NCBI GenBank assembly: GCA_002747255.1
Contig: PDUC01000036.1
Coordinates: 16,732-80,731, forward strand
DNA from: Acidobacteriota bacterium
Lineage (GTDB): Bacteria; Acidobacteriota; Holophagae; Acanthopleuribacterales; Acanthopleuribacteraceae
DNA: 64,000 nucleotides
Direction of reading: 5' to 3'
Below, piece after piece: positions 1 to 64,000 of the stretch. Both the position numbers and the translations under genes were made by a program. Each line of letters opens with the position of its first letter. The stretch's first letter is position 1. The notes under the pieces are model-generated. The model worked only from the letters and a program-made list of their open reading frames with translations. It was not told the origin of the DNA and did not search any database.

Positions 1-83
1 TTGGGGCATTCTCTGTGGAGACTATTACGTAAAAGCAAAATATTAAACTTAACAAATTCTCACCTTCTTCCTTTTTTAAAAAA

Positions 84-114
84 AAGGATAGATTGCATGT
101 TACAACCTATCCTT
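84..114 (-). terminator. possible rho-independent terminator after the 165..3065 gene
   Basis: 8-bp stem AAGGATAG/CTATCCTT (84-91 / 107-114) with a 15-nt loop. On the minus strand it is followed by a T-run (complement of the A-run at 78-83). The stem is short and AT-rich. Confidence 0.4.
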
Positions 115-164
115 ATGTAGAATTATACTATGTTGTTAAAAGCGTGTTTAGGTAAATTGCTCTT

Positions 165-3065
165 TTAGTTACATACACTGGGTAACAGTATAATTAAGCT
201 TTGTAGCGTGGTGCCCTCTGGCTCTCTCCATTCAGAAGCAAATTCGTGGAACTCACTCCATGAAAGCTGCTCGCCGCTTCTATGCAATTCCATATATCGA
301 ACCGTTCCCTCCTCGTTCGTAACTTTGACATAAAAGGCGTCTGTAAATGCGCCCGTCTGAGTGTTTGAACTCGGAAGTAAATTGATCGGATCCGTTGTGC
401 TGAACTCATCATTGTAAATAGCCTCAATATCATTGTACCATTTGATGGAACTGATTGAATCTATATCGGAAAACTCAAGATAGGCCGTATCACAGCTGCT
501 GACAATTCTACTTTCTACATTGAATAAATTATCCGTCGCGGTAACTTCTTTACTGAGTATTTTCCAATCATTCAAAATCCAGTTGAAGTTGCTGTTTATC
601 GCGACTTCATCGGGGTTTTCGGCAAATATTCTGAGCTCTATCTGGTCGCATGCCGGGAACTGCACCTCTTCTTTGGTCAGGGGATCATCATTGCCATAAC
701 TGGTTGGTTCCGTCCAAACGTGCTCATCGTAGTAGGATAGCAGACTGTTTTGCTGACCGGCATATCCTAAATCGTAAAATGGAAATTGGTTGTAATCAAA
801 GTTACCTAAATTGTCAGGATCCTCGTTGATATTCAACCAGGGGCCTGGAGTCTGATTGTTAATCACACGATACTCCAGGGATCCGCCAAAATTCCAATTG
901 GCATAAAAATGACGAATTTGTTCAATCTCAATGGATAAATGTTGAGAGTAAGCAATGGGATCCGAATACAGATAGTACACAGGAATTCCACTGCTCCTAT
1001 CCGACAACGGAGCCAATTTACATTCATACCGCTGCATTTGAGCATTCCATCTCCATCCGTAAATACCCTCGGGATCAGCTGTTGGGTTGGAAGAGCCTTC
1101 CTGAATAAGAGTAGAAGGAACAACTTTGGGATCGTTATCACTGTATTTGGGTGTCAACTCTTGAAAATCGAGACGGTTAATATACGCGAAATCATGATCC
1201 AAAAAAGAAGGCGCTGTTTGGTTAAACTTTGCTTGCGCTATTTCCTCTTTGAGGTATAGAAGAGACAAAACCCCTTCCTCCATTTTTTCAAACCCGAAAA
1301 GGAGCAGCAAGGGTTCATCATCACGAAAATCATTAAAAGGACGAGCCTTGATAAGTTCGTACATGTAAAGCGTATTGCTTTTCGGCAACCTGATCACAGG
1401 CGTACCGATAAGAGATGCATCGTTTTCCAGAGTTCCCAGATACCCGCCTTCACCAATAATACCTGAAGAATTAGCCAAGCCAGCGAAGTCACTCTCGCTA
1501 AAGACTTTGTGCATTTGGCCATGCATGAGAACATAGGAGTTTTGCGTCGACACATAGCCGTGGTAGTAAAGGCCGGTATCGGCTTGAGCCATGTCAACGG
1601 AAATAACTTCGCCCTGATCAAAGAAGAAGTCCAATTCCTGGTTAGATCCAGGGTTGAGAACTTCCTCTGTCAAAGCCCAGTTAGACAGCTCCATAGGCCT
1701 TTCGAAAACAGCCTCTACACTGGCAAGAGCTTCCAATTCGCTTCCGTTCCCGTATCGGATATTGGCACGCACGGTAATATCAGAAGCATCCACTGTAGCA
1801 ATGCTGAACTCACCGCTCTGTGTCAGATTGAAAGTCGTCGTGAACTCAGCGAGAGAACTGGTGCGAATGCCCCGGTTATCTTCAACTACCCAATCAATTT
1901 CAAAACCGCTCTTCAAGAAGTCTGAAGGTGTATGTAGTTCTGCCTGAATATAAGTCATTCCATCTGTGGCATCTTTTACCCTCAGAGATAGTTTTGCTTC
2001 GTCGAAAGCGGCAACCTCTGCACTGAAAAAATCATCTGCGGAAGCCACATCGCATGAAATACTGGTACCCCTGAAGAGCCTGGCAGATCGAACAATAAAA
2101 CCCTGCCCACTTACGAAATACATCCTGTACGGCCCCCCGGATGAATAATTGAAATCACTCCATAGCGGACCATTGCAAGAACCGGAACCCAGCAGTTCCC
2201 CATCTGTTACTTCGAAAATATTGATACCCGCTCCTTCATCCTCCAAGCTCCCTGCGCCACCGAGTACTGCCTGATCCACTTCAATGGTTTCACCGTCATC
2301 CTGAATAAAGACCGTGCCCTCATATTGAGTTAAATATGCTGATCCTTGATGCGCAAGAATAACTTCGCACTCTGAAGAAATGGGATATCTGAAGTAACTG
2401 ACATTGTTCCAGGGTGAACCAGGAGAGCTGGCATTCCAGTCCAACCACAAAAAGACACGATCACTCGAGGTTAATGTCTCAGCAACAACTGATGTAAGAT
2501 TTTGAGCCTGAGTAAACGCTGAAAAAACTTGAGGCCCTAGATAAAACGACAATTCATCACTTAAAATAACGGAGGTTCCGGGATTTCTTAAAAAGTTGAG
2601 CTGGTCGCTCTGAGGGTCACATTCAAAAGGATCTTCATAACCGACGATGTCCAGAGAAAGTGAAAAATTAAAAATTTCCTGGCCGTTACAAACAGAAGTA
2701 GCACCGGCATTGCAAAAATCACTTCCCGGTATATTTAATACATGTACCGCAAAATCCACTTGTATGGGAACCACCGACGAAGAATTAACAGGTATGGTTT
2801 GCCAACCGGACAAGTTGGTAATGACCACATGCTCATCTGTCAAACATTCGGGAGGTAACAATGTGAACTTGCCAATTCCTGAAGGCCGATTCGTCGAACC
2901 ATCGTAATAAACCTGATACCTGACAAGCTTGGTTTGATTCATGGAAAGGACATCTGCCCCGTCACCATTAAGAATTTGTTTACTATGGACGACAAACCCG
3001 TCAGCAATTGCATTCGCACAAAACAATGGAATAATAATTAATAAAAGTAACAAACGATATTTCAT
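165..3065 (-). CDS. large secreted protein, 966 aa, no domain recognised
   Basis: The ORF track gives 165..3122. I prefer the ATG at 3065. MKYRLLLLLIIIPLFCANAIADG is a Sec signal peptide, GAGGTG lies 5 nt upstream, and a -24/-12 promoter (3091-3106) lies inside the longer ORF. No motif could be assigned by eye. Confidence 0.8.
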   Translation of the reverse strand: MKYRLLLLLIIIPLFCANAIADGFVVHSKQILNGDGADVLSMNQTKLVRYQVYYDGSTNRPSGIGKFTLLPPECLTDEHVVITNLSGWQTIPVNSSSVVPIQVDFAVHVLNIPGSDFCNAGATSVCNGQEIFNFSLSLDIVGYEDPFECDPQSDQLNFLRNPGTSVILSDELSFYLGPQVFSAFTQAQNLTSVVAETLTSSDRVFLWLDWNASSPGSPWNNVSYFRYPISSECEVILAHQGSAYLTQYEGTVFIQDDGETIEVDQAVLGGAGSLEDEGAGINIFEVTDGELLGSGSCNGPLWSDFNYSSGGPYRMYFVSGQGFIVRSARLFRGTSISCDVASADDFFSAEVAAFDEAKLSLRVKDATDGMTYIQAELHTPSDFLKSGFEIDWVVEDNRGIRTSSLAEFTTTFNLTQSGEFSIATVDASDITVRANIRYGNGSELEALASVEAVFERPMELSNWALTEEVLNPGSNQELDFFFDQGEVISVDMAQADTGLYYHGYVSTQNSYVLMHGQMHKVFSESDFAGLANSSGIIGEGGYLGTLENDASLIGTPVIRLPKSNTLYMYELIKARPFNDFRDDEPLLLLFGFEKMEEGVLSLLYLKEEIAQAKFNQTAPSFLDHDFAYINRLDFQELTPKYSDNDPKVVPSTLIQEGSSNPTADPEGIYGWRWNAQMQRYECKLAPLSDRSSGIPVYYLYSDPIAYSQHLSIEIEQIRHFYANWNFGGSLEYRVINNQTPGPWLNINEDPDNLGNFDYNQFPFYDLGYAGQQNSLLSYYDEHVWTEPTSYGNDDPLTKEEVQFPACDQIELRIFAENPDEVAINSNFNWILNDWKILSKEVTATDNLFNVESRIVSSCDTAYLEFSDIDSISSIKWYNDIEAIYNDEFSTTDPINLLPSSNTQTGAFTDAFYVKVTNEEGTVRYMELHRSGEQLSWSEFHEFASEWREPEGTTLQSLIILLPSVCN

Positions 3066-3090
3066 TACACACCTCACTGGGCGAACTGTA

Positions 3091-3106
3091 AGCATGTTTT
3101 GTGCCA
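3091..3106 (-). promoter_or_regulatory. sigma-54 (-24/-12) promoter for the 165..3065 gene
   Basis: The minus strand reads TGGCAC-AAAAC-ATGCT. GG and GC have the canonical 10-nt separation (consensus TGGCAC-N5-TTGCW). It lies about 26 nt upstream of the ATG at 3065. Confidence 0.6.
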
Positions 3107-3236
3107 AAGCAATAATCCGCAAAAACGCACCGTCCAGCTGCTGTGAAACCGAAATTCCGGCTCGAATGCAAAACGCTCTTTTAACATCTCTTTACATTAC
3201 ATCACATAAAATATACATTTAGCTTTTTAAAAACAC

Positions 3237-3284
3237 AAACACGGGTCTGTTGTCTCGTTTCAGCGAGACAACAGACCCGTGTTT
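3237..3284 (-). terminator. strong rho-independent terminator ending the 7683->3305 operon
   Basis: Perfect 21-bp inverted repeat AAACACGGGTCTGTTGTCTCG / CGAGACAACAGACCCGTGTTT with a 6-nt loop. On the minus strand it is followed by GTGTTTTTAAAAAG. It lies 20 nt after the stop at 3305. Confidence 0.8.
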
Positions 3285-3304
3285 GCTTAATCAAAAAAAG
3301 AAAA

Positions 3305-3814
3305 CTAAAAAGGAAGACCCTTTTTATCTATTTTGTGTTCTTTAAACAGCACCCACTTTTCGCCCTCTTTGATCCAGTTTTGTTTTAATGGCATTTGATT
3401 GAATACAAACATACCATGCTGAGCATGTACATGTACCTTTATATTGAAACCGTTATCGTTCTCTTTGGTGGCTTTCTTGATTTCCACCTTTTGTATTTTA
3501 AGTGTCTCTGCCTGCAAATACTCTTTAATCGGAATGTTTTTCCGATAAAGTTCACAGAGCATTTGATAACAGGTAATGAAGTCCTCTTCAATGTAACTGA
3601 TCCAATACTGCTTAACAGCCAAAGCCAACTCACTGTCAATAGCTTCAATCAGGCCAACACCTTTGACGTACTGTTCTTTACTGTCTTTGTCAACCTCAAC
3701 TGGCTTATCATTCCCAGCCACAAGAAGGGAGCTTGCACCAGCAATTAAAATAAATAAAAAAGCCAAACTCAATTTGTTTTTGTTACCAAGCATACTTGCT
3801 CTCCTTTTCTTCAA
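3305..3814 (-). CDS. small secreted protein, unknown function
   Basis: Hydrophobic N-terminus LSLAFLFILIAGASSLLVAG. It overlaps the upstream gene (alternative ATG at 3793). It is the last gene of a four-gene operon. An NTF2-like fold is only a guess. Confidence 0.6.
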   Translation of the reverse strand: MKKRRASMLGNKNKLSLAFLFILIAGASSLLVAGNDKPVEVDKDSKEQYVKGVGLIEAIDSELALAVKQYWISYIEEDFITCYQMLCELYRKNIPIKEYLQAETLKIQKVEIKKATKENDNGFNIKVHVHAQHGMFVFNQMPLKQNWIKEGEKWVLFKEHKIDKKGLPF

Positions 3815-4538
3815 TTAGCTTTTCAAATCGATCCAGACCGTCCAGATATACCTTGCCCCATGAACTGTCTTTAAATTGTAAGCGGTTGTAAATCTTTTTT
3901 AAATGACCGTGCCCAAAGTAAATCCGTAGATAAAGAATCTTGAAAAAAAGTTTCTTTTTTTCAACTTCATCAGTCGTTTCATCTAATTTATCGATTAACA
4001 CCTTTCCCACAGCTTTTTCCAAATCAGAAATCTTGTAAAACAACCCAAGCAATCCGTTAACCTGCATATCATCTGGCCGTTGTATTCTTGAATCAAAAAG
4101 CCTTCCCATTGCCTGATCCCGATAACCGAGATAAAACAAGACAGCACAAGCGCCACAGTATTTTTTGGAGTCATAGTTTTTTGCAACTTCACTTTTAAAT
4201 TTACTCAATTGAGATTGAAGATGTATGTGTCTGTCATGGTATTTTTTTTCCAATTCGCCGTTGTGATACAGGCCCTTGTCTTTCAGTGCTAAATATAAAG
4301 CTTCTGAGTAGACGATATGAGCACAGTCATAGAGGTAATTGAGGACGCTTTCAATTGAATCTGTTTTCCCTTCTGCTAACTCATCAAGTGCATCATAGGA
4401 TAAGTCTGAGAACTTTGTGGCTTCCTTAAGGAGAAGTCGAACCCTGGGATCATTTTCTAACTGTTCTAGCGCCGATTGGTTTGCAGGAAGCAACTGAAAC
4501 CACAATAAAAAAGAGATGATTACACCCGCCCCACTCAT
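3783..4538 (-). CDS. secreted, predicted helical protein, unknown function
   Basis: 251-aa ORF with a signal-like N-terminus (VIISFLLWFQLLPANQSA). Its ATG overlaps the upstream stop (ATGA at 4535-4538), indicating translational coupling. Confidence 0.6.
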   Translation of the reverse strand: MSGAGVIISFLLWFQLLPANQSALEQLENDPRVRLLLKEATKFSDLSYDALDELAEGKTDSIESVLNYLYDCAHIVYSEALYLALKDKGLYHNGELEKKYHDRHIHLQSQLSKFKSEVAKNYDSKKYCGACAVLFYLGYRDQAMGRLFDSRIQRPDDMQVNGLLGLFYKISDLEKAVGKVLIDKLDETTDEVEKKKLFFKILYLRIYFGHGHLKKIYNRLQFKDSSWGKVYLDGLDRFEKLIEEKESKYAW

Positions 4539-5251
4539 TTTTTTTCATCCTTCTTCATGACATATCTCTTTTTCGGCATATAGCCATCTTTTTCGAGATT
4601 CCTCAGTGAATTTTCTATTTCATTGAATACTTTATTGACTTCCTCAAAATCGCCTCTGCTGGAGTACAAAAGTTGCCGTCTATTGTCAATAATGTAATAG
4701 GAATTCATTCCATAGACTTTAAAGGCAGACCTAAAAGAATCGTTATAATCATAATACAAATTTTTAGGAATTTTGATGTTATTAGCTTGAAGCTTTTCTA
4801 GTGTTTTGGAAAAAAGCTCTATGGAATTACCACTTAAATCATAAAAGATACTTATCAGGTTAATACCAGGATGGTCACTGTATCGATTCTGTTCTTCAAT
4901 AAATCGCTGCCAAACTTTATCTCTTTTGATTCCATTGAAGCTCCAATATTGTATCAGCGTCACACGATCGAGCTTTGGAACAACAATCTCTCCCGATTTA
5001 TTCATAAAGCTGAATTGGTCGAAACTGACAGCCGATTCCTCTTTATAGGGAATGATCACTCTCTTCCCAACCTCTTCCATTCCGATAATCTCGCCTTCGG
5101 TTTCTGTTCCGTCAGCGTTTTTTAATTTAACTTTTAATTCGGGTAGCACATTTACATTCTTTTTTTCACTTTGGCCTTTCACCGTAACAGCTGCCAGACC
5201 GCATACTAAAAATAAGGCAACGGCTAAATATCTTAAAAATTTAACACTCAT
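4535..5251 (-). CDS. periplasmic thioredoxin-fold (TlpA/redoxin-like) protein lacking the CxxC motif
   Basis: Signal peptide LAVALFLVCGLAAVTVKG. The pattern TLIQYWSFNGIKRDK ... FKVYGMNSYYIIDNRRQLLYSSRG follows the redoxin layout, but W-S-F-N-G replaces W-C-x-x-C. There is an ATGA overlap with the upstream gene. Confidence 0.45.
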   Translation of the reverse strand: MSVKFLRYLAVALFLVCGLAAVTVKGQSEKKNVNVLPELKVKLKNADGTETEGEIIGMEEVGKRVIIPYKEESAVSFDQFSFMNKSGEIVVPKLDRVTLIQYWSFNGIKRDKVWQRFIEEQNRYSDHPGINLISIFYDLSGNSIELFSKTLEKLQANNIKIPKNLYYDYNDSFRSAFKVYGMNSYYIIDNRRQLLYSSRGDFEEVNKVFNEIENSLRNLEKDGYMPKKRYVMKKDEKK

Positions 5252-7683
5252 TTAATTAACTCCATAACATCATACGTCCTTGTCTTGTTTTTTGCAATTA
5301 TACTTTCGTCCAGTTTCAAATAGGGTAAAGGGCTCTTAGATACATATTTCCGATCCGCGTTATGCCTTGTTTTGTAGTATTGCACATAGACTTCCTCCGG
5401 CATTTTGACCATGAAGTGCGAAATATTGGCCAGGTCACCCTCGACTATTCCGTTTTCTAAAATTTGACTCATTGAAAAAACACCTGACGAGTATGCAGCC
5501 AACGGATTTCCAAGCTCCGTATTAAACCTGCCAAGTCGGTTGCCGTTTGAGTCATATGCCGAAAAAAGGACGTGTTGAAAGCGATTTGTGCGATTAATCA
5601 CCTCAAAACTGCCATTTTCCTGGAAAGGCCAGACCGAACACTCCTTCATATCAATTAATTTACTGATAAAAAAGTCTCCCGATACGATCGATTCGTTATA
5701 GGAGGCATGGACTTCGATACCTACAATTGGATACTGACTGAACATATTTAGGTAATCCCCTTGTTCAGGTTGATAACCGTCCAGCAAATTCAAGGCCAGG
5801 TTCAGGTGTTTTTGTCTTGGTTCCAGAAAAAATGAGCCTTTTGTCTTTTCGTATCCATTTTTGTCGATGACTTTGTACATAATTTGATTTTCTACCTCAG
5901 ATGTATTGACAATCGCCAATCCGTTCCACCCTGTTTCGGCAGAATAAATTTGCGAAACGTAAAACTCACCAAAACACTCTCGGTAGTCATTGAGAGCGTA
6001 AGAAATGACCTGATTAAGGCCGGTTTGATAGAATTCCACTTCACTTTGAAACTTTCTGCCATCTACTTCTCTAAGTGAGAACCAATAGCCCACAGGTGGC
6101 AGAGTCTTGTTGACAAAGGTGGAAACAGGATAAACACCTACCCCGCCTTCCACAAAAAACCTTTCTTTTCTTACCTCATCTCCGTCTTTATCGTAGATAG
6201 TTAACTCAAAGTTCATTATCGGCGTGTCACCGTGAATTCGCAACTCCGTCTCCCAGCCGTAAAGGTGGGCAATATGGGGGAAATATCTCGTTGTACTATT
6301 TTGTAACTCTCTAGAATAATAGGGTGTTGTAGCTTCGTCTTCCAAGCCGTAGAACTGCACAATTGTGGAATCAAAATAGGGCTTACAACCCTCGACAACC
6401 ACTTCTTTCGTACTAATCGAGCCAAACGGAGCCAGTGTGGATGTTTTTTCGCCATTTTGATATGGGATAGACTTTTCTGAAAAATTGACAACTACACCCA
6501 TTCTTTCGTCCTGCAAGTACATACTGTTGTCCGGCAGACGTACGATATAGAAGCTGGGTTCTGCACTTCCACTGGTAAGGTGAAGCACATATTCACCGTC
6601 AACCAGATCAGAAGAAGCAATTTCCGTATTTCCTTCGCCGTTTAACAAAACTTCTCCTGTAGTTGGATTGAGAAGCTCCCAGACCACACTGGATCCTGAA
6701 TAATTCACCAGTTCAACAGATTCCGGCAGGCCACCTACGACCCGAAATGAATAATAATCAGCATCGCCATCACGGGTACAACCAAGTGTAATTTGATTTT
6801 TCAACTGGAATGCTTGACTTATTTCACCATTGGGCTCCTGGTAATCAACATTGGAATACACATCCTCAGAAGACGCATCCATGAAGGCTTTTACATTTTC
6901 ATAAGTAAGGAATCTGTTACTGTGTAGATCCCAACGACTTATAAAATAAGGAACCCCGGGAAGCCAGGCGAATTCGGGATATGTATCGCTCACCCATTCA
7001 TATTCATCGTCGCCTGAAATAGTGTACTTCACATCAACAATGTAGAAAGGAACCAGTGTTAATTCCAGCTGGGCAGACATCGACATTGGCAAAGTCAAAA
7101 TGAGTTTGACGGTAACAAGCTGATTCCCATTGCCATCGGAACCTCTGGACATCGCATATCCTGACACTGGATAGTTCCATTTTTCATCACCATTACCCAT
7201 ATCTAATATGATGTTATTCCCTCTCATCAGGAAAGTCTCAACAATGGAATTAAAACCCCTGGCTGTGAGCCCACCTGCACCGAAAGGTATGATGTTGTCA
7301 TCGGATCGGGTGACTGATAGCAGTGCTCTCATTTCCGGTTGCATCAATTTCATACCATTGGTAACAACTGCTTCTGGATCATCAAAAAGAATTGAAGCGG
7401 CTGCCCAGCCATCACAGTTTCCATACCAGTGAGGCGCTGTTGCATCAACTAAATATCTCTCCTCGTAATCACAGGCATTGGGTGAGAGACCCATAAGTCC
7501 TGTCATACTGAGTTTTGCAAGAGGACCTGGATAACCAAAAAAGCCCTCGCCCTTAACCATGATATTCTCTGATAAAGGCAACCAATCGCCTGTCCACGCA
7601 ATTTTGTCAAAATAGATGTCTTGACTGAAAACGCCCAGAGTCGAAAAAAGAAACAACACAGCTATCTTATAATCTTTTGTCAT
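5248..7683 (-). CDS. 811-aa secreted protein: N-terminal GP42-like (transglutaminase-elicitor-like) Cys domain plus repeated beta-sandwich-like modules
   Basis: GGAGG Shine-Dalgarno and a signal peptide IAVLFLFSTLGVFSQ. Motif HWYGNCDGWAAAS (Cys90, nt 7414-7416). KWNYPVSGY (nt 7156-7179) resembles the Pep-13 core WNQPVRGF. The C-terminal half carries three modules of the type W-x-[TG]-x-h-x-h-x-N ... YD-x-[DN]-G. Confidence 0.75.
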   Translation of the reverse strand: MTKDYKIAVLFLFSTLGVFSQDIYFDKIAWTGDWLPLSENIMVKGEGFFGYPGPLAKLSMTGLMGLSPNACDYEERYLVDATAPHWYGNCDGWAAASILFDDPEAVVTNGMKLMQPEMRALLSVTRSDDNIIPFGAGGLTARGFNSIVETFLMRGNNIILDMGNGDEKWNYPVSGYAMSRGSDGNGNQLVTVKLILTLPMSMSAQLELTLVPFYIVDVKYTISGDDEYEWVSDTYPEFAWLPGVPYFISRWDLHSNRFLTYENVKAFMDASSEDVYSNVDYQEPNGEISQAFQLKNQITLGCTRDGDADYYSFRVVGGLPESVELVNYSGSSVVWELLNPTTGEVLLNGEGNTEIASSDLVDGEYVLHLTSGSAEPSFYIVRLPDNSMYLQDERMGVVVNFSEKSIPYQNGEKTSTLAPFGSISTKEVVVEGCKPYFDSTIVQFYGLEDEATTPYYSRELQNSTTRYFPHIAHLYGWETELRIHGDTPIMNFELTIYDKDGDEVRKERFFVEGGVGVYPVSTFVNKTLPPVGYWFSLREVDGRKFQSEVEFYQTGLNQVISYALNDYRECFGEFYVSQIYSAETGWNGLAIVNTSEVENQIMYKVIDKNGYEKTKGSFFLEPRQKHLNLALNLLDGYQPEQGDYLNMFSQYPIVGIEVHASYNESIVSGDFFISKLIDMKECSVWPFQENGSFEVINRTNRFQHVLFSAYDSNGNRLGRFNTELGNPLAAYSSGVFSMSQILENGIVEGDLANISHFMVKMPEEVYVQYYKTRHNADRKYVSKSPLPYLKLDESIIAKNKTRTYDVMELIK

Positions 7684-8054
7684 TTTGTTACCTCCATCTT
7701 TTTTGTCATTACTATTTCATTCAGCAAGAATCATGCAAACATCTTGATAGTCTGGCATATAAATTGTTTCGGCCATTTAAATAGTACTGGATCATTTGCC
7801 GTATTCACCCGCTCTAAAACCCTGTTAACGGTAGATGCATTCGTCAAGAAAACAGAAATCTTTCATTGTTGATTGTAATAGTTGCAGCCTTTTTTTGACT
7901 CCACCCCATTTACCATACCGAATCACACAACATCTGGAACTTGTTTGATTCTATCTTCTACAACTTGCACTCATTCGCACATTTTTCATCCAGAAATGAT
8001 CATTTCCTCAAAACATCTTCACGCAATAAAACTCAACCGGGTCAAAAAAAGCTT

Positions 8055-8092
8055 GGGCCTTCCATTTCATGTTTTCACTCAATGGAAGGCCC
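8055..8092 (-). terminator. rho-independent (bidirectional-looking) terminator after the 8151..10238 gene
   Basis: 12-bp stem GGGCCTTCCATT / AATGGAAGGCCC with a 14-nt loop. It is flanked by an A-run (8044-8050) and a T-run (8093-8098), so a T-tract follows the hairpin on both strands. Confidence 0.8.
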
Positions 8093-8150
8093 TTTTTTCA
8101 TCCTATTTTTTCAAAAGAAAAACTAAGACTTGTTTAAAAGAATCATCAAA

Positions 8151-10238
8151 TTAATTTAATGACTTCCTTTTGGCTACAAGCATTTTGCTCATGTCAAAGA
8201 TGGCTTGTTCAGATTTAGGATCAGCTTTGCCTGTTACTGTAGGCATGTCATTACCACCTGAATCAGGTCCAATGTTACGGGCAAGATAGCTGCCATTGAT
8301 GCTGGTATCTCTACCAATCAGACAGTATCCGTCAAGGTCGCCATCTCTACTGCCAGTTGTCAGGTAAGAACCGGTTACGAACAGGTTCCATCTAACCTCA
8401 CCAAAGACAAGGTCATTACCGGAAGTTTGAGGCTGCAAGAACAATCCTTCTGTGGGATCACCTTGTACACCGTAGAAGCCTACACCAGCTTCGTCTTCAG
8501 TTACCAACCAAGTTTGCATGGTTTGTCTTGGTAATGCGGGGAATTCAACTTCCCAATGATTACCGTCCGCTTCATAAGCGCTACCTACGAGACCACCGTC
8601 AGCTGGGAAGTCTTTTCCGCCGTGGTTGACCAGAGCAATACCGGTCCAGAAGTCTGTTCCCTGTAATTTAGGCAGGTAAGGGAAGAAGATGGAAGTTCTA
8701 ACAGTATATTCGCAAGGCAAGAATGCACCGAAATCCCATACATCGTTAAGTGCCAATGAATAGCTGGGAGGACAATAGTCGTTTGCGAACCAGTAGTTGG
8801 CCTGATCAGCAAGAGTGTCGACGACTGCGCCTGAGCAAGTACCAAATGCGGGGAAACCATTTTCCCAACGAGAGTCTTTGTCAGCTGCCCATACAGCCAG
8901 ACCAACTTGTACAGGGCCAGGCTCGTCAGCGTAGTATTGACCAACTTCCATGTTTACAATGATTGTGTTGGCCTGACTCATGGAACCAGGACCTTGGTAC
9001 CACAATACTAAGTCATCAGTAAAGTAGTATCCACCCATGTTTTTGGGAGTACCCAGGAACCACTGATCAGTAGTAACGCCAGTATTCACATAGTAAGATG
9101 CAGAAGGAATGCTTCTGGGTCGATATACAGGAGCACCGTTAGGAAGATAGAATGCCAACAACTGATTGATTGTTTCATCATTAGCTGTATCTACCTGAAG
9201 TGGGAAGCCCCAAGGACCTTCATTTGCATTGTAAAAATAGATGTAAGAATTGTTATGCCAGCCTTCGCTGCAGTTAACGCGGATATTAAGTCTGTTTTCC
9301 ATTAAAACTAAACCGTTGTCATCAACACCCTGACCACCAGCATCAAGACAAAGTCTTGCAAATTTGCGGCTAGGCTTGTAGATAGATCCAGTGCAGTCAC
9401 CTTGAACACCCCTGGCAATGCTATCGTCACCAGAGTAGTTGGTAGGTATCTGATTACCTTTGTCAATTGTTACACCGGGCATGGCAGTGAATACACCAAA
9501 GTCGCCGTTCCACGCAGTATCTTTGTACGAAATGGTATCAAACTTAAGAGTGGATTCGGGATTAGGATAGTAATCCAGAACAGATTCTTCCAGGTTGACA
9601 CAAATCAGGGTAGAAATTGCGGGATAGTTGGGATCACAACCAGCAGGCACTGTGTAGCTTGAGTCCCTTGTGTTGGCAGGCAGGTTGGAGCTTACACTGG
9701 CGTTCGCCTGTACCGACTTGGCAGCAGTGACACCGAAAGTCCATGCAACACGACCGTTGGACAGTGAAGGAGCAACGACAGCTTGCTGAGAAGTACTGAA
9801 AATCCAAGTGTCACTGGCACTCTGAACTCGCAGCCAGATATACTGTTCACCAGCGATCCAGCGAACGATGGATACAGTTTCAGGATGAGCAGCAATAGTA
9901 TTGTTACCAGTAGCACCAGCGTCTTCAAGTCTCACTGCCAGATAAATAGGTTCTCCATAAAAGCCAGCGACTTGTGTGCCCTGACCATCGTATGTAGCCC
10001 AATTACCAACCAGGTTGCCGCAGAGAACCGCGTCATGAGTAAGACGGACACGGATGTATGTAGGATCTTGGGTTGTAGCGTCGGCAAAGTCATTACCGTT
10101 AACAGACATGGTAATTGAACCAGCTTCCTCGCATGAACCTCTGTAGTAAAGGTCCTGAATGTTTGTCCTGAGATCAACGTTTGCAAATGTAGTAAATGCA
10201 ACGGCTGATAGCGCCAGGATACCAAAAATTTTTTTCAT
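8151..10238 (-). CDS. 695-aa secreted protein, candidate abundant surface/structural protein, no domain recognised
   Basis: Signal peptide MKKIFGILALSAVAFTTFANV and a GGAGG Shine-Dalgarno 8 nt upstream. The gene is monocistronic, between its own sigma-54 promoter and a strong terminator. The composition is rich in Gly/Thr/Asn/aromatic residues. Confidence 0.85.
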   Translation of the reverse strand: MKKIFGILALSAVAFTTFANVDLRTNIQDLYYRGSCEEAGSITMSVNGNDFADATTQDPTYIRVRLTHDAVLCGNLVGNWATYDGQGTQVAGFYGEPIYLAVRLEDAGATGNNTIAAHPETVSIVRWIAGEQYIWLRVQSASDTWIFSTSQQAVVAPSLSNGRVAWTFGVTAAKSVQANASVSSNLPANTRDSSYTVPAGCDPNYPAISTLICVNLEESVLDYYPNPESTLKFDTISYKDTAWNGDFGVFTAMPGVTIDKGNQIPTNYSGDDSIARGVQGDCTGSIYKPSRKFARLCLDAGGQGVDDNGLVLMENRLNIRVNCSEGWHNNSYIYFYNANEGPWGFPLQVDTANDETINQLLAFYLPNGAPVYRPRSIPSASYYVNTGVTTDQWFLGTPKNMGGYYFTDDLVLWYQGPGSMSQANTIIVNMEVGQYYADEPGPVQVGLAVWAADKDSRWENGFPAFGTCSGAVVDTLADQANYWFANDYCPPSYSLALNDVWDFGAFLPCEYTVRTSIFFPYLPKLQGTDFWTGIALVNHGGKDFPADGGLVGSAYEADGNHWEVEFPALPRQTMQTWLVTEDEAGVGFYGVQGDPTEGLFLQPQTSGNDLVFGEVRWNLFVTGSYLTTGSRDGDLDGYCLIGRDTSINGSYLARNIGPDSGGNDMPTVTGKADPKSEQAIFDMSKMLVAKRKSLN

Positions 10239-10357
10239 TTGTAAAAACCTCCAAAGATTTTTATTAAGTTATTTTTTCCAACCGGATTCAGATTTACGCC
10301 CACCATTTATGATATTAATGCAAGTCACAGCCCTTAGGCGAGACGCACCCGTTACTA

Positions 10358-10373
10358 TGCAATCAACGTGCCA
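10358..10373 (-). promoter_or_regulatory. sigma-54 (-24/-12) promoter for the 8151..10238 gene
   Basis: The minus strand reads TGGCAC-GTTGA-TTGCA, a perfect match to TGGCAC-N5-TTGCW. It implies a 5' UTR of about 100 nt. Confidence 0.75.
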
Positions 10374-10459
10374 ACTCACGCAAGTATGTATATCATAATA
10401 TAACTACAATTTAGCTGACATAGTTGTTTTTATAAACGAGGAAACAACCCCTGCACAGA

Positions 10460-10478
10460 TGTCTCCACTCAAGAGACA
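10460..10478. promoter_or_regulatory. candidate enhancer (UAS) inverted repeat TGTCTC-N7-GAGACA
   Basis: Perfect 6+6 inverted repeat about 90-105 bp upstream of the sigma-54 promoter at 10358-10373. The same half-sites recur at 17302-17320 and 3251-3270. Confidence 0.35.
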
Positions 10479-10569
10479 GTATCGGCATGTTTACCAATTT
10501 CAAATGATCTCAGGACTGTTTGAAGCAATATTTTTCAAAATACCAGGCTACTGATGATAAAATATCTCA

Positions 10570-11841
10570 ATGAAGCAGTTTATCTTTTTCTCCATTCTCT
10601 TGACAGGGCATATTTTATTTGCGCAAACAGATGAAACCATATTTAGAGAGTTTCGCTTTGACTTCACCACACCTGGCGCTCGAGCCAACGCCCTTGGAAA
10701 AGCTTTTGTTGGCCTATCCGATGAGGCCACCTCAGCCTACAACAACCCCGCTGGCCTATCCGTCCTGGAACACCCTGAAATCACCCTGGAGTATCAATCC
10801 AACAAGATCCAATATGCTTTTCTTCAAAACACTGATTCATTTGAGCTTATCAATGGTGATATTCTCCACCCTGAAATCCATACCAATCGCTGCAGTTTTG
10901 CCTCCATAAGCTTTAGTAAGTATAACACTAACTTTTCCCTTTTTTACGTCAATCAGCTTCAGTATTCACGTGAACTGCCCGAGGAGATAAGCACCTGGTA
11001 TCATATCGATATTGGTTACAACTTCTTTTATGGCAACCAGCATCGGGTTCAACTCGATATTTCCACTTACGGGCTCAGCTTTGGTCGTGCTTTTTCCCGG
11101 CTTTCTTTTGGTGCCGCCATTGGCCTCTCACAGCTCGATATACGTTATAAATACAGTACGCGGCTCATATCATACGACCTTGAGCTCGACCAGCTAGTTT
11201 TAAGTGAAACCAACCACAATCTTTCGGAATTTTCCTGTGTTTTAGGCATGACGTACCAAATTCATCCAAAAATAAGAATTGGAGCATCTTATAAGAGCCT
11301 TCCATCTTACAAATACAGTGAAAAGGTTCAAACACTGCAGGATCCTGAATATCATTCCGTGCCGATCCGATTTAAAGTTCCCGATTCGCTTGCTATCGGT
11401 TTGAGTTGTCTGCCAACAGACAGGATCACCATTGTGCTGGATTTTAACAGAATATGGTATCACCAGTTAGCCGGTGACAACTTCACCGTTATCTCCGGTG
11501 ATGAATACACCAAAGAAAATTACATCACTCCCGATGCGACTGAAAAACACATTGGCATTGAGTACCTTCTCCCCTGGCGCAAGCACATCTTTGCATTCCG
11601 TTGCGGGGCTTATGAAAATCCCGACCACAAAACGCGCTTCACGGCCTCAACATCTACGTTCGCTTCAGACATACAGGCCTTCGTCTTTAACACTGGCAGC
11701 CAGAAAACCATGACGGCCTACACTATCGGGCTGGGATATGTCTGGAAGAACAAACTGCAAACAGATATGGCATTGGTACATGAAGGAGATCAATTTCACT
11801 CCTTCATCACCTCTTTCTTATACAGATTTGGGAAAAAATGA
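10570..11841 (+). CDS. outer-membrane beta-barrel protein (FadL/PorV-like family)
   Basis: Signal peptide MKQFIFFSILLTGHILFAQT. The N-terminal motif GARANALGKAFVGLSDEATSAYNNPAGLS is characteristic of FadL/PorV-type barrels. The rest of the protein shows alternating amphipathic strands. Confidence 0.7.
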   Translation: MKQFIFFSILLTGHILFAQTDETIFREFRFDFTTPGARANALGKAFVGLSDEATSAYNNPAGLSVLEHPEITLEYQSNKIQYAFLQNTDSFELINGDILHPEIHTNRCSFASISFSKYNTNFSLFYVNQLQYSRELPEEISTWYHIDIGYNFFYGNQHRVQLDISTYGLSFGRAFSRLSFGAAIGLSQLDIRYKYSTRLISYDLELDQLVLSETNHNLSEFSCVLGMTYQIHPKIRIGASYKSLPSYKYSEKVQTLQDPEYHSVPIRFKVPDSLAIGLSCLPTDRITIVLDFNRIWYHQLAGDNFTVISGDEYTKENYITPDATEKHIGIEYLLPWRKHIFAFRCGAYENPDHKTRFTASTSTFASDIQAFVFNTGSQKTMTAYTIGLGYVWKNKLQTDMALVHEGDQFHSFITSFLYRFGKK

Positions 11842-13997
11842 TGAAGAACAGCAAGTTCATTGGCATCCTCTTGGTTCTTTTTCTGTTGTCTCACATCTTT
11901 TTGCTGGCAGATGACCGTTTTTTAGACAGCTATAAAAAAGGTTGTGAAGCCATGAACATGCAGGAATACAGCCAGGCCATTGCGTACTTTGAAAGCGCAA
12001 TAGCTGAGGAACCAGTATCATCCAACAAGGTGAGAGACTACGGTGTGCAGTTTGTCTCCTATCATCCCTACACTTACTTAGTTGAAGCCTATCTCATGTG
12101 GCAGGGACCTGACCACCTGGAAAAGGCACGACAGTATGCCGATTTGGCTGTTCGCTACAAAGAAGACGACCCCGAAAAGTTCCAAGAATTAAAAGCCAAA
12201 GTAACCCGCCTCAGGAGAATCGTCGACTCACAAATTCAGGCCAACACCCAGCAGGAAAAACCCAGCATTCCGTTAGATACTGTCAACCTGCTTATATCTC
12301 AAGGCCAGTTTCATGAAGCGCTGGACCAAATCAATCTCCTCATACACTCTTTTCCGGATGAAGCCATTCTTAAAAGCACCAAGCACCTTCTCAGGGAACT
12401 GATCCTCAAAACAACTACCGCTGAGAAATCTGAACAGGCACATAAAAAGAACCTTGACGAGTTTTTACTCAAAGCGAGGCAAAGCATTTCAGTTGACAAT
12501 CAGGAAACAGCTTATTTGTACTATTTATATGTAGACGTTCTCGATCCGGGCAACGAAGAAGCTGCTTTGTTTATTGAAAAGTTCAAGCAGAACCTTGCCG
12601 ATCAGGGAAAAACCCAGGAAGAAATCGCCTTGGAGTTAACCTCCTACAAAACAGAAAATCAGGATCTTCTCAATAGGTTGACTGAACTGGCGGATAAAAA
12701 TAAAAAGATTAGAAATGAGCTTGAAGTCCTTCAAAATCAGATGTCACAGATGGAATCTGCAACTCAGCCCGTCACGCCCCAAGTTGAAGTTACCTGGGAC
12801 CCCAAACCAGTCAAAGATGAAGAAAGAGAATATCATTTGAGCGCCACTATCAACAGTAACATTCCCATCGAGAGTGTTAAATTCTTCAGCAATGGCGTGC
12901 TGATTAAAACATGGGAAAATATTGGCAAGTCTCATTTCAAAATGCCCACTATTCAGAATTTCAGTTTTCTCAACTACCAGAACCGGCTGCGCCTGGAAAT
13001 AAGAGATATCAGGGGGAATATACACAACGATGAAATTCCATTAAACATCCCTCAGTCTACCAACAAATTCTTCCAGCACTTCCCGAAAGCATTTGTAGTT
13101 TTTGTTCTATTTACTGTTTCCTACGTTTATATGTCGAGACAACGCAAGAAAAGACAGGCTTTCAGGGAGCGGTTCAACCCCTATGTAGCGGGTGCACCTG
13201 TCTTTTCAAGCTCCATGTTTTATGGAAGACACGACCTTTTGAAACAAATATTAAACACTCTGCATAATAATTCCATGATGATCTGCGGTGAACGAAGGAT
13301 AGGTAAAACGACTTTGATGCATCGCCTGCATTCGGTGCTTCCGGCTTTGGATGATCCAGAGTATCAGTTCTATCCCGTCATGATTGACTTACAGGGGATG
13401 GTAGAAGAGGATTTTTTCGCCAGTATGGACCACGAAATCATTGACTCACTGGCAGAAACAGGTATCAAGCTGCCAGAATACTGGGAAGGCACCATGAATG
13501 TTCGTGTTTTCACCAAGCGAATACGACAGATCATCAGTGAACTCAAGTCCCATTCCGATCGTTCACCAAAACTCGTGCTCTTGTTGGATGAAGTCGATAT
13601 TATGAACAGCTTTTCTGAAAAGACCAACCAGCAGTTGCGTTCCGTTTTCATGAAGGGGTTTGCTAAACATCTAGTAGCTGTTATGGCAGGCATTCACTTA
13701 AAGAAGCGATGGGACAGTGAGGGGAGCCCATGGTACAACTTCTTTGAGCAGATAGAATTGCAGCCATTTACTAACAGACACGCCAAAGCTTTGATCGAAA
13801 ACCCGGTTAAGGGTATTTACAGCTACAGCGACGAGGCTGAAGATCGCATACTGGAGTTAAGCAACCTAAAACCCTACGTTATTCAACGTCTTTGCGTCAA
13901 TCTCATTGCAACTATTCTGTCTGAAAACAGGCGCCGTGTGACTCGCAAGGATGTCGATCGTGTTTTTGAGTCCATCCAGAAGGAGAAAGAGCAATGA
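11838..13997 (+). CDS. bitopic membrane protein: periplasmic TPR + coiled coil + beta domain, one TM, cytoplasmic P-loop ATPase (Arch_ATPase/ATPase_2-like)
   Basis: ATGA overlap with the OMP gene. N-terminal anchor FIGILLVLFLLSHIFLLA and a TPR-like segment YSQAIAYFESAIAEEP. A long heptad-rich segment is followed by a TM, FPKAFVVFVLFTVSYVYMS (about nt 13081-13140), and then RQRKKRQ. NPYVAGAPV...FYGR...GERRIGKTTL is Walker A (nt 13287-13313) and LVLLLDEVD is Walker B. Confidence 0.75.
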   Translation: MMKNSKFIGILLVLFLLSHIFLLADDRFLDSYKKGCEAMNMQEYSQAIAYFESAIAEEPVSSNKVRDYGVQFVSYHPYTYLVEAYLMWQGPDHLEKARQYADLAVRYKEDDPEKFQELKAKVTRLRRIVDSQIQANTQQEKPSIPLDTVNLLISQGQFHEALDQINLLIHSFPDEAILKSTKHLLRELILKTTTAEKSEQAHKKNLDEFLLKARQSISVDNQETAYLYYLYVDVLDPGNEEAALFIEKFKQNLADQGKTQEEIALELTSYKTENQDLLNRLTELADKNKKIRNELEVLQNQMSQMESATQPVTPQVEVTWDPKPVKDEEREYHLSATINSNIPIESVKFFSNGVLIKTWENIGKSHFKMPTIQNFSFLNYQNRLRLEIRDIRGNIHNDEIPLNIPQSTNKFFQHFPKAFVVFVLFTVSYVYMSRQRKKRQAFRERFNPYVAGAPVFSSSMFYGRHDLLKQILNTLHNNSMMICGERRIGKTTLMHRLHSVLPALDDPEYQFYPVMIDLQGMVEEDFFASMDHEIIDSLAETGIKLPEYWEGTMNVRVFTKRIRQIISELKSHSDRSPKLVLLLDEVDIMNSFSEKTNQQLRSVFMKGFAKHLVAVMAGIHLKKRWDSEGSPWYNFFEQIELQPFTNRHAKALIENPVKGIYSYSDEAEDRILELSNLKPYVIQRLCVNLIATILSENRRRVTRKDVDRVFESIQKEKEQ

Positions 13998-15418
13998 GGA
14001 ATCCCTTTTCTGCAGGAAGCTGGGTATCCGGTAAGGGCTTTATCGGCCGGGAAGAAATCATGCAGCGGCTCATCTATTCAAATGAAAATTGTGATTGGGT
14101 ACAGGCACAGCGGAGAATGGGAAAAACCTCCTTACTCAGACAGCTGGAAGAAAAAATCAACAAAGGACAGATCGAATCCGCGTCCATCAGGACCACTTTG
14201 GCCGTGTTTTGGGATATCCAGGGAAGTTATGACGCCAGCGGACTCCTTGAAAGTCTTGAGGACGCGCTGGACGACAGTTACGATCTGTTCCCCCAATCAT
14301 GGCATGACATGGACCCCTCGGATTTTCAGGCCGATCACCCCCATCAGACCATAAAAAATCTCACCAGACAGCTTAGAAAAAAAGCTATGGGCTTAACACT
14401 TCTCATCGATGAAGCGGAAGAGTTGATGACCTTGAATGAAAAAAATCCTGAAACTCTGGCACGACTGAGAAAAGTGTTTCACACCTCATCCAACATTCAT
14501 ACGATCATTTGTTCCACTCCACGTCTTGAAAACTTGAGACAACATCAAGCTATTGAAACATCGCCCTTTCTCCACGGATTTCAGGTCCACTACTTGAGTA
14601 CATTCAATAGAAAAGAAACACAGCAATTACTCGATATGGGTAATATCCCAGCCGATATCGGAGAAAGGATATACCAGCTCACACACGGTAATCCCTATCA
14701 AATACAATTATTTGCAAAGTACTTTTTTGAGAACAGAGATTTCGAGGAAACAAGCTTGTTCATGCAAAGCAATCCGTCTCTTTCCCAGGTACACGATGTC
14801 AACCTCGGCTTGCTCACCGAAAGAGAGCAAGAGATCCTATCAAAGTTCACCATGGATCACCTTCAATCACCCCCGTCAGAAAGTAACCAGTTGATCTTTA
14901 AGAAACTCATTAGATTGGGTTACTTATCGGGAAATGAAAAATCCCCCAGCATTGCATCGGATCTTTTCCACAAATGGCTAAAGCGGTATTTCAGTCAAAA
15001 TCTCAACCTTCATCCAAAAGACCTGAAGGACATGCCACTCAGCGAAGCAAGCAGCAAGATAGTTCGTGAGAACATTCTCAATTTGTACCAGTATCTGCTG
15101 CAAAAAATGCAACAGGGATACCGGCTGAATGTCCATGCGGGACACTTCAACGTATCCAGCATGGATAAAAAAGCCTATCCCACTCATGAAGCCTCTGAGC
15201 AGAAAGCAATAGCTCCCAACTTGAATACCCCTCTCTGGTCTCTGGCACTACAAGATCTCATCATTCTCACTCAGGAATTATTTGATTTCAAGAAACACTG
15301 GTCCTGCTTCCGCTTGATGGAATTAGCAAATAATCTGGGCAACACTACAGAAGAAGAAATTCTTGATCTTATGAATCTGATTAGAGAAGAAGCCCGGCTG
15401 GAATCGGAAAAGATCTGA
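13994..15418 (+). CDS. soluble P-loop ATPase of the same (Arch_ATPase/STAND-like) type with a helical C-terminal region
   Basis: ATGA overlap with the upstream gene. NPFSAGSWVSGKGFIGRE...AQRRMGKTSLLRQL is Walker A (nt 14104-14130) and LTLLIDEAEEL is Walker B. No TM segment is present. Confidence 0.7.
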   Translation: MRNPFSAGSWVSGKGFIGREEIMQRLIYSNENCDWVQAQRRMGKTSLLRQLEEKINKGQIESASIRTTLAVFWDIQGSYDASGLLESLEDALDDSYDLFPQSWHDMDPSDFQADHPHQTIKNLTRQLRKKAMGLTLLIDEAEELMTLNEKNPETLARLRKVFHTSSNIHTIICSTPRLENLRQHQAIETSPFLHGFQVHYLSTFNRKETQQLLDMGNIPADIGERIYQLTHGNPYQIQLFAKYFFENRDFEETSLFMQSNPSLSQVHDVNLGLLTEREQEILSKFTMDHLQSPPSESNQLIFKKLIRLGYLSGNEKSPSIASDLFHKWLKRYFSQNLNLHPKDLKDMPLSEASSKIVRENILNLYQYLLQKMQQGYRLNVHAGHFNVSSMDKKAYPTHEASEQKAIAPNLNTPLWSLALQDLIILTQELFDFKKHWSCFRLMELANNLGNTTEEEILDLMNLIREEARLESEKI

Positions 15419-15525
15419 TTCATATCAGAATCTTTGCATCATCGTCTGCGTTATCACATGGAAAGGATTAGACGTGTTTCAGCTATTATTAATCTTTAAA
15501 GAAGCTAAATGAAAAAGGAAGGGCG

Positions 15526-17007
15526 TTACTCTGTTTCCTCTAATTTGACATTTTGAATGGGTAGGGAAATGAGAGCGATATCGGAATCATTTTTACCAAG
15601 CATGGTTGATGTGAAGGAACCCTCGATGCTGCTGATCACAAAATAAAAAGTCTTTGCGGTATCTTCTTTAAACAGGTCTGCCAAAGCAGTTTCATCAATA
15701 GACCAGGCTTCAGAAGGACTTAATTCTCTTTTGTTGTAACCTGCGACCCTTCCATCTTCAGCCAGGATAGACAATCGAACAACGATGGGCGTTTTCTCTG
15801 TATTTTGAATGTACAGAGTTCTGCTGACCATGCTCTGACCTGTCAGCCAGAAGCTGGAGTAGTTGCCTGCCTGTTGAATATTCACAGCGCCCAAGGAAGA
15901 CCTGTTATCGGTGGCATAATGAAGACCGTGGACAGTGTATTCTGCCAGTTGTTCCTGGTCTTCAAGTTCTTCGTCCACTTCAGGAAGGATAATTTGAAAT
16001 TGAATTCTCAAAGGAATTTTTCCATCAGTTGCGTAAATCTCATTAAACCAGGTTGAACCAACAACACCAGAGATTCTTGTATTTGGAGGAAGCTTTAGTT
16101 CAATAGAATCCTCTTTGACATCAAAGCCACTCTCATCATCTCCGCTGAGAAACATCTCGGTATAGACCAGGGTGAGATTCATGTGAATTTCATGGTTGTG
16201 AGGGTTGGTAAATGTCGCCCAATGACTTGTATTTTCCATAAATGGCAGAAGCGGCAGGGATCCATTTTGTAAAACCTTGGTATTCAACTCAAAGGCACAA
16301 GTCTGTTTGGATTCGTCTACCTTTGAAAAGGTTTGATAGCCCACCAGTTGAAACTCTGGATTCTGACACAGAACCTCGCCCCAAAAAGCCGCAACAGGGT
16401 TATCCAAATCTCCCAGGAACACATCGAAGTACGGTGTTTTTTTCAAAAAGCCGGCGTGATTCAAACCCGACCACAATTCGGTTTCCTGCGGAAGCCCGTC
16501 CACGTCATAAAATCTGAAATCCAAATTGGATTGCATGGAATCACCGATCCCCACAACGGAGAAACTCGATTTCCAGGTGAAGTAATTGGTTCCTATTTGC
16601 GGAATGACCACTCGATTGCCGTGATTCAAGTGAAGCGAAACGCCGTTTAATTGGCCCGTCTCTGTGTTGTGGATCCACATGAAACCTTCCAGTGGCACAT
16701 CTGACCGGAAGATGAGCGACTGCACCGCCGCAAGTGATTCCCTGTGATCGAAAGGAGAGAAAGAAAAACCGCCACTTCCATTGATGATTACATCGTCGAA
16801 TTTGACTATTTCCCTGCCAAGGAAACTGTAACCTCTGATGTCTATTCGATGTTCACCTTCACCCTGAACGCCCGCTTCGATGAGGTATTGCCATTCCCCG
16901 CTAAATGTTTTCTCTGGCAAAGGTACAAAGCTGATGTACTCGGGACTATCATCTGTAAGTCCTGCCATACCTAACAATAAAACTAATAATAGTAACGTTT
17001 TTTTCAT
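15526..17007 (-). CDS. 493-aa secreted protein, no known domain, shares beta-sandwich-like modules with the 5248 and 8151 proteins
   Basis: The ORF track gives 15526..17064. I prefer the ATG at 17007 (MKKTLLLLVLLLGMAGL is a signal peptide), because a -24/-12 promoter lies at 17046-17061 inside the longer ORF. Confidence 0.75.
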   Translation of the reverse strand: MKKTLLLLVLLLGMAGLTDDSPEYISFVPLPEKTFSGEWQYLIEAGVQGEGEHRIDIRGYSFLGREIVKFDDVIINGSGGFSFSPFDHRESLAAVQSLIFRSDVPLEGFMWIHNTETGQLNGVSLHLNHGNRVVIPQIGTNYFTWKSSFSVVGIGDSMQSNLDFRFYDVDGLPQETELWSGLNHAGFLKKTPYFDVFLGDLDNPVAAFWGEVLCQNPEFQLVGYQTFSKVDESKQTCAFELNTKVLQNGSLPLLPFMENTSHWATFTNPHNHEIHMNLTLVYTEMFLSGDDESGFDVKEDSIELKLPPNTRISGVVGSTWFNEIYATDGKIPLRIQFQIILPEVDEELEDQEQLAEYTVHGLHYATDNRSSLGAVNIQQAGNYSSFWLTGQSMVSRTLYIQNTEKTPIVVRLSILAEDGRVAGYNKRELSPSEAWSIDETALADLFKEDTAKTFYFVISSIEGSFTSTMLGKNDSDIALISLPIQNVKLEETE

Positions 17008-17045
17008 ATTTGTTTCCGATCGATCAAATCCGACACACTCAATGA

Positions 17046-17061
17046 AGCAATATGCTTGCCA
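17046..17061 (-). promoter_or_regulatory. sigma-54 (-24/-12) promoter for the 15526..17007 gene
   Basis: The minus strand reads TGGCAA-GCATA-TTGCT with canonical GG/GC spacing. It lies about 39 nt upstream of the ATG at 17007. Confidence 0.7.
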
Positions 17062-17301
17062 CAACTGCCAGAGACAACTTCAACGCGACCCTAACCCTTG
17101 TTTACAAACAACTTAAAGAGCACGCTCACCCAAGACTCATGTCTTTTCTCGTTCAACAATTCATACTCTTTTACACAACCATTCTTGAACCCTTTATTTC
17201 ATAAACAGCTTTTTCAAGATATGGAGTGATTTAAGATCCCTACATCAACATATTGTGTGGGTAACTTGCCTTTTCAATGAATAAACACGCTCGCAAGATG
17301 C

Positions 17302-17320
17302 CGTCTCTGCTCTGGAGACA
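17302..17320. promoter_or_regulatory. candidate enhancer (UAS) inverted repeat CGTCTC-N7-GAGACA
   Basis: 11 of 12 positions match the 10460-10478 repeat, with the same 7-nt spacer. It lies about 240 bp upstream of the sigma-54 promoter at 17046-17061. An extra GAGACA half-site is at 17071-17076. Confidence 0.3.
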
Positions 17321-17347
17321 GCCTTTATGTCAAGCGCTTTTTATGGA

Positions 17348-18985
17348 TCAGGACTTCAGGCCTGTGCGATCGAGCATTTTGTAGAGCATGGTGCGATTGA
17401 TACCCGACTGCTTTGAGGCTTCGGGAATGGAGTTCCCGCATTCCCGCATCAGGTTGACCAGGAACTTGCGTTCAAGTTCAGATTGGATTGTTTTAGCCTG
17501 TTCGAGAATGTCATGTTTGACACGCTTCAACTCGTCATTTGTTCGCGGCAGCTCCGTTAGAGAGTCCAGATAGGTACTGAGAGAATCTCCGTTAATTCCA
17601 TGTTTCTCCGGCAAGGGCACTTCATCGGTATACAGGACGGGCTTTGATTCGAGTTCAAAGTCTGAGAACTGGTCCATCAAGCTCTCGGGAAAATGGTTTC
17701 GCGTTATTTTCTTGCCCTGACTCTGAATGAGCAGGTTCTGGATCAGGTTCTCGAGCTCTCTGATGTTTCCGGGAAATGAATAAGCATACAAAATATCGTA
17801 AACCCGAGAAGACACCTCGGGAACTTTCATTTTGAACTGCTTTGCATATCGCCTCAAGAAAAACTGGAACAGAGGCAAAATATCGCCTGGTCGTTCCTTG
17901 AGAGAGTGAATTTTAAAAGGTAGAACGGATAGTCGGAAATAGAGATCATCTCTAAAATTTTGTTCTTCCACAGCCTTTTTTAAATCTCTGTTAGTGGCGG
18001 CGATAATTCGGACATCGACCGATATTTTCTCCTTTCCACCCACCCGATGAAACTCTTTAAGCTGTAGAAACCTGAGAAGCTTAGCTTGAACCTTTAAATC
18101 CATTTCCCCAATTTCATCGAGGAAAAGAGTGCCATTGTGGGCTCGTTCCACCTTCCCGACATGCCTTTGAACGGCTCCGGTAAAAGCTCCCCGCTCATGC
18201 CCAAACAGTTCGCTCTCAATTAAGCCCTCAGGAATAGCGGCACAATTCACCGCCACAAAGTCATTCTTCTTTCTGGGACTGTGATTGTGAATGTAATTGG
18301 CCAGCACTTCTTTTCCTGTTCCGCTCTCCCCTTCCAGGAGGACTGTCACATCAGTAGGAGCGGCCTTCTTCAGGCTCTGCAAAAGTTTGAGTGACAATTC
18401 ATCCGTGGCCACCAATTCTGAGAAGTTCACTATGGGTTTCTTGAACAATTGAAAAGGCGCAACCATTCTAGAAAACACATTGGCAACCAGTTTAACGAAT
18501 AAGTTGCCATGGGAACCGGATTTGGGTCTGCCCGCTAAAATAAGCCTCAGCTCGCTCATGGCAAAGAAGAGATAAAAGGTCTGATTTAAGAATTCTGCCT
18601 TTCCATACTTGCCGTTCTCGAGCCAGTCTATCGGTGCGTTTTCCAGTTCAACCACCTGTTCTGGAACCAGGGTACCCTGCAAAACCCGCCAGGAGTTGGT
18701 TGTCTCTCTGTAGATACAGTGCTTGAGGTTGAAGGCGCTTTGCTGGTGAATAACCCAATCAAAAAAGCCTTTAATTGATTTGACATCCAGCAGCATGCCC
18801 AGGGAAAAGATATCGACTCCGGCCTCAGCCGAGGACTGATTGGAAACGGCTTTCTGGAAAAACCCCAGTTGAGATTTCATAATCTGAGCTCTTTGGCGAA
18901 TTTGATTCAAGTCCTCTTCCAAAGACAGCAGATTCAGATTTTCTTCGTAGTTTTCAAAAAAGAGTTGAATACCGTGGTCAGTCAT
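17348..18985 (-). CDS. sigma-54-dependent transcriptional activator (bacterial enhancer-binding protein), no receiver domain
   Basis: AAA+ core motifs: [11 protein letters not shown] (Walker A), [15 protein letters not shown] (GAFTGA loop) and [10 protein letters not shown] Fis-type HTH lies at the C-terminus. The N-terminal ~200 aa has no phospho-acceptor pattern and may be GAF-like. Confidence 0.9.
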
Positions 18986-19967
18986 CGAATAAAGTTCCTT
19001 GGATTTCTCTGTCTATGTGTTTCCTGCCGCGAGGCGTAATAACCCGTCCTTTTGGTGTGCGGTCCAGGAAACCGAGTTGAATCAGATAGGGTTCGAGTAC
19101 ACCTTCAAGGGCGTCTTTTTCTTCACCTAGTGCTGCGGAAAGAGTTGAAAGACCAACCGGACCTCCACCAAATTTGTCGGCAATGGTGAGCAACAGAGCC
19201 CGATGGCCTTCTTCCAGACCCAATTGGTCCACACCCAGCGCCTGCAGTGCTTTTTCTGTTGCCGATTCATCAATAAAATCCAACCCGTCAACAACTGCAA
19301 AATCGCGACAGCGCTTGAGCAGCTTCAAGGCGACCCGCGGCGTTCCCCTGGAGCGTTTAGCAATATTCAATGCCGCCTTTTCATCAATGGTCACACCGAG
19401 AATTCTGGAAGCTCTCTCCAGAACACGACACAGTTCCCGGTGCGTATAGAATTCGAGACGATAGGTCATTCCAAAGCGATCGAATAGCGGTCGGGTCAGC
19501 AACCCGGCTCGTGTAGTGGCTCCTACCAGTGTAAATGAGGGCAGGTCAATTTTCACCGTTCTGGCGCTCGGGCCTTGACCAATAATGATATCCAGCTGGA
19601 AATCTTCCATCGCAGGATAGAGTACTTCTTCAACTGAAGAACTCAGCCGGTGAATTTCATCCACAAACAGAATGTCTCCTGGCTGTAAATTGGTCAAAAT
19701 GGCTGCAAGATCACCCGGCCTCTCAATAGCAGGGCCGGAAGTCGCCCGCAATCCGCCACCTGTTTCGTTGGCAATAATGTTGGCCAAGGTTGTTTTTCCC
19801 AAGCCTGGGGGTCCGTAAAGCAGGACATGATCCAGACTCGTGTTGAGCTTGAGGGCTGCTTCAATGAAAACGGACAAGCTGGATTTCAAGTGACTCTGCC
19901 CAATGTAATCCTTTAAACCCGAAGGACGAATACTCTTTTCTTGTACGTTATCGAATTCTTTATTCAT
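18978..19967 (-). CDS. ruvB: Holliday junction branch migration helicase RuvB
   Basis: [27 protein letters not shown], and full-length similarity to RuvB. Confidence 0.95.
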
Positions 19968-20554
19968 TGATTAATCTTCCGAAGCGCGTTTTCCATCAAG
20001 GCCTCAAGGGTCCATTCTTTTTTCTCTCTTTTCAAAACTTGAATCACGCGGTTAATTTTAATTTCAGGGAATCCCAAACTCATCAAACCCTCTCGCAAGT
20101 CCGCCCAGATTCCTGCCGCTGCCATGGAAGAACCTTTGAGTCCCGGCAGGGTTTTAATTTTTTTCAGTTTACTGTCCAGCTCCAACATCAACCTTTCCGC
20201 CGTTTTTTTTCCAATACCGGGAACCGTTTGAAGAGCCATCACATCGTTGCGGGCGACCACCTCCATCATCTGAACAGGGGTGAACAGCTCAACAATGGCA
20301 TAGGCTGTCTTGGGACCGACTCCCGAAATGCCATTTAAAATGAGGAAGAGGCTTTTGCTTTCGTAGGAGCGAAACCCAAACAGTTTGAGTTGATCTTCCC
20401 TGACATAGGTATGAATCCAGAACTCCATTTCTGTTCCCACTTGACATTTTTTCTCAGGGGAACCGCAGTATATTTCATAGCCAACACCGTTGTTCAACAG
20501 CAATACATAGGGATCATAAACACTTTTAACTTTTCCAAAAATATATCCGATCAT
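19964..20554 (-). CDS. ruvA: Holliday junction DNA-binding protein RuvA
   Basis: MIGYIFGKV..., HhH motifs [10 protein letters not shown] and [12 protein letters not shown], and a 4-nt overlap with ruvB. Confidence 0.9.
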
Positions 20555-20629
20555 ATTTTTAGATTCTATCTAGAGGGAAACTGGAATACAATTAAAACGT
20601 ACAACAAATTATCCAAACAGGAGGATCTG

Positions 20630-20968
20630 ATGAAAGTAACACACGAAGAACACGGAGATATCATGGTACTCGGCCTGATCGGTAACATTACAATCGGCGA
20701 AGGAGACATCACTTTGAGACGCGAAGTGAATAAAGCCCTGGAAAGCGGATTCAAGAAAATCGTACTCGATCTCAAAAAGGTCAAGTACGTGGACAGCTCG
20801 GGTGTCGGTGAAATGGTCGCGGCTTACACCACAGTCAAAAACAAAGAAGGTGAATTGAAACTGGTTAACCTCAATTCTAAAATCCTGGATCTCTTACAGA
20901 TCACCGCTCTGGTCACGGTATTCACCATTCACGATACCAAGAAGGAAGCGTTGGAGAGCTTTGCCTGA
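20630..20968 (+). CDS. STAS-domain anti-sigma-factor antagonist (SpoIIAA-like)
   Basis: ATG at 20630 is preceded by AGGAGG. The motif KVKYVDSSGVGEMV contains the conserved phosphorylatable Ser context. The longer ORF from 20390 overlaps ruvA on the other strand and is rejected. Confidence 0.8.
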   Translation: MKVTHEEHGDIMVLGLIGNITIGEGDITLRREVNKALESGFKKIVLDLKKVKYVDSSGVGEMVAAYTTVKNKEGELKLVNLNSKILDLLQITALVTVFTIHDTKKEALESFA

Positions 20969-20974
20969 TTGAAT

Positions 20975-21020
20975 GCCATTCTGGAGATCAACGCTCTTCA
21001 GAATGGCTTCACCTTTTTTG
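20975..21020 (+). terminator. probable rho-independent terminator after the STAS gene
   Basis: Stem GCCATTCTG / CAGAATGGC (20975-20983 / 20999-21007) followed by TTCACCTTTTTTG. Confidence 0.55.
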
Positions 21021-21222
21021 ATTGTGCCCGCTAAAGGATTGGCAGCCCGCAGGGATATCCTTTGAGGGAATGTTGCGTTTTTTTCAGGTTCGCCCCTTAA
21101 AAGAAAAAGCAAACTGAAAGCTGTCTGCACTCCTGCAAACACCTTTACCGTTCCTGTCTGCCAGGACCCCCTTCAAGCGTGTGATTGACAACCATTGAAA
21201 CATCACACAAGTGCAGCAACTC

Positions 21223-21651
21223 CTAGAATGTTACAACTTCTGTTGTTTCCTTAATCATTTCTCCTGCGACAATTGGCGGCTTGGCCTGTAAAACACCCTG
21301 AATCAGGGCATCTTTCGTCAGCCCTTTACTTGGAAGATACAAGGGACAAATCTCTACTTTAACGCCTTTTTTTATCAACCCTTTCAAAAGCATCTGGGGA
21401 GATTTTTTCGGTGGTAGAAACACCGTTTCCTCACTGCCCTTGATCGCAAGATCACCGGCAGGGCCACAGAGAACAATCTCCACTTCGGCACCCTGGTTGT
21501 GAGACTGCATGGACAAAACCATGGCCATCATTTGAGTTTGGGCATCCGGTGACGTCACAATAAACTTCATTTTCTTTGCAGCAAATGCATTGCCCGCTGC
21601 CGCAATCAACAAAGACATAAAAAACACGAAAAAGCTCTTTCTCAATATCAT
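21223..21651 (-). CDS. DsrE/DsrF-like family protein with a signal peptide
   Basis: Start at the ATG at 21651: MILRKSFFVFFMSLLIAAAGNAFA. The pattern KFIVTSPDAQ...GAEVEIVLCGPAGDLAIKG...GVKVEICPLY matches the DsrE-like fold. Confidence 0.6.
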   Translation of the reverse strand: MILRKSFFVFFMSLLIAAAGNAFAAKKMKFIVTSPDAQTQMMAMVLSMQSHNQGAEVEIVLCGPAGDLAIKGSEETVFLPPKKSPQMLLKGLIKKGVKVEICPLYLPSKGLTKDALIQGVLQAKPPIVAGEMIKETTEVVTF

Positions 21652-22074
21652 AAAACACCTCCGTATTGGATCACCAATATTCATGCTCAGCCTTGTATTT
21701 ACTGGCAAACACAATCATAGACAATCACCCGCAGGTTCTCAACATAAACCAACCAGCTCGATTTATCGTCTTTTAGGCAGGCTGAATATCATGGCCTTTT
21801 CGCGCACGAATCGCAGCCGACCCACTTGGATTTAAAAAAAGAATTGATTGGTCGTTTGGGAGGCATTGGGACACAAACCCCTATCTCGATGATTCTCTTC
21901 ACAAAACCAAGTACACAGTTCGGCCATTATTCTTTAAAAGCGCGCTTTTTAAGAATCTTCGAGGTGATGGGGAACCTTGTGGTACAATTTTACTGGAGAT
22001 GGGCATTCTGGCCTGGGAGTACACACCAAAGAGTGTTTTCTATCTCAACCTACATGTCTTAAAAGGATGCATAC

Positions 22075-22767
22075 ATGATTCAAGTCTTACTTGTTGAAGA
22101 TGAACCCGATTTGAGGTTTTCACTCAAGCACAACCTGACGTTTGAGGGTTATGAGGTTGATGTTGCGGAAGATGGCGAAGAAGGTTCTCAAAAGTTTGAA
22201 GAAAACAACTACGACCTTATCATCCTCGATATCATGATGCCCAAGAAGACGGGTCTGGAGTTGCTCGAGGAAATAAGAAAAATCAATACCTCTGTACCGG
22301 TGTTGATGCTCACCGCAAAATCTGAAGAGATGGACAAGGTGATTGGCCTTGAAATGGGTGCCGATGATTATCTGGGCAAGCCCTTCGGCTTGAGCGAATT
22401 ACTGGCTCGTGTAAAAGCATTGATTCGCCGCAGCAAAGTGGAAAAGCCCAAGCCCCTCATATACAGTTTTTTAGATTTTAAGCTGGATCTTGAGAATTAT
22501 CAATTAACCAAGAATGGAGAGGATATTCACTTCAGCCAGAAAGAATTTCAATTGCTGAAATATTTAATTCGCCATGCCAATCAGACCCAAAAGAAAACCG
22601 ATATTCTGGAAGCTGTCTGGCATTACGACAGCAATGTAACCACACGCACCATCGACACACATATTGCTCGAATCCGCAGGAAAATGATGGACCAGGAGAA
22701 GAATGAAATCATTCAAACTGTTCCAACCGTCGGCTATCGGTTCGTTGCCAAACTCAAGAAAACTTAG
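22075..22767 (+). CDS. OmpR-family response regulator (orphan, no kinase adjacent)
   Basis: Receiver domain: VLLVEDEPDL...DLIILDIMMPKKTG...MLTAK. C-terminal winged helix: TRTIDTHIARIRRKM...VGYRF. Confidence 0.9.
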   Translation: MIQVLLVEDEPDLRFSLKHNLTFEGYEVDVAEDGEEGSQKFEENNYDLIILDIMMPKKTGLELLEEIRKINTSVPVLMLTAKSEEMDKVIGLEMGADDYLGKPFGLSELLARVKALIRRSKVEKPKPLIYSFLDFKLDLENYQLTKNGEDIHFSQKEFQLLKYLIRHANQTQKKTDILEAVWHYDSNVTTRTIDTHIARIRRKMMDQEKNEIIQTVPTVGYRFVAKLKKT

Positions 22768-22957
22768 AGGCAAATAAAAGCCAAACTGTTTGTGACAGAG
22801 GTACACACCAAAAACACAGTCATGGATATCTGAAGGCTCTAGACTGTCAGTTATTCACCTCACTCCGTTTCAGCTTCCACTGTGGAATCAGGGATGGTCT
22901 TTAAGCCTTATCTTGACACCTGTTACCCAAAAACACTCCTGTAGAGAAAACTCAACT

Positions 22958-23815
22958 TTATTTCTTGTTCTTGCTACCGGAGGCTCGATAATCGTAGCCT
23001 GTCATGGTGATTTCCGGGCAGATTTCCCTTAAACGGGATCTCAAGCGGTTGCCTATGCAGTCCGTCAACGTCATCTCGCCGCTATCTGCCTCATCAAAGT
23101 AGTTTGTGGAAATCAGGGTAGGCTTGTTGAAGTTGTATCGCTTATTGAAAATGTAAACAAGCGTATTGATAATCCACTGCGTATTGTCACTGGCGAAAGA
23201 GCCCAGATCATCCAGAACCAGTACACTGCACTTGACAAGCGGGTCGAGTACCATTTCTTCTGAAATTTCAGTATGGGGGTTGTAACTGAACATCAGTTTC
23301 TTCATGAGATCGGTCATTTCCGTGAAGTAGACGTCCGTAACGCCTGCATAAATGAGGTCACCCAGTAAAGCACAGAGCAGGTGGGTCTTGCCAATTCCCA
23401 CTGTACCCATGATCAACATGCCCATTGCTTCCCGATGTTCTTTGCCTTCGAGAAAGGTGTCTAAATAGATCTGCAACAGGTTACGACATTTTTTCAGGGC
23501 CTGAAATTGACTATGCCAGGTTTTTGTAGACTTTTTTCGGAAAGGAGTACCATCCCAGGGGACAAATGGCTCACGATGATCGTCTGAGGGATCTGCAAGT
23601 GCCCATCTCTTGTATTTAAAGGGAATCTGAAAGGGGTTTGCCGAATGTGGTGATTCGCTCTGCAGGGTCTGATTCCAGTAACGGGAGGGAATACCGGCAT
23701 TCTCAAAGCTCTCAATCAGCTTGTTTTTCCGGGTACAGGAGCATGGCGTAACCGTATCGTAACCATCCACAACCCTATGTATGTATCCCTTTCCCTTGCA
23801 GAGTGAACAAGCCAT
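22958..23815 (-). CDS. DnaC/DnaI-like helicase-loader ATPase with an N-terminal Cys-rich zinc module
   Basis: CSLCKGKGYI...PCSC at the N-terminus. Walker A is MGTVGIGKTHLLCAL and Walker B is VLVLDDLG. Confidence 0.7.
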   Translation of the reverse strand: MACSLCKGKGYIHRVVDGYDTVTPCSCTRKNKLIESFENAGIPSRYWNQTLQSESPHSANPFQIPFKYKRWALADPSDDHREPFVPWDGTPFRKKSTKTWHSQFQALKKCRNLLQIYLDTFLEGKEHREAMGMLIMGTVGIGKTHLLCALLGDLIYAGVTDVYFTEMTDLMKKLMFSYNPHTEISEEMVLDPLVKCSVLVLDDLGSFASDNTQWIINTLVYIFNKRYNFNKPTLISTNYFDEADSGEMTLTDCIGNRLRSRLREICPEITMTGYDYRASGSKNKK

Positions 23816-23818
23816 GAT

Positions 23819-24472
23819 TCAACCTAAAACTGTAATGCGTGGCAAGTCAAACTGGCTACGCAACTGATCATTATACGCTTTTTGAAAAAACTCACGATCA
23901 CTTTCTTGATCCAAGAATTCGGACAGGGCCTCTTTCAGGGCGTTGCGTTCCTCTTCAGAACACAGCTGTTCCACGACCATTAGCATTTGATGATCCAGAG
24001 CAAGGAGTTCATTTTCAAGCTCTTCATAGCACACAATTTCTGCCAGCCGCTCTTTTCTGGTGAACTCTTTCAGTTGAGCTTCAATCTCACTCAAACACGT
24101 CAAATTTAATTCTTTTATTTGACGTGTGAGCTTTTTCAGCTTTTTCAGGATCTTACCAGCGACCTCTGATTCTTCTTCATCGTAAAGTCCCGCGTGCAGA
24201 GTCTGGTATTCCTGGTGCAGTTTTTCCACATCGCCCGCCACATGGGTCAGGAGGTGGTTTTTCCGGCGTTTGCCTTGCTTCTTTCTTTCCAGAAAACGGT
24301 CAACTGCGCGCAGCACAACCTGAAGTGGGATGCCCTTTTCATGCCACTCATTGACAGCATCAAATTCCAGAGGTGATAGGATAATCTGATTCTCACGCTT
24401 AAGGGACCAATGCAGTTCGATTTCCCTGAAATACTTTTGTCCGGGTGTCAGTTGCTGTGCCGCGTTCATCAA
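23819..24472 (-). CDS. hypothetical protein, possible DnaD-like primosome partner plus coiled coil
   Basis: The N-terminal segment LSPLEFDAVNEWHEKGIPLQVVLRAVDRFLERKK resembles the DnaD/DnaB_2 domain. The gene lies immediately upstream of the DnaC/DnaI-like ATPase. Confidence 0.4.
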   Translation of the reverse strand: MMNAAQQLTPGQKYFREIELHWSLKRENQIILSPLEFDAVNEWHEKGIPLQVVLRAVDRFLERKKQGKRRKNHLLTHVAGDVEKLHQEYQTLHAGLYDEEESEVAGKILKKLKKLTRQIKELNLTCLSEIEAQLKEFTRKERLAEIVCYEELENELLALDHQMLMVVEQLCSEEERNALKEALSEFLDQESDREFFQKAYNDQLRSQFDLPRITVLG

Positions 24473-24478
24473 TTGCTC

Positions 24479-24838
24479 TTATCTGACTGTTCCGCCAACG
24501 GGAACGCCATCGGGAACGGAGAGAAAGCAAGGCACGCTGTCTTCACCACAACCGGAAGCGGCCAGAACCATACCCTGTGATTCTATTCCCATCAGCTTTG
24601 CGGGCTTCAAATTGGTGACAACAATGACTTTTTTGCCGATGACCTCTTCGGGAATATACCAGGGTGCCAGGCCTGCTAAAATCTGTCGAACTTCTGTTCC
24701 TACGTCGATTTGCATTTTCAGCAGTTTCCTGGACTTGGGTATTTTTTCACAGCTTAAAATCTTGCCGACCTTCAACTGAACTTTGGCAAAATCCCGGATA
24801 TCGATTGTATTCAGTTCTTCTGTTTTTTGTTCTTCCAT
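24479..24838 (-). CDS. tRNA-binding domain protein (CsaA / MetRS C-terminal domain-like)
   Basis: KVGKILSCEKIPKSRKLLKMQIDVG...VVTNLKPAKLMGIESQGMVLAA is typical of the EMAP/CsaA OB-fold. Confidence 0.8.
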   Translation of the reverse strand: MEEQKTEELNTIDIRDFAKVQLKVGKILSCEKIPKSRKLLKMQIDVGTEVRQILAGLAPWYIPEEVIGKKVIVVTNLKPAKLMGIESQGMVLAASGCGEDSVPCFLSVPDGVPVGGTVR

Positions 24839-25068
24839 TGTTTTCTCCTGTGTTTACGAATGAGCCATCTGCTTTGCAGGGTAAAGCCTACCTCAGAACG
24901 AGCAGGCATGGAACCCTAAATCACGGTCACCATCAAACCAAAGCCGGCAAGTTTTTCATGCTGTTGGCATTATTGAGTATAAAAATTTACAGATGACCTC
25001 GCCTGGCTCTCTCCATAGTAACTGACAAAAACAGCGGATTTGGTCTCTTTTATTGGTATACTTGTCCT

Positions 25069-26601
25069 ATGAAACCATTTCCGCTCCTGGTAACCTTCCT
25101 CAAAACTTATCAAAAACACGCACTGCTTTCCCTGGTCATCTTGACTGCAGCCGTCCTTATAATCATTTCTGTCGGAGAGATCTCAACGCCTGGAAAAACA
25201 CTGTCGCCTGAGGATTGTCCGCTCACAGCCATTGAGTTTGAAGGCCCGTGGCAGACAGTTGACTTTATCATAAACGGTCGTTCCATCTATCAACCCATTC
25301 AAAAAGAGATACCCATAGAAGAAGACCGTGCTGTTTCTGTCTTTCAATTCATGAGCGAGAACTTTTACACATGGCAAGCTCCTCGGCGTTGTCACTATGA
25401 AAAAAACTACTTGTACGGTCTTGGATATGGAATGTGTGGAAGAGAATCCACAATTTTGACGGCTATTTGGCATCAAGAAGGTATTGCAAGCCGATCCATC
25501 CACTGGCCTCACCATGTTATGGCGGAATGCGACATTAATGGCTCTCCCTCTCTTTTTGATGCCCAGCATGGTCTGGATTTCAATCGGTTGCTTCCAGGTA
25601 GAAGCGGTATCAGGCAATTCCAGGAAAATGCTTTTACGCTCCCCGAGGGATACGACCCCGTTGGTTACAGCTTTGCCTATTTGAGTGAGTTCTATTCGGA
25701 CCGAAACTACGAAATCATAAAAGAGGACAAGGGTCTTGAAACGCCAAAAATTTCTTTAGCTGTAGGTCAAAAGGCCATTCTAAGAAAGAGAAAAAGCCTG
25801 GCATATTTTCCCCTTCCTCTGCCTGATGGGAAAGTAGATGATCGCACACACCTGGTACCCTGCTATGAACTGCATGTTACTTTTAAATTAGTAGATAATG
25901 AAAATATAGAGTTGAATATCGATCTTCCTTTTTTAGGATTTATAGGTTCTGAAGAAATACAACTAACTTATTTCCAAAGCCCTGGAAAAAGAACACAGAA
26001 AACGCTCAATTTAAACGAAGCCAACAGGGAGTTTCACGCAACAGAAGGTCCCTTAAATCTTTCTTTTACAAAAAAGAGTCCTGAAGAGGAATCCTGTACG
26101 GCAGTATTCCTGATGGCTGGATGGCTGGGAGACCGTTTTTTCAACACGTTTTCGCAGGAAAATGAATTCCTGAGTAAAAACACAGGTCCAGGCAGCATTG
26201 TTCTGCATCGCAGTCCGGCAACAGAAAGAGTTTGGATAAGCTCAATCGAGTTACTTACTGAGCCTCGGATTCACAAACCCACTCAAGTGAAGGTGACCGT
26301 TTCCTGGGATAATATTCAACTCGATCAGCCCGCCAGTTTCAATCTTTACCTCGATTCCCTTACATCCAAACTCCCTTGGGATGTCTGGCAGAGGATTTCA
26401 CGATGGACGTGGACATACAGCCCGAAACTTCACGGCATGAAGGGGAGTGAAAGCTTTGATGTATATTGGGTGGTGACGCCTAATGCGGGATTTTACAGAC
26501 CACCACTCATGCGCACACTTTTTGGCCATGTAAAGGGCCCCTTTATCAATTCAGGTCAGACCGGTTTTCAACTGGATTTCACATGTTTAGCCGGGGAATA
26601 A
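25069..26601 (+). CDS. membrane-anchored transglutaminase-like (Cys-His-Asp) domain protein
   Basis: N-terminal TM ALLSLVILTAAVLIIISV. Core motif GMCGRESTILTAIWHQEGIASRSIHWPHHVMAECDINGSPSLFDAQ gives Cys...His...Asp in the spacing of the bacterial transglutaminase-like superfamily. Confidence 0.65.
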   Translation: MKPFPLLVTFLKTYQKHALLSLVILTAAVLIIISVGEISTPGKTLSPEDCPLTAIEFEGPWQTVDFIINGRSIYQPIQKEIPIEEDRAVSVFQFMSENFYTWQAPRRCHYEKNYLYGLGYGMCGRESTILTAIWHQEGIASRSIHWPHHVMAECDINGSPSLFDAQHGLDFNRLLPGRSGIRQFQENAFTLPEGYDPVGYSFAYLSEFYSDRNYEIIKEDKGLETPKISLAVGQKAILRKRKSLAYFPLPLPDGKVDDRTHLVPCYELHVTFKLVDNENIELNIDLPFLGFIGSEEIQLTYFQSPGKRTQKTLNLNEANREFHATEGPLNLSFTKKSPEEESCTAVFLMAGWLGDRFFNTFSQENEFLSKNTGPGSIVLHRSPATERVWISSIELLTEPRIHKPTQVKVTVSWDNIQLDQPASFNLYLDSLTSKLPWDVWQRISRWTWTYSPKLHGMKGSESFDVYWVVTPNAGFYRPPLMRTLFGHVKGPFINSGQTGFQLDFTCLAGE

Positions 26602-26974
26602 AATAGACCCAAACAACTTCTCCGTTATCGAACCCACAACTTGTTTCCAACGACGCTGTAACCCTCCAGACCCAACCACCTTCACCTTTAAAGTATCTAA
26701 GTCGTTGTTATGAATTGCTTTATAAGATATTTTTTTCTGTATTGCTTTTTTCCAGAACATGAATGCAAGAATCCACATGCTAAAAAGCACTTACTTATGC
26801 TAAAGTTCGATGGTTCGCTGGGTGCATATTCCCGGACAGACTTTGTTTTAGTGCAATGCTGAAAAAAACAGGGCCATAGGCACTCATCATTTTGGGCACT
26901 GAAAAACAATTTACGCGTAAGCAACGGTTGTAAAAGGGGCCCTCTGGAAGAAGGAATTGGAATAAGAGGCAAAA

Positions 26975-27826
26975 ATGAGTGATCAACTTTTCTCCGTTGG
27001 GGATTTTCTGTATATTTTATTGAAGCGAAAGGGAATACTGTTCTCAGCCTGGATCCTGCTATTCGCTCTTTTTATGGTTTACGGCTTTGTGGCAAAGAAG
27101 ACATACGAACTCGAAGGCACCTTATCCATAGGTAAATTCAATGAAGAACTGCTGGAGGAAGGTGAATTTGTCGCACAAAAACTTCAGGACTACAGTTTCA
27201 TCAAACAGGCCATGGATGAAGCCGGTGTCAAGCTGGATGTTTCCGTTTCAAAGCTGCAGAAACTGATAAAAACGGAAGTTGTCAACGAAATTAAGAAGAA
27301 CAAGGATGTCGGTCTGGTTCGATTGCGTATCCGCTATAAAGATCCGCAAAAAATTGTCGCCATCTTTAAAGCTCTAACACGGAAAATTATCCACGAGCAC
27401 GAGCTCCTGCTGGCTGAAGCTAAAACAATTCTGGACAAAGAAGAGAAGGAAATAAGGGACCTGATCAACAAAACCATTGAAGCGCAGGAATTGGATGTCA
27501 AGATCTCTAAAGACACCATTCTCAATACAGCTGGAAAAACCGTTCCCTCTCTTTTATTGGCTGAGCACAACTTGTCCTCCAATCGCAATCTCCAGTCCAC
27601 GATGATTACGAGTCTTTACAAAGTGGTTATGAGCAGAGAAGCGATTACAAAATCGGTACCCACACAGCTCTCAGCAGAACCACAGGTTCCCGATGCCCAT
27701 ATTCGACCTGTCTGGATGGTTGTAATTGCCATCGGGATTATGGCCGCCTCCGTTTTCGCCTGTGCCACGGTCATGTTCTTCCACATTTTAGAGGAAGACG
27801 TCAAGCCTCGATTCACCAAAGGTTAA
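26975..27826 (+). CDS. Wzz-like polysaccharide chain-length determinant protein
   Basis: N-terminal Wzz pattern (FLYILLKRKGILFSAWILLFALFMVYGF...YELEGTL), a central coiled coil and a C-terminal TM (VWMVVIAIGIMAASVFACATVMFF). Confidence 0.65.
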   Translation: MSDQLFSVGDFLYILLKRKGILFSAWILLFALFMVYGFVAKKTYELEGTLSIGKFNEELLEEGEFVAQKLQDYSFIKQAMDEAGVKLDVSVSKLQKLIKTEVVNEIKKNKDVGLVRLRIRYKDPQKIVAIFKALTRKIIHEHELLLAEAKTILDKEEKEIRDLINKTIEAQELDVKISKDTILNTAGKTVPSLLLAEHNLSSNRNLQSTMITSLYKVVMSREAITKSVPTQLSAEPQVPDAHIRPVWMVVIAIGIMAASVFACATVMFFHILEEDVKPRFTKG

Positions 27827-27827
27827 T

Positions 27828-29138
27828 ATGCTTCCCGTTTCACTCATTTTACTGGCCGGACTCGCTTGTTTCGTGAGCTGGAAACTGTTTGGTGACTTTT
27901 TCTCTCCACCGGCTATTTTTATTTTCTTTTGGTGTTTTTCACTGGGCTTCTTTTTCATGGACCTGGTGCAATACAACCCGCTCAGCACAACCTGCCTCCT
28001 TGCCATTGCACTGGGTGGGTTCAGCTTCCTGGCGGGCTGCTTCTTTCCCATGAGCCAACTCATCCTCAAACCGGGTTTACTCAACAATCGTCCGCGCTTT
28101 CACTTATACGACAAAGTGAGATTCGAGAAGGGCATGATGGTTCTCTTCGCTCTGGGTGTCGTTGGTTTTCTCATTCAAGTTTATCACTTGCAAACTCAAA
28201 TCGGGTTTCGCAATTTCCTTACAAACCCGCAGGCCGTAAGAGAGGTGCATTCCAACGTCAAGTACCTGGGTTTCTTCAACATTCTCAATCTCGCCAATTT
28301 CGCTATTGGCTCCATTTACTTTTTCCTATACCGAAAACCAAAAAAATGGGTTGTTTTCATGGTCATTTGGGCCATAATCACCACATTTATTTCAACCGAC
28401 CGCACGCGTTTCTTCTACGCCGTTATATGGAGCTTCTACAATATTTTTTACTTGAGGCACCGCATTGTTCTGAAGATGAAGACTGTCATGCTGGGAGCGG
28501 GAACGCTGGTCCTTCTCATGTTTTTTTTCCTTCTGGTTGCGGTGGTGTACAAGAAACAAGCTTACGATCACAACCAAATCTACATTAATCTGCCCAAGGA
28601 GGTGGGTTTCCTGGCTGATCCCTACATCTATCTCACAGGATCCTATCCGGTTCTGGACGCCTTTCTCGATGATCAGGAACAGGGTGAACCCCTCTGGGGA
28701 AAACACACATTTGAACCTCTCGTCAAGGTCATGGAGGCATTGATACCCAATTTTCAGCGGGCAGAATTGGTGGGCCGCTTCTACCCTGTCCCGCTGGAAC
28801 TCAATGTGGGGACCTTCTTACAGCCGTTTTTCTATGATTTTGGCTGGGCAGGAATAGCTATTATCCCGTTCGCAATCGGATGGTTTTTCTCCTGGGTTTA
28901 TGTGAGGATGAGAAAATCCAAATCGCTTTTCCTGGTTTACACTTCAGGCGTTCTGGCTTTTTGCACCACCATTTCCATTTTCGTCAATCACTGTACTCAA
29001 GCGGCCACCTGGTTTTTTATCATTGTAGGATGGCTTCTTTTCTCTTATGCAAAAGGCAAAGAAGAAACGGATTTAAACCAGTTCAGAGAGGGTATTTATC
29101 CAGACCAAGCCGTTGATACATCGAGTAGTTTTTCCTGA
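27828..29138 (+). CDS. polytopic membrane protein, O-antigen/oligosaccharide repeat-unit polymerase (Wzy)-like
   Basis: About 10-12 predicted TM segments. It starts 2 nt after the Wzz-like gene. There is no other diagnostic motif. Confidence 0.5.
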   Translation: MLPVSLILLAGLACFVSWKLFGDFFSPPAIFIFFWCFSLGFFFMDLVQYNPLSTTCLLAIALGGFSFLAGCFFPMSQLILKPGLLNNRPRFHLYDKVRFEKGMMVLFALGVVGFLIQVYHLQTQIGFRNFLTNPQAVREVHSNVKYLGFFNILNLANFAIGSIYFFLYRKPKKWVVFMVIWAIITTFISTDRTRFFYAVIWSFYNIFYLRHRIVLKMKTVMLGAGTLVLLMFFFLLVAVVYKKQAYDHNQIYINLPKEVGFLADPYIYLTGSYPVLDAFLDDQEQGEPLWGKHTFEPLVKVMEALIPNFQRAELVGRFYPVPLELNVGTFLQPFFYDFGWAGIAIIPFAIGWFFSWVYVRMRKSKSLFLVYTSGVLAFCTTISIFVNHCTQAATWFFIIVGWLLFSYAKGKEETDLNQFREGIYPDQAVDTSSSFS

Positions 29139-29149
29139 GCTGCACGCAA

Positions 29150-29932
29150 CTACCCCGCTAAAGCATCCCAAAACAATTTGACGGCCGATATCGTGACCAC
29201 CGCCACAAGAAGCATGTGGATGAAAGGAGCGCCGTGCTTAATCGCGACCTTGGTGCCAAGCCAGGCTCCGATCATGTTTCCCAGAGCTAAAATAAAACCT
29301 GTTCCCCATTCAACCTGACCGTTTAGCAGGAAAACGACCAGAGCCAGAGGCGTAAAAGCAAAAACAACCAACAGTTTAAGCGCGTTTGCCCTTACCAGGT
29401 CGTATCCTGCACCCAAAACGAGAGCCGCAAGAAGAAAGATACCTACACCTGCCTGAATAAAACCGCCATATAAACCAATCAGGAAGAAGAGAGGGCCCGC
29501 CAGCCACATTGGCAGGCCTTTTTTTTCTGATCCCTCGGTTGGTGCCGATTTTTTCAGCCACTTCTGAGGCTTGGCAATCATAACGATCAACATAACAACC
29601 ATCATTATCCCAATGGTCAGCCGCATGATTTTATCGTTCAGATCAACGGCTATCTGTGCACCGACAATGGCACCAATGACTGCAGGTACCAGGAACCATT
29701 TGCCTTTCTTCGTATCGAGAACACCTTCCCGACAAAAACGACTAACGCCAATCACATTCTGACATAAAATCGCTACGCGGTTTGTTCCATTGGCCGTATT
29801 GGCGGGCAGCCCCAGAAAAATGAGCAAGGGCAGTGTAATCAGTGACCCGCTTCCTGCCAGGGTATTGATAAATCCGGCCGCAATACCAGCCAGTATAAGT
29901 ATAGGATAGAACCACCAATCCATTATTGTCAT
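29150..29932 (-). CDS. TauE/SafE (TSUP) family anion exporter
   Basis: GFINTLAGSGSLITLPLLIFLGLPANTANGTNRV and an internally duplicated 4-TM architecture. Confidence 0.8.
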   Translation of the reverse strand: MTIMDWWFYPILILAGIAAGFINTLAGSGSLITLPLLIFLGLPANTANGTNRVAILCQNVIGVSRFCREGVLDTKKGKWFLVPAVIGAIVGAQIAVDLNDKIMRLTIGIMMVVMLIVMIAKPQKWLKKSAPTEGSEKKGLPMWLAGPLFFLIGLYGGFIQAGVGIFLLAALVLGAGYDLVRANALKLLVVFAFTPLALVVFLLNGQVEWGTGFILALGNMIGAWLGTKVAIKHGAPFIHMLLVAVVTISAVKLFWDALAG

Positions 29933-30227
29933 CCTTCGGTGTCAATCGAAATCAGGAAGAGTGTAACCAGATTGGCAGGAGATTGCGAGCTTTGATTGGC
30001 TTTTCAGCTGGAAAAGTTTAGAATAAAGCCCGTTGATTGGTGAGGTGGTATGGATACGGGCATGGATCACCCATCTATAAATTGATTTTTTTGATACATT
30101 GAAAGTTGGTTTGGCAGCCAGTAAAGTTGTAGAATTACCAAGAGGTTTTGTCATCCTGAAAAGGCAAACTACATGATTTGTAATTTGAGTTGAACACATT
30201 CATTGAGAAGAATACAAGGTTGAAAAA

Positions 30228-31085
30228 GTGAACAATTTCAAAATATCCAAAATATTTTATTTTTCAGATGATTTCTCTCCAGAATTTCTCCGTGCCTTTC
30301 ACAAGAAAATCACATTCCTCAACTATCACAGGTTAACTTGGCTGTCTGTGGTTATTGTCGTCATCCACCTACCCCTTTTGGGTCTTGATTTCTTTCGGAT
30401 TACGTCCACTCAAGGCTGCGAAAAGGAGTTTTCGCAAATGATTTTTTACAGTCATATAGCGATTACATTTATATCGGCATCTTATTTCTGTATTTCAAAA
30501 TATAAAAAGCTGAACTCGGAAAATGAGGTCGCAATATTTAATGAAACGCTTATTTTGTTGGGCTCTTATTTGCTTTTCATCGCTATTATTTTCCTGTCAT
30601 ATGCCGATTTTCTCATGGTAAACAGTATCATTGTCTATATCGCCAGCTTATTCGTTTTTTCTGTTTTTGTGGTGCTGACACATTTTAGTAGTTTGTTCTT
30701 TTTCATTTTTAACACCTTTTTACTTTTTTATCTGCTGCAAACCAATGGTCAGACAGCTTTAATGATGAACCAGAAAATCAATCTGGTTGTGTTTTCTCTT
30801 TTCGCCTGGTTTATTTCGCGCGTCATTTATTACCAGCAGCTGAAAGATTATAAACAACTGACTGATAACAAGAACCTGGTAGAATCCCTGCAAAAAGCGA
30901 AAGAAGATGTGAAAGTGCTTTCAGGATTCCTGCCAATTTGTTCCTATTGTAAAAAAGTCCGGGATGATGAAGGGTACTGGAGTCAGCTTGAGGCCTATAT
31001 CGGCAAACACTCCGAAGCAACATTCAGTCACGGAGTCTGCCCAGCATGCATAGAGAAACATTACAAGCACAAGTCCAGCAGTTAA
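30228..31085 (+). CDS. polytopic membrane sensor-like protein with a C-terminal Cys-rich module
   Basis: GTG start and about 6 TM segments. The C-terminus is LPICSYCKKVRDDEGYWSQLEAYIGKHSEATFSHGVCPACIEKHY (nt ~30916-31070). Confidence 0.7.
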   Translation: MNNFKISKIFYFSDDFSPEFLRAFHKKITFLNYHRLTWLSVVIVVIHLPLLGLDFFRITSTQGCEKEFSQMIFYSHIAITFISASYFCISKYKKLNSENEVAIFNETLILLGSYLLFIAIIFLSYADFLMVNSIIVYIASLFVFSVFVVLTHFSSLFFFIFNTFLLFYLLQTNGQTALMMNQKINLVVFSLFAWFISRVIYYQQLKDYKQLTDNKNLVESLQKAKEDVKVLSGFLPICSYCKKVRDDEGYWSQLEAYIGKHSEATFSHGVCPACIEKHYKHKSSS

Positions 31086-31128
31086 AACCAATACAGTTAA
31101 ACATGGTTTTCTTTTGAGACGGTTAAAA

Positions 31129-31149
31129 CCCGTTTCAAAAGGAAACGGG
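31129..31149 (-). terminator. rho-independent terminator after gspD
   Basis: The minus strand reads CCCGTTTC-CTTTT-GAAACGGG followed by TTTTAACC. It lies 40 nt after the stop at 31190. Confidence 0.6.
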
Positions 31150-31189
31150 ATTACCGGAAAGAGGTGGTTCTCAAAACACCGAAAAGAAA

Positions 31190-33397
31190 TTAATCCAACA
31201 CATAGTCCTTGTACTCTTTCTTGATTTTCTCCATGAACTCCTTGGACACCCTGATGGAATCTTCTTCTGTATCAATTACTTTAGGGGTGATCATGACGAT
31301 GAGCTCATTTCGTGAGCTGCCCTGATTTTTATTCGTAAAAAGGTGCTTCAGAAGAGGTATGCGACCAAGAAGGGGAACAAAAGTTTTTCCACCTGATTCC
31401 TGATCTGAAATCATACCACCCATAACAACTGTCTGCCCATCACGCACAATCATTTCCGTATTGAGATCATTCTGATTGATAGGAGGCGCTGGTATGTCTG
31501 GACTCGCTTCACCTGGACTGGAAACACTAAGCTCTATTTCCATTCTAATGAGCCCATTGGCATTGATATGGGGGGTAACTGTCAAGCTGACACCTGTATT
31601 GCGATACTGTATGCTTGAAGACACGAAAGGTGTTGATGTGCTTGATGACTGCCCGGGATAAGTCGTCCTCGAGTTGGGGATGGGAACATCTTTGCCAATG
31701 GAGATTGAAGCCGGTTTATTATCAATGGCCATCATGTGGGGCTGTTGCAGGATATTGGCAAAACCCTTGGTTTTTGCAGCATCGAGCCTGGCTTTTAAAA
31801 CATCAGTGAAACCCTTGAAAGTGTAGGAAAAGAAGTTACCTCCACCTGAACCACTCAAGAGGCCAAGCGATCGATAACGCTGTTCAGTGCCCCCTTCACC
31901 CAAGCTTTGGCTTTCTTCTGCTCCCAAAGCCAAATCACCGCTCTGGCCAGACCAATCGAATCCAAGGGAAAACGTGTCGTTCAAGTCAACCCTGAACACG
32001 GTCACTTCGAGAAAGACCTGGCGAGGCAGAATATCTATCTTCTCCAATGTCTTCCGAATCTTATGATATTGGTTGGGAGTCGTATGAAAAATCAGAGCAT
32101 TGTTCTCTTCATCAACAATCATGGTTTCTCCGTTTTGGTTTTGTCCGCTTACTGGAGTTGTACCTGGACTCATGCTGCCGCCTTTGTTCGCACGGTTCGT
32201 TCGGTTCATGTTGTTGGCTTTCGCGTTCTGGTTCGGGTTCGTTGTTCGCCTGTTGGAGGCACCCTTACTGCCAGATGAGGCCGCTCTTCCCTGTTGAATA
32301 CCCAAGAGCGAACTCAGGGTGTTGGACAATGTGGCAGCGGTTGTGTTCTGAACATTGTAAATAAATATGGTGGGTTCTTCGAACTGAGCTTCCTGGTCCA
32401 GTTTTTCGAGCCAGAAGGATATTTCATCAAAAACATCCCGGAATGTGCTGATAACCAAAATGGCATTTAACGCTTCGATCGGATGAATGCTGACCTGTTG
32501 TGATTCTGATTCATAGCCGTAAGCAGTCATTATTTCATCGAGTTGAGTTGCCATTTCCGTTGCATCCACAAAAGACAGATTATACAGGACCATCTTCTTG
32601 TTGTAGAGTGCGCTGACATCGAACAAGGGGATGATATCCATGGCTTTCTTGATGAAGTGATTTTTGTCAATAATGATTATTGCGTTGTGTTTCGGCTCTT
32701 CCATCACTCGTGCTGAAGGACTTAAGAATCCCTTTATAATGTTAGACATATCGCTAGCCGTAACATATTTTAAAGGAATAATCTGCATAGCGAGTTCTTC
32801 TTGCAAGAGGTTTTCATTGGGTCGGCTGCCATAGAGCATGTTCAAACCGGGAATGACATCCGCTGAATCCAGAGGAACAATTCGAATGAACCCCGCTTCC
32901 TGAACCCATGTCAAGTCGTGCAACTTGAGAAGTAAATCAAAAAGCTCGGATGTCTTCATTTTCGCTTCGCCCTCAACCATACCAATGGTTATGGTTTGAT
33001 CCTTAACCGAAGGATCGATAATGTAGTTCACTTTCATAATTTGGCAGAGCGTGTGAATGAGATCGTACATTTTCGCTTCTTCGGTGTTAATCTGGGGCGC
33101 CTCAGGGTCCACTTCAAAAGGCAGTTCTTCTTGTCGCTCCAGCACTTTGTCAGGCAGAAAAACGGATTCCCTGATTTCTTCCTGCTTGTGGTCCACAACA
33201 ATCTCTTCTGGAGGAAGCTCTTCTTCTTCCATTTCTTCTATTTTTTCTTCTTCGGGCTTCTCTTCTCTGGAAACCACATTATCCGAAAACTTACCCTTAA
33301 AGGCCTTCTCTAGCAAATCAGGCTTTTTCTCACAGGAGATCAACACCAATAAAGTGATGATAAGAAGTGGGATAGTAGTAATATTTTTCATGGTCAA
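31190..33397 (-). CDS. gspD: type II secretion system secretin GspD (lipoprotein-type)
   Basis: The C-terminal secretin signature is VPLLGRIPLLKHLF...ELIVMITPKVI, preceded by N-domains. The N-terminus LLVLISC is a lipobox. There is an acidic stretch EEKPEEEKIEEMEEEE and an internal N/R/K-rich insert. Confidence 0.9.
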   Translation of the reverse strand: MTMKNITTIPLLIITLLVLISCEKKPDLLEKAFKGKFSDNVVSREEKPEEEKIEEMEEEELPPEEIVVDHKQEEIRESVFLPDKVLERQEELPFEVDPEAPQINTEEAKMYDLIHTLCQIMKVNYIIDPSVKDQTITIGMVEGEAKMKTSELFDLLLKLHDLTWVQEAGFIRIVPLDSADVIPGLNMLYGSRPNENLLQEELAMQIIPLKYVTASDMSNIIKGFLSPSARVMEEPKHNAIIIIDKNHFIKKAMDIIPLFDVSALYNKKMVLYNLSFVDATEMATQLDEIMTAYGYESESQQVSIHPIEALNAILVISTFRDVFDEISFWLEKLDQEAQFEEPTIFIYNVQNTTAATLSNTLSSLLGIQQGRAASSGSKGASNRRTTNPNQNAKANNMNRTNRANKGGSMSPGTTPVSGQNQNGETMIVDEENNALIFHTTPNQYHKIRKTLEKIDILPRQVFLEVTVFRVDLNDTFSLGFDWSGQSGDLALGAEESQSLGEGGTEQRYRSLGLLSGSGGGNFFSYTFKGFTDVLKARLDAAKTKGFANILQQPHMMAIDNKPASISIGKDVPIPNSRTTYPGQSSSTSTPFVSSSIQYRNTGVSLTVTPHINANGLIRMEIELSVSSPGEASPDIPAPPINQNDLNTEMIVRDGQTVVMGGMISDQESGGKTFVPLLGRIPLLKHLFTNKNQGSSRNELIVMITPKVIDTEEDSIRVSKEFMEKIKKEYKDYVLD

Positions 33398-33403
33398 TTC
33401 CTG

Positions 33404-33967
33404 TTAAAAGTCTATTTTTGGTTGTGTTTTATTGGTTTTCTTGATAATTTTTGGCGCGTTCTTTTTCTGTAACTTTGAAACCTTTTTTTTGTTTTGTTTT
33501 ATCGGTGGTTTCTTTTTCTTCTTTCCCTTCGTTTTTCCTTTAACACTTTTCTTTTGTTTTAATGGAGAGTTTGCGGCTAAAGATTTTTTGCTCCCGCCTC
33601 TTTTGTCTTTTTTCTTTTCCTGTTCAAACAATTTAATCGTGTGTTTTTGAACCCCCTGCTTGAGAACCACCTGATCATAGGTAATTTCGTCCACCTGATA
33701 ACCATTGGCCTTTTCACCAGGGGCAAGGTATTTAAAGACGGGCTTTCCCTCCACCCTGAACGAAAGCAGTGCGTATTTCATTTTTCCTAAAATCAGCGTA
33801 CCATCACAAAGAGGCAGATCGACAGGTACAGCCGGTCCTTCATCAACCTCTTCCACTTTTTCTTTCTTTCCCCGGGCGGGATCAAACGGGTTTCTATCCA
33901 GAATCTGGTCCACTAAATTCTGAGATAACAGTTGATTGAAACATAGGCATAATATCAGTATTCTCAT
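33404..33967 (-). CDS. PilP/GspC-like T2SS periplasmic component with a Lys-rich tail
   Basis: RNPFDP motif, then a beta domain (GTLILGKMKYALLSF...YQVDEITYDQVVLKQ). The C-terminal ~70 aa is mostly Lys. Confidence 0.55.
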   Translation of the reverse strand: MRILILCLCFNQLLSQNLVDQILDRNPFDPARGKKEKVEEVDEGPAVPVDLPLCDGTLILGKMKYALLSFRVEGKPVFKYLAPGEKANGYQVDEITYDQVVLKQGVQKHTIKLFEQEKKKDKRGGSKKSLAANSPLKQKKSVKGKTKGKKKKKPPIKQNKKKVSKLQKKNAPKIIKKTNKTQPKIDF

Positions 33968-34878
33968 ATTCTTCCCTTCCCGCGTTTCTTATTGGTATGG
34001 GTTAGAGGACGAGGTTTTTTAGCCAACTCTTTTTTAGTGGGAACGGCTTTCTGGCGGCCTTTCTTTTCTTGCACCTTTGTCTGTTCCTTGTTCTCTCTGT
34101 TCTTCAGCTTGGTCGCTGGTTCTTTTTCCTCTTTCTTGCCGGTTTTGATTGGTTTAACGACGGTCTTTTCGCGGCTTTTTTCTGCCTTGTTTTTAGGGGA
34201 TTCTCCAGGAGTATCGACTTGAGTTACATCAAGAGCCTTTTCTTCCTCTGTTACGGGATCGTTATGTTCTTCACCTTGTTTAACTTGATAAAGCGTCGCT
34301 AAAACACAGGAGCCGCGAACCGTTACCTCTTCATCGGTTTCCTCTTTCTTGTCACGGCGTCTTCTCTTTCTCTTTTTGTTGACATTGATGTTCAAGGTAT
34401 CCACAGCCATGAAGTACTCTTTTTGACTTGTCTCTCCCAGAAAATCAAGAAGATTGACGAGAGGACAGTTGAACCCGAAATAGGCTTTTACCTGCGTGAG
34501 CTCGCTTCCCTTGTAGAGTTCCTTAGACCGCCTTTTGTTGAGTGAATTTAAATTGATATCTGTTTTATCAGCTACTTTGGTGATGTCTTCCTGCAACAAA
34601 AACTGCGCGTCATTTTTGGATTTCATTCTCAGGATACGCTCTTCGGCATCTTCCATGATTTTAGATAAAACCTTCGTCTGCTTGATATAATTTTTGGGAT
34701 TGTCTTTTAACCTTTCCAGTAACACAGTTTGTGCATTCATGGAGGTTTCAATTTGAAATTGAAGATCGAGTTTCTTTTGGGCATAAGCTTCATAAGCCCA
34801 ATTTGCCAGGTAAATAATCAGGACCACAATCATGAACTTGATGATTTTCCCTTCTCTCTTACTAAACTTCCTACTCAT
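33964..34878 (-). CDS. GspM/PilO-like bitopic T2SS component with a Lys/Arg-rich tail
   Basis: N-terminal TM IIKFMIVVLIIYLANWAY, a coiled coil, then KKRKRRRRDKKEE and a ~90-aa Lys-rich C-terminus. Its position in the operon fits this role. Confidence 0.5.
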   Translation of the reverse strand: MSRKFSKREGKIIKFMIVVLIIYLANWAYEAYAQKKLDLQFQIETSMNAQTVLLERLKDNPKNYIKQTKVLSKIMEDAEERILRMKSKNDAQFLLQEDITKVADKTDINLNSLNKRRSKELYKGSELTQVKAYFGFNCPLVNLLDFLGETSQKEYFMAVDTLNINVNKKRKRRRRDKKEETDEEVTVRGSCVLATLYQVKQGEEHNDPVTEEEKALDVTQVDTPGESPKNKAEKSREKTVVKPIKTGKKEEKEPATKLKNRENKEQTKVQEKKGRQKAVPTKKELAKKPRPLTHTNKKRGKGRI

Positions 34879-36277
34879 CGAATGCCTCCAGGACGATTTC
34901 CATTTTCAGGTTCGTTTTTCGCTTCTGGCCCGACCTGGCTTTACTGATAGCATTGGCCGTGTCGACATTGGTAAAGTAGGGTAATTTTTGAAGCTTGTTC
35001 CTCACCTCAAAAAAGTCATCTGTTTCAATCTGCATGGTCAACTTGTAACCATCCCGAATGGCAAAACTGGTGAGAAAAGAATGGTCAGGAAGCTCATGCG
35101 CCAAAATCCCCATTACCTTTAAAACGAGGTTATCGCCATGAATGTACTTCTTGTAAGCTTCTACTTTCTCCTTGCGTTCCTCAAATTCATTTCGTACTTG
35201 AGTCAATTCTTGAAACTGTTCTTCCAGTTTATGGTTCCTCGATTGGTACCGATCCAGTTCAGCAACCAGCGCCTGATAGTCTTTGTATTCCCTTGACATG
35301 TACCACCCAGCAACAGCCAGAAGCAGGACAATCCCGATTAAGACCGGTAATTGATGGTGTCTTTTCTGCAGTTTAACGGGAAGGATATTCAGATTACAGG
35401 GCACTTTCTCATGGATGGATGTCAAAGACAAACCAACGCCTGACAGGCTTTGCGCAGGAATGACATTGTCTTTGGTGTCTTTTAATTCCGTAAGTTCAAT
35501 CCCCAGTTTTTTCAACAGAAAAACGTGCGCATCTGTAGCGGAACCCGACAGGATAAAATCATCGACCTCATACGGATCAAGGCGAGTTTCACTGAATGCT
35601 GCCTCCAGCGTTCGTCCGAGCTTTTCTTCAGATAGTTCGCCTTCCAATTGACTGTAATAGACACCGCTAAGGTGACCTTCTTTGAGTCCGAGAACTTCGA
35701 TTTCATTCGGTGTAAAATGCAGTATGGCCAAATTCTTTTTCTTGAATTGGCTCCTGTATATTTTGGAACAGGCATTGACGAGAACCAGATGCTCCACGGT
35801 AATACCGGCTAAATGCAGACCCCACTTTCTGATGAGTCCAAACACTTTACCGATGTATGTCTTGGGAATGCAGTAAATCTGTACTTTCAGCAGGTCCTCC
35901 CTGCCGATGATCTGATGAAAGACATCGATTTCCTGAGGATCCCCGGGATAGAGCGCTTCAATCTGATATTCAATGGTATCTGAAAGTGATTCTTCGGCCT
36001 CTTTTGGGAATTCTGATACAAAGGGATGAACTTCCGATCTGGGTATGGCAAGAAAGGCATCGGCTCGTTTCACTTTTGCTCGAGACACAAACTCGTCAAT
36101 AAAATCCTGTATTTCCTGATCTTCGAGTTTCTCATAGTTTTCCAGAACGGCCGTTTCTTTATACTGGAATTGATTGAATCGATTGCCGATTGCCGTCAAC
36201 ACCAGGTTAGGCCCCGAAAAAGCCAGGCCCCAGGCCTTTGTTTTCAGGTTAAGTTCATAATTCATCATCGTTTTCAT
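34871..36277 (-). CDS. GspL-like (PilM-PilN fusion type) T2SS assembly protein
   Basis: Cytoplasmic actin-like domain, TM LPVLIGIVLLLAVAGWYM, and a periplasmic PilN-like domain. The ORF track start at 36307 is TTG. I prefer the ATG at 36277, but the start is uncertain. Confidence 0.6.
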   Translation of the reverse strand: MKTMMNYELNLKTKAWGLAFSGPNLVLTAIGNRFNQFQYKETAVLENYEKLEDQEIQDFIDEFVSRAKVKRADAFLAIPRSEVHPFVSEFPKEAEESLSDTIEYQIEALYPGDPQEIDVFHQIIGREDLLKVQIYCIPKTYIGKVFGLIRKWGLHLAGITVEHLVLVNACSKIYRSQFKKKNLAILHFTPNEIEVLGLKEGHLSGVYYSQLEGELSEEKLGRTLEAAFSETRLDPYEVDDFILSGSATDAHVFLLKKLGIELTELKDTKDNVIPAQSLSGVGLSLTSIHEKVPCNLNILPVKLQKRHHQLPVLIGIVLLLAVAGWYMSREYKDYQALVAELDRYQSRNHKLEEQFQELTQVRNEFEERKEKVEAYKKYIHGDNLVLKVMGILAHELPDHSFLTSFAIRDGYKLTMQIETDDFFEVRNKLQKLPYFTNVDTANAISKARSGQKRKTNLKMEIVLEAFDE

Positions 36278-37262
36278 TGCGGGGGTCTGCCTCGTCTGCG
36301 TGTTCAAGAGTGAAGTCCTTGTGACTGATTATGGAGTAAACCTTCTGGCCACCGATATATCGGACTTCTTCTTCAACGGTGTACCGCACAGGAGAATCAA
36401 AAATAAACCCTGTGGATTTGATTGTAAAATGATTTCCGCTTTTTATGGTAAAAAATTTGCTCAACTTATCAGTTGCTTCCAGTGAAATCAATGACCCTGC
36501 CTCCTGGACATTCTCAAAAGCCTTTTCTTCACGGGCATCTATAATTTCCTGTGCTTCTTCATCGCTAACCTCAAGAAAAGCCACCAGAATTTCCCTGGAG
36601 CAGGAGTTAATATCGAAATGGGTAATCGTGGGTGGACTCATACCCAGAATATCTTTCAAGCCAGGCCCTCTGGCACCTTCACTGAATCCGCCGTGATACA
36701 TCTCCTCCGTGATACCCTTGACCAGCATGATTTCTTCAACACTTAAAAAGGGTCCGTTTCTCGGTTCGTAGGAAGGAGTCAAGGTGGAATAGTATTCGCC
36801 TTCAGCGCCCATGGGATTGAGTTCATCGTCTTCGTCTGTCCAGTCCAGGATGGCATCGATCATGGCATCTCTTTCCATTTCATCTTCTGTAAAAAGAGAA
36901 AGTGCTTGATTCCAAAGATCGCGATTCTGAGAGTTAACCGGCATCTTGGCCGATTCTGACTCAATGTAACAGACACAATAGCCTTCATCGAACTCGTAGG
37001 CATACTTCGTTTTGGGCTTGAATTCTTCTTCGGCTCGATTCCTGGTAGCTGCAAAATCAAATTTGGTTTTTTCAATACCGGCTCTGGCCAGCCAATAGGC
37101 TTTTGTTTTCTCTTTCAAGAGCCGCGTGCGGTCGATGTCCATTCGGGAGGACTGAATTAAACCCAGGGTTATGATGACCAGGGCGACAATAATCCAGAGT
37201 ACCGTCAAGAGGATATTACCCCGTCTACTTCCCGGAATGGCGGTCCCTTTTCTATTGACCAT
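36255..37262 (-). CDS. gspK: T2SS minor pseudopilin GspK
   Basis: Start at the ATG at 37262: MVNRKGTAIPGSRRGNILLTVLWIIVALVIITLGL, the typical GspK N-terminus without Glu5. The longer ORF to 37499 overlaps gspJ. Confidence 0.7.
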   Translation of the reverse strand: MVNRKGTAIPGSRRGNILLTVLWIIVALVIITLGLIQSSRMDIDRTRLLKEKTKAYWLARAGIEKTKFDFAATRNRAEEEFKPKTKYAYEFDEGYCVCYIESESAKMPVNSQNRDLWNQALSLFTEDEMERDAMIDAILDWTDEDDELNPMGAEGEYYSTLTPSYEPRNGPFLSVEEIMLVKGITEEMYHGGFSEGARGPGLKDILGMSPPTITHFDINSCSREILVAFLEVSDEEAQEIIDAREEKAFENVQEAGSLISLEATDKLSKFFTIKSGNHFTIKSTGFIFDSPVRYTVEEEVRYIGGQKVYSIISHKDFTLEHADEADPRNENDDEL

Positions 37263-38331
37263 CAAAGAAGTCCCCTTGTTTGCTGCCTCTTCGATCCAGG
37301 TTCCCACTGCTGTAAACGGGAATGACCATTCGAACGCCGTCGAGTTCCTCTGTATCGACGTCCTCTGTGATTCCGGGCTCTTCATAGAAGAGAATGAACT
37401 CGATAGCAGACGGATACGTTCCGCTGTTGCCCCGAACATTCCAGCTTGTTTCCCAGTCTTCCTCTTCATCTTCCTCTTCTGCGTCCCGGCTCTCTGCATT
37501 TGGTTTTCGATAGCGAATGGAGAAACGTCTCAAAGGCCCCAACAGGGTCACCTGAGTCGTCGCCTCAGACTCTTCGTTAAATATTGCATCCAGAGGAACA
37601 TCGTCACTCTCGTCTTCGTCTTCCTCTTCATCTTCATCCAGCTGACCCTCTTCAAGGTCCTCAGGACGATTTTCAATATCGGCAGATGCTCCCGTTTGGT
37701 TCATGAATAAATTGGTCTCCTGAATAACGAGATAGAGATTACCTTCCAGCTCTTCGACATCCTCTGAATCTTCACCATCTTCAACGCTGTGTTCAGGAGG
37801 CGGTGGGCCCTCAGCGCCAATGGAAGGGGGCTCTCCGTCCTGTTCCGTATCACCTTCATCCTGCACAACATAGTATTTGACGGAAACTTGTCCTGGAAAG
37901 TCGGATAAAAATGAAACCGTAGAAACAAATTCAAGTAACTGGGTTTCGCCTTTAAAGTAACTGGCTCCATTGGGCAATTGAAAGGCGTCTTCTTTTTTAC
38001 TGTCCTTTTTACGGTCTCGTTTATTATTTACTTTGCCCTGTCTGTCTTTGCGTTTTTCAGCCTTTTTCGCTTGTTTCCTTTTGCTGGCCGGTTTTTGATT
38101 GTTCAAATTTTGAGCATCTTCAAGATAGAAAAGACTTGAACACTGTCGTTTGATGAGATCCAGTACCGTACGTCGGTTGTAATTGACGGCTGTTGTCTTT
38201 TCAACAGCTTCCCAGGCGTTAATGGAAGCTCTCAGGCTGCCGGCTATAATGACCACCACCATAGCACCCAGGAGTACGGCAAGCATGAGTTCAATAAGCG
38301 TAAACGCCCTTTTCACATCTCTTCTCCCCAC
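37252..38331 (-). CDS. gspJ: T2SS minor pseudopilin GspJ-like with large charged low-complexity inserts
   Basis: Prepilin N-terminus KRAFTLIELMLAVLLGAMVVVI. Inserts: KRKQAKKAEKRKDRQGKVNNKRDRKKDSKKE, EDGEDSEDVEELEG, LDEDEEEDEDESDD and AEEEDEEED. Confidence 0.65.
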   Translation of the reverse strand: MGRRDVKRAFTLIELMLAVLLGAMVVVIIAGSLRASINAWEAVEKTTAVNYNRRTVLDLIKRQCSSLFYLEDAQNLNNQKPASKRKQAKKAEKRKDRQGKVNNKRDRKKDSKKEDAFQLPNGASYFKGETQLLEFVSTVSFLSDFPGQVSVKYYVVQDEGDTEQDGEPPSIGAEGPPPPEHSVEDGEDSEDVEELEGNLYLVIQETNLFMNQTGASADIENRPEDLEEGQLDEDEEEDEDESDDVPLDAIFNEESEATTQVTLLGPLRRFSIRYRKPNAESRDAEEEDEEEDWETSWNVRGNSGTYPSAIEFILFYEEPGITEDVDTEELDGVRMVIPVYSSGNLDRRGSKQGDFFDGQ

Positions 38332-38705
38332 AAGTAATAGGTCGTCAGCTCATAGCTGGATTCACCGTAACCCTCAGGCCATCTGGTGGTTGCAACGACT
38401 TTGAGTAGCACGATATCGGTATCGACATCCAATTCGGTATCTGCAGGTTCAATGTGGACGTTCCAGATATAATCGCCATCTTCACCACTTAAATCAGCAT
38501 ACTCATTCCAGTCATCGGCTTCATTGAGGTCGATGTAGGTCCAGTGCAGTTGATTTTCGGTAATAAAAATACCCCTTTCATAGTCCTGAATGCGCTGAAC
38601 GGCATTTATCGTCCGCGTTTGCGATCCAATTAACACGACCAAAGCAATAGCTAGAATCATCACAGCAGCCATTACTTCTACCAGCGTAAACCCCCTTCTG
38701 CTCAT
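38313..38705 (-). CDS. gspI: T2SS minor pseudopilin GspI
   Basis: MSRRGFTLVEVMAAVMILAIALVVL is a prepilin methylation motif. Size and operon position fit GspI. Confidence 0.75.
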   Translation of the reverse strand: MSRRGFTLVEVMAAVMILAIALVVLIGSQTRTINAVQRIQDYERGIFITENQLHWTYIDLNEADDWNEYADLSGEDGDYIWNVHIEPADTELDVDTDIVLLKVVATTRWPEGYGESSYELTTYYLWGEEM

Positions 38706-39415
38706 TGATCCACCTCAACAGGTTCTTCCGATTCCTGAAAAAAGGCCTGAACTTCCTCGGTTTTTAATTTGAGAACTCGACCCCGTCCGGAAATCAGATT
38801 CAATTCAGAGAGAAAGGCCGTTTCAACTTCTTCCTTCTCTTCATTGTAAACAGCCAGTAACATGGACATAGTAATCAAACCCCGACCTTCTGATATATAA
38901 ACAGACTCTGTGCTTTCATCATCATAGGACGATTCGTCTTCGGCATTGGCTGTTGCCAGTCTCTCAGGTGTCAGAAGTCTTTCATTCAGCTTAATAGCCA
39001 GAACCTTTGCTGACGATTCAAGTTCTGCCGTTCGCTTTTCACTGAGCCTCGGATCTAAGTAGGAAAACGACTTTTTCTTCGTGTCAAATTCAATGACAAG
39101 GGGAACACCTGTAGCCTTGGTGTAGTCCAGCATGCTGCGCATGAAGGAAATCAGATGATTGGCATCATTGCGTACTTGAATGGATTCCCGTCCATTCATG
39201 AACACGACACTGGCACCCCCTAACAAGATGAGAATAATGGCAACCACTGCCATAAGCTCCACCAGCGTGAATGCATGCCTTGATTGACGCAAACGGGAGA
39301 CATGTCTTAAACCCACATGTACTTTAAGCAAGTCTCTTTGGCTTGTAAAGGGGCTGTGTAAACGGGTGTATCTCAAACCGCATAAGTGAGGGTGTCGGGT
39401 ATTGAAAATGGACAT
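38702..39415 (-). CDS. gspH: T2SS minor pseudopilin GspH-like (true start probably downstream of 39415)
   Basis: SRHAFTLVELMAVVAIILILLGG is a prepilin motif. The annotated start would give a 46-aa leader, so an internal GTG/TTG start is likely. Confidence 0.65.
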   Translation of the reverse strand: MSIFNTRHPHLCGLRYTRLHSPFTSQRDLLKVHVGLRHVSRLRQSRHAFTLVELMAVVAIILILLGGASVVFMNGRESIQVRNDANHLISFMRSMLDYTKATGVPLVIEFDTKKKSFSYLDPRLSEKRTAELESSAKVLAIKLNERLLTPERLATANAEDESSYDDESTESVYISEGRGLITMSMLLAVYNEEKEEVETAFLSELNLISGRGRVLKLKTEEVQAFFQESEEPVEVDQ

Positions 39416-39479
39416 ACCGTGACTCTATGCCAAGAAGACTCTTCCATTCATCGTGGAAAGAAAAGTCCGATCTTGAGGG

Positions 39480-39932
39480 TTACTCCTCATCCCCTTCTTC
39501 ACTCCAGCTCTTGATGTCCCGAGCGGCACCGTCACCGCCTTCTTTGCCATCGCTGCCAAGACAGATGATTTCATATGGACGGCCATCATTACCCGGCACC
39601 GTCAACTCGTACTTGTTCTGCCAGGGATCTTTGAGTTCTTTTTCAAGATAGGGACCGTTCCAACCGCGTACTTCATCAGGCTCTTTGACCAAATCTCGTG
39701 TTTTCTCGGGAAACTGGCCTGTTTCCATGCGGTAAAGCTGAATGGCCTGCTCCAGTTTCTTGATATCTGTTTTGGCACGTGTCACCTTGGCCTTGTCAAC
39801 CTGGGTAAAGAATTTGGGTGCAATAACGGCCGCCAAAAGGCCAATAATGACGACAACAGCCATCATTTCCACCAAGGTAAAACCACGGTTCAGCCTAACT
39901 TTTCTTCCTGTTTTGTTTTCATTTTGGTTCAT
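39480..39932 (-). CDS. gspG: T2SS major pseudopilin GspG
   Basis: NRGFTLVEMMAVVVIIGLLAA, DIKKLEQAIQLYRMETGQFP, GWNGPYLE and DPWQNKY are classic GspG signatures. Confidence 0.9.
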   Translation of the reverse strand: MNQNENKTGRKVRLNRGFTLVEMMAVVVIIGLLAAVIAPKFFTQVDKAKVTRAKTDIKKLEQAIQLYRMETGQFPEKTRDLVKEPDEVRGWNGPYLEKELKDPWQNKYELTVPGNDGRPYEIICLGSDGKEGGDGAARDIKSWSEEGDEE

Positions 39933-39953
39933 ATTTTTCGTTCTCCTAATATA

Positions 39954-41189
39954 CTAAATAGCTGCTTGGCTCAGGCTTGTGACGGCTAACAGCATGGCCG
40001 CTACAATGAACCCAACAACCACGAACATGGCGATGATCATGACAGGTTCAAACATAGCCAATAGCCTTTTGATGTTTCTCTCTATATTTTGCTGGTAGAT
40101 GCCAGCCACTTTTTGGAACATTTCACCAAGGGTTCCCGTTTCTTCTCCAACGGTAATCAGATGAACAACCATTTTGGGGAAGACTTTCGCCTGTGAAAGA
40201 GCCACACTCATGCCATCGCCTCGCTTGACAGCCTTAATGGCGGGTTCCATGGCCTTGATGAACACGGAATTATCGAACAATTCACGAACAATGGACATCG
40301 CTTCTAAAAGTGACACCGAACTGGTGAGAAGAATTCCAAGAGCATTGGAAAACTTGGTTACTTCAACCTCCGTGATAATGGTTTTCAATACCGGTGCCCT
40401 TAATTTGAAGCGGTCCCACTTGTACCTGCCTTCAGGTGTTGATTTCCATCTTGAGAACCACACCCAGATAATTAGTACCAGAGCGCTCAGCAACCATTTA
40501 TAGGTTGAGAGGAAGTTGGTTATATCAACCAGGGACCTTGTAATAAAAGGCAGTTCCTGACCCACCTGATCAAAGACTTCCTGAAACCTCGGCAACACAA
40601 AAAGAACCAGTACCAGCACCGTTCCCAAACCAACAAGCAAGAGAATGGAAGGGTAGATGAGGGCAGAAACAAGAAAGGATTTCAGGTTTTGCCTTGATTC
40701 CTGATAGTCCCGTAAACTGAAGAGAATTTTTTCAAGCACGCCTGCGGTTTCACCTGTTTTAACCATGTTGATGTAAAGCCGGCCGAAGACACGTGGATGT
40801 TTGGCTAGCGATTCGGCAAAACTCTGGCCTGCTGATACGTCTTTGAGGACCCGTTGAATGACGTCCTTCATGGGAGTGTGCTGGGTGGTGTCGATCAAGA
40901 GCCTCAATGCCTTGGCCAGCGGCAAGCCCGCTTTGAGTAAGGTCGCAAGCTTATCTGTAAAATCCAATACATGAGCACCGCTGATGCGATTGGAGGGCAA
41001 CAAGGCCTCTAAATCAAAGCCCTTCAGTGAAATTTCCTTGCGCTGTTGGTTTTTATCTGAAACAAGAATGGGAAACAATCCCATTTTCTCCAGCTTTTCA
41101 AGTGCTTTTTGTTTGCTCTCCATTTCAAGCTGCCCGGTTTCCACTTTCCCGTGGCTATTGGTTGCGCGATAGTAAAAAGTAGCCATCAA
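39954..41189 (-). CDS. gspF: T2SS inner-membrane platform protein GspF
   Basis: Duplicated GspF domain, three TMs, and motifs GLPLAKAL...SFAESL and VGEETGTLGEMF. Confidence 0.9.
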   Translation of the reverse strand: MMATFYYRATNSHGKVETGQLEMESKQKALEKLEKMGLFPILVSDKNQQRKEISLKGFDLEALLPSNRISGAHVLDFTDKLATLLKAGLPLAKALRLLIDTTQHTPMKDVIQRVLKDVSAGQSFAESLAKHPRVFGRLYINMVKTGETAGVLEKILFSLRDYQESRQNLKSFLVSALIYPSILLLVGLGTVLVLVLFVLPRFQEVFDQVGQELPFITRSLVDITNFLSTYKWLLSALVLIIWVWFSRWKSTPEGRYKWDRFKLRAPVLKTIITEVEVTKFSNALGILLTSSVSLLEAMSIVRELFDNSVFIKAMEPAIKAVKRGDGMSVALSQAKVFPKMVVHLITVGEETGTLGEMFQKVAGIYQQNIERNIKRLLAMFEPVMIIAMFVVVGFIVAAMLLAVTSLSQAAI

Positions 41190-42919
41190 TGTGCCTCGTG
41201 CGTAACCCGGAACAACTCTTCAACGGTTGTTACACCGTCAAGCACTTTCCTCCAGCCGTCTTCCCGCAGGGTCTTCATGCCCTTTTTTCTTGCCAGAGAA
41301 CGCAGCTCCGTTACATCCGGACGTTTCATGATCAGGGCACGAGTCTCATCGTCAAGACGAAAAAGCTCATAGATGCCTTTACGTCCCGAATAGCCTGTCT
41401 CACCGCAGAGTTTGCACCCCTTGCCTCTGTAAAACATGGCTTCGGTAGGGTCATCGACTAATTTGTAAATATGTCGGTGAAAGCCGTAATCCGGTTTGTA
41501 AGGTTCCTTGCAAGCCGGACAGATAACACGCACCAGGCGCTGAGCCAGAACACCCTGCAGTGTTGAAACGAGCAGGTAATCTTCAATTCCCATATCAAGC
41601 ATCCGGTTTACCGCGCCCGGTGCATCATTGGTGTGCACCGTGGAAAAGACAATGTGCCCGGTCAGGCTGGCCTGTATGGCAACTTCAGCTGTTTCAGAAT
41701 CCCTGATCTCGCCAACCATGATGATATCGGGGTCTTGACGCATAAGCGTTTTCAATCCCGATGCGAAAGTCAGTCCCACTTTGGTGTTGACATGAATCTG
41801 GTTGACACCTTCCAATTGATACTCCACCGGATTTTCAATGGTCAAGATTTTCTTTTTCTCGTCATTTAACAAGTTCAACGCGGCGTAAAGTGTGGTTGTT
41901 TTCCCGCTGCCAGTGGGACCGGAAACGAGAATAATGCCATGCGGCTGGGAAATGAGCTCGGTTAATTCGCTCTCCAGTTTGCTGTCGAGACCGAGATTGC
42001 TCATGTTGATGAGTGAAATGGACTCTTTATCCAACAGCCGCAAAACAACGGACTCACCGTAGAGGGTCGGAACTGTCGAAATCCTGAAATCAATTTCTTT
42101 TCCCAGGATTCTCATTTTAAGACGACCATCCTGGGGGACGCGTTTCTCGGCAATATCTAGTTTGGAAATAATTTTAATTCTGGAGATAACAGCCGGAGCC
42201 AAATTGACCGGTGGTGATTCCATTTCTTTCAAAACGCCGTCTACCCGATATCTTACCTTGAGAACACGTTCAAACGGCTCGATGTGAATATCACTGGCTC
42301 TCATCTCAACCGCCCGGGAAATAATGAGATTCACCAGCCTGATAACAGGCGCCTCTGAAGCCAAATCCCTCAAATGCTCTACATCATCGTAATCTTCATC
42401 CATGGAGTCCACACCGGAAACAATGTCCTCCATCTGAGTGGTCCCTGAGCCAAAATAACGCTCAATAGCATCCTGTATCGACGTGGGCGGTGAAAGCGAG
42501 AGATGAAGCTCAAAGCCCAGCTTCTCTCTCAAAATGGAGAGTGCCTCCTTGTTGGCCGGATCTTCGAGAGCAATAAAAAGGGTTCGCTTTTCTTCGTCCA
42601 GTTTGTAGGGAAGGATGTTGTTACTTTTCAAAAACTTAACAGAAATGAATTCCAGTTCAGGACCCATTTCCGGAAACTGTTCCGGATCCAGATAAGGAAC
42701 ATCCAGTTGATCACTCAAAATAACAATGGCATCTCTTTCTGTCAGAAAACCCATATCCACAAGGATTTTGCCGATTTTAGTTCCCGACTCCTTCTGCAAC
42801 AGCAGAGCTCTTTCTAGATCTTTCTGAGTGATCCTGTTCCTCTCGATCAGGTATTCTCCGAACTTTTTTCTCCCGAACTTAAATCGAGGTTTCTCTAATT
42901 CTTCCTGTAATTGCTCCAA
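41186..42919 (-). CDS. gspE: T2SS ATPase GspE with an MshEN-type N-terminal domain
   Basis: Walker A VSGPTGSGKTTTL, Asp box, Walker B IMVGEIRD, His box and the tetracysteine CPACK...CKLCGETGY. The N-terminus carries two 24-aa MshEN-like motifs separated by 5 residues. Confidence 0.92.
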   Translation of the reverse strand: MEQLQEELEKPRFKFGRKKFGEYLIERNRITQKDLERALLLQKESGTKIGKILVDMGFLTERDAIVILSDQLDVPYLDPEQFPEMGPELEFISVKFLKSNNILPYKLDEEKRTLFIALEDPANKEALSILREKLGFELHLSLSPPTSIQDAIERYFGSGTTQMEDIVSGVDSMDEDYDDVEHLRDLASEAPVIRLVNLIISRAVEMRASDIHIEPFERVLKVRYRVDGVLKEMESPPVNLAPAVISRIKIISKLDIAEKRVPQDGRLKMRILGKEIDFRISTVPTLYGESVVLRLLDKESISLINMSNLGLDSKLESELTELISQPHGIILVSGPTGSGKTTTLYAALNLLNDEKKKILTIENPVEYQLEGVNQIHVNTKVGLTFASGLKTLMRQDPDIIMVGEIRDSETAEVAIQASLTGHIVFSTVHTNDAPGAVNRMLDMGIEDYLLVSTLQGVLAQRLVRVICPACKEPYKPDYGFHRHIYKLVDDPTEAMFYRGKGCKLCGETGYSGRKGIYELFRLDDETRALIMKRPDVTELRSLARKKGMKTLREDGWRKVLDGVTTVEELFRVTHEAH

Positions 42920-43091
42920 CTTTTTACCTCAGCCAGGTTACCTATCCCTTTAAGGACGGCACCTGATTCATTGTTTTCAATCCAGATATCCACCTTGCGT
43001 TTGCCAGTGGACTCATCAACTTCACCGTTTCAATATTCCAGATAGAGAAAGGCGTCGACTTACGCTGCCAATCCAACTCCCTGGTCCTCAA

Positions 43092-43382
43092 TCATGAAAA
43101 AGCACCTGCAACAAGTGCCCTTTGACATGCTTTTAGGAAAATGATCCACTCCTGTTTTTCACTATTGGACTCTATTTTTGTGGCTTTTTCCCGAAAGCCC
43201 AACCATTGGTTGAGACGAAGTTGAACCTGGAAAAGTTCACAAAGAATATATTCTACCCGCTTTTTTAAGGGAACTCTATGAATATTCAACTTCTGCACCT
43301 GCCAGAAGCTGGAAATAATGCGTGGCGCCTCTGATCGCAATGAAAAAGACCCCGATGACATGCGTGCTGTCATCGGGGCCAA
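43092..43382 (-). CDS. hypothetical small protein downstream of fliS (weak call)
   Basis: 96-aa ORF 23 nt after fliS on the same strand. No motif was recognised and coding status is uncertain. Confidence 0.3.
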   Translation of the reverse strand: MAPMTARMSSGSFSLRSEAPRIISSFWQVQKLNIHRVPLKKRVEYILCELFQVQLRLNQWLGFREKATKIESNSEKQEWIIFLKACQRALVAGAFS

Positions 43383-43405
43383 AAAAGGAGTTAAAGACGT
43401 GTTAT

Positions 43406-43822
43406 TTATCCTGAAAGAGCCAGGTTTCCGCTGGCATTCCCCTGGGTTGCCATTTCAGAAGCAACTTTGGCCCAGGAAGCTCTTAATTCCGTAAACATAT
43501 TTTTTAATTGTTCCAATACTTCCAGGTCTTCATGTAAACTGACTTTCATGAGCTGGGAACTGAAGAAGTTATAGAGTCGATCGAGGTTTCTCGCTATTTC
43601 GCCGCCGCGTTCAAAATCCAGCGTTGCCTGTAATTCTTCAACAATCGCAAGCACTTTATTGACGTATTTCATCTTGTTTTGTAAGTCGCCTTCTTTAATG
43701 GCTGTTTCGGCAGTCGTTAAAAATCGAATCATACCGTCGTAACACATGACAACCAACTGCTCCGGTGAAGTGTTGACGCTGTTGTTTCGATATTGATTAG
43801 CCGTATAAGTGGCAGCATACAT
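43406..43822 (-). CDS. fliS: flagellin-specific export chaperone FliS family protein
   Basis: YRNNSVNTSPEQLVVMCYDGMIRFL matches the conserved FliS N-terminus (Y-x-x-N-x-V-x-T-x-x-P-x-x-L). It is a four-helix-sized protein with a GGAGG Shine-Dalgarno. Confidence 0.85.
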   Translation of the reverse strand: MYAATYTANQYRNNSVNTSPEQLVVMCYDGMIRFLTTAETAIKEGDLQNKMKYVNKVLAIVEELQATLDFERGGEIARNLDRLYNFFSSQLMKVSLHEDLEVLEQLKNMFTELRASWAKVASEMATQGNASGNLALSG

Positions 43823-44317
43823 CGTTGAACCCCTCCAGGTGACTCATTTTGATTGCAATGAATGGATCGTGTATTTCATTCATCTTATACTACCCTCATC
43901 GGTGAAAGCGATGCAAATCTTGAGATGTTTTATCAAAAAACGAAGCAGCTCAATGGTTGATTTTTTAAAAATCCATGATCTAAAAAACGCCTGCATCTAT
44001 GGCAAAAAAAACTGAAATGAACTAAAAAACTGACGGCCATGATCCCGATCTGGATCTCTCAAAGAAATTGCCGACCGAATTTGGGGAATCCAATTGGAGC
44101 CGGACTGTCTCGATGTGTCTTTCAGGGCACAAACACTTTCAGCAAGTCACCTTTTTAATCGCTTTTCTTCTTGGTTTCCGTCCTATTATATTAATGAAAG
44201 GGAACAGGACTCCCTATAAATAGACTGCTCGCAGAGCAGCTCCCCCAATTTATCTTTACGGTTTCCGGGTTGTATATGATATAGTTTCTGGCTTGTTTGT
44301 AGGAAGGAGACTGTGTA

Positions 44318-45450
<1,133 letters not shown>

Positions 45451-45454
<4 letters not shown>

Positions 45455-45789
45455 ACTTAAACGGTATTCTGTTAGTAGCCGGTCAAGAAGCGGTCAAGCA
45501 GCAAACGGAGCCATGGTATGGAATGATCCCCTGGCTTGTCCTCTTCGCCTTGATGTACTTCTTCTATCTGAGGCCCAACTTAAAGCAGCAGAAAGAGCAG
45601 CGTAACATGCTCAGCAACCTGAAAGCAGGCGATAAAATTATCACCAACGGCGGCATCTGGGGAGACATCGATTCTATCGACGATCAACGTATTCGCTTGA
45701 AGGTGGCCGACAAGGTCAAGATAACCATAAGTAGAAATTGCGTTCACGCCTTGCAGTCAAAAGTAACGGAAACAGACAAAAAATCCTGA
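45451..45789 (+). CDS. yajC: preprotein translocase subunit YajC
   Basis: Single TM followed by YLRPNLKQQKEQRNMLSNLKAGDKIITNGGIWG. It overlaps the tgt stop. Confidence 0.85.
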
Positions 45790-46140
45790 TCGATACCGGA
45801 ACCGGACTGAGACGGGATACACGCTCGCACTTATCGCCGCTGTTCGGCCCGTTGAATTGGGTTTGAACGATTGCCATTCCACAGTGAAAAGCGTTCTTGG
45901 CTTTTGTCATCACGTTATGCTAGACTGTGCGTCACGTCTGGAATCAGGTTGCCTGGGAGGCTGTCCGAACATCAATTTCTGGAAAACCCAAATTTACTTC
46001 AAATCCTACTGCGGGAAGTCAGTTTACTGCTGCGGATTTGTTCTTGATTAAAAGACACTGATTTGGACCCTCCTGACTTATGATGAGAGATTCCTGGTAC
46101 AGATCGCCTCTTGATCTGTCAATTTGAGGAGAACTAAAAA

Positions 46141-47742
46141 ATGAGATTTCGTTGGATCATTATCCTATTGGCCATTCTCTTGAGCCTTTTCCATTTATTT
46201 AAAACGGCTGAAGGAGAAGAGGGCTATTTTTCCAAAGAACTGAATATTCGCTACGGTTTGGACTTACAGGGCGGCATTTTCATGCAGCTGGAAGTCGATA
46301 CCGATGATGCCGTCCGCCAGTACATAGAAGAGCAGGCCGGCAGTATTAAAGTCAACTTGGAGACATCGGACTTCAAAGTGGGTGCTTCTACGCCGTTTCC
46401 CGCGGAAAAAAAGATTCTTTTAAAAGATGTTCAGGCTCCGAAAGGGGAAGAATCGGCTTATGAAAAAATAAAGGACGATTATGTCAACTGGACTGTCAAT
46501 CAGACCGATGAAGGCATAACCATGTCACCCAAGAGCGGCTTGATAAGCAATGTACAGGAGCAGGCTATCAGCCAAACGGTAACAAAAATTCAGAACAGAA
46601 TCGATGAATTGGGCGTTACCGAACCCATCATCACCCGCGCGCTGAACTCCAACAGAATTATTCTCGAACTGGCGGGCGCCGATGACGTTGAACGCGTGCA
46701 CAACATCGTCAAAGAGCCCGGCAAACTGGAATGGCGTATGGTCCATCCCGGTTCGACAACCGCTCTTACAGAAGCGGAACTGCTCGCACCCTACAACGGT
46801 GTCGCTCCCGAAGGCACGAAGATCATCAGAAATATCAGTCGTCCGGGTCAAACAGCTTACTCGCTGGTTGAAAGTGTGCTTTTAACCGCATCCAATATCC
46901 GCGATGTATATCACTCCCGCGACCGCAACGGCATGCCCGCTGTCGGTATCACACTGGATCGCTCGGGCTCCGAAATTTTCTCGAAAACCACCGCTGACAA
47001 TATCGGTAACAACCTGGCCGTCGTTTTGGATGGAAAAATTATTTCAGCACCTGAAATTATGGCTCACCTTTCCGATCCACGCTTCATCATCCAGGGTAAC
47101 TTCACAGACCGCGAAGTAGGTGACATGGTTGTCAAGATCAAGTCTGGCAGCCTGCCTGCAGAAGTCAGAATTCTCGAAGAACGCGTTATCGGTCCCACAC
47201 TCGGTAGAGACTCCATCGAGCAAGGCGCCAAAGCGGCTGCTCTGGGTATCATTCTGGTTGTCATTTTCATGTTGGTCTGGTACCGCCGGGCCGGTTTCTA
47301 TTCCGTCCTTGCCCTAGTGCTGAACCTGATCTTCATTCTCGGCATGCTTTCCGCAATCGGCTCCGTTCTCACTCTGCCAGGTATTGCGGGCTTTATTCTA
47401 ACTATCGGTATGGCGGTTGATGCCAACGTGCTTGTCTTTGAACGCATCAAGGAGGAGCTTAAATCGGGTCTTTCTGTGGTGCGAGCCGTTGATGCGGGCT
47501 TCAAAACAGCCTATGTAACCATCATGGACGCCAACATCACCACCTTCATCGCCGCATTCTGTCTCCTTCTGATGGGACAAGGCCCCATCAAGGGATTTGC
47601 GGTTATGTTAATGATCGGTATCGTTTCCAGTATTTTCACAGCTGTCTTCTGTTCACGAACATTCTTCCTGGCTTATCTTGGGAACTCGAAACACAAGAAA
47701 GTATCAATTTGGCCCGTGTTTGCCAAGAGTCCAGTTGAATAA
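46141..47742 (+). CDS. secD: protein translocase subunit SecD
   Basis: LGLDLQGG, a periplasmic P1 domain, and a C-terminal 5-TM RND-like domain (GIAGFILTIGMAVDANVLVFERIKEE). Confidence 0.93.
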   Translation: MRFRWIIILLAILLSLFHLFKTAEGEEGYFSKELNIRYGLDLQGGIFMQLEVDTDDAVRQYIEEQAGSIKVNLETSDFKVGASTPFPAEKKILLKDVQAPKGEESAYEKIKDDYVNWTVNQTDEGITMSPKSGLISNVQEQAISQTVTKIQNRIDELGVTEPIITRALNSNRIILELAGADDVERVHNIVKEPGKLEWRMVHPGSTTALTEAELLAPYNGVAPEGTKIIRNISRPGQTAYSLVESVLLTASNIRDVYHSRDRNGMPAVGITLDRSGSEIFSKTTADNIGNNLAVVLDGKIISAPEIMAHLSDPRFIIQGNFTDREVGDMVVKIKSGSLPAEVRILEERVIGPTLGRDSIEQGAKAAALGIILVVIFMLVWYRRAGFYSVLALVLNLIFILGMLSAIGSVLTLPGIAGFILTIGMAVDANVLVFERIKEELKSGLSVVRAVDAGFKTAYVTIMDANITTFIAAFCLLLMGQGPIKGFAVMLMIGIVSSIFTAVFCSRTFFLAYLGNSKHKKVSIWPVFAKSPVE

Positions 47743-47759
47743 GGGTTGAGGTGACTGAA

Positions 47760-49148
47760 ATGAGAAAAATTGATTTTATTGGAAACAGAAAGATTTTTGG
47801 CATGGTTTCTTTGATCCTCTTTGTTGGATCAATTGTTTTAATTCAAGTGAAGGGTGTCAAAAAAAATGTCGATTTTGCCGGTGGAACGCAGGTCATGGTT
47901 ACCTTTGCCGACTCTTCCATCAAAACTAAAACCATTCGCGATTTAGTTGAGCCCATTGATAAAAAAGCAACCGTCTATCACAATGAAGATGACACCAGCG
48001 CCTCTTTTACTATCAAGATTAAAAGTCCTGAGGTAGAGAAAGGCAAGGAAGCAGAAGCCTCTCTTGAGAGACTGCACAAACTGGAAGCCGGCTTTGCATC
48101 CATTAACAACGACGAAAAGAAGCTGCTGGACTTTGTGAACACCCTTCCGGAAGAAAAAGTCGTTCAAAGCCTGGTCATCGGAAACATTCTGGGTGTTACA
48201 GGTACCGATACAGACATCGAATCCGCCTACAAGGATATCTACAGCAAAATGAAAGAGCAGCTGGCCGGATCCAACACCATCGGTGAACTGGCCGGTAAAG
48301 TGGCTCCCGAAAATGCGGCAAAAATGGAGCAAGCCCTCAGATTGGCATTCCCATCCGTCAACAGGGTCACCCGCGATCTCTTTAACGCAACGCTTATCAA
48401 GTTCAATCCACTCAACAGGGATCTCTCTGCGGATTATCTGGATATAGCCGATCAGATCGTCGCCTACAGAGAAGGTCACGACGACTTTGTAACAGATATG
48501 AACGACCTCACCGCCAGCCTGAAGGTTCAGGAAGGTGAAGACGCTGAAAAGCTGAACGACTTCTTAAAAGGACACTTCACACTGGGTTCCTACAACATCA
48601 CGTCCAATTCAACCTTCTCGCCTTCTATTGCGGCGGAGCTGCTCAGCAAAGCCTGGGAAGCCATTTTGTTTGCAATCATAGGAATTCTGATTTACATCAG
48701 CATGCGTTTCACAATGGGTTACGCGGTAGCCTCTGTCGTGGCATTGATTCACGATGTCGTCATCGCCTTGGGTGCCTTCTCTCTGGTTGGAGCTGAACTC
48801 TCCAATCCGGTTGTAGCAGCTTTCCTCACCATTGTCGGTTACTCCCTCAACGATACCATTGTTGTCTTTGACCGCATCAGGGAAAACATACGCAATCACA
48901 GAAAGGCCGAGCTGCCGGTTGTGATGAATAACTCCATCAACCAGACACTGAGCCGTACCTTGGTTACTTCACTGACGACGTTCATGGTGGTTATTGTTAT
49001 TTATTTCGGAGCCAATGTGACGTTGAAAGACTTTGCATTCCCTCTGCTGATCGGCATTATCGTGGGTACCTATTCTTCCATATTCGTAGCCAGTCCGGTC
49101 TTGCTTTTCTGGAGTAAAACCATTAAACCCATCAATAAAGAGAAATAA
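47760..49148 (+). CDS. secF: protein translocase subunit SecF with an enlarged periplasmic domain
   Basis: ATG at 47760 with GAGGTG upstream (the ORF track start is a GTG at 47751). Motifs: IDFIGNRKIF, NFAGGT-like DFAGGT, and GYSLNDTIVVFDRIREN. At about 462 aa it is longer than the ~300-320 aa typical of SecF. Confidence 0.9.
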   Translation: MRKIDFIGNRKIFGMVSLILFVGSIVLIQVKGVKKNVDFAGGTQVMVTFADSSIKTKTIRDLVEPIDKKATVYHNEDDTSASFTIKIKSPEVEKGKEAEASLERLHKLEAGFASINNDEKKLLDFVNTLPEEKVVQSLVIGNILGVTGTDTDIESAYKDIYSKMKEQLAGSNTIGELAGKVAPENAAKMEQALRLAFPSVNRVTRDLFNATLIKFNPLNRDLSADYLDIADQIVAYREGHDDFVTDMNDLTASLKVQEGEDAEKLNDFLKGHFTLGSYNITSNSTFSPSIAAELLSKAWEAILFAIIGILIYISMRFTMGYAVASVVALIHDVVIALGAFSLVGAELSNPVVAAFLTIVGYSLNDTIVVFDRIRENIRNHRKAELPVVMNNSINQTLSRTLVTSLTTFMVVIVIYFGANVTLKDFAFPLLIGIIVGTYSSIFVASPVLLFWSKTIKPINKEK

Positions 49149-49195
49149 ATCTGGATCTTTTTCTTGAATTTTTGACACAGAAGATTCATATTGTG

Positions 49196-49237
49196 AAAGC
49201 GGGACTTGTGGCGTTTGCACCTGAGTCCCGCTTTTGT
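49196..49237 (+). terminator. rho-independent terminator after secF
   Basis: 11-bp stem AAAGCGGGACT / AGTCCCGCTTT with a 17-nt loop, running into TTTTGTCT. Confidence 0.75.
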
Positions 49238-49388
49238 CTATCTTCTGAACAGTTTCCCAGAGTATCGTTTGAACAAGGCATTCCTTTTTCAACTGACTTA
49301 ATGGTGCAGAACCACATCAAATGATAAAGACTGCACACCATAAACCATTCATTAGAAAGACAAAAGACAACACATACGGTAGCGAGTT

Positions 49389-51629
49389 ATGGCAGATATA
49401 AAAGAACGCGTTCTCAAAGCACTAAAAAGTATAGTTCCATGGAGTGATAGAGAAAAAATGATTCGCTATGAGGATATTGAGAAAGAAGTCCTTAAACACC
49501 ATCCCGATGCGGATATTCAATATTTGGCTTCTGCCTACGCGTTCGGAGCACAGCATCACCATGGACAACTGCGAAAGTCGGGTGAACCCTATTACTCTCA
49601 TCCCGTCGCTGTAGCCTACATACTGGCTAAAAATGGCCTGGACCTGGAAACCGTTGCTTCCGGTTTCCTCCACGATGTGGTGGAAGACTGCGAAGAAGTT
49701 TCGCTCAAGGACCTTGAAGAGCGCTTTGGTCACAATTTGGCTAAAATCGTCGATGGTGTCACTAAAATCGGAAAAGTAAAGTACCGCAACAAGCTCCACG
49801 CTCAAGCAGACAGTTACCGGAAAATGATTCTGGCCATGGCGGAAGATCTTCGCGTTCTGATTGTCAAACTCGCCGATCGCTATCACAACATGCAAACACT
49901 GCATCATCTTCCGAAAGAGAAACAGGTTCGCATAGCCCGTGAGACGATGGATATTTACGCGCCCCTTGCCCATCGGGTCGGCATGAGCCACTTCAAGTTT
50001 CAACTGGAGAAACTGGCCTTTTTCTATATCAACCCGGAAGTCTATGTGGACATTGAGACCAAAGTCAATGAACGCCACTCCAAAGCCAAAGCCAGAATCA
50101 ATTCAACAGAAAAGAAAATCATTAAACTCCTTGAAGAACACAATATCAAAGCCGATGTCAAGAGCCGCATCAAGAGTCTGTATTCCATTTACAAGAAGAT
50201 GAAGAACAAGAAAACCGGACTGGATGGCATTTACGATTATTACGCCTTTCGTATCATTGCAGAAAGCGTTTCCGATTGTTACAACATCCTGGGCAGGCTG
50301 CACGGAAGGTGGCATCCCATTCCCGATCGCATCAAGGATTTCATTGCCACACCCAAACCCAATTTATATCAATCCCTGCACACCACCCTTGCCGGCCAGC
50401 AGGGCCAACCCTTTGAAGTACAAATACGAACAAAAACCATGGATCGTATCGCGGAAGATGGTGTGGCAGCTCACTGGACCTACAAACAGGGCAGACTGCA
50501 ATCCATCGGCACCCATAAGTATTCCAAATGGCTCAAGAAGCTCGTTACCGATCGGGATCCCGATATCAAGGGCGTTGACTACATTGAATCCATAAAAGGC
50601 GATCTGGTTCCAAATGAAATTCTGGTTTTTACCCCTACGGGAGAAATAAAAACACTGAAGTCCGGAGCCACGGTTCTCGACTTTGCCTATCATATCCACA
50701 CCGATTTAGGTCACAGAACAACGGGTGGAAGAGTGGATGGCGCTCAAGTAGGAATGAGGACCAAGTTAAAGAATGGCCAGACCGTTGAAATTCTAACCAG
50801 CAAAAAACAAAAGCCATCAGAAGAATGGCTCTCCTTTGCCGTTACCAGCTCGGCACGATCGAAAATACGGAATTGGCTGAACTCAGAAAAACGCCATAAA
50901 TCCATTGAAATAGGACGCGCTCTTTTTGAAAAAGAAATCAAGAAGATGAAAATTCCACTCAAAACCGTTTCCAATAAAGTCATCCAGGAAAAACTGGGTG
51001 AATTGAACTTCAAAAAAATGGATGACTTCTATTCTGCCATCGGTTTAGGAAACATGACGCCCAGACGCGCCATCCTACCTTTTGTTCCAGAGGAAATTCT
51101 GGAAAAAACGCCCAGCAGTCAGGAAGTGCGGGAAAACCGCATTAAAAAAGCGATCAGCAATCTCACCAGGCATTCCAAGCAGCAGGTCATTGTCAAGGAT
51201 CTCAACGATGTGCTGGTCTTTTTGTCCACCTGCTGTAAACCCATTGAAGGGGATCCCATTTGCGGCTACATCACCCTGGGAAAAGGCGTCGCCATTCACA
51301 GGAAAGACTGTAAAAGCCTCAAAGATCCCAATTTAGACAAGGATCGCCTGGTTGAAGACGTCCAATGGGGCAAGATGGACGATACCCAATACTTCAACAC
51401 GCGCCTGGTGATTCACACAGAAGATCGGCAGGGAATGATTGCGGATATAACCAATAAAGTGGCCTCCATGAAAACCAATATCAAGGACTTTGAAGCTCAT
51501 ACAGACTACGATCGAGGTCTCGGTGTCATTGTTCTGGTGGTGGAAGTTCAAAGCGTGGAACACCTCAAAAAGCTGTCCTCTGCCCTGGAGCAGATAAAAG
51601 GCGTCATAAGCGTGGAGCGGCGTGTGTAG
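49389..51629 (+). CDS. relA: bifunctional (p)ppGpp synthetase/hydrolase (RelA/SpoT homologue)
   Basis: HD hydrolase motif (HPVAVA...FLHDVVED), synthetase domain (YRSLHT-like YQSLHTT), and TGS and ACT domains. Confidence 0.93.
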   Translation: MADIKERVLKALKSIVPWSDREKMIRYEDIEKEVLKHHPDADIQYLASAYAFGAQHHHGQLRKSGEPYYSHPVAVAYILAKNGLDLETVASGFLHDVVEDCEEVSLKDLEERFGHNLAKIVDGVTKIGKVKYRNKLHAQADSYRKMILAMAEDLRVLIVKLADRYHNMQTLHHLPKEKQVRIARETMDIYAPLAHRVGMSHFKFQLEKLAFFYINPEVYVDIETKVNERHSKAKARINSTEKKIIKLLEEHNIKADVKSRIKSLYSIYKKMKNKKTGLDGIYDYYAFRIIAESVSDCYNILGRLHGRWHPIPDRIKDFIATPKPNLYQSLHTTLAGQQGQPFEVQIRTKTMDRIAEDGVAAHWTYKQGRLQSIGTHKYSKWLKKLVTDRDPDIKGVDYIESIKGDLVPNEILVFTPTGEIKTLKSGATVLDFAYHIHTDLGHRTTGGRVDGAQVGMRTKLKNGQTVEILTSKKQKPSEEWLSFAVTSSARSKIRNWLNSEKRHKSIEIGRALFEKEIKKMKIPLKTVSNKVIQEKLGELNFKKMDDFYSAIGLGNMTPRRAILPFVPEEILEKTPSSQEVRENRIKKAISNLTRHSKQQVIVKDLNDVLVFLSTCCKPIEGDPICGYITLGKGVAIHRKDCKSLKDPNLDKDRLVEDVQWGKMDDTQYFNTRLVIHTEDRQGMIADITNKVASMKTNIKDFEAHTDYDRGLGVIVLVVEVQSVEHLKKLSSALEQIKGVISVERRV

Positions 51630-51945
51630 GTTGCGTTGCAAACTGAAACGCTGCAAGGAAATTAATTGCGGTCTTCACCGTGCCATACAGCTGTCTGTTA
51701 ATTCCTTTGGATTGCGATTCTTTTCTGGCCAGACCCGGAAGACAGGGTGTTCTATTGTGAAATGAGATCTTTGGAGTCACAACATGAAACAAGCAAAGTC
51801 AATAAAGCGGCTTTGAAAGAGGAAAACGAGAAAGCAAGTAATTGCCTAAGCCAATTTTTTTTTAAACCAGCGTTGCCAAGCTCTTTTTCCGCGGCTTGTG
51901 CTGCTAGAATAACCTCGCAGTGAAACGATTGAAGCAACCAAAAGG

Positions 51946-54150
51946 ATGATCCTATTGCGCAAAACATACCAATTTGTACTGTACGCTCTTTTCATTCTTT
52001 CAGGAGGATTCTCATTGACAAACACCAGACCCGAACTTCCAAACCGGAAAACCATTGAAAAGCTTCCACCTGATGGCGGTCCCCGCTACAACAGGCTCAT
52101 TTTTGAACAAAGCCCCTATCTCCTGCAGCATGCCGCCAACCCGGTAGATTGGTATCCCTGGGGAAAAGAGGCCTTTGAGGCCGCGCGAAAAGAGGATAAG
52201 CCCATCTTTCTTTCCATTGGCTATTCCACCTGCCACTGGTGCCATGTCATGGAACACGAATCTTTCACGGATGCTGAAGTGGCTGAATTGCTCAACAAGT
52301 GGTTTATCTGTATCAAGGTGGACCGCGAAGAGCGGCCCGAAATCGATCACATTTACATGAGTGTCTGTCAAGCCATGACAGGTCACGGCGGCTGGCCATT
52401 GACCGTCTTGTTGACCCCCGATTTGAAACCCTTCTTTGCGGGAACCTATTTCCCCAGGGACAGTTACATGAATCGGATTGGCATGATGGATCTTTTACCC
52501 CGGCTTCACGATACGTGGACCAGCAAACGCTATCGCGTCGAGCAGTCGGCCAACCAGATTTTAGACGCTGTTTTCAAAAAGGATGCCGGTTCACAGGAGC
52601 TCCTGGATGAAGAGGTCTTTGAGCGCGCGTTTGAGGGTTTCCAAAAGAGTTTTGATATCCCCAACGGCGGATTTGGGCAAGCGCCCAAGTTCCCCACTCC
52701 GCACCAGTACCGCTTCCTCTTGCGCTATGCCAAGAGAAAAGAAAACAAACAAGCCCTGAACATGGTCACTTCCACTTTGAGAAAAATGCGACAGGGCGGC
52801 ATTTTCGACCAACTGGGTCTGGGTTTTCACCGCTATTCGGTGGATGCCGAGTGGCTTGTGCCCCACTTTGAAAAGATGCTCTACGATCAGGCGCTGCTGG
52901 CCATGCTCTACCTTGAAACCTATCAAGTGACCACTGATGCGTTTTTCAAGCACACCGCTGAAGAAATTTTCGAATACGTCATGCGTGATCTCACCCACCC
53001 GGAAGGCGGTTTTTTGAGTGCCGAAGACGCCGACAGTGAGGGCGTGGAGGGGAAGTTCTATGTCTGGACAGACAGCGAAATAAAAGCGCTCACCAGTCCG
53101 GAGGACGGCCAGTTCATTGCAGATATCTTTCAAATTAAACCCGAGGGCAATTACCGCGAAGAATCCACGCACCAAACCAATGGAACCAACATCCTGCACA
53201 TGGCCCAATCATACGCTGAACTGGCACAGAAGTACAACATGCAGGACGAACCATTCGCGAAGCGGGTTCAAACCATCAGGAAAACGCTATTCCTGGCCAG
53301 AAAAAAGAGAGTTCACCCCTTCAAGGACGACAAAACTCTGGCCGACTGGAATGGTCTCATGATTGCGGCTCTGGCTCGTGGATACCGGGTGACAGGTAAC
53401 GAGACTTATTTGAAAGCGGCCCAAAAAGCGGCGGCCTTTGTCTGGAATAACATGCGCAATCAGGAGGGCGGTTTACTCCGCAGGTACCGAAAGGGACAAG
53501 CGGGATTACAAGCTGTGCTGGAAGACTACGCCTTCATGATTTACGGCTACATCGAGCTGTATCAGGCCACCTTCAAGCTGGACACGCTTGAAAAGGCCAT
53601 TGAATTGATGAATTACAGTATCGACCTGTTCTGGGACCCAAAAGAGGGCGGCTTTTACCAAAGCCAAAAGCAACCCGATCTGATTGTGCGATTAAAGGAA
53701 TACTACGATGGAGCCATTCCCTCCGGTAACTCCATGCAAATCGACAACCTCCTGAAGCTAGGTCACTTGACTGGAAATCGGGATTACCTATCAAAAGGCC
53801 GCGCGACACTGGCCTCGTTTGCGCAACAAATCAAAGCCTATCCTGCGGGCTACAGCCAGGCTCTTTGTGCTCTGGATTTCGAGTTGGGACCAACGCGCGA
53901 AGTGGTTTTTTCGCTCGCAACTGAAAACGCAGAGTGGATTGAAATCAAACAGGCTCTGGGCAGGCAATTCCATCCGCGATCCGTTTTCCTGTTGCGAACG
54001 GAAAAGAACCGGGAAAACCTGGCCAGGCTCAGTCCCTTCTCTCAGTTTCAAGTGGCTGTGGATAACCAGTTGACACTTTATTGCTGTGAGGGATTCAGCT
54101 GTCGCGCACCTCAAACAGATGCTCGTCTATTTCTCGAAGCACTGAGGTAA
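51946..54150 (+). CDS. thioredoxin-domain protein of the YyaL/DUF255 (SSP411-like) family
   Basis: [43 protein letters not shown], followed by an (alpha/alpha)6 glycosyl-hydrolase-like domain. An N-terminal hydrophobic segment is present. Confidence 0.88.
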
Positions 54151-54336
54151 TGAGAGCAGCTTCCCGCTGCTCCCAACCTTACTGCGAAGATGATTGACCG
54201 GGATCGGGTTATTTGTTATACCTTGTGATTCAGGTAACTCTTCAGCATGGTATTGAATGGGATCCTGAATAAAAGGCGGGCAGACTTCTACTGTCTCTGC
54301 TGTTGTAAACATTGTTATTGGAAAGCACGTACCACC

Positions 54337-54933
54337 ATGGTGACAATTGATTCCCTCACTGATGAGGAAGTAGTCGCGCGAATAAAAGCTGGCGAGGTCG
54401 ATCTCTTTGAGATTCTGGTCCATCGCTATCAAAACAGGTTAGTCAACTACATCTACCGCATGATTAACCAGAAGGATACCGCTATGGAACTATGCCAGGA
54501 GGTGTTCCTGAAAGTATTCAAATCGCTGAAGCAATACAATCCGGAATACAAGTTCACAACCTGGATCCATCGAATTGCATCCAACGCCACCATTGACTGG
54601 ATCAGGAAGAAGAAACTCCCCACCTACAGTATGGAATCGGCTGTCAATGAGGACACACCAACCCTGGAACACCAATTGAAATCAACCGCTCTCAACCCGC
54701 AAGAAAGCCTGGAAATGAGTCAACTGAAGAGTCGAATTATGATAGCCATCGATGAATTGCCAATCATCTACAAGGAATTGATTCTTCTCAGACACATCAA
54801 TCATCTGAGTTACGACGACATTGCCAAAGCGGTTGATTTACCGCTCGGCACGGTCAAGAACAGAATATTCAGGGGGCGTGAAATGCTCAAATCCGCCTTA
54901 GCGGAAGAACTGAAAAGGAGGAGCCATGGTTGA
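54337..54933 (+). CDS. ECF (group 4) RNA polymerase sigma factor
   Basis: Start at the ATG at 54337 (MVTIDSLTDEEVV). Region 2 is QEVFLKVFKSL...FTTWIHRIASNATIDWIRKKK and region 4 is LSYDDIAKAVDLPLGTVKNRIFRGR. Confidence 0.88.
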   Translation: MVTIDSLTDEEVVARIKAGEVDLFEILVHRYQNRLVNYIYRMINQKDTAMELCQEVFLKVFKSLKQYNPEYKFTTWIHRIASNATIDWIRKKKLPTYSMESAVNEDTPTLEHQLKSTALNPQESLEMSQLKSRIMIAIDELPIIYKELILLRHINHLSYDDIAKAVDLPLGTVKNRIFRGREMLKSALAEELKRRSHG

Positions 54934-55399
54934 TCAAAGAAAAGACCCACAAATCATGCCGGAAGACGACCCGTTCATTGAAACACTCGACCAGCTCCCC
55001 ATGATCCAGGTTCCTCCCGTCATGCTGCCCAATATCATGAAAAAAGTAATGGACGAATATATCAGGGATCAATTCAAATCCGTTCACGTTCCCCTCTACA
55101 CGTTGCTTTTGGCCATGGCGTATTCTGTTCTCAACCTCTTTTCCCCTTCAGATCTCCCCTGGCGGGATTTACTGGAAAAGCTATTGTCTTCACCTGAAAG
55201 TGGTCTTCTAAACGGCTTCCACTTTGTCTTCAGCATTTGCTGGAACCTGATTGCTGATGCACACCTTCGTTCCCTGCTGCTGGCAGGCCTGCCCCATTTC
55301 CTCGGCTTGATTCTCATTTTAGCTTTCGTTTTTGTGGGTGTAAGAAAATGGATACGCTCCCTGCATCGGCCCGTGAAAACAAGTGAGGACTCACCATGA
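54926..55399 (+). CDS. putative membrane anti-sigma factor
   Basis: It overlaps the sigma gene by 8 nt. It has a cytoplasmic N-terminus followed by hydrophobic segments. The call rests on position only. Confidence 0.45.
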   Translation: MVDQRKDPQIMPEDDPFIETLDQLPMIQVPPVMLPNIMKKVMDEYIRDQFKSVHVPLYTLLLAMAYSVLNLFSPSDLPWRDLLEKLLSSPESGLLNGFHFVFSICWNLIADAHLRSLLLAGLPHFLGLILILAFVFVGVRKWIRSLHRPVKTSEDSP

Positions 55400-56274
55400 G
55401 ATATTCACCACTCATCGTACTTGCGGTTTTCAGCTTTGCGCTCAGTCTGACTGGCTATTCTCAGGAACTCACGCGTATTGATATTCCCTTTGACAAAGAG
55501 CTCTCTCACGGTTACTTTACCTATAAGAAAAACCTGCATATCGAGGGCGGCATTGAAGGCGATGTCTTCTGCCTGGGTGGGCGCACCACTGTTACAGGCC
55601 GCATCGAGGGCAATATAACCATGGTCAGCGGCACTCTTGAAGTCGCTCCGGAAGCTAAAATTACCGGCAAGATCATTACCATCGGCTCTCCGTTTATCGG
55701 CCCCAAATCCATATCTGAGTGGTATGACATCAGCATGAAAGATACCTACTATCCTGAACACTTAACCACTCTTGAGTCACTTAAACGCTGTATCTTCAGA
55801 GTGATGTTCGCCTTCCTGTTCGGCAGTCTGCTGATCTATTTGAAGCCCAAGAACATTCGCACGGCAGGTCTTGAAATTCGGACCGACTGGATACCCACCT
55901 TCTTTGTGGGTTCATTCCTTGCCATTGCCTTTATCTTATCTCTGTTTGGAGCCTTGTTCTTCTTTTCAGAACCAATCGGGCCCATTCTATTCGTGGCGCT
56001 CAGCTGCGTGATGATGCTTACAGCTCTTTTTGGACTCGTTGCTGTTTATGAGGCTATCGCTTACAATCTGAAAAAACACATTATGAAGAAATGGGGCTTT
56101 GTACATGCGTTTTTGGCCGCAGTCCTTCTTTGCGAGTTTCTGTTTATGCTGCCAATCCTGGGCCCGGTCATTCAATTCATTGCCTTCATTTTTGCTGTAG
56201 GAACAACCCTGACAACCCGCTTCGGAACCAATAAAGGCTGGTTCACTCAAGCCAAAAAGGTTTGGAGCGCCTGA
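55396..56274 (+). CDS. membrane protein with a periplasmic bactofilin-like (polymer-forming repeat) domain
   Basis: Signal peptide, then IEGGIEGDVFCLGGRTTVTGRIEGNITMVSGTLEVAPEAKITGKIITIG, then about 4 TM segments. It has a 4-nt overlap with the anti-sigma gene. Confidence 0.45.
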   Translation: MRYSPLIVLAVFSFALSLTGYSQELTRIDIPFDKELSHGYFTYKKNLHIEGGIEGDVFCLGGRTTVTGRIEGNITMVSGTLEVAPEAKITGKIITIGSPFIGPKSISEWYDISMKDTYYPEHLTTLESLKRCIFRVMFAFLFGSLLIYLKPKNIRTAGLEIRTDWIPTFFVGSFLAIAFILSLFGALFFFSEPIGPILFVALSCVMMLTALFGLVAVYEAIAYNLKKHIMKKWGFVHAFLAAVLLCEFLFMLPILGPVIQFIAFIFAVGTTLTTRFGTNKGWFTQAKKVWSA

Positions 56275-56336
56275 TTGACTTCATCTGTTTGATGCTCTAT
56301 ATTCAAAACCCGACATACAATCAATGAGGGGTTTTA

Positions 56337-57017
56337 ATGGCAGAACACAGCGGCCATAGAAAGCGTTTATGGGATCGTTATTTAGCCCAGGGATTCAAAG
56401 ACGGTTTTCACCATGACTACGAGAAACTGGAGTTTCTCTTGACTCAGGTTATCCCCAGAAAAGATACGAAGCCGCTTGCAAAGGAACTGTTAGCGCAATT
56501 TGGTTCCTTCAGCGGCGTTTTAATGGCCTCTCGAGCTGCTCTGCTTGCGGTAGAAGGCGTTGGCGAACGAACCGCCGGGTTCCTGAGCCTTTTTAGAGAA
56601 GTTACCCGAACGCTCAACGAAGAAAAGTTGAGCTCAGGGGATTTACTCAGCAGTCCCGATAAGGTTAAAACGTTCCTGATCAGGGAAATAGGGTGGGAAG
56701 AAGCGGAGTATTTTCTGGTCCTGTTCCTGGACTCCCAAAACAGGTTCATTCGATACGAGAGGCTCTTCAGAGGAACCCACGATCGATCGGCTGTGTTCCC
56801 ACGGGAAGTGGCCAAAGAAGCGCTAGCCTGCAATGCAGCAGGCATCCTCATCGCCCACAATCATCCAAGCGGAAGTGTTTCTCCTTCCCGGGAGGATGTC
56901 GGCCTGACGAAGAAACTCGCAAAGAGCCTGTCCACTCTGGGTCTGAAACTGCACGACCATTTCGTTGTAGGAAAAAACGATGTACTGAGTTTGAGGGAGA
57001 AAGGTCTGTTTGGTTGA
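56337..57017 (+). CDS. radC: RadC-family JAB-domain protein
   Basis: HhH-like N-terminus and the JAMM motif AHNHPSGSVSPSREDVGLTKKL. Confidence 0.88.
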   Translation: MAEHSGHRKRLWDRYLAQGFKDGFHHDYEKLEFLLTQVIPRKDTKPLAKELLAQFGSFSGVLMASRAALLAVEGVGERTAGFLSLFREVTRTLNEEKLSSGDLLSSPDKVKTFLIREIGWEEAEYFLVLFLDSQNRFIRYERLFRGTHDRSAVFPREVAKEALACNAAGILIAHNHPSGSVSPSREDVGLTKKLAKSLSTLGLKLHDHFVVGKNDVLSLREKGLFG

Positions 57018-57102
57018 AGTCACAGGCTGTACAAACCGACTGACTTCGCGGTCATTACAGATCGGACACCGCTCGGTCATGGGAAAATGAGCTGCTGCCA
57101 GT

Positions 57103-58062
57103 TCATCTCTGTTTGTTTCGGGTATCCCACCAATGAGCCAGACCTTGTGCGTTCAGGTCGATGTCATTGGCGAGCAAATGCAGACATGCCTCTTCAGACA
57201 AGGTCACAGCGTGCTTGCGCAACGCGGTAACCAACACCTTTCCCATCTCTTTTTGCAAATTCACATGTCTGCTTTCAGGACTCTCGTCACCGTGCGCCGC
57301 TATGATCTCGAGATACCTGTCGATTAAGTTATGCAATTGAGCGCCCAGTTTCTCCGGTTCACGGGCTCTTCCAAAATGGGTGGGGTAAATGGCCTCGGGT
57401 CGATACGATAAAATGTGGTCAATGGTATTTCTCATGGCCTGGGGGTCAAAGTGAATGGGAGTGGTGGTTGGCAGAATGAACTCGCCCTGTTGGGTATCAA
57501 AATCGCGATAGGACAGCCCAAAGGCATCTCCGGTGAAAAAGCCCCGGCTCTTCTCATCCCAAATGGCTATATGATGCTTGGCATGGCCGGGTGCGTCGAT
57601 AAAGAGCAGTTTCCGGCCATTGAAACTCAGAGTCATCTCATCTTCGGCTGTTAAGACTCTTGACTCTGGAACACCTGAAATGTTGCCGTAAAGCTTTACA
57701 GCGTTTTCCTTGCCAAAAACGGCATAGGTTCCCTTAATTAAAACACTTGGGTCGATCATGTGACGCCTTCCCCTGCCGTGGACAACCAGCTCCGCGTTGG
57801 GACAAGCCTTCATAAGAGCTCCCGCCCCACCCGCATGATCCAAATGAATATGCGTCAAAATGATGTAACGAACTTTCTCGGCACACAAGCCCTTTTCCTT
57901 GAGTACCTCCATAAAGCCCGGAACGGAATAATTGGTGCCGGTATCGATAAAGACAGCTTGGTCTCCTTCAACAATTAAATGGCTGCCCGCAAACTTGGGA
58001 CGGACATATTGGGCATCGATCGCTGTAATACCAAACTCATAGGGGAAAGATAAAGTACTCAT
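57103..58062 (-). CDS. MBL-fold metallo-hydrolase
   Basis: THIHLDHAGG (HxHxDH) plus downstream His/Asp ligands. Confidence 0.85.
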   Translation of the reverse strand: MSTLSFPYEFGITAIDAQYVRPKFAGSHLIVEGDQAVFIDTGTNYSVPGFMEVLKEKGLCAEKVRYIILTHIHLDHAGGAGALMKACPNAELVVHGRGRRHMIDPSVLIKGTYAVFGKENAVKLYGNISGVPESRVLTAEDEMTLSFNGRKLLFIDAPGHAKHHIAIWDEKSRGFFTGDAFGLSYRDFDTQQGEFILPTTTPIHFDPQAMRNTIDHILSYRPEAIYPTHFGRAREPEKLGAQLHNLIDRYLEIIAAHGDESPESRHVNLQKEMGKVLVTALRKHAVTLSEEACLHLLANDIDLNAQGLAHWWDTRNKQR

Positions 58063-58071
58063 TGGTTCATC

Positions 58072-58935
58072 CTAAATGGCAACTAACAGAGCGGCAATGG
58101 TCATTCCGCCAAACACCAGCGAGACCACACCGTTCATGGTAAAAAAAGCCATATTCACTTTTGAAAGATCATCACCTCGAACCAGGTAGTGCTCGTAAAA
58201 CAAGGTGACTCCCACGAGAACCAAACCCGCCCAGTAAATCCACATAAAGCTCAACAGGTAACCAAATCCCATCAGCAAGATAAAAGTGAGCAGGTGCAGG
58301 AAACGCGAAAGACAAAGACTGTTGGAAACACCGATGATGACGGGAATAGAATGTAGCTTGTGCTGTCGATCAAAAGCCTCATCCTGGCAGGCATAGATCA
58401 CGTCAAAGCCCGCCGTCCAGAACATCACAGTGACACCCAGCAGGACGGGAATCCAATCCAGGGTTCCTGTCACCGCGACCCACGCGCCCACGGGCGCCAG
58501 ACCCAGAGCCAGACCCAACACCAGATGACACAGAGGTGTAAACCGCTTGGTATAGCTGTAGCCAAGCAGAACCAGCATCACTACTGGTGAAAGAACCCAT
58601 GACAAAAAGTTCAGAAAGTAGCATGCGGCAACGAAAACAACTATGGAGCCGATGGTGAACGCGAGCACATACGACTTGCTGAGACGTCCGGCGGGTATGC
58701 TTCGAATTTGGGTGCGCGGGTTCCTGGCATCGATTTCCGCATCCAGATAGCGATTAAAGGCCATGGCCGCCGACCGGGCCGAGACCATGGCAACCAGAAT
58801 CAGGATCAGTGTTTTCAGATCGGGTATGCCATCTGCCGCCAGGAAAGCACTTACCAGAGCAAAGGGAAGTGCGAAAACGCTGTGCTCTATTTTGATCATT
58901 CTGAGGGTTTCAAAAAAGGCCTTCAAGATTGCCAC
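58072..58935 (-). CDS. ubiA: UbiA-family aromatic polyprenyltransferase (4-hydroxybenzoate polyprenyltransferase-like; could be the MqnP type)
   Basis: NRYLDAEIDARNPRT (NxxxDxxxD) and a second Asp-rich motif in a 8-9 TM protein. It is adjacent to ubiX. Confidence 0.75.
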   Translation of the reverse strand: MAILKAFFETLRMIKIEHSVFALPFALVSAFLAADGIPDLKTLILILVAMVSARSAAMAFNRYLDAEIDARNPRTQIRSIPAGRLSKSYVLAFTIGSIVVFVAACYFLNFLSWVLSPVVMLVLLGYSYTKRFTPLCHLVLGLALGLAPVGAWVAVTGTLDWIPVLLGVTVMFWTAGFDVIYACQDEAFDRQHKLHSIPVIIGVSNSLCLSRFLHLLTFILLMGFGYLLSFMWIYWAGLVLVGVTLFYEHYLVRGDDLSKVNMAFFTMNGVVSLVFGGMTIAALLVAI

Positions 58936-59474
58936 CTCTTGATTTTGGTATCGGGTAAACCAATGTGATCGAGAATGCGATCAACCACCCCGTCAACCAC
59001 TTCTTCAACACAAGCGGGTCGATGATAAAAACCGGGCGAGGCCGGCAGAATGAGGGCTCCCGCTTCGGTGAGTGCGGTCATCGCTCTCAGGTGAATGAGA
59101 GAGTAAGGCGTTTCTCGCGGAACCAGAATCAACTTTCTGCGTTCTTTAAGTTGAACTGCCGCTACCCTGTGAATCAGGTTTTCCGATATACCGCTGGCAA
59201 TCTGGCAGAGTGAAGACATGCTGCATGGAACCACAATCATGGCATAGGTGGGCGTTGATCCGGATGAAACAGAGGCCGCCATGTTCGTTTCCTCGTGAAC
59301 GGTCAATCCAGCTGAGAGATCGTCCCAGGTTTTGCCTGTTTCGTATTCCAGAACAGACCGCCCATGGCTGGAGCTGATTAATTCCAAACTCAGATCGGAA
59401 TTCCGAAGACGCTCCAGACAGCGTTGAAAGTAGATCGCTCCCGAGGCTCCCGTCAGAGCCAATACCATCCGCAT
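58923..59474 (-). CDS. ubiX: flavin prenyltransferase UbiX
   Basis: LALTGASGAIY, VVPCSMSSL, and LKERRKLILVPRETP. Confidence 0.88.
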   Translation of the reverse strand: MRMVLALTGASGAIYFQRCLERLRNSDLSLELISSSHGRSVLEYETGKTWDDLSAGLTVHEETNMAASVSSGSTPTYAMIVVPCSMSSLCQIASGISENLIHRVAAVQLKERRKLILVPRETPYSLIHLRAMTALTEAGALILPASPGFYHRPACVEEVVDGVVDRILDHIGLPDTKIKRWQS

Positions 59475-60868
59475 CAGTTCAACACGTGAATGGCTGCGCC
59501 CTTGGCTTTTTTGGCAGCTTCCATCAGCGATTCGGTAAGCGTTGGGTGAGGATGAATGGTCAACGAGAAGTCGTCGAGAAAAGCGCCCATTTCAATGCCT
59601 AAAGTGGCTTCACCAATTAAGTCACTGGCGTGAGGTCCCACAATGGCGACTCCGAGCACTTCCTCAGTTGTCTTTTCAGCAACCAGTTTCACAAAGCCCT
59701 CTGTGGTGTTTTGCGTCTTGGCTTTGCCAAGGGCCGCAAAGGGGAATTGCCCAACCACAACATCGAGACCCTTTTCTCTGGCTTCAGCTTCCATCATGCC
59801 GACTGCCGCAATCTCGGGATCGGTAAAAACAACCGCCGGACAGACTTTACTTTGATCCATAGCGGCATGACCCGCAATGACTTCGGCTGCTATTTCTCCC
59901 TGATAAGAGGCGTGGTGGGCAAGCATGGGTTGACCTGTGACATCACCGATAGCGTAAATGCCGGGAACATTGGTTTTCATGTGCTCATCGATGGCAATGA
60001 AACCCTGCTCGTTGACGGCCACTCCCGTGTTCTCCAGGCCAAAGCCCCTTGAGTTGGGTTTTCTTCCCACACTCACAAAGAGCACATCTGCCTCGATCGT
60101 GATCGTTTTGTTTTTCGCGGTCACATCCAGCTCGATACCTGTTTCCGTTTCCCTGTAAGCTTCAGCACGTGCATTGGTGTGAACCACGAACTTGTCTTTC
60201 TTTAACTTTCTCTGCATCAGCTTGATGATGTCTTTGTCAAAACCGGGAAGAACTGTATCCATCATCTCGATTACCGTTACTTCCGCGCCGAGTTTCCTGT
60301 AGACAAACCCGAGTTCCAGACCGATGTAACCGCCGCCGATAATGGCCATTTTTCCGGGCACCTCTGTCAATGACAGGGCCGTGGTTGAATCGAGAATGCG
60401 GCCGCCTGTCGGGAAGGCCGGTATTTCAATGGGCAGGGAACCCGTTGCGATAATGCAGTTCGTAAATGTTATCTGCTCAACGTTTCCTTCAAGAGTGGTA
60501 ACATCCATGGTGTTTTCACTGGTGAAATGACCGGAACCCTTTAGAATATCAGCGCCATTTTTCACAACCAGCATTTCAATACCCTTGGTGAGCTGATCAA
60601 TGGTTTTGTTTTTCCAATTTTGTGTCTTTTCAAAATCGATCCCCTTCAGATCGGCTGTGATGCCAAGTTGATCCATTTTGGAGACGGATTCGTAGGTTTT
60701 GGCCGCGTGAATTAAGGCTTTAGAAGGAATACAGCCTACGTTCAGGCACACACCGCCCATGTATTCCCGTTCTACCAGCAGTGTTTCCACACCTAGTTGA
60801 GCCAGTCTAATAGCGGCAACATAGCCTCCTGGCCCGGCACCTAAAACAACCGTATGAACATTTCTCAT
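59474..60868 (-). CDS. lpdA: dihydrolipoyl dehydrogenase
   Basis: VLGAGPGGYVAA, redox-active GGVCLNVGCIPSKAL, and the C-terminal HPHPTLTE motif. Confidence 0.92.
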   Translation of the reverse strand: MRNVHTVVLGAGPGGYVAAIRLAQLGVETLLVEREYMGGVCLNVGCIPSKALIHAAKTYESVSKMDQLGITADLKGIDFEKTQNWKNKTIDQLTKGIEMLVVKNGADILKGSGHFTSENTMDVTTLEGNVEQITFTNCIIATGSLPIEIPAFPTGGRILDSTTALSLTEVPGKMAIIGGGYIGLELGFVYRKLGAEVTVIEMMDTVLPGFDKDIIKLMQRKLKKDKFVVHTNARAEAYRETETGIELDVTAKNKTITIEADVLFVSVGRKPNSRGFGLENTGVAVNEQGFIAIDEHMKTNVPGIYAIGDVTGQPMLAHHASYQGEIAAEVIAGHAAMDQSKVCPAVVFTDPEIAAVGMMEAEAREKGLDVVVGQFPFAALGKAKTQNTTEGFVKLVAEKTTEEVLGVAIVGPHASDLIGEATLGIEMGAFLDDFSLTIHPHPTLTESLMEAAKKAKGAAIHVLN

Positions 60869-61096
60869 CTCAACCTCCTTGTATTGGGGTATTCTACTTC
60901 ATGACAGCTTTGGGGTGAACTGCCATGGGATTCTTTTTTGAAAAAGTTTGAGTTTGCTTTTATGAAAACAGGGTACCGGTATAAAAACGCTTGTTACTCG
61001 AGGCTGCTGGTACATCAGGAAATGGAGAGAAGCCCAGTCTTGCAGGTGAAAGAGAAAAGACCTTATCGTTCCAGACTGTCACTGAAGCACAATCCC

Positions 61097-62113
61097 TCAC
61101 ATGCTCTCAGCAACCGTCCTCACCAATTCCATCATGCGATGGACATAGCCTATTTCGTTGTCATACCAAACGAGAAGTTTAACCATGTTTCCCTCTATAA
61201 CTTCGGTGTTGAGAGCATCGACAATGCCCGAACGTGTATCGTTCAGGTAGTCTACTGAAACCAGAGGGCGATCTTCATACCCCAAAATGCCCTTCAGTGC
61301 CCCCTCTGACGCTTCTTTCAGAAGCCGGTTGATTTCTTCCCTGGTTGTATTTTTCTGCATTTCAAACACACAATCACAGAGAGAGGCATTGAGGACAGGA
61401 ACCCGAACGGCAATTGAGAACAGTTTGCCAACGAGGTCGGGGAAGATTTGAACAATGGCTTTGGCAGAATTGGTTGAAGTGGGTATCAGTGAAAGGTTGT
61501 TGGCCCTTGCCCGACGCAGATCCGTATGTCCCGTATCAATAACCACTTGTGTGTTCGTGACATCGTGAATGGTTGTGAACGTGCCTCTTTTAAGGCCAAT
61601 TTGCTCGTGAAGAACCTTAATGACTGGCGCTACACAGTTTGTTGTACAGGAAGCTGGCGACACCATGTGATGGCGATCGGACTGATATAGATCATCGTTC
61701 ACACCTACCACAACATTCAGCCCCCCACCTTTTATGGGAGCAGATACCACCACTTTTTCAATACCGGCCTCAAAGTAAGGTTGTAACAGTTCCGGTTTCC
61801 TGTGAACGCCCGTGCAATCCAGGACGATGTCGAGGTTCAGGCTTTTTAGAAATGAAACATCCAGTTCTTCTTGTTGAGAATAGGCAATTCGTTTCCCGTC
61901 AACAAGCAGGGAGTCCCGTTCGGCTCGAACATCGCGCGTCCATTGTCCGTGCAGAGAGTCAAATTTCAATAAATGAGCCGAACCTTCGGCGTCCGCGTGG
62001 GCTTCGTTGATATGGGCTATTTCAAAAACAGACGACAAGCCCCTTTCAAAGGCCGCTCTGAATCCAAGCCGCCCCATTCTACCAAATCCATTGATTCCTA
62101 TTCTTACTGTCAT
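61097..62113 (-). CDS. gap: glyceraldehyde-3-phosphate dehydrogenase (type I family)
   Basis: IGINGFGRMGRL, catalytic ASCTTNCVAP, and WYDNEIGY. Confidence 0.9.
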   Translation of the reverse strand: MTVRIGINGFGRMGRLGFRAAFERGLSSVFEIAHINEAHADAEGSAHLLKFDSLHGQWTRDVRAERDSLLVDGKRIAYSQQEELDVSFLKSLNLDIVLDCTGVHRKPELLQPYFEAGIEKVVVSAPIKGGGLNVVVGVNDDLYQSDRHHMVSPASCTTNCVAPVIKVLHEQIGLKRGTFTTIHDVTNTQVVIDTGHTDLRRARANNLSLIPTSTNSAKAIVQIFPDLVGKLFSIAVRVPVLNASLCDCVFEMQKNTTREEINRLLKEASEGALKGILGYEDRPLVSVDYLNDTRSGIVDALNTEVIEGNMVKLLVWYDNEIGYVHRMMELVRTVAESM

Positions 62114-62488
62114 TGTTCAACTCCCATTCAAATGGACTGATCTGCCTGTATTCAATCATACATGATCTGATTTGTGTTCTACATCGCATTTTCGAATTAA
62201 TGTACAGACAAATGCCTGTTAGGCTCACCACTGACTTTAAGTAAAGAGAGCAGAAGAGTAAAAAAACATCCTGAAAACCGGCTAATCCACCTGTTCGCGG
62301 CTCTATTTCGGTAAATTCAACCGTCCTGTTCCCTATTGCTTTTCTGTAAATGCACTTCATTTTGAAACACTCTATTACTCAAAACAGAAGACTTGGAAGA
62401 TCATTGAAGAATAATATGTGATCCATTTCACTTTGCATTTCTCAATGTAATTGTTTATTCTTATCCAACAATTGGAGAGGAGTTTTAT

Positions 62489-63760
62489 ATGCGCAAATAT
62501 GTATTCTTGCTATTCCTGTATCTTCCCGTATGGGCACAGATTGAACCTTGTGGTTTTTTTGAAATTAACGATGTACCGGGATTCGATTCTCAGGATTTAC
62601 ATTTCGCCGCTTCACGATGGCATACTTCCGACCAGGAAGCCGACTTTAACTCCGATGGAGCCAATCGCGTTGACGACTTAATTCAAATGATCAATTGTGT
62701 CAACGGTCTTTCTCACGGCCTGGCTGGATCGTATTATGGTTTCCATACAGGTGATGGTTCGGAAATCACCTACCCTGATTTCAGCTCACTTCCCGATCCT
62801 GTGGTTGTGAGGGCAACTGAAAGGCTCTACCATGAAATTGACAACTGGAATCCATTGATGGACTCTGAAATGCGAGAAAATACGGCAGGTCTCTTTGAAG
62901 GTTATCTGTTCGCACCCATAGATGGTGTGTACGAATTTTCAATACTGGGTTATCGAGGAATTCAGCTCTTTATTGACAACCAATGGGTAACCGGTTTTGA
63001 AAACGATTGGGTTACATCATCGCCCTACACAGGCCAAGCGAATCTCAGCTATGGATTACATCCCATAAGAGTTGAGTATTTTACTGCGAACCACGCGGGA
63101 AGTATCGTTATTCAATGGAAACCTCCTGAAAGTGAATTCAGTGTACTCGATCAAGAATATCTCTACCACGAGACAGTGGACGTTCCCGCTTATGCAAATA
63201 CGGGACTGGAAAGCTTATTCGAGCCCGCCTCCGGTATGAGGACGACTTCTCAGACCCTGTCGTTATCAGCCTATTTCATGGGTCCGGATTCGGGTATCAG
63301 AGTCTTCTCAGGTGGTGAGGAACTGGTACTTCAGGATGGGGTTTGGTCGGCCGATTTGTCACTGGAACCGGGATTAAATGCCATGGATTTCCAAATTGTA
63401 GACAGTCAAGGTCGCAGCAAGGAAGTCACTTACTATGTTTACAGTGACACCGAAACCCTGAATCACAACGGGCTGGTAGCCAGTTTGTACGGCGAACAAT
63501 TTAGTGCCGTTCCCATCCCCAGCATCGATAATCTGCAACCCTTTGCTCAAGTCGCCTTGCCAGGTGCTCAAATCGACGATCCCATGTTAGGTTCAGTCTA
63601 CACGAGCAATGGGGTTGTTTGCCATTTGAATGGAACCTTGGAAATCCAGCAAGCGGGAACCTATGAGTTCAGAATCACATCCACGGGTTTGTTGAAGTTA
63701 AACGGTCACATTTTATGCGGCCTGAGAGGAGAATACCTCGACCAATGGATGCCTTCTTGA
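62489..63760 (+). CDS. secreted PA14-domain protein (dockerin-like Ca-binding loop plus two PA14 domains), terminated by an in-frame TGA inside the second PA14 domain
   Basis: GGAGAGGAG Shine-Dalgarno, signal peptide MRKYVFLLFLYLPVWAQ, and DFNSDGANRVDDL. PA14 pattern: GLAGSYYGF...GLFEGYLFAPIDGVYEFSILGYRGIQLFIDNQWV...IRVEYF. Confidence 0.8.
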   Translation: MRKYVFLLFLYLPVWAQIEPCGFFEINDVPGFDSQDLHFAASRWHTSDQEADFNSDGANRVDDLIQMINCVNGLSHGLAGSYYGFHTGDGSEITYPDFSSLPDPVVVRATERLYHEIDNWNPLMDSEMRENTAGLFEGYLFAPIDGVYEFSILGYRGIQLFIDNQWVTGFENDWVTSSPYTGQANLSYGLHPIRVEYFTANHAGSIVIQWKPPESEFSVLDQEYLYHETVDVPAYANTGLESLFEPASGMRTTSQTLSLSAYFMGPDSGIRVFSGGEELVLQDGVWSADLSLEPGLNAMDFQIVDSQGRSKEVTYYVYSDTETLNHNGLVASLYGEQFSAVPIPSIDNLQPFAQVALPGAQIDDPMLGSVYTSNGVVCHLNGTLEIQQAGTYEFRITSTGLLKLNGHILCGLRGEYLDQWMPS

Positions 63761-64000
63761 AGCATCTACCTTGAACCCGGAAATTATCATTTCCATTTTG
63801 AGACAGCCAATATCTGGAGACATCCCGAGAGTGCCATCTACTGGAGCTTCAATGAAGGACCTGAATCACTTATTCCCAACAGTCGCTTCCACTATTCCGA
63901 CAGCTATTTACAAAACGTTCCTTCTTTTGGTACACCGGATCCCAATAACAGGGTAAGGTCGGGCTTGGTTTCAGAGTATCTGCTCAGGGAAGGTGCGTAT
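63761..64000 (+). other. same-frame continuation of the PA14 gene beyond the TGA (open to the window end)
   Basis: There are 80 sense codons in the same frame as 62489..63760. They encode SIYLEPGNYHFHFETANIWRHPESAIYWSFNEGPESLIPNSRFHY, which is the expected second half of a PA14 domain. Confidence 0.6.

Follow-up and report, generated by a model that had tools for sequence, protein, structure and literature searches.

Charged and predicted disordered appendages in four components of a type II secretion operon from an uncultured Acidobacteriota lineage

Gene content and family assignment

The DNA analyzed here is a 64-kb stretch (hereafter, the window) of contig PDUC01000036.1 from an Acidobacteriota bacterium (GCA_002747255.1). 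On its minus strand, ORF listing and Pfam searches revealed eleven co-directional genes at 31190-42919, in the order gspE-F-G-H-I-J-K-L-M-C-D (Table 1). Neighbouring gsp genes overlap by up to 23 nt (4 nt for gspE/gspF) or lie no more than 64 nt apart, which confirms the complete and tightly packed type II secretion system (T2SS) operon described in a previous, sequence-only reading. A terminator-like hairpin preceding gspE would mark its upstream boundary. For gspK and gspL, and probably for gspH, the longest reading frame begins too far upstream. The trimmed, 335-aa form of GspK agrees with the gene calls in relatives, and the true start of the gspH-like gene probably lies downstream of its first ATG, the leaders of its orthologues being about 35 aa shorter.

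Table 1. Coordinates of the operon genes and of the segments discussed in the text (window positions)
Feature	Position	Strand	Description
Terminator-like hairpin	43348..43380	-	fliS-gspE gap; 13-bp stem with 8 G-C pairs, then T run
gspE	41186..42919	-	Secretion ATPase with N-terminal MshEN-type domain; T2SSE E 2e-145, MshEN E 2.5e-14
gspF	39954..41189	-	Inner-membrane platform protein; T2SSF E 1e-55, two repeats
gspG	39480..39932	-	Major pseudopilin; T2SSG E 6e-29 and N_methyl; leader ...NRG/FTLVEM
gspH-like	38702..39415	-	Minor pseudopilin; N_methyl at residues 45-68; leader ...RHA/FTLVEL
gspI-like	38313..38705	-	Minor pseudopilin, net charge -17; N_methyl motif and operon position
gspJ-like	37252..38331	-	Minor pseudopilin, 352-359 aa, net -37; N_methyl alone
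GspJ insert 1, residues 70-116	37984..38124	-	Basic block KRKQAKKAEKRKDRQGKVNNKRDRKKDSKK, net +10; pLDDT 52-68
GspJ insert 2, residues 155-196	37744..37869	-	Acidic, Pro-rich, net -17; pLDDT 60-78
GspJ insert 3, residues 209-256	37564..37707	-	Poly-Asp/Glu, net -21; pLDDT <50 at residues 225-246
GspJ insert 4, residues 275-292	37456..37509	-	Conserved EEDEEEDW motif, net -7
gspK	36255..37262	-	Minor pseudopilin, trimmed start, net -25; T2SSK_1st E 2e-15, T2SSK, HHH_3
gspL	34871..36277	-	Cytoplasmic PilM-like domain, one TM helix, periplasmic PilN-like domain; weak PilN match
gspM (subtype b)	33964..34878	-	304 aa; T2SSM_b E 0.0011
GspM basic loop, residues 165-187	34318..34386	-	NVNKKRKRRRRDKKEE / NVNKKRKRRRRDKKEETDEEVTV, within periplasmic domain; net +4
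GspM C-terminal tail, residues 197-304	33967..34290	-	Disordered; KPRPLTH motif near end
gspC-like	33404..33967	-	187 aa; window protein without Pfam match
GspC-like basic tail, residues 123-187	33407..33601	-	Ends ...LQKKNAPKIIKKTNKTQPKIDF; 25 K, 1 R, 1 D/E; net +25
gspD	31190..33397	-	Secretin, 735 aa; Secretin E 2e-45, Secretin_N x3, N0
Secretin N-terminal region, lipobox Cys22 to N0	33089..33334	-	K(Q/P)xLxxKAFxxK motif, then acidic linker (EEKPEEEKIEEMEEEE...)
Secretin internal insert, residues 366-422	32132..32302	-	57 aa, N/Q/R-rich, between N-domains and secretin core

The H-, I- and J-like prepilin-type genes have N_methyl as their sole Pfam match, and the gspH-like identity is assigned from operon position. 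For the J-like protein, an AlphaFold2 model (pLDDT 77.9) was compared with the PDB by Foldseek, whose top three matches were chains of the XcpV-XcpW, XcpVWX and EpsI-EpsJ complexes of minor pseudopilins (probability 0.97-1.0, E 1e-3 to 2e-2). As these chains are about 160 residues long, they are probably GspJ-type subunits, and the model supports a GspJ fold with disordered loops. The PilM-PilN fusion singled out by the previous reading turned out to be simply the normal GspL architecture: gspL orthologues match PilN, and the corresponding gene of a more distant operon from another non-proteobacterial lineage, used as outgroup (L018, GspK 28% identity), matches PilM_2/T2SSL/PilN. Eight of 11 gspM family members match T2SSM_b (best E 7e-6), and the low-confidence AlphaFold2 model of GspM (pLDDT 46) has its secondary-structure elements in an order that would fit a TM helix followed by a long helix and a small alpha/beta domain.

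The gspC-like protein successively contains a cleavable signal peptide, an NPFDPxRG motif, an acidic linker, an HR-type beta domain, an RGGSK motif and the basic tail; neither a TM anchor nor a PDZ domain was found in it. T2SSC was matched by 5/36 members of its family (best E 3e-7), and the family profile, searched against the PDB, gave as top match the HR domain of GspC (2LNV, E 0.07). From these matches, the protein previously labelled PilP/GspC-like is assigned to the GspC family, as a form devoid of PDZ domain and membrane anchor, and the PilP label can be dropped. The absence of a PDZ domain (Pfam) and of a prepilin peptidase gene, gspO (Pfam on the larger ORFs and a six-frame search for the G.GD.K motif across the 64-kb window), was as initially noted.

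With the canonical Gsp systems (Klebsiella Pul, Vibrio Eps and Pseudomonas Xcp), the operon shares the full E, F, G, H, I, J, K, L, M, C and D set, one major and four minor pseudopilins, a GspK with T2SSK domains, a probable GspJ fold, a secretin with N0 and Secretin_N repeats, and the lack of a PilT retraction ATPase gene. It differs in that 1) the order is E...M-C-D instead of C-D-E...M, 2) gspO and gspN are missing from the operon, 3) H, I, J and C have diverged too far for their Pfam models, 4) GspC has no membrane helix and no PDZ/coiled-coil domain but carries a basic disordered tail, 5) four charged loops lengthen GspJ by 110-150 aa, 6) GspM ends in a 100-aa tail and 7) the secretin is a predicted lipoprotein with no pilotin gene. 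The appendages are thus as unusual against model T2SSs as had been proposed. Correspondences also exist with the PilM-N-O-P-Q proteins of type IVa pili: GspL resembles PilM plus PilN, GspM resembles PilO, and the GspC HR domain resembles PilP. However, PilP is a lipoprotein, while the C-like protein starts with an ordinary signal peptide and ends in a long basic tail, and the secretin, unlike that of the type IVa pilus system, has no AMIN domains. The pseudopilin set G-H-I-J-K, together with the T2SSG and T2SSK matches, argues for a T2SS rather than a type IV pilus.

Charged segments and their conservation

The Lys-rich and acidic stretches were all located where the sequence-only reading had placed them. 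Among 121 long reading frames in the window, only gspD and the C-like and J-like genes encode stretches with at least 50% K/R or D/E over 30 aa, so that these stretches are a trait of the operon and not of the surrounding DNA. The window operon was compared with one from an independent assembly (97% identity) and with six others whose GspK is 47-72% identical, which makes eight operons in all. The eleven-gene order is identical in these seven relatives, all independent assemblies (GspK identity 47-97%), and the outgroup retains the order E-F-G-H-I-J-K-L-M-C-D, with T2SSJ, T2SSM_b and T2SSC matches on the corresponding genes. Far from being lost or frame-shifted in relatives, each appendage is present in frame, at the same site and with a similar length in the alignments, which indicates that the charged appendages are no artefacts.

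The GspC-like tail was described as mostly Lys; the Lys-rich stretch is indeed present, but Lys makes up only 38% of the tail. Across the eight operons the tail spans 62-85 aa, with a net charge of +8 to +27. In the wider family (54 representative clusters), the 42 representatives with an RGG[ST] motif have a median tail of 72 aa and a net charge of +5 to +29, always positive. The protein ends in F, I or M in 46/54 representatives, and in Phe in 37/54; its final residue is hydrophobic in 44/46 signal-peptide forms versus 2/6 TM-anchored forms, a comparison confounded by shared ancestry. The T2SS operon of Acanthopleuribacter pedis, a cultured relative, has no gspC-like gene, so that this lineage may do without the soluble GspC or carry its gene at another locus.

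The basic loop of GspM is net +3 to +11 in 8/8 operons, with a conserved Arg-rich core; its place in the fold is uncertain, the model pLDDT being only 46. The GspM tail (108 aa with 25 K, 6 R and 18 D/E), for which AlphaFold2 predicted no secondary structure, is Pro-rich and 100-176 aa long in relatives. Its KP(R/K)PL(T/S) motif is conserved, while its charge sign is not (net -6 to +13).

The J-like protein is longer than an ordinary GspJ (e.g., 245 aa in the outgroup), although by about 110-150 aa instead of the 150 aa initially estimated, and all 41 homologues measure 312-378 aa. The basic block and the three acidic blocks reported to follow it are all present. In relatives, insert 1 is R/N/Q-rich and net 0 to +11; the net charge is -10 to -17 for insert 2 and -9 to -21 for insert 3 in 8/8 operons, and -3 to -7 for insert 4 in all operons. 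The adjacent W293 is found in each of 42 sequences.

The acidic start of the secretin had been recognized, but not the L-I-S-C lipobox ahead of it, whose Cys is conserved in 8/8 operons and likewise in the secretins of A. pedis and the outgroup. This conservation makes the secretin a probable lipoprotein, likely a self-piloting liposecretin, and the acidic segment behind the Cys is readily explained as the tether of a lipid anchor. The N-terminal region, net -16 over 82 aa here, is 82-85 aa long and net -4 to -16 in 8/8 operons. The internal insert begins with a conserved ASxRR(T/S)TNP motif and in relatives spans 54-96 aa, with a net charge of 0 to +11 and 10-35 N+Q.

The sign of the net charge is thus conserved for the GspC tail and GspM loop (positive) and for GspJ inserts 2-4 and the secretin linker (negative), but not for the GspM tail. 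Likewise, the tails are of low complexity, as described, but contain conserved short motifs that had been overlooked. Disordered parts evolve about three times faster than folded ones (dN 0.29 vs 0.09, synonymous sites being saturated), and in the closest pair dN/dS is 0.20 vs 0.09. These values indicate segments that change faster yet stay constrained, with short motifs persisting. Extreme Lys richness as such is not conserved: with G+C increasing from 45% to 62% among the operons, K/(K+R) in the disordered parts declines from 0.74 to 0.39 (Spearman -0.95), and in higher-G+C relatives the same segments are rich in Arg, Pro, Ala and Asn. Since Lys/Arg use tracks G+C, the "poly-Lys" tracts can be regarded as the form that a conserved disordered element takes at 45% G+C, and the extreme Lys content appears to reflect mostly the low G+C of the genome.

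Such rapid divergence, a composition following mutational bias and variable lengths (54-96 aa for the secretin insert, 100-176 aa for the GspM tail) are what would be expected of non-functional filler, i.e., neutral expansions of low complexity, or artefacts of assembly and annotation, that loops and termini tolerate. This explanation is nonetheless very improbable, as each segment recurs in frame at its own site in nine operons from independent assemblies, the GspC tail keeps its length within 62-85 aa across eight operons, charge sign and several short motifs (including the C-terminal Phe) are conserved, and segment dN lies far under the saturated synonymous rate.

Possible roles of the appendages

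A first possibility is electrostatic pairing: the basic GspC and GspM tails would associate with the acidic secretin linker and GspJ loops, as a charge zipper or coacervate mesh caging the pseudopilus. All the charged segments belong to the periplasmic part of one machine, most keep their charge sign, and the sums in the window are almost balanced (about +60 basic vs -61 acidic), a balance that ignores component copy numbers and may mean nothing. However, the summed basic charge shows no covariation with the acidic one among the eight operons (r 0.45, p 0.27; r 0.26 with the near-duplicate left out), which lends no support to the mesh proposed by the previous reading. In one operon (L013), the basic segments are nearly neutral (+10) while the acidic ones still reach -34, the GspM tail flips sign among relatives, and the conserved short motifs favour specific docking over bulk electrostatics. 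We consider such a mesh unlikely.

Alternatively, the basic tails and the N/R-rich secretin insert could bind polyanions (peptidoglycan, anionic lipids, exopolysaccharide or DNA), either for cell-wall anchoring where GspA/B, AMIN and LysM are absent, or for handling non-protein polymers as in the proposed secretin slime nozzles. The invariably positive GspC tail (42/42 RGG[ST] representatives) is in line with this proposal, as are the lack of any peptidoglycan-binding domain detected by Pfam in the operon and the helix-hairpin-helix motif of GspK, although the latter is normal for GspK. Slime secretion in Myxococcus and cyanobacteria has also been reported to require T2SS-type secretins (PMC12475490). 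Yet a strongly acidic pseudopilus tip (J -37, K -25, I -17) fits poorly with polyanion handling, ComEA/ComEC and polysaccharide-synthesis genes are absent from the operon, and the tails are only weakly basic in some relatives (+5 to +8). Polyanion binding is accordingly given a low probability, similar to that of the mesh.

The charged tails and loops are more probably flexible tethers, a role suggested by their sequence features and by several precedents. HxcQ of the Pseudomonas aeruginosa Hxc T2SS is reportedly a liposecretin that pilots itself to the outer membrane by means of its lipid anchor. HxcQ shares with the present secretin an N-terminal lipobox, a linker before N0 and the lack of a separate pilotin; here, lipidation is predicted and the linker is about 80 aa long, strongly acidic and placed after the conserved K(Q/P)xLxxKAFxxK motif. 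In PilP, a disordered N-terminal peptide binds PilN/O and the beta domain binds the secretin N0. Similarly, in T2SSs, N-terminal peptides of GspC bind the GspL/M platform and its HR domain contacts the secretin N0. In TonB/TolA, charged or Pro-rich low-complexity segments on inner-membrane proteins cross the periplasm and end in a docking element, and Pro/Lys-rich segments of this type act as periplasmic spacers. The GspM tail of relatives, Pro-rich with K/E, resembles the (EP)n(KP)n region of TonB, by analogy only and not by homology, GspM having no TonB C-terminal domain.

The outgroup has a comparable layout: its GspC lacks a PDZ domain and carries about 100 aa of disordered tail, while in its secretin the signal peptide is followed by a Cys and there are a long disordered linker and, at the same internal position, an insert. 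Its segments are, however, Pro/Ala-rich and not charged, its GspC retains a TM helix and does not end in Phe, its GspJ has no acidic loops, and its GspM has only a 15-aa KE tail.

In the proposed mechanism, the secretin would be lipidated at its conserved Cys and reach the outer membrane via its own lipid anchor, as for HxcQ, the acidic linker tethering this anchor to the N0 domain. GspC would have lost its membrane helix and PDZ domain and be a soluble periplasmic adaptor, docking on the GspL/M platform through its NPFDPxRG peptide and on the secretin N0 through its HR domain. Its basic tail, which is about 70 aa long, contains an [RK]R.PP motif and finishes in [KR][KR]F, may provide a third, largely electrostatic attachment, whether to an anionic leaflet of a membrane, to peptidoglycan or to acidic regions of the machine. 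The Pro/Lys-rich GspM tail could be a periplasm-spanning spacer ending in the KPRPLTH docking peptide. The acidic loops would give the GspI-J-K pseudopilus tip a strongly negative charge, which may avoid sticking to the basic ring and vestibule during movement.

Collectively, the best explanation is that this operon encodes a working-type T2SS of a Holophagae-related uncultured Acidobacteriota lineage, with a liposecretin and a soluble GspC, in which four components carry intrinsically disordered tethers at defined positions. Taken as a whole, we give this explanation an even chance of being correct. In this lineage, selection would preserve the position, approximate length and short motifs of the appendages and, for most of them, also the sign of their net charge.

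A type II secretion operon and its divergent components

The eleven genes gspE-F-G-H-I-J-K-L-M-C-D, in which C designates the small C-like gene just ahead of gspD, form a tightly packed block on the minus strand. Five out of the eleven products are securely identified by Pfam: GspE (T2SSE, E 2e-145, with an MshEN-type N-domain), GspF (T2SSF, E 1e-55), the major pseudopilin GspG (T2SSG, E 6e-29, and N_methyl), GspK (T2SSK_1st, E 2e-15, and T2SSK) and the secretin GspD (Secretin, E 2e-45; Secretin_N, E 3e-23, in three stretches; type_II_gspD_N0, E 2e-5), while the other six are weaker. By its domain match, the major subunit is assigned to the T2SSG type and not to the type IV pilins. The operon comprises a secretin with N0, Secretin_N and core domains, GspE with GspF, GspG, a set of minor pseudopilins and GspL with GspM, all of them expected of a T2SS. 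A type IVa pilus machine (PilMNOPQ, PilA, PilB/T) was rejected on the basis of the single ATPase gene, the T2SSG-type major subunit, the GspL-style PilM/PilN fusion and the presence of GspK, and a DNA-uptake machine because helix-hairpin-helix matches are normal for GspK and ComEA/ComEC genes are absent from the operon.

Coordinates of the features discussed (positions in the window, or in the locus named)
Feature	Position	Strand	Remark
T2SS operon, gspE to gspD	31190-42919	-	neighbouring genes overlap by at most 23 nt or lie at most 64 nt apart (ORF listing)
GspE N-terminal tandem stretches	42700-42919	-	residues ~17-70
H-like gene	38702-39415	-	prepilin site RHA/FTLVEL
J-like gene	37252-38331	-	prepilin site KRA/FTLIEL
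fliS	43406-43822	-	directly upstream of gspE
Terminator-like hairpin	43348-43380		strong; between fliS and gspE
Polytopic membrane protein gene	30228-31085	+	no Pfam match
Run of large proteins	165-10238	-	signal-peptide-like N-termini
STAND/AAA-type NTPase genes	11838-15418	+	two adjoining genes
Acanthopleuribacter pedis stretch	L019:12068-17025		GCA_017377855.1
gspL of a relative	L015:11022-12599		acidic insertion
Secretin gene of the outgroup	L018:14081-16675		C-terminal extension

In agreement with the sequence-only reading, the cluster contains neither a PDZ domain, for which the operon was searched with Pfam, nor a prepilin peptidase gene (GspO/PilD). For the latter, the 64-kb window was searched with Pfam (larger ORFs) and, in all six frames, for the active-site motif G.GD.K, and neither approach found one. 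Since prepilin peptidase is commonly encoded elsewhere in the genome, its absence from the window is no argument against T2SS membership. A lone fliS gene precedes gspE, as it does in four loci of relatives (L008, L009, L013 and L016) and in the A. pedis locus; given the hairpin which separates the two genes, it was rejected as an operon member, and no further flagellar gene was found among the window's larger ORFs scanned.

At the N-terminus of GspE, two tandem stretches, KFGEYLIERNRITQKDLERALLLQ and KIGKILVDMGFLTERDAIVILSDQ, resemble the 24-residue c-di-GMP-binding motif of MshEN domains and, by this likeness, the secretion ATPase might respond to c-di-GMP.

The positional assignments of the divergent components were fixed by an outgroup operon (L018; GspK 28% identical), which has the same order E-F-G-H-I-J-K-L-M-C-D and carries Pfam T2SSJ, T2SSM_b and T2SSC on the matching genes. 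The gspE of this outgroup is broken into ORFs of 292 and 274 aa, possibly owing to a frameshift or to faulty assembly.

The H-, I- and J-like genes match Pfam only through the prepilin N-methylation motif (N_methyl). An AlphaFold2 model of the J-like protein, built from 42 sequences (pLDDT 77.9), has a confident core and is of low confidence in a basic block (80-120), an acidic region (160-195) and residues 220-250. Searched with Foldseek against the PDB, the model retrieved as top three matches chains of the XcpV-XcpW, XcpVWX and EpsI-EpsJ minor-pseudopilin complexes (probability 0.97-1.0, E 1e-3 to 2e-2), the remaining matches being noise; these chains are about 160 residues long each and so probably are GspJ-type subunits. 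On the basis of this model, the protein can be read as having the GspJ fold, into which four charged loops are inserted. The sole match of the J family profile among PDB sequences was the N-terminal pilin helix. The assignment of H and I is weaker, being drawn from the N_methyl motif, size and position. In the H- and J-like proteins, position -1 of the predicted prepilin cleavage site is Ala and not Gly, and the two residues alternate there among the relatives. The 44-aa leader in the longest ORF of the H-like gene is missing from the relatives, so that this start is probably mis-set.

The M-like protein matches T2SSM_b (E 0.0011), as do 8 of 11 family members (best E 7e-6). A word-indexed search with GspM brought up no more than 8 relatives, which does not suffice for a deep alignment, and the AlphaFold2 model (eight sequences, pLDDT 46) is of low confidence and was used for the order of secondary structure alone: a predicted TM helix, then a long helix and a small alpha/beta unit, and last a tail without structure. 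Comparison of the M family profile with PDB sequences gave nothing meaningful. The L-like protein has a weak PilN match, with PilN matches in its orthologues and PilM_2, T2SSL and PilN at the same position in the outgroup. It had been singled out as a PilM-PilN fusion; PilM- and PilN-like parts are indeed fused, but this is the normal GspL architecture.

Charged segments across related operons

Searching GTDB species genomes with GspF returned only relatives at 28-33% identity (Omnitrophota, Patescibacteria, Acidimicrobiia), and these loci were set aside. GspK retrieved relatives graded from 97% to 45% identity, a few of them labelled as Acidobacteria or Acidobacteriota MAGs; the closest, at 97%, is an NCBI MAG (PIE02350.1, 'Acidobacteria bacterium') of which Logan provides an independent assembly. 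An exact look-up with the window's GspG gave no match. Homologues of the J-like protein number 41, every one 312-378 aa long, including one from A. pedis, a cultured marine member of Holophagae. Seven syntenic loci were retrieved for comparison with the window. All have the identical eleven-gene order and, in the resulting eight operons, similar lengths (J, 336-365 aa; M, 297-372 aa; C-like, 187-236 aa; D, 725-770 aa), and no internal stop codon occurs in their 88 translated genes (eleven per operon). The charged stretches reported in the sequence-only reading were all recovered in the ORF listing and segment counts, and the tails are present and in frame in the seven loci, contrary to the loss or frame-shifts among close relatives by which the reading would have been refuted; its observations stand, while its interpretation is borne out in part. 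When the 121 long reading frames of the 64-kb window were scanned for runs of 30 residues in which K/R or D/E make up at least 50%, only the gspD, C-like and J-like genes had any, and the feature is therefore particular to the operon.

Alignments and segment statistics showed that each appendage occupies the same alignment position in 8/8 operons, the residues within being poorly conserved.

Net charge of the appendages in the eight operons
Segment	Net charge	Sign
C-like tail	+8 to +27	kept, basic
GspM internal loop	+3 to +11	kept, basic
GspJ inserts 2, 3, 4	-3 to -21 each	kept, acidic
Secretin N-terminal linker	-4 to -16	kept, acidic
GspJ insert 1	0 to +11	weakly basic
Secretin insert	0 to +11	weakly basic
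GspM tail	-6 to +13	not kept

Short motifs survive in or beside these segments. They include NPFDPxRG, LPxLDGT, RGG[ST]K, [RK]R.PP and a terminal [KR][KR]F in the C-like protein, KP(R/K)PL(T/S) close to the C-terminus of GspM, EEDEEEDW in GspJ and, in the secretin, K(Q/P)xLxxKAFxxK right behind the lipobox and ASxRR(T/S)TNP opening the insert. The outgroup has disordered segments at three shared sites, namely the GspC C-terminus, the secretin N-terminal linker and the secretin internal insert, which are Pro/Ala-rich. Judged by these sites, the segment positions are old, and the charged composition and the GspJ loops clade-specific. Collectively, these data establish the identity of the machine and the conservation pattern of its segments.

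In one relative (L015), the cytoplasmic domain of GspL carries an additional ~47-aa acidic insertion (DEDEDADPDRADDADGSAADDSADEDEDE...); charged T2SS insertions of the clade are therefore not limited to periplasmic parts.

The segments evolve under relaxed constraint. Between L009 and L016, dN is 0.29 in disordered segments vs 0.09 in folded parts, synonymous sites being saturated in this pair, and between the window and L008, dN/dS is 0.20 vs 0.09; the segments are therefore relaxed yet still constrained. That they would be pure filler is unlikely because sign, length and motifs are conserved. It had also been proposed that basic and acidic segments pair as a charge zipper. In the window their totals, +60 and -61, come close to cancelling out, but across the operons they show no significant covariation (r 0.45, p 0.27), which leaves such pairing unsupported by this test and, in our judgment, improbable.

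The extreme Lys content pointed out earlier proved to be largely compositional and is not itself conserved. As locus G+C rises from 45%, the value of the window, to 62%, K/(K+R) of the disordered segments taken together drops from 0.74 to 0.39 (Spearman -0.95, p 3e-4; n=8 phylogenetically non-independent loci), whereas in the folded parts it moves just from 0.60 to ~0.50. For the C tail alone, the trend is not significant (rho -0.54). The higher-G+C relatives have Arg/Pro/Ala/Asn-rich versions of the same segments, so that poly-Lys is the form which a conserved disordered element takes at low G+C. Such striking poly-Lys tracts thus call for caution, as they are largely a G+C effect on a disordered segment and not a conserved chemical feature.

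A putative soluble GspC and a predicted liposecretin

An exhaustive search showed that the C-like family has only 54 representative clusters. The window protein has no Pfam match, T2SSC is matched by 5 of 36 aligned family members (best E 3e-7), and the best PDB match of the family profile, a weak one (E 0.07), is the GspC HR domain 2LNV. With a short cleavable signal peptide predicted and no TM helix, the protein should be soluble in the periplasm. In 42/54 representatives, RGG[ST] is followed by a tail (median 72 aa) which is always net positive (+5 to +29), that of the window (+25) being near the top of the family range and not an outlier. The last residue is F, I or M in 46/54, and a hydrophobic last residue is found in 44/46 members with a signal peptide vs 2/6 TM-anchored ones (Fisher p 8e-4, confounded by ancestry). 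The A. pedis locus shares the synteny of the window (SecDF-YajC-Tgt-FliS-gspE...M-D), and its gspM leads directly to gspD without a gspC-like ORF between them; tblastn with five C-like proteins found none in the 21-kb locus. The soluble GspC may thus be dispensable, or encoded elsewhere.

The secretin has a lipobox (L-I-S-C, residues 19-22) whose residue +2 is not Asp. The lipobox Cys is aligned in 8/8 operons and present in A. pedis (ASAC) and the outgroup (TLQC), and the secretin is predicted to be a lipoprotein. Since this Cys lies ahead of the acidic stretch that had been taken for the start of the protein, the stretch would thus be a linker between the lipid anchor and N0. No small pilotin-like lipoprotein is encoded among the eleven operon genes or their flanking genes in the window. 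The closest precedent is HxcQ, reportedly a self-piloted liposecretin, with which the secretin shares the lipobox Cys and the lack of a dedicated pilotin gene, acylation being predicted here. In the outgroup, the secretin gene call runs ~100 aa beyond the usual C-terminus, with a Pro/Ser/Arg-rich extension.

A composite mechanism can be proposed, which we infer with about even confidence for and against. The acidic linker of the secretin would tether a self-piloting lipid anchor. The soluble GspC would be held by its N-terminal peptide on GspL/M and dock through its putative HR domain on N0, its basic tail giving a third contact, probably electrostatic. By analogy with TonB/TolA spacers, the GspM tail could be a periplasm-spanning spacer ending in a docking peptide, and the acidic loops would create a strongly negative surface on the I-J-K tip, whose pseudopilins have net charges of -17 (I), -37 (J) and -25 (K). 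A more elaborate version is doubtful: the [KR][KR]F tail of a soluble GspC adaptor would replace the TM helix and PDZ domain as a new anchor to membrane, wall or secretin and, with the acidic liposecretin tether and tip loops, form a charge-patterned disordered channel lining needed for assembly or gating. It is also possible that the appendages bind polyanions (peptidoglycan, lipid, EPS or DNA); a recent report links slime secretion in Myxococcus and cyanobacteria to secretins of the T2SS type (PMC12475490), but the acidic pseudopilus tip speaks against a polyanionic cargo.

Neighbouring genes and a clade-specific architecture

Near the operon, the polytopic membrane protein has at its C-terminus a Cys-rich motif, CSYCKKVRDDEGYW...HGVCPACIEKH, resembling a small zinc-binding module, and the gene call of its L008 counterpart is shorter (215 aa). 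In the run that includes large proteins of 985, 811 and 695 aa alongside smaller ones, the sole Pfam match is a weak one to TGase_elicitor, in the 811-aa protein; as suggested by the sequence-only reading, these proteins are candidate T2SS substrates. The NTPase pair, which could be a signalling or defence module, consists of a 719-aa protein with TPR and AAA_22/nSTAND6 matches and a 474-aa protein with AAA_35/NACHT matches.

Mechanistic models of T2SS come almost all from a few Proteobacteria, in which GspC is anchored in the membrane and has a coiled-coil or PDZ domain, and the secretin depends on a pilotin. Here, in contrast, GspC would be soluble, its disordered tail being basic and ending in a conserved Phe, the putatively lipid-anchored secretin would sit on an acidic tether, and the pseudopilus tip would be highly acidic. 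Literature searches yielded nothing specific on PDZ-less or disordered GspC, or on Acanthopleuribacter secretion systems, nor any account of the features reported here. The T2SS architecture of the operon is specific to its clade, combining conserved, disordered charged elements with a predicted liposecretin and a putatively soluble GspC devoid of PDZ, and this alternative solution is conserved across roughly 50% sequence divergence. A. pedis, which is named and sequenced, carries the operon without the C-like gene and so provides a natural comparison as well as a way into experiments. Should the tails prove to be functional docking elements, they would illustrate how disordered regions can take the place of folded modules in a machine that spans the envelope.
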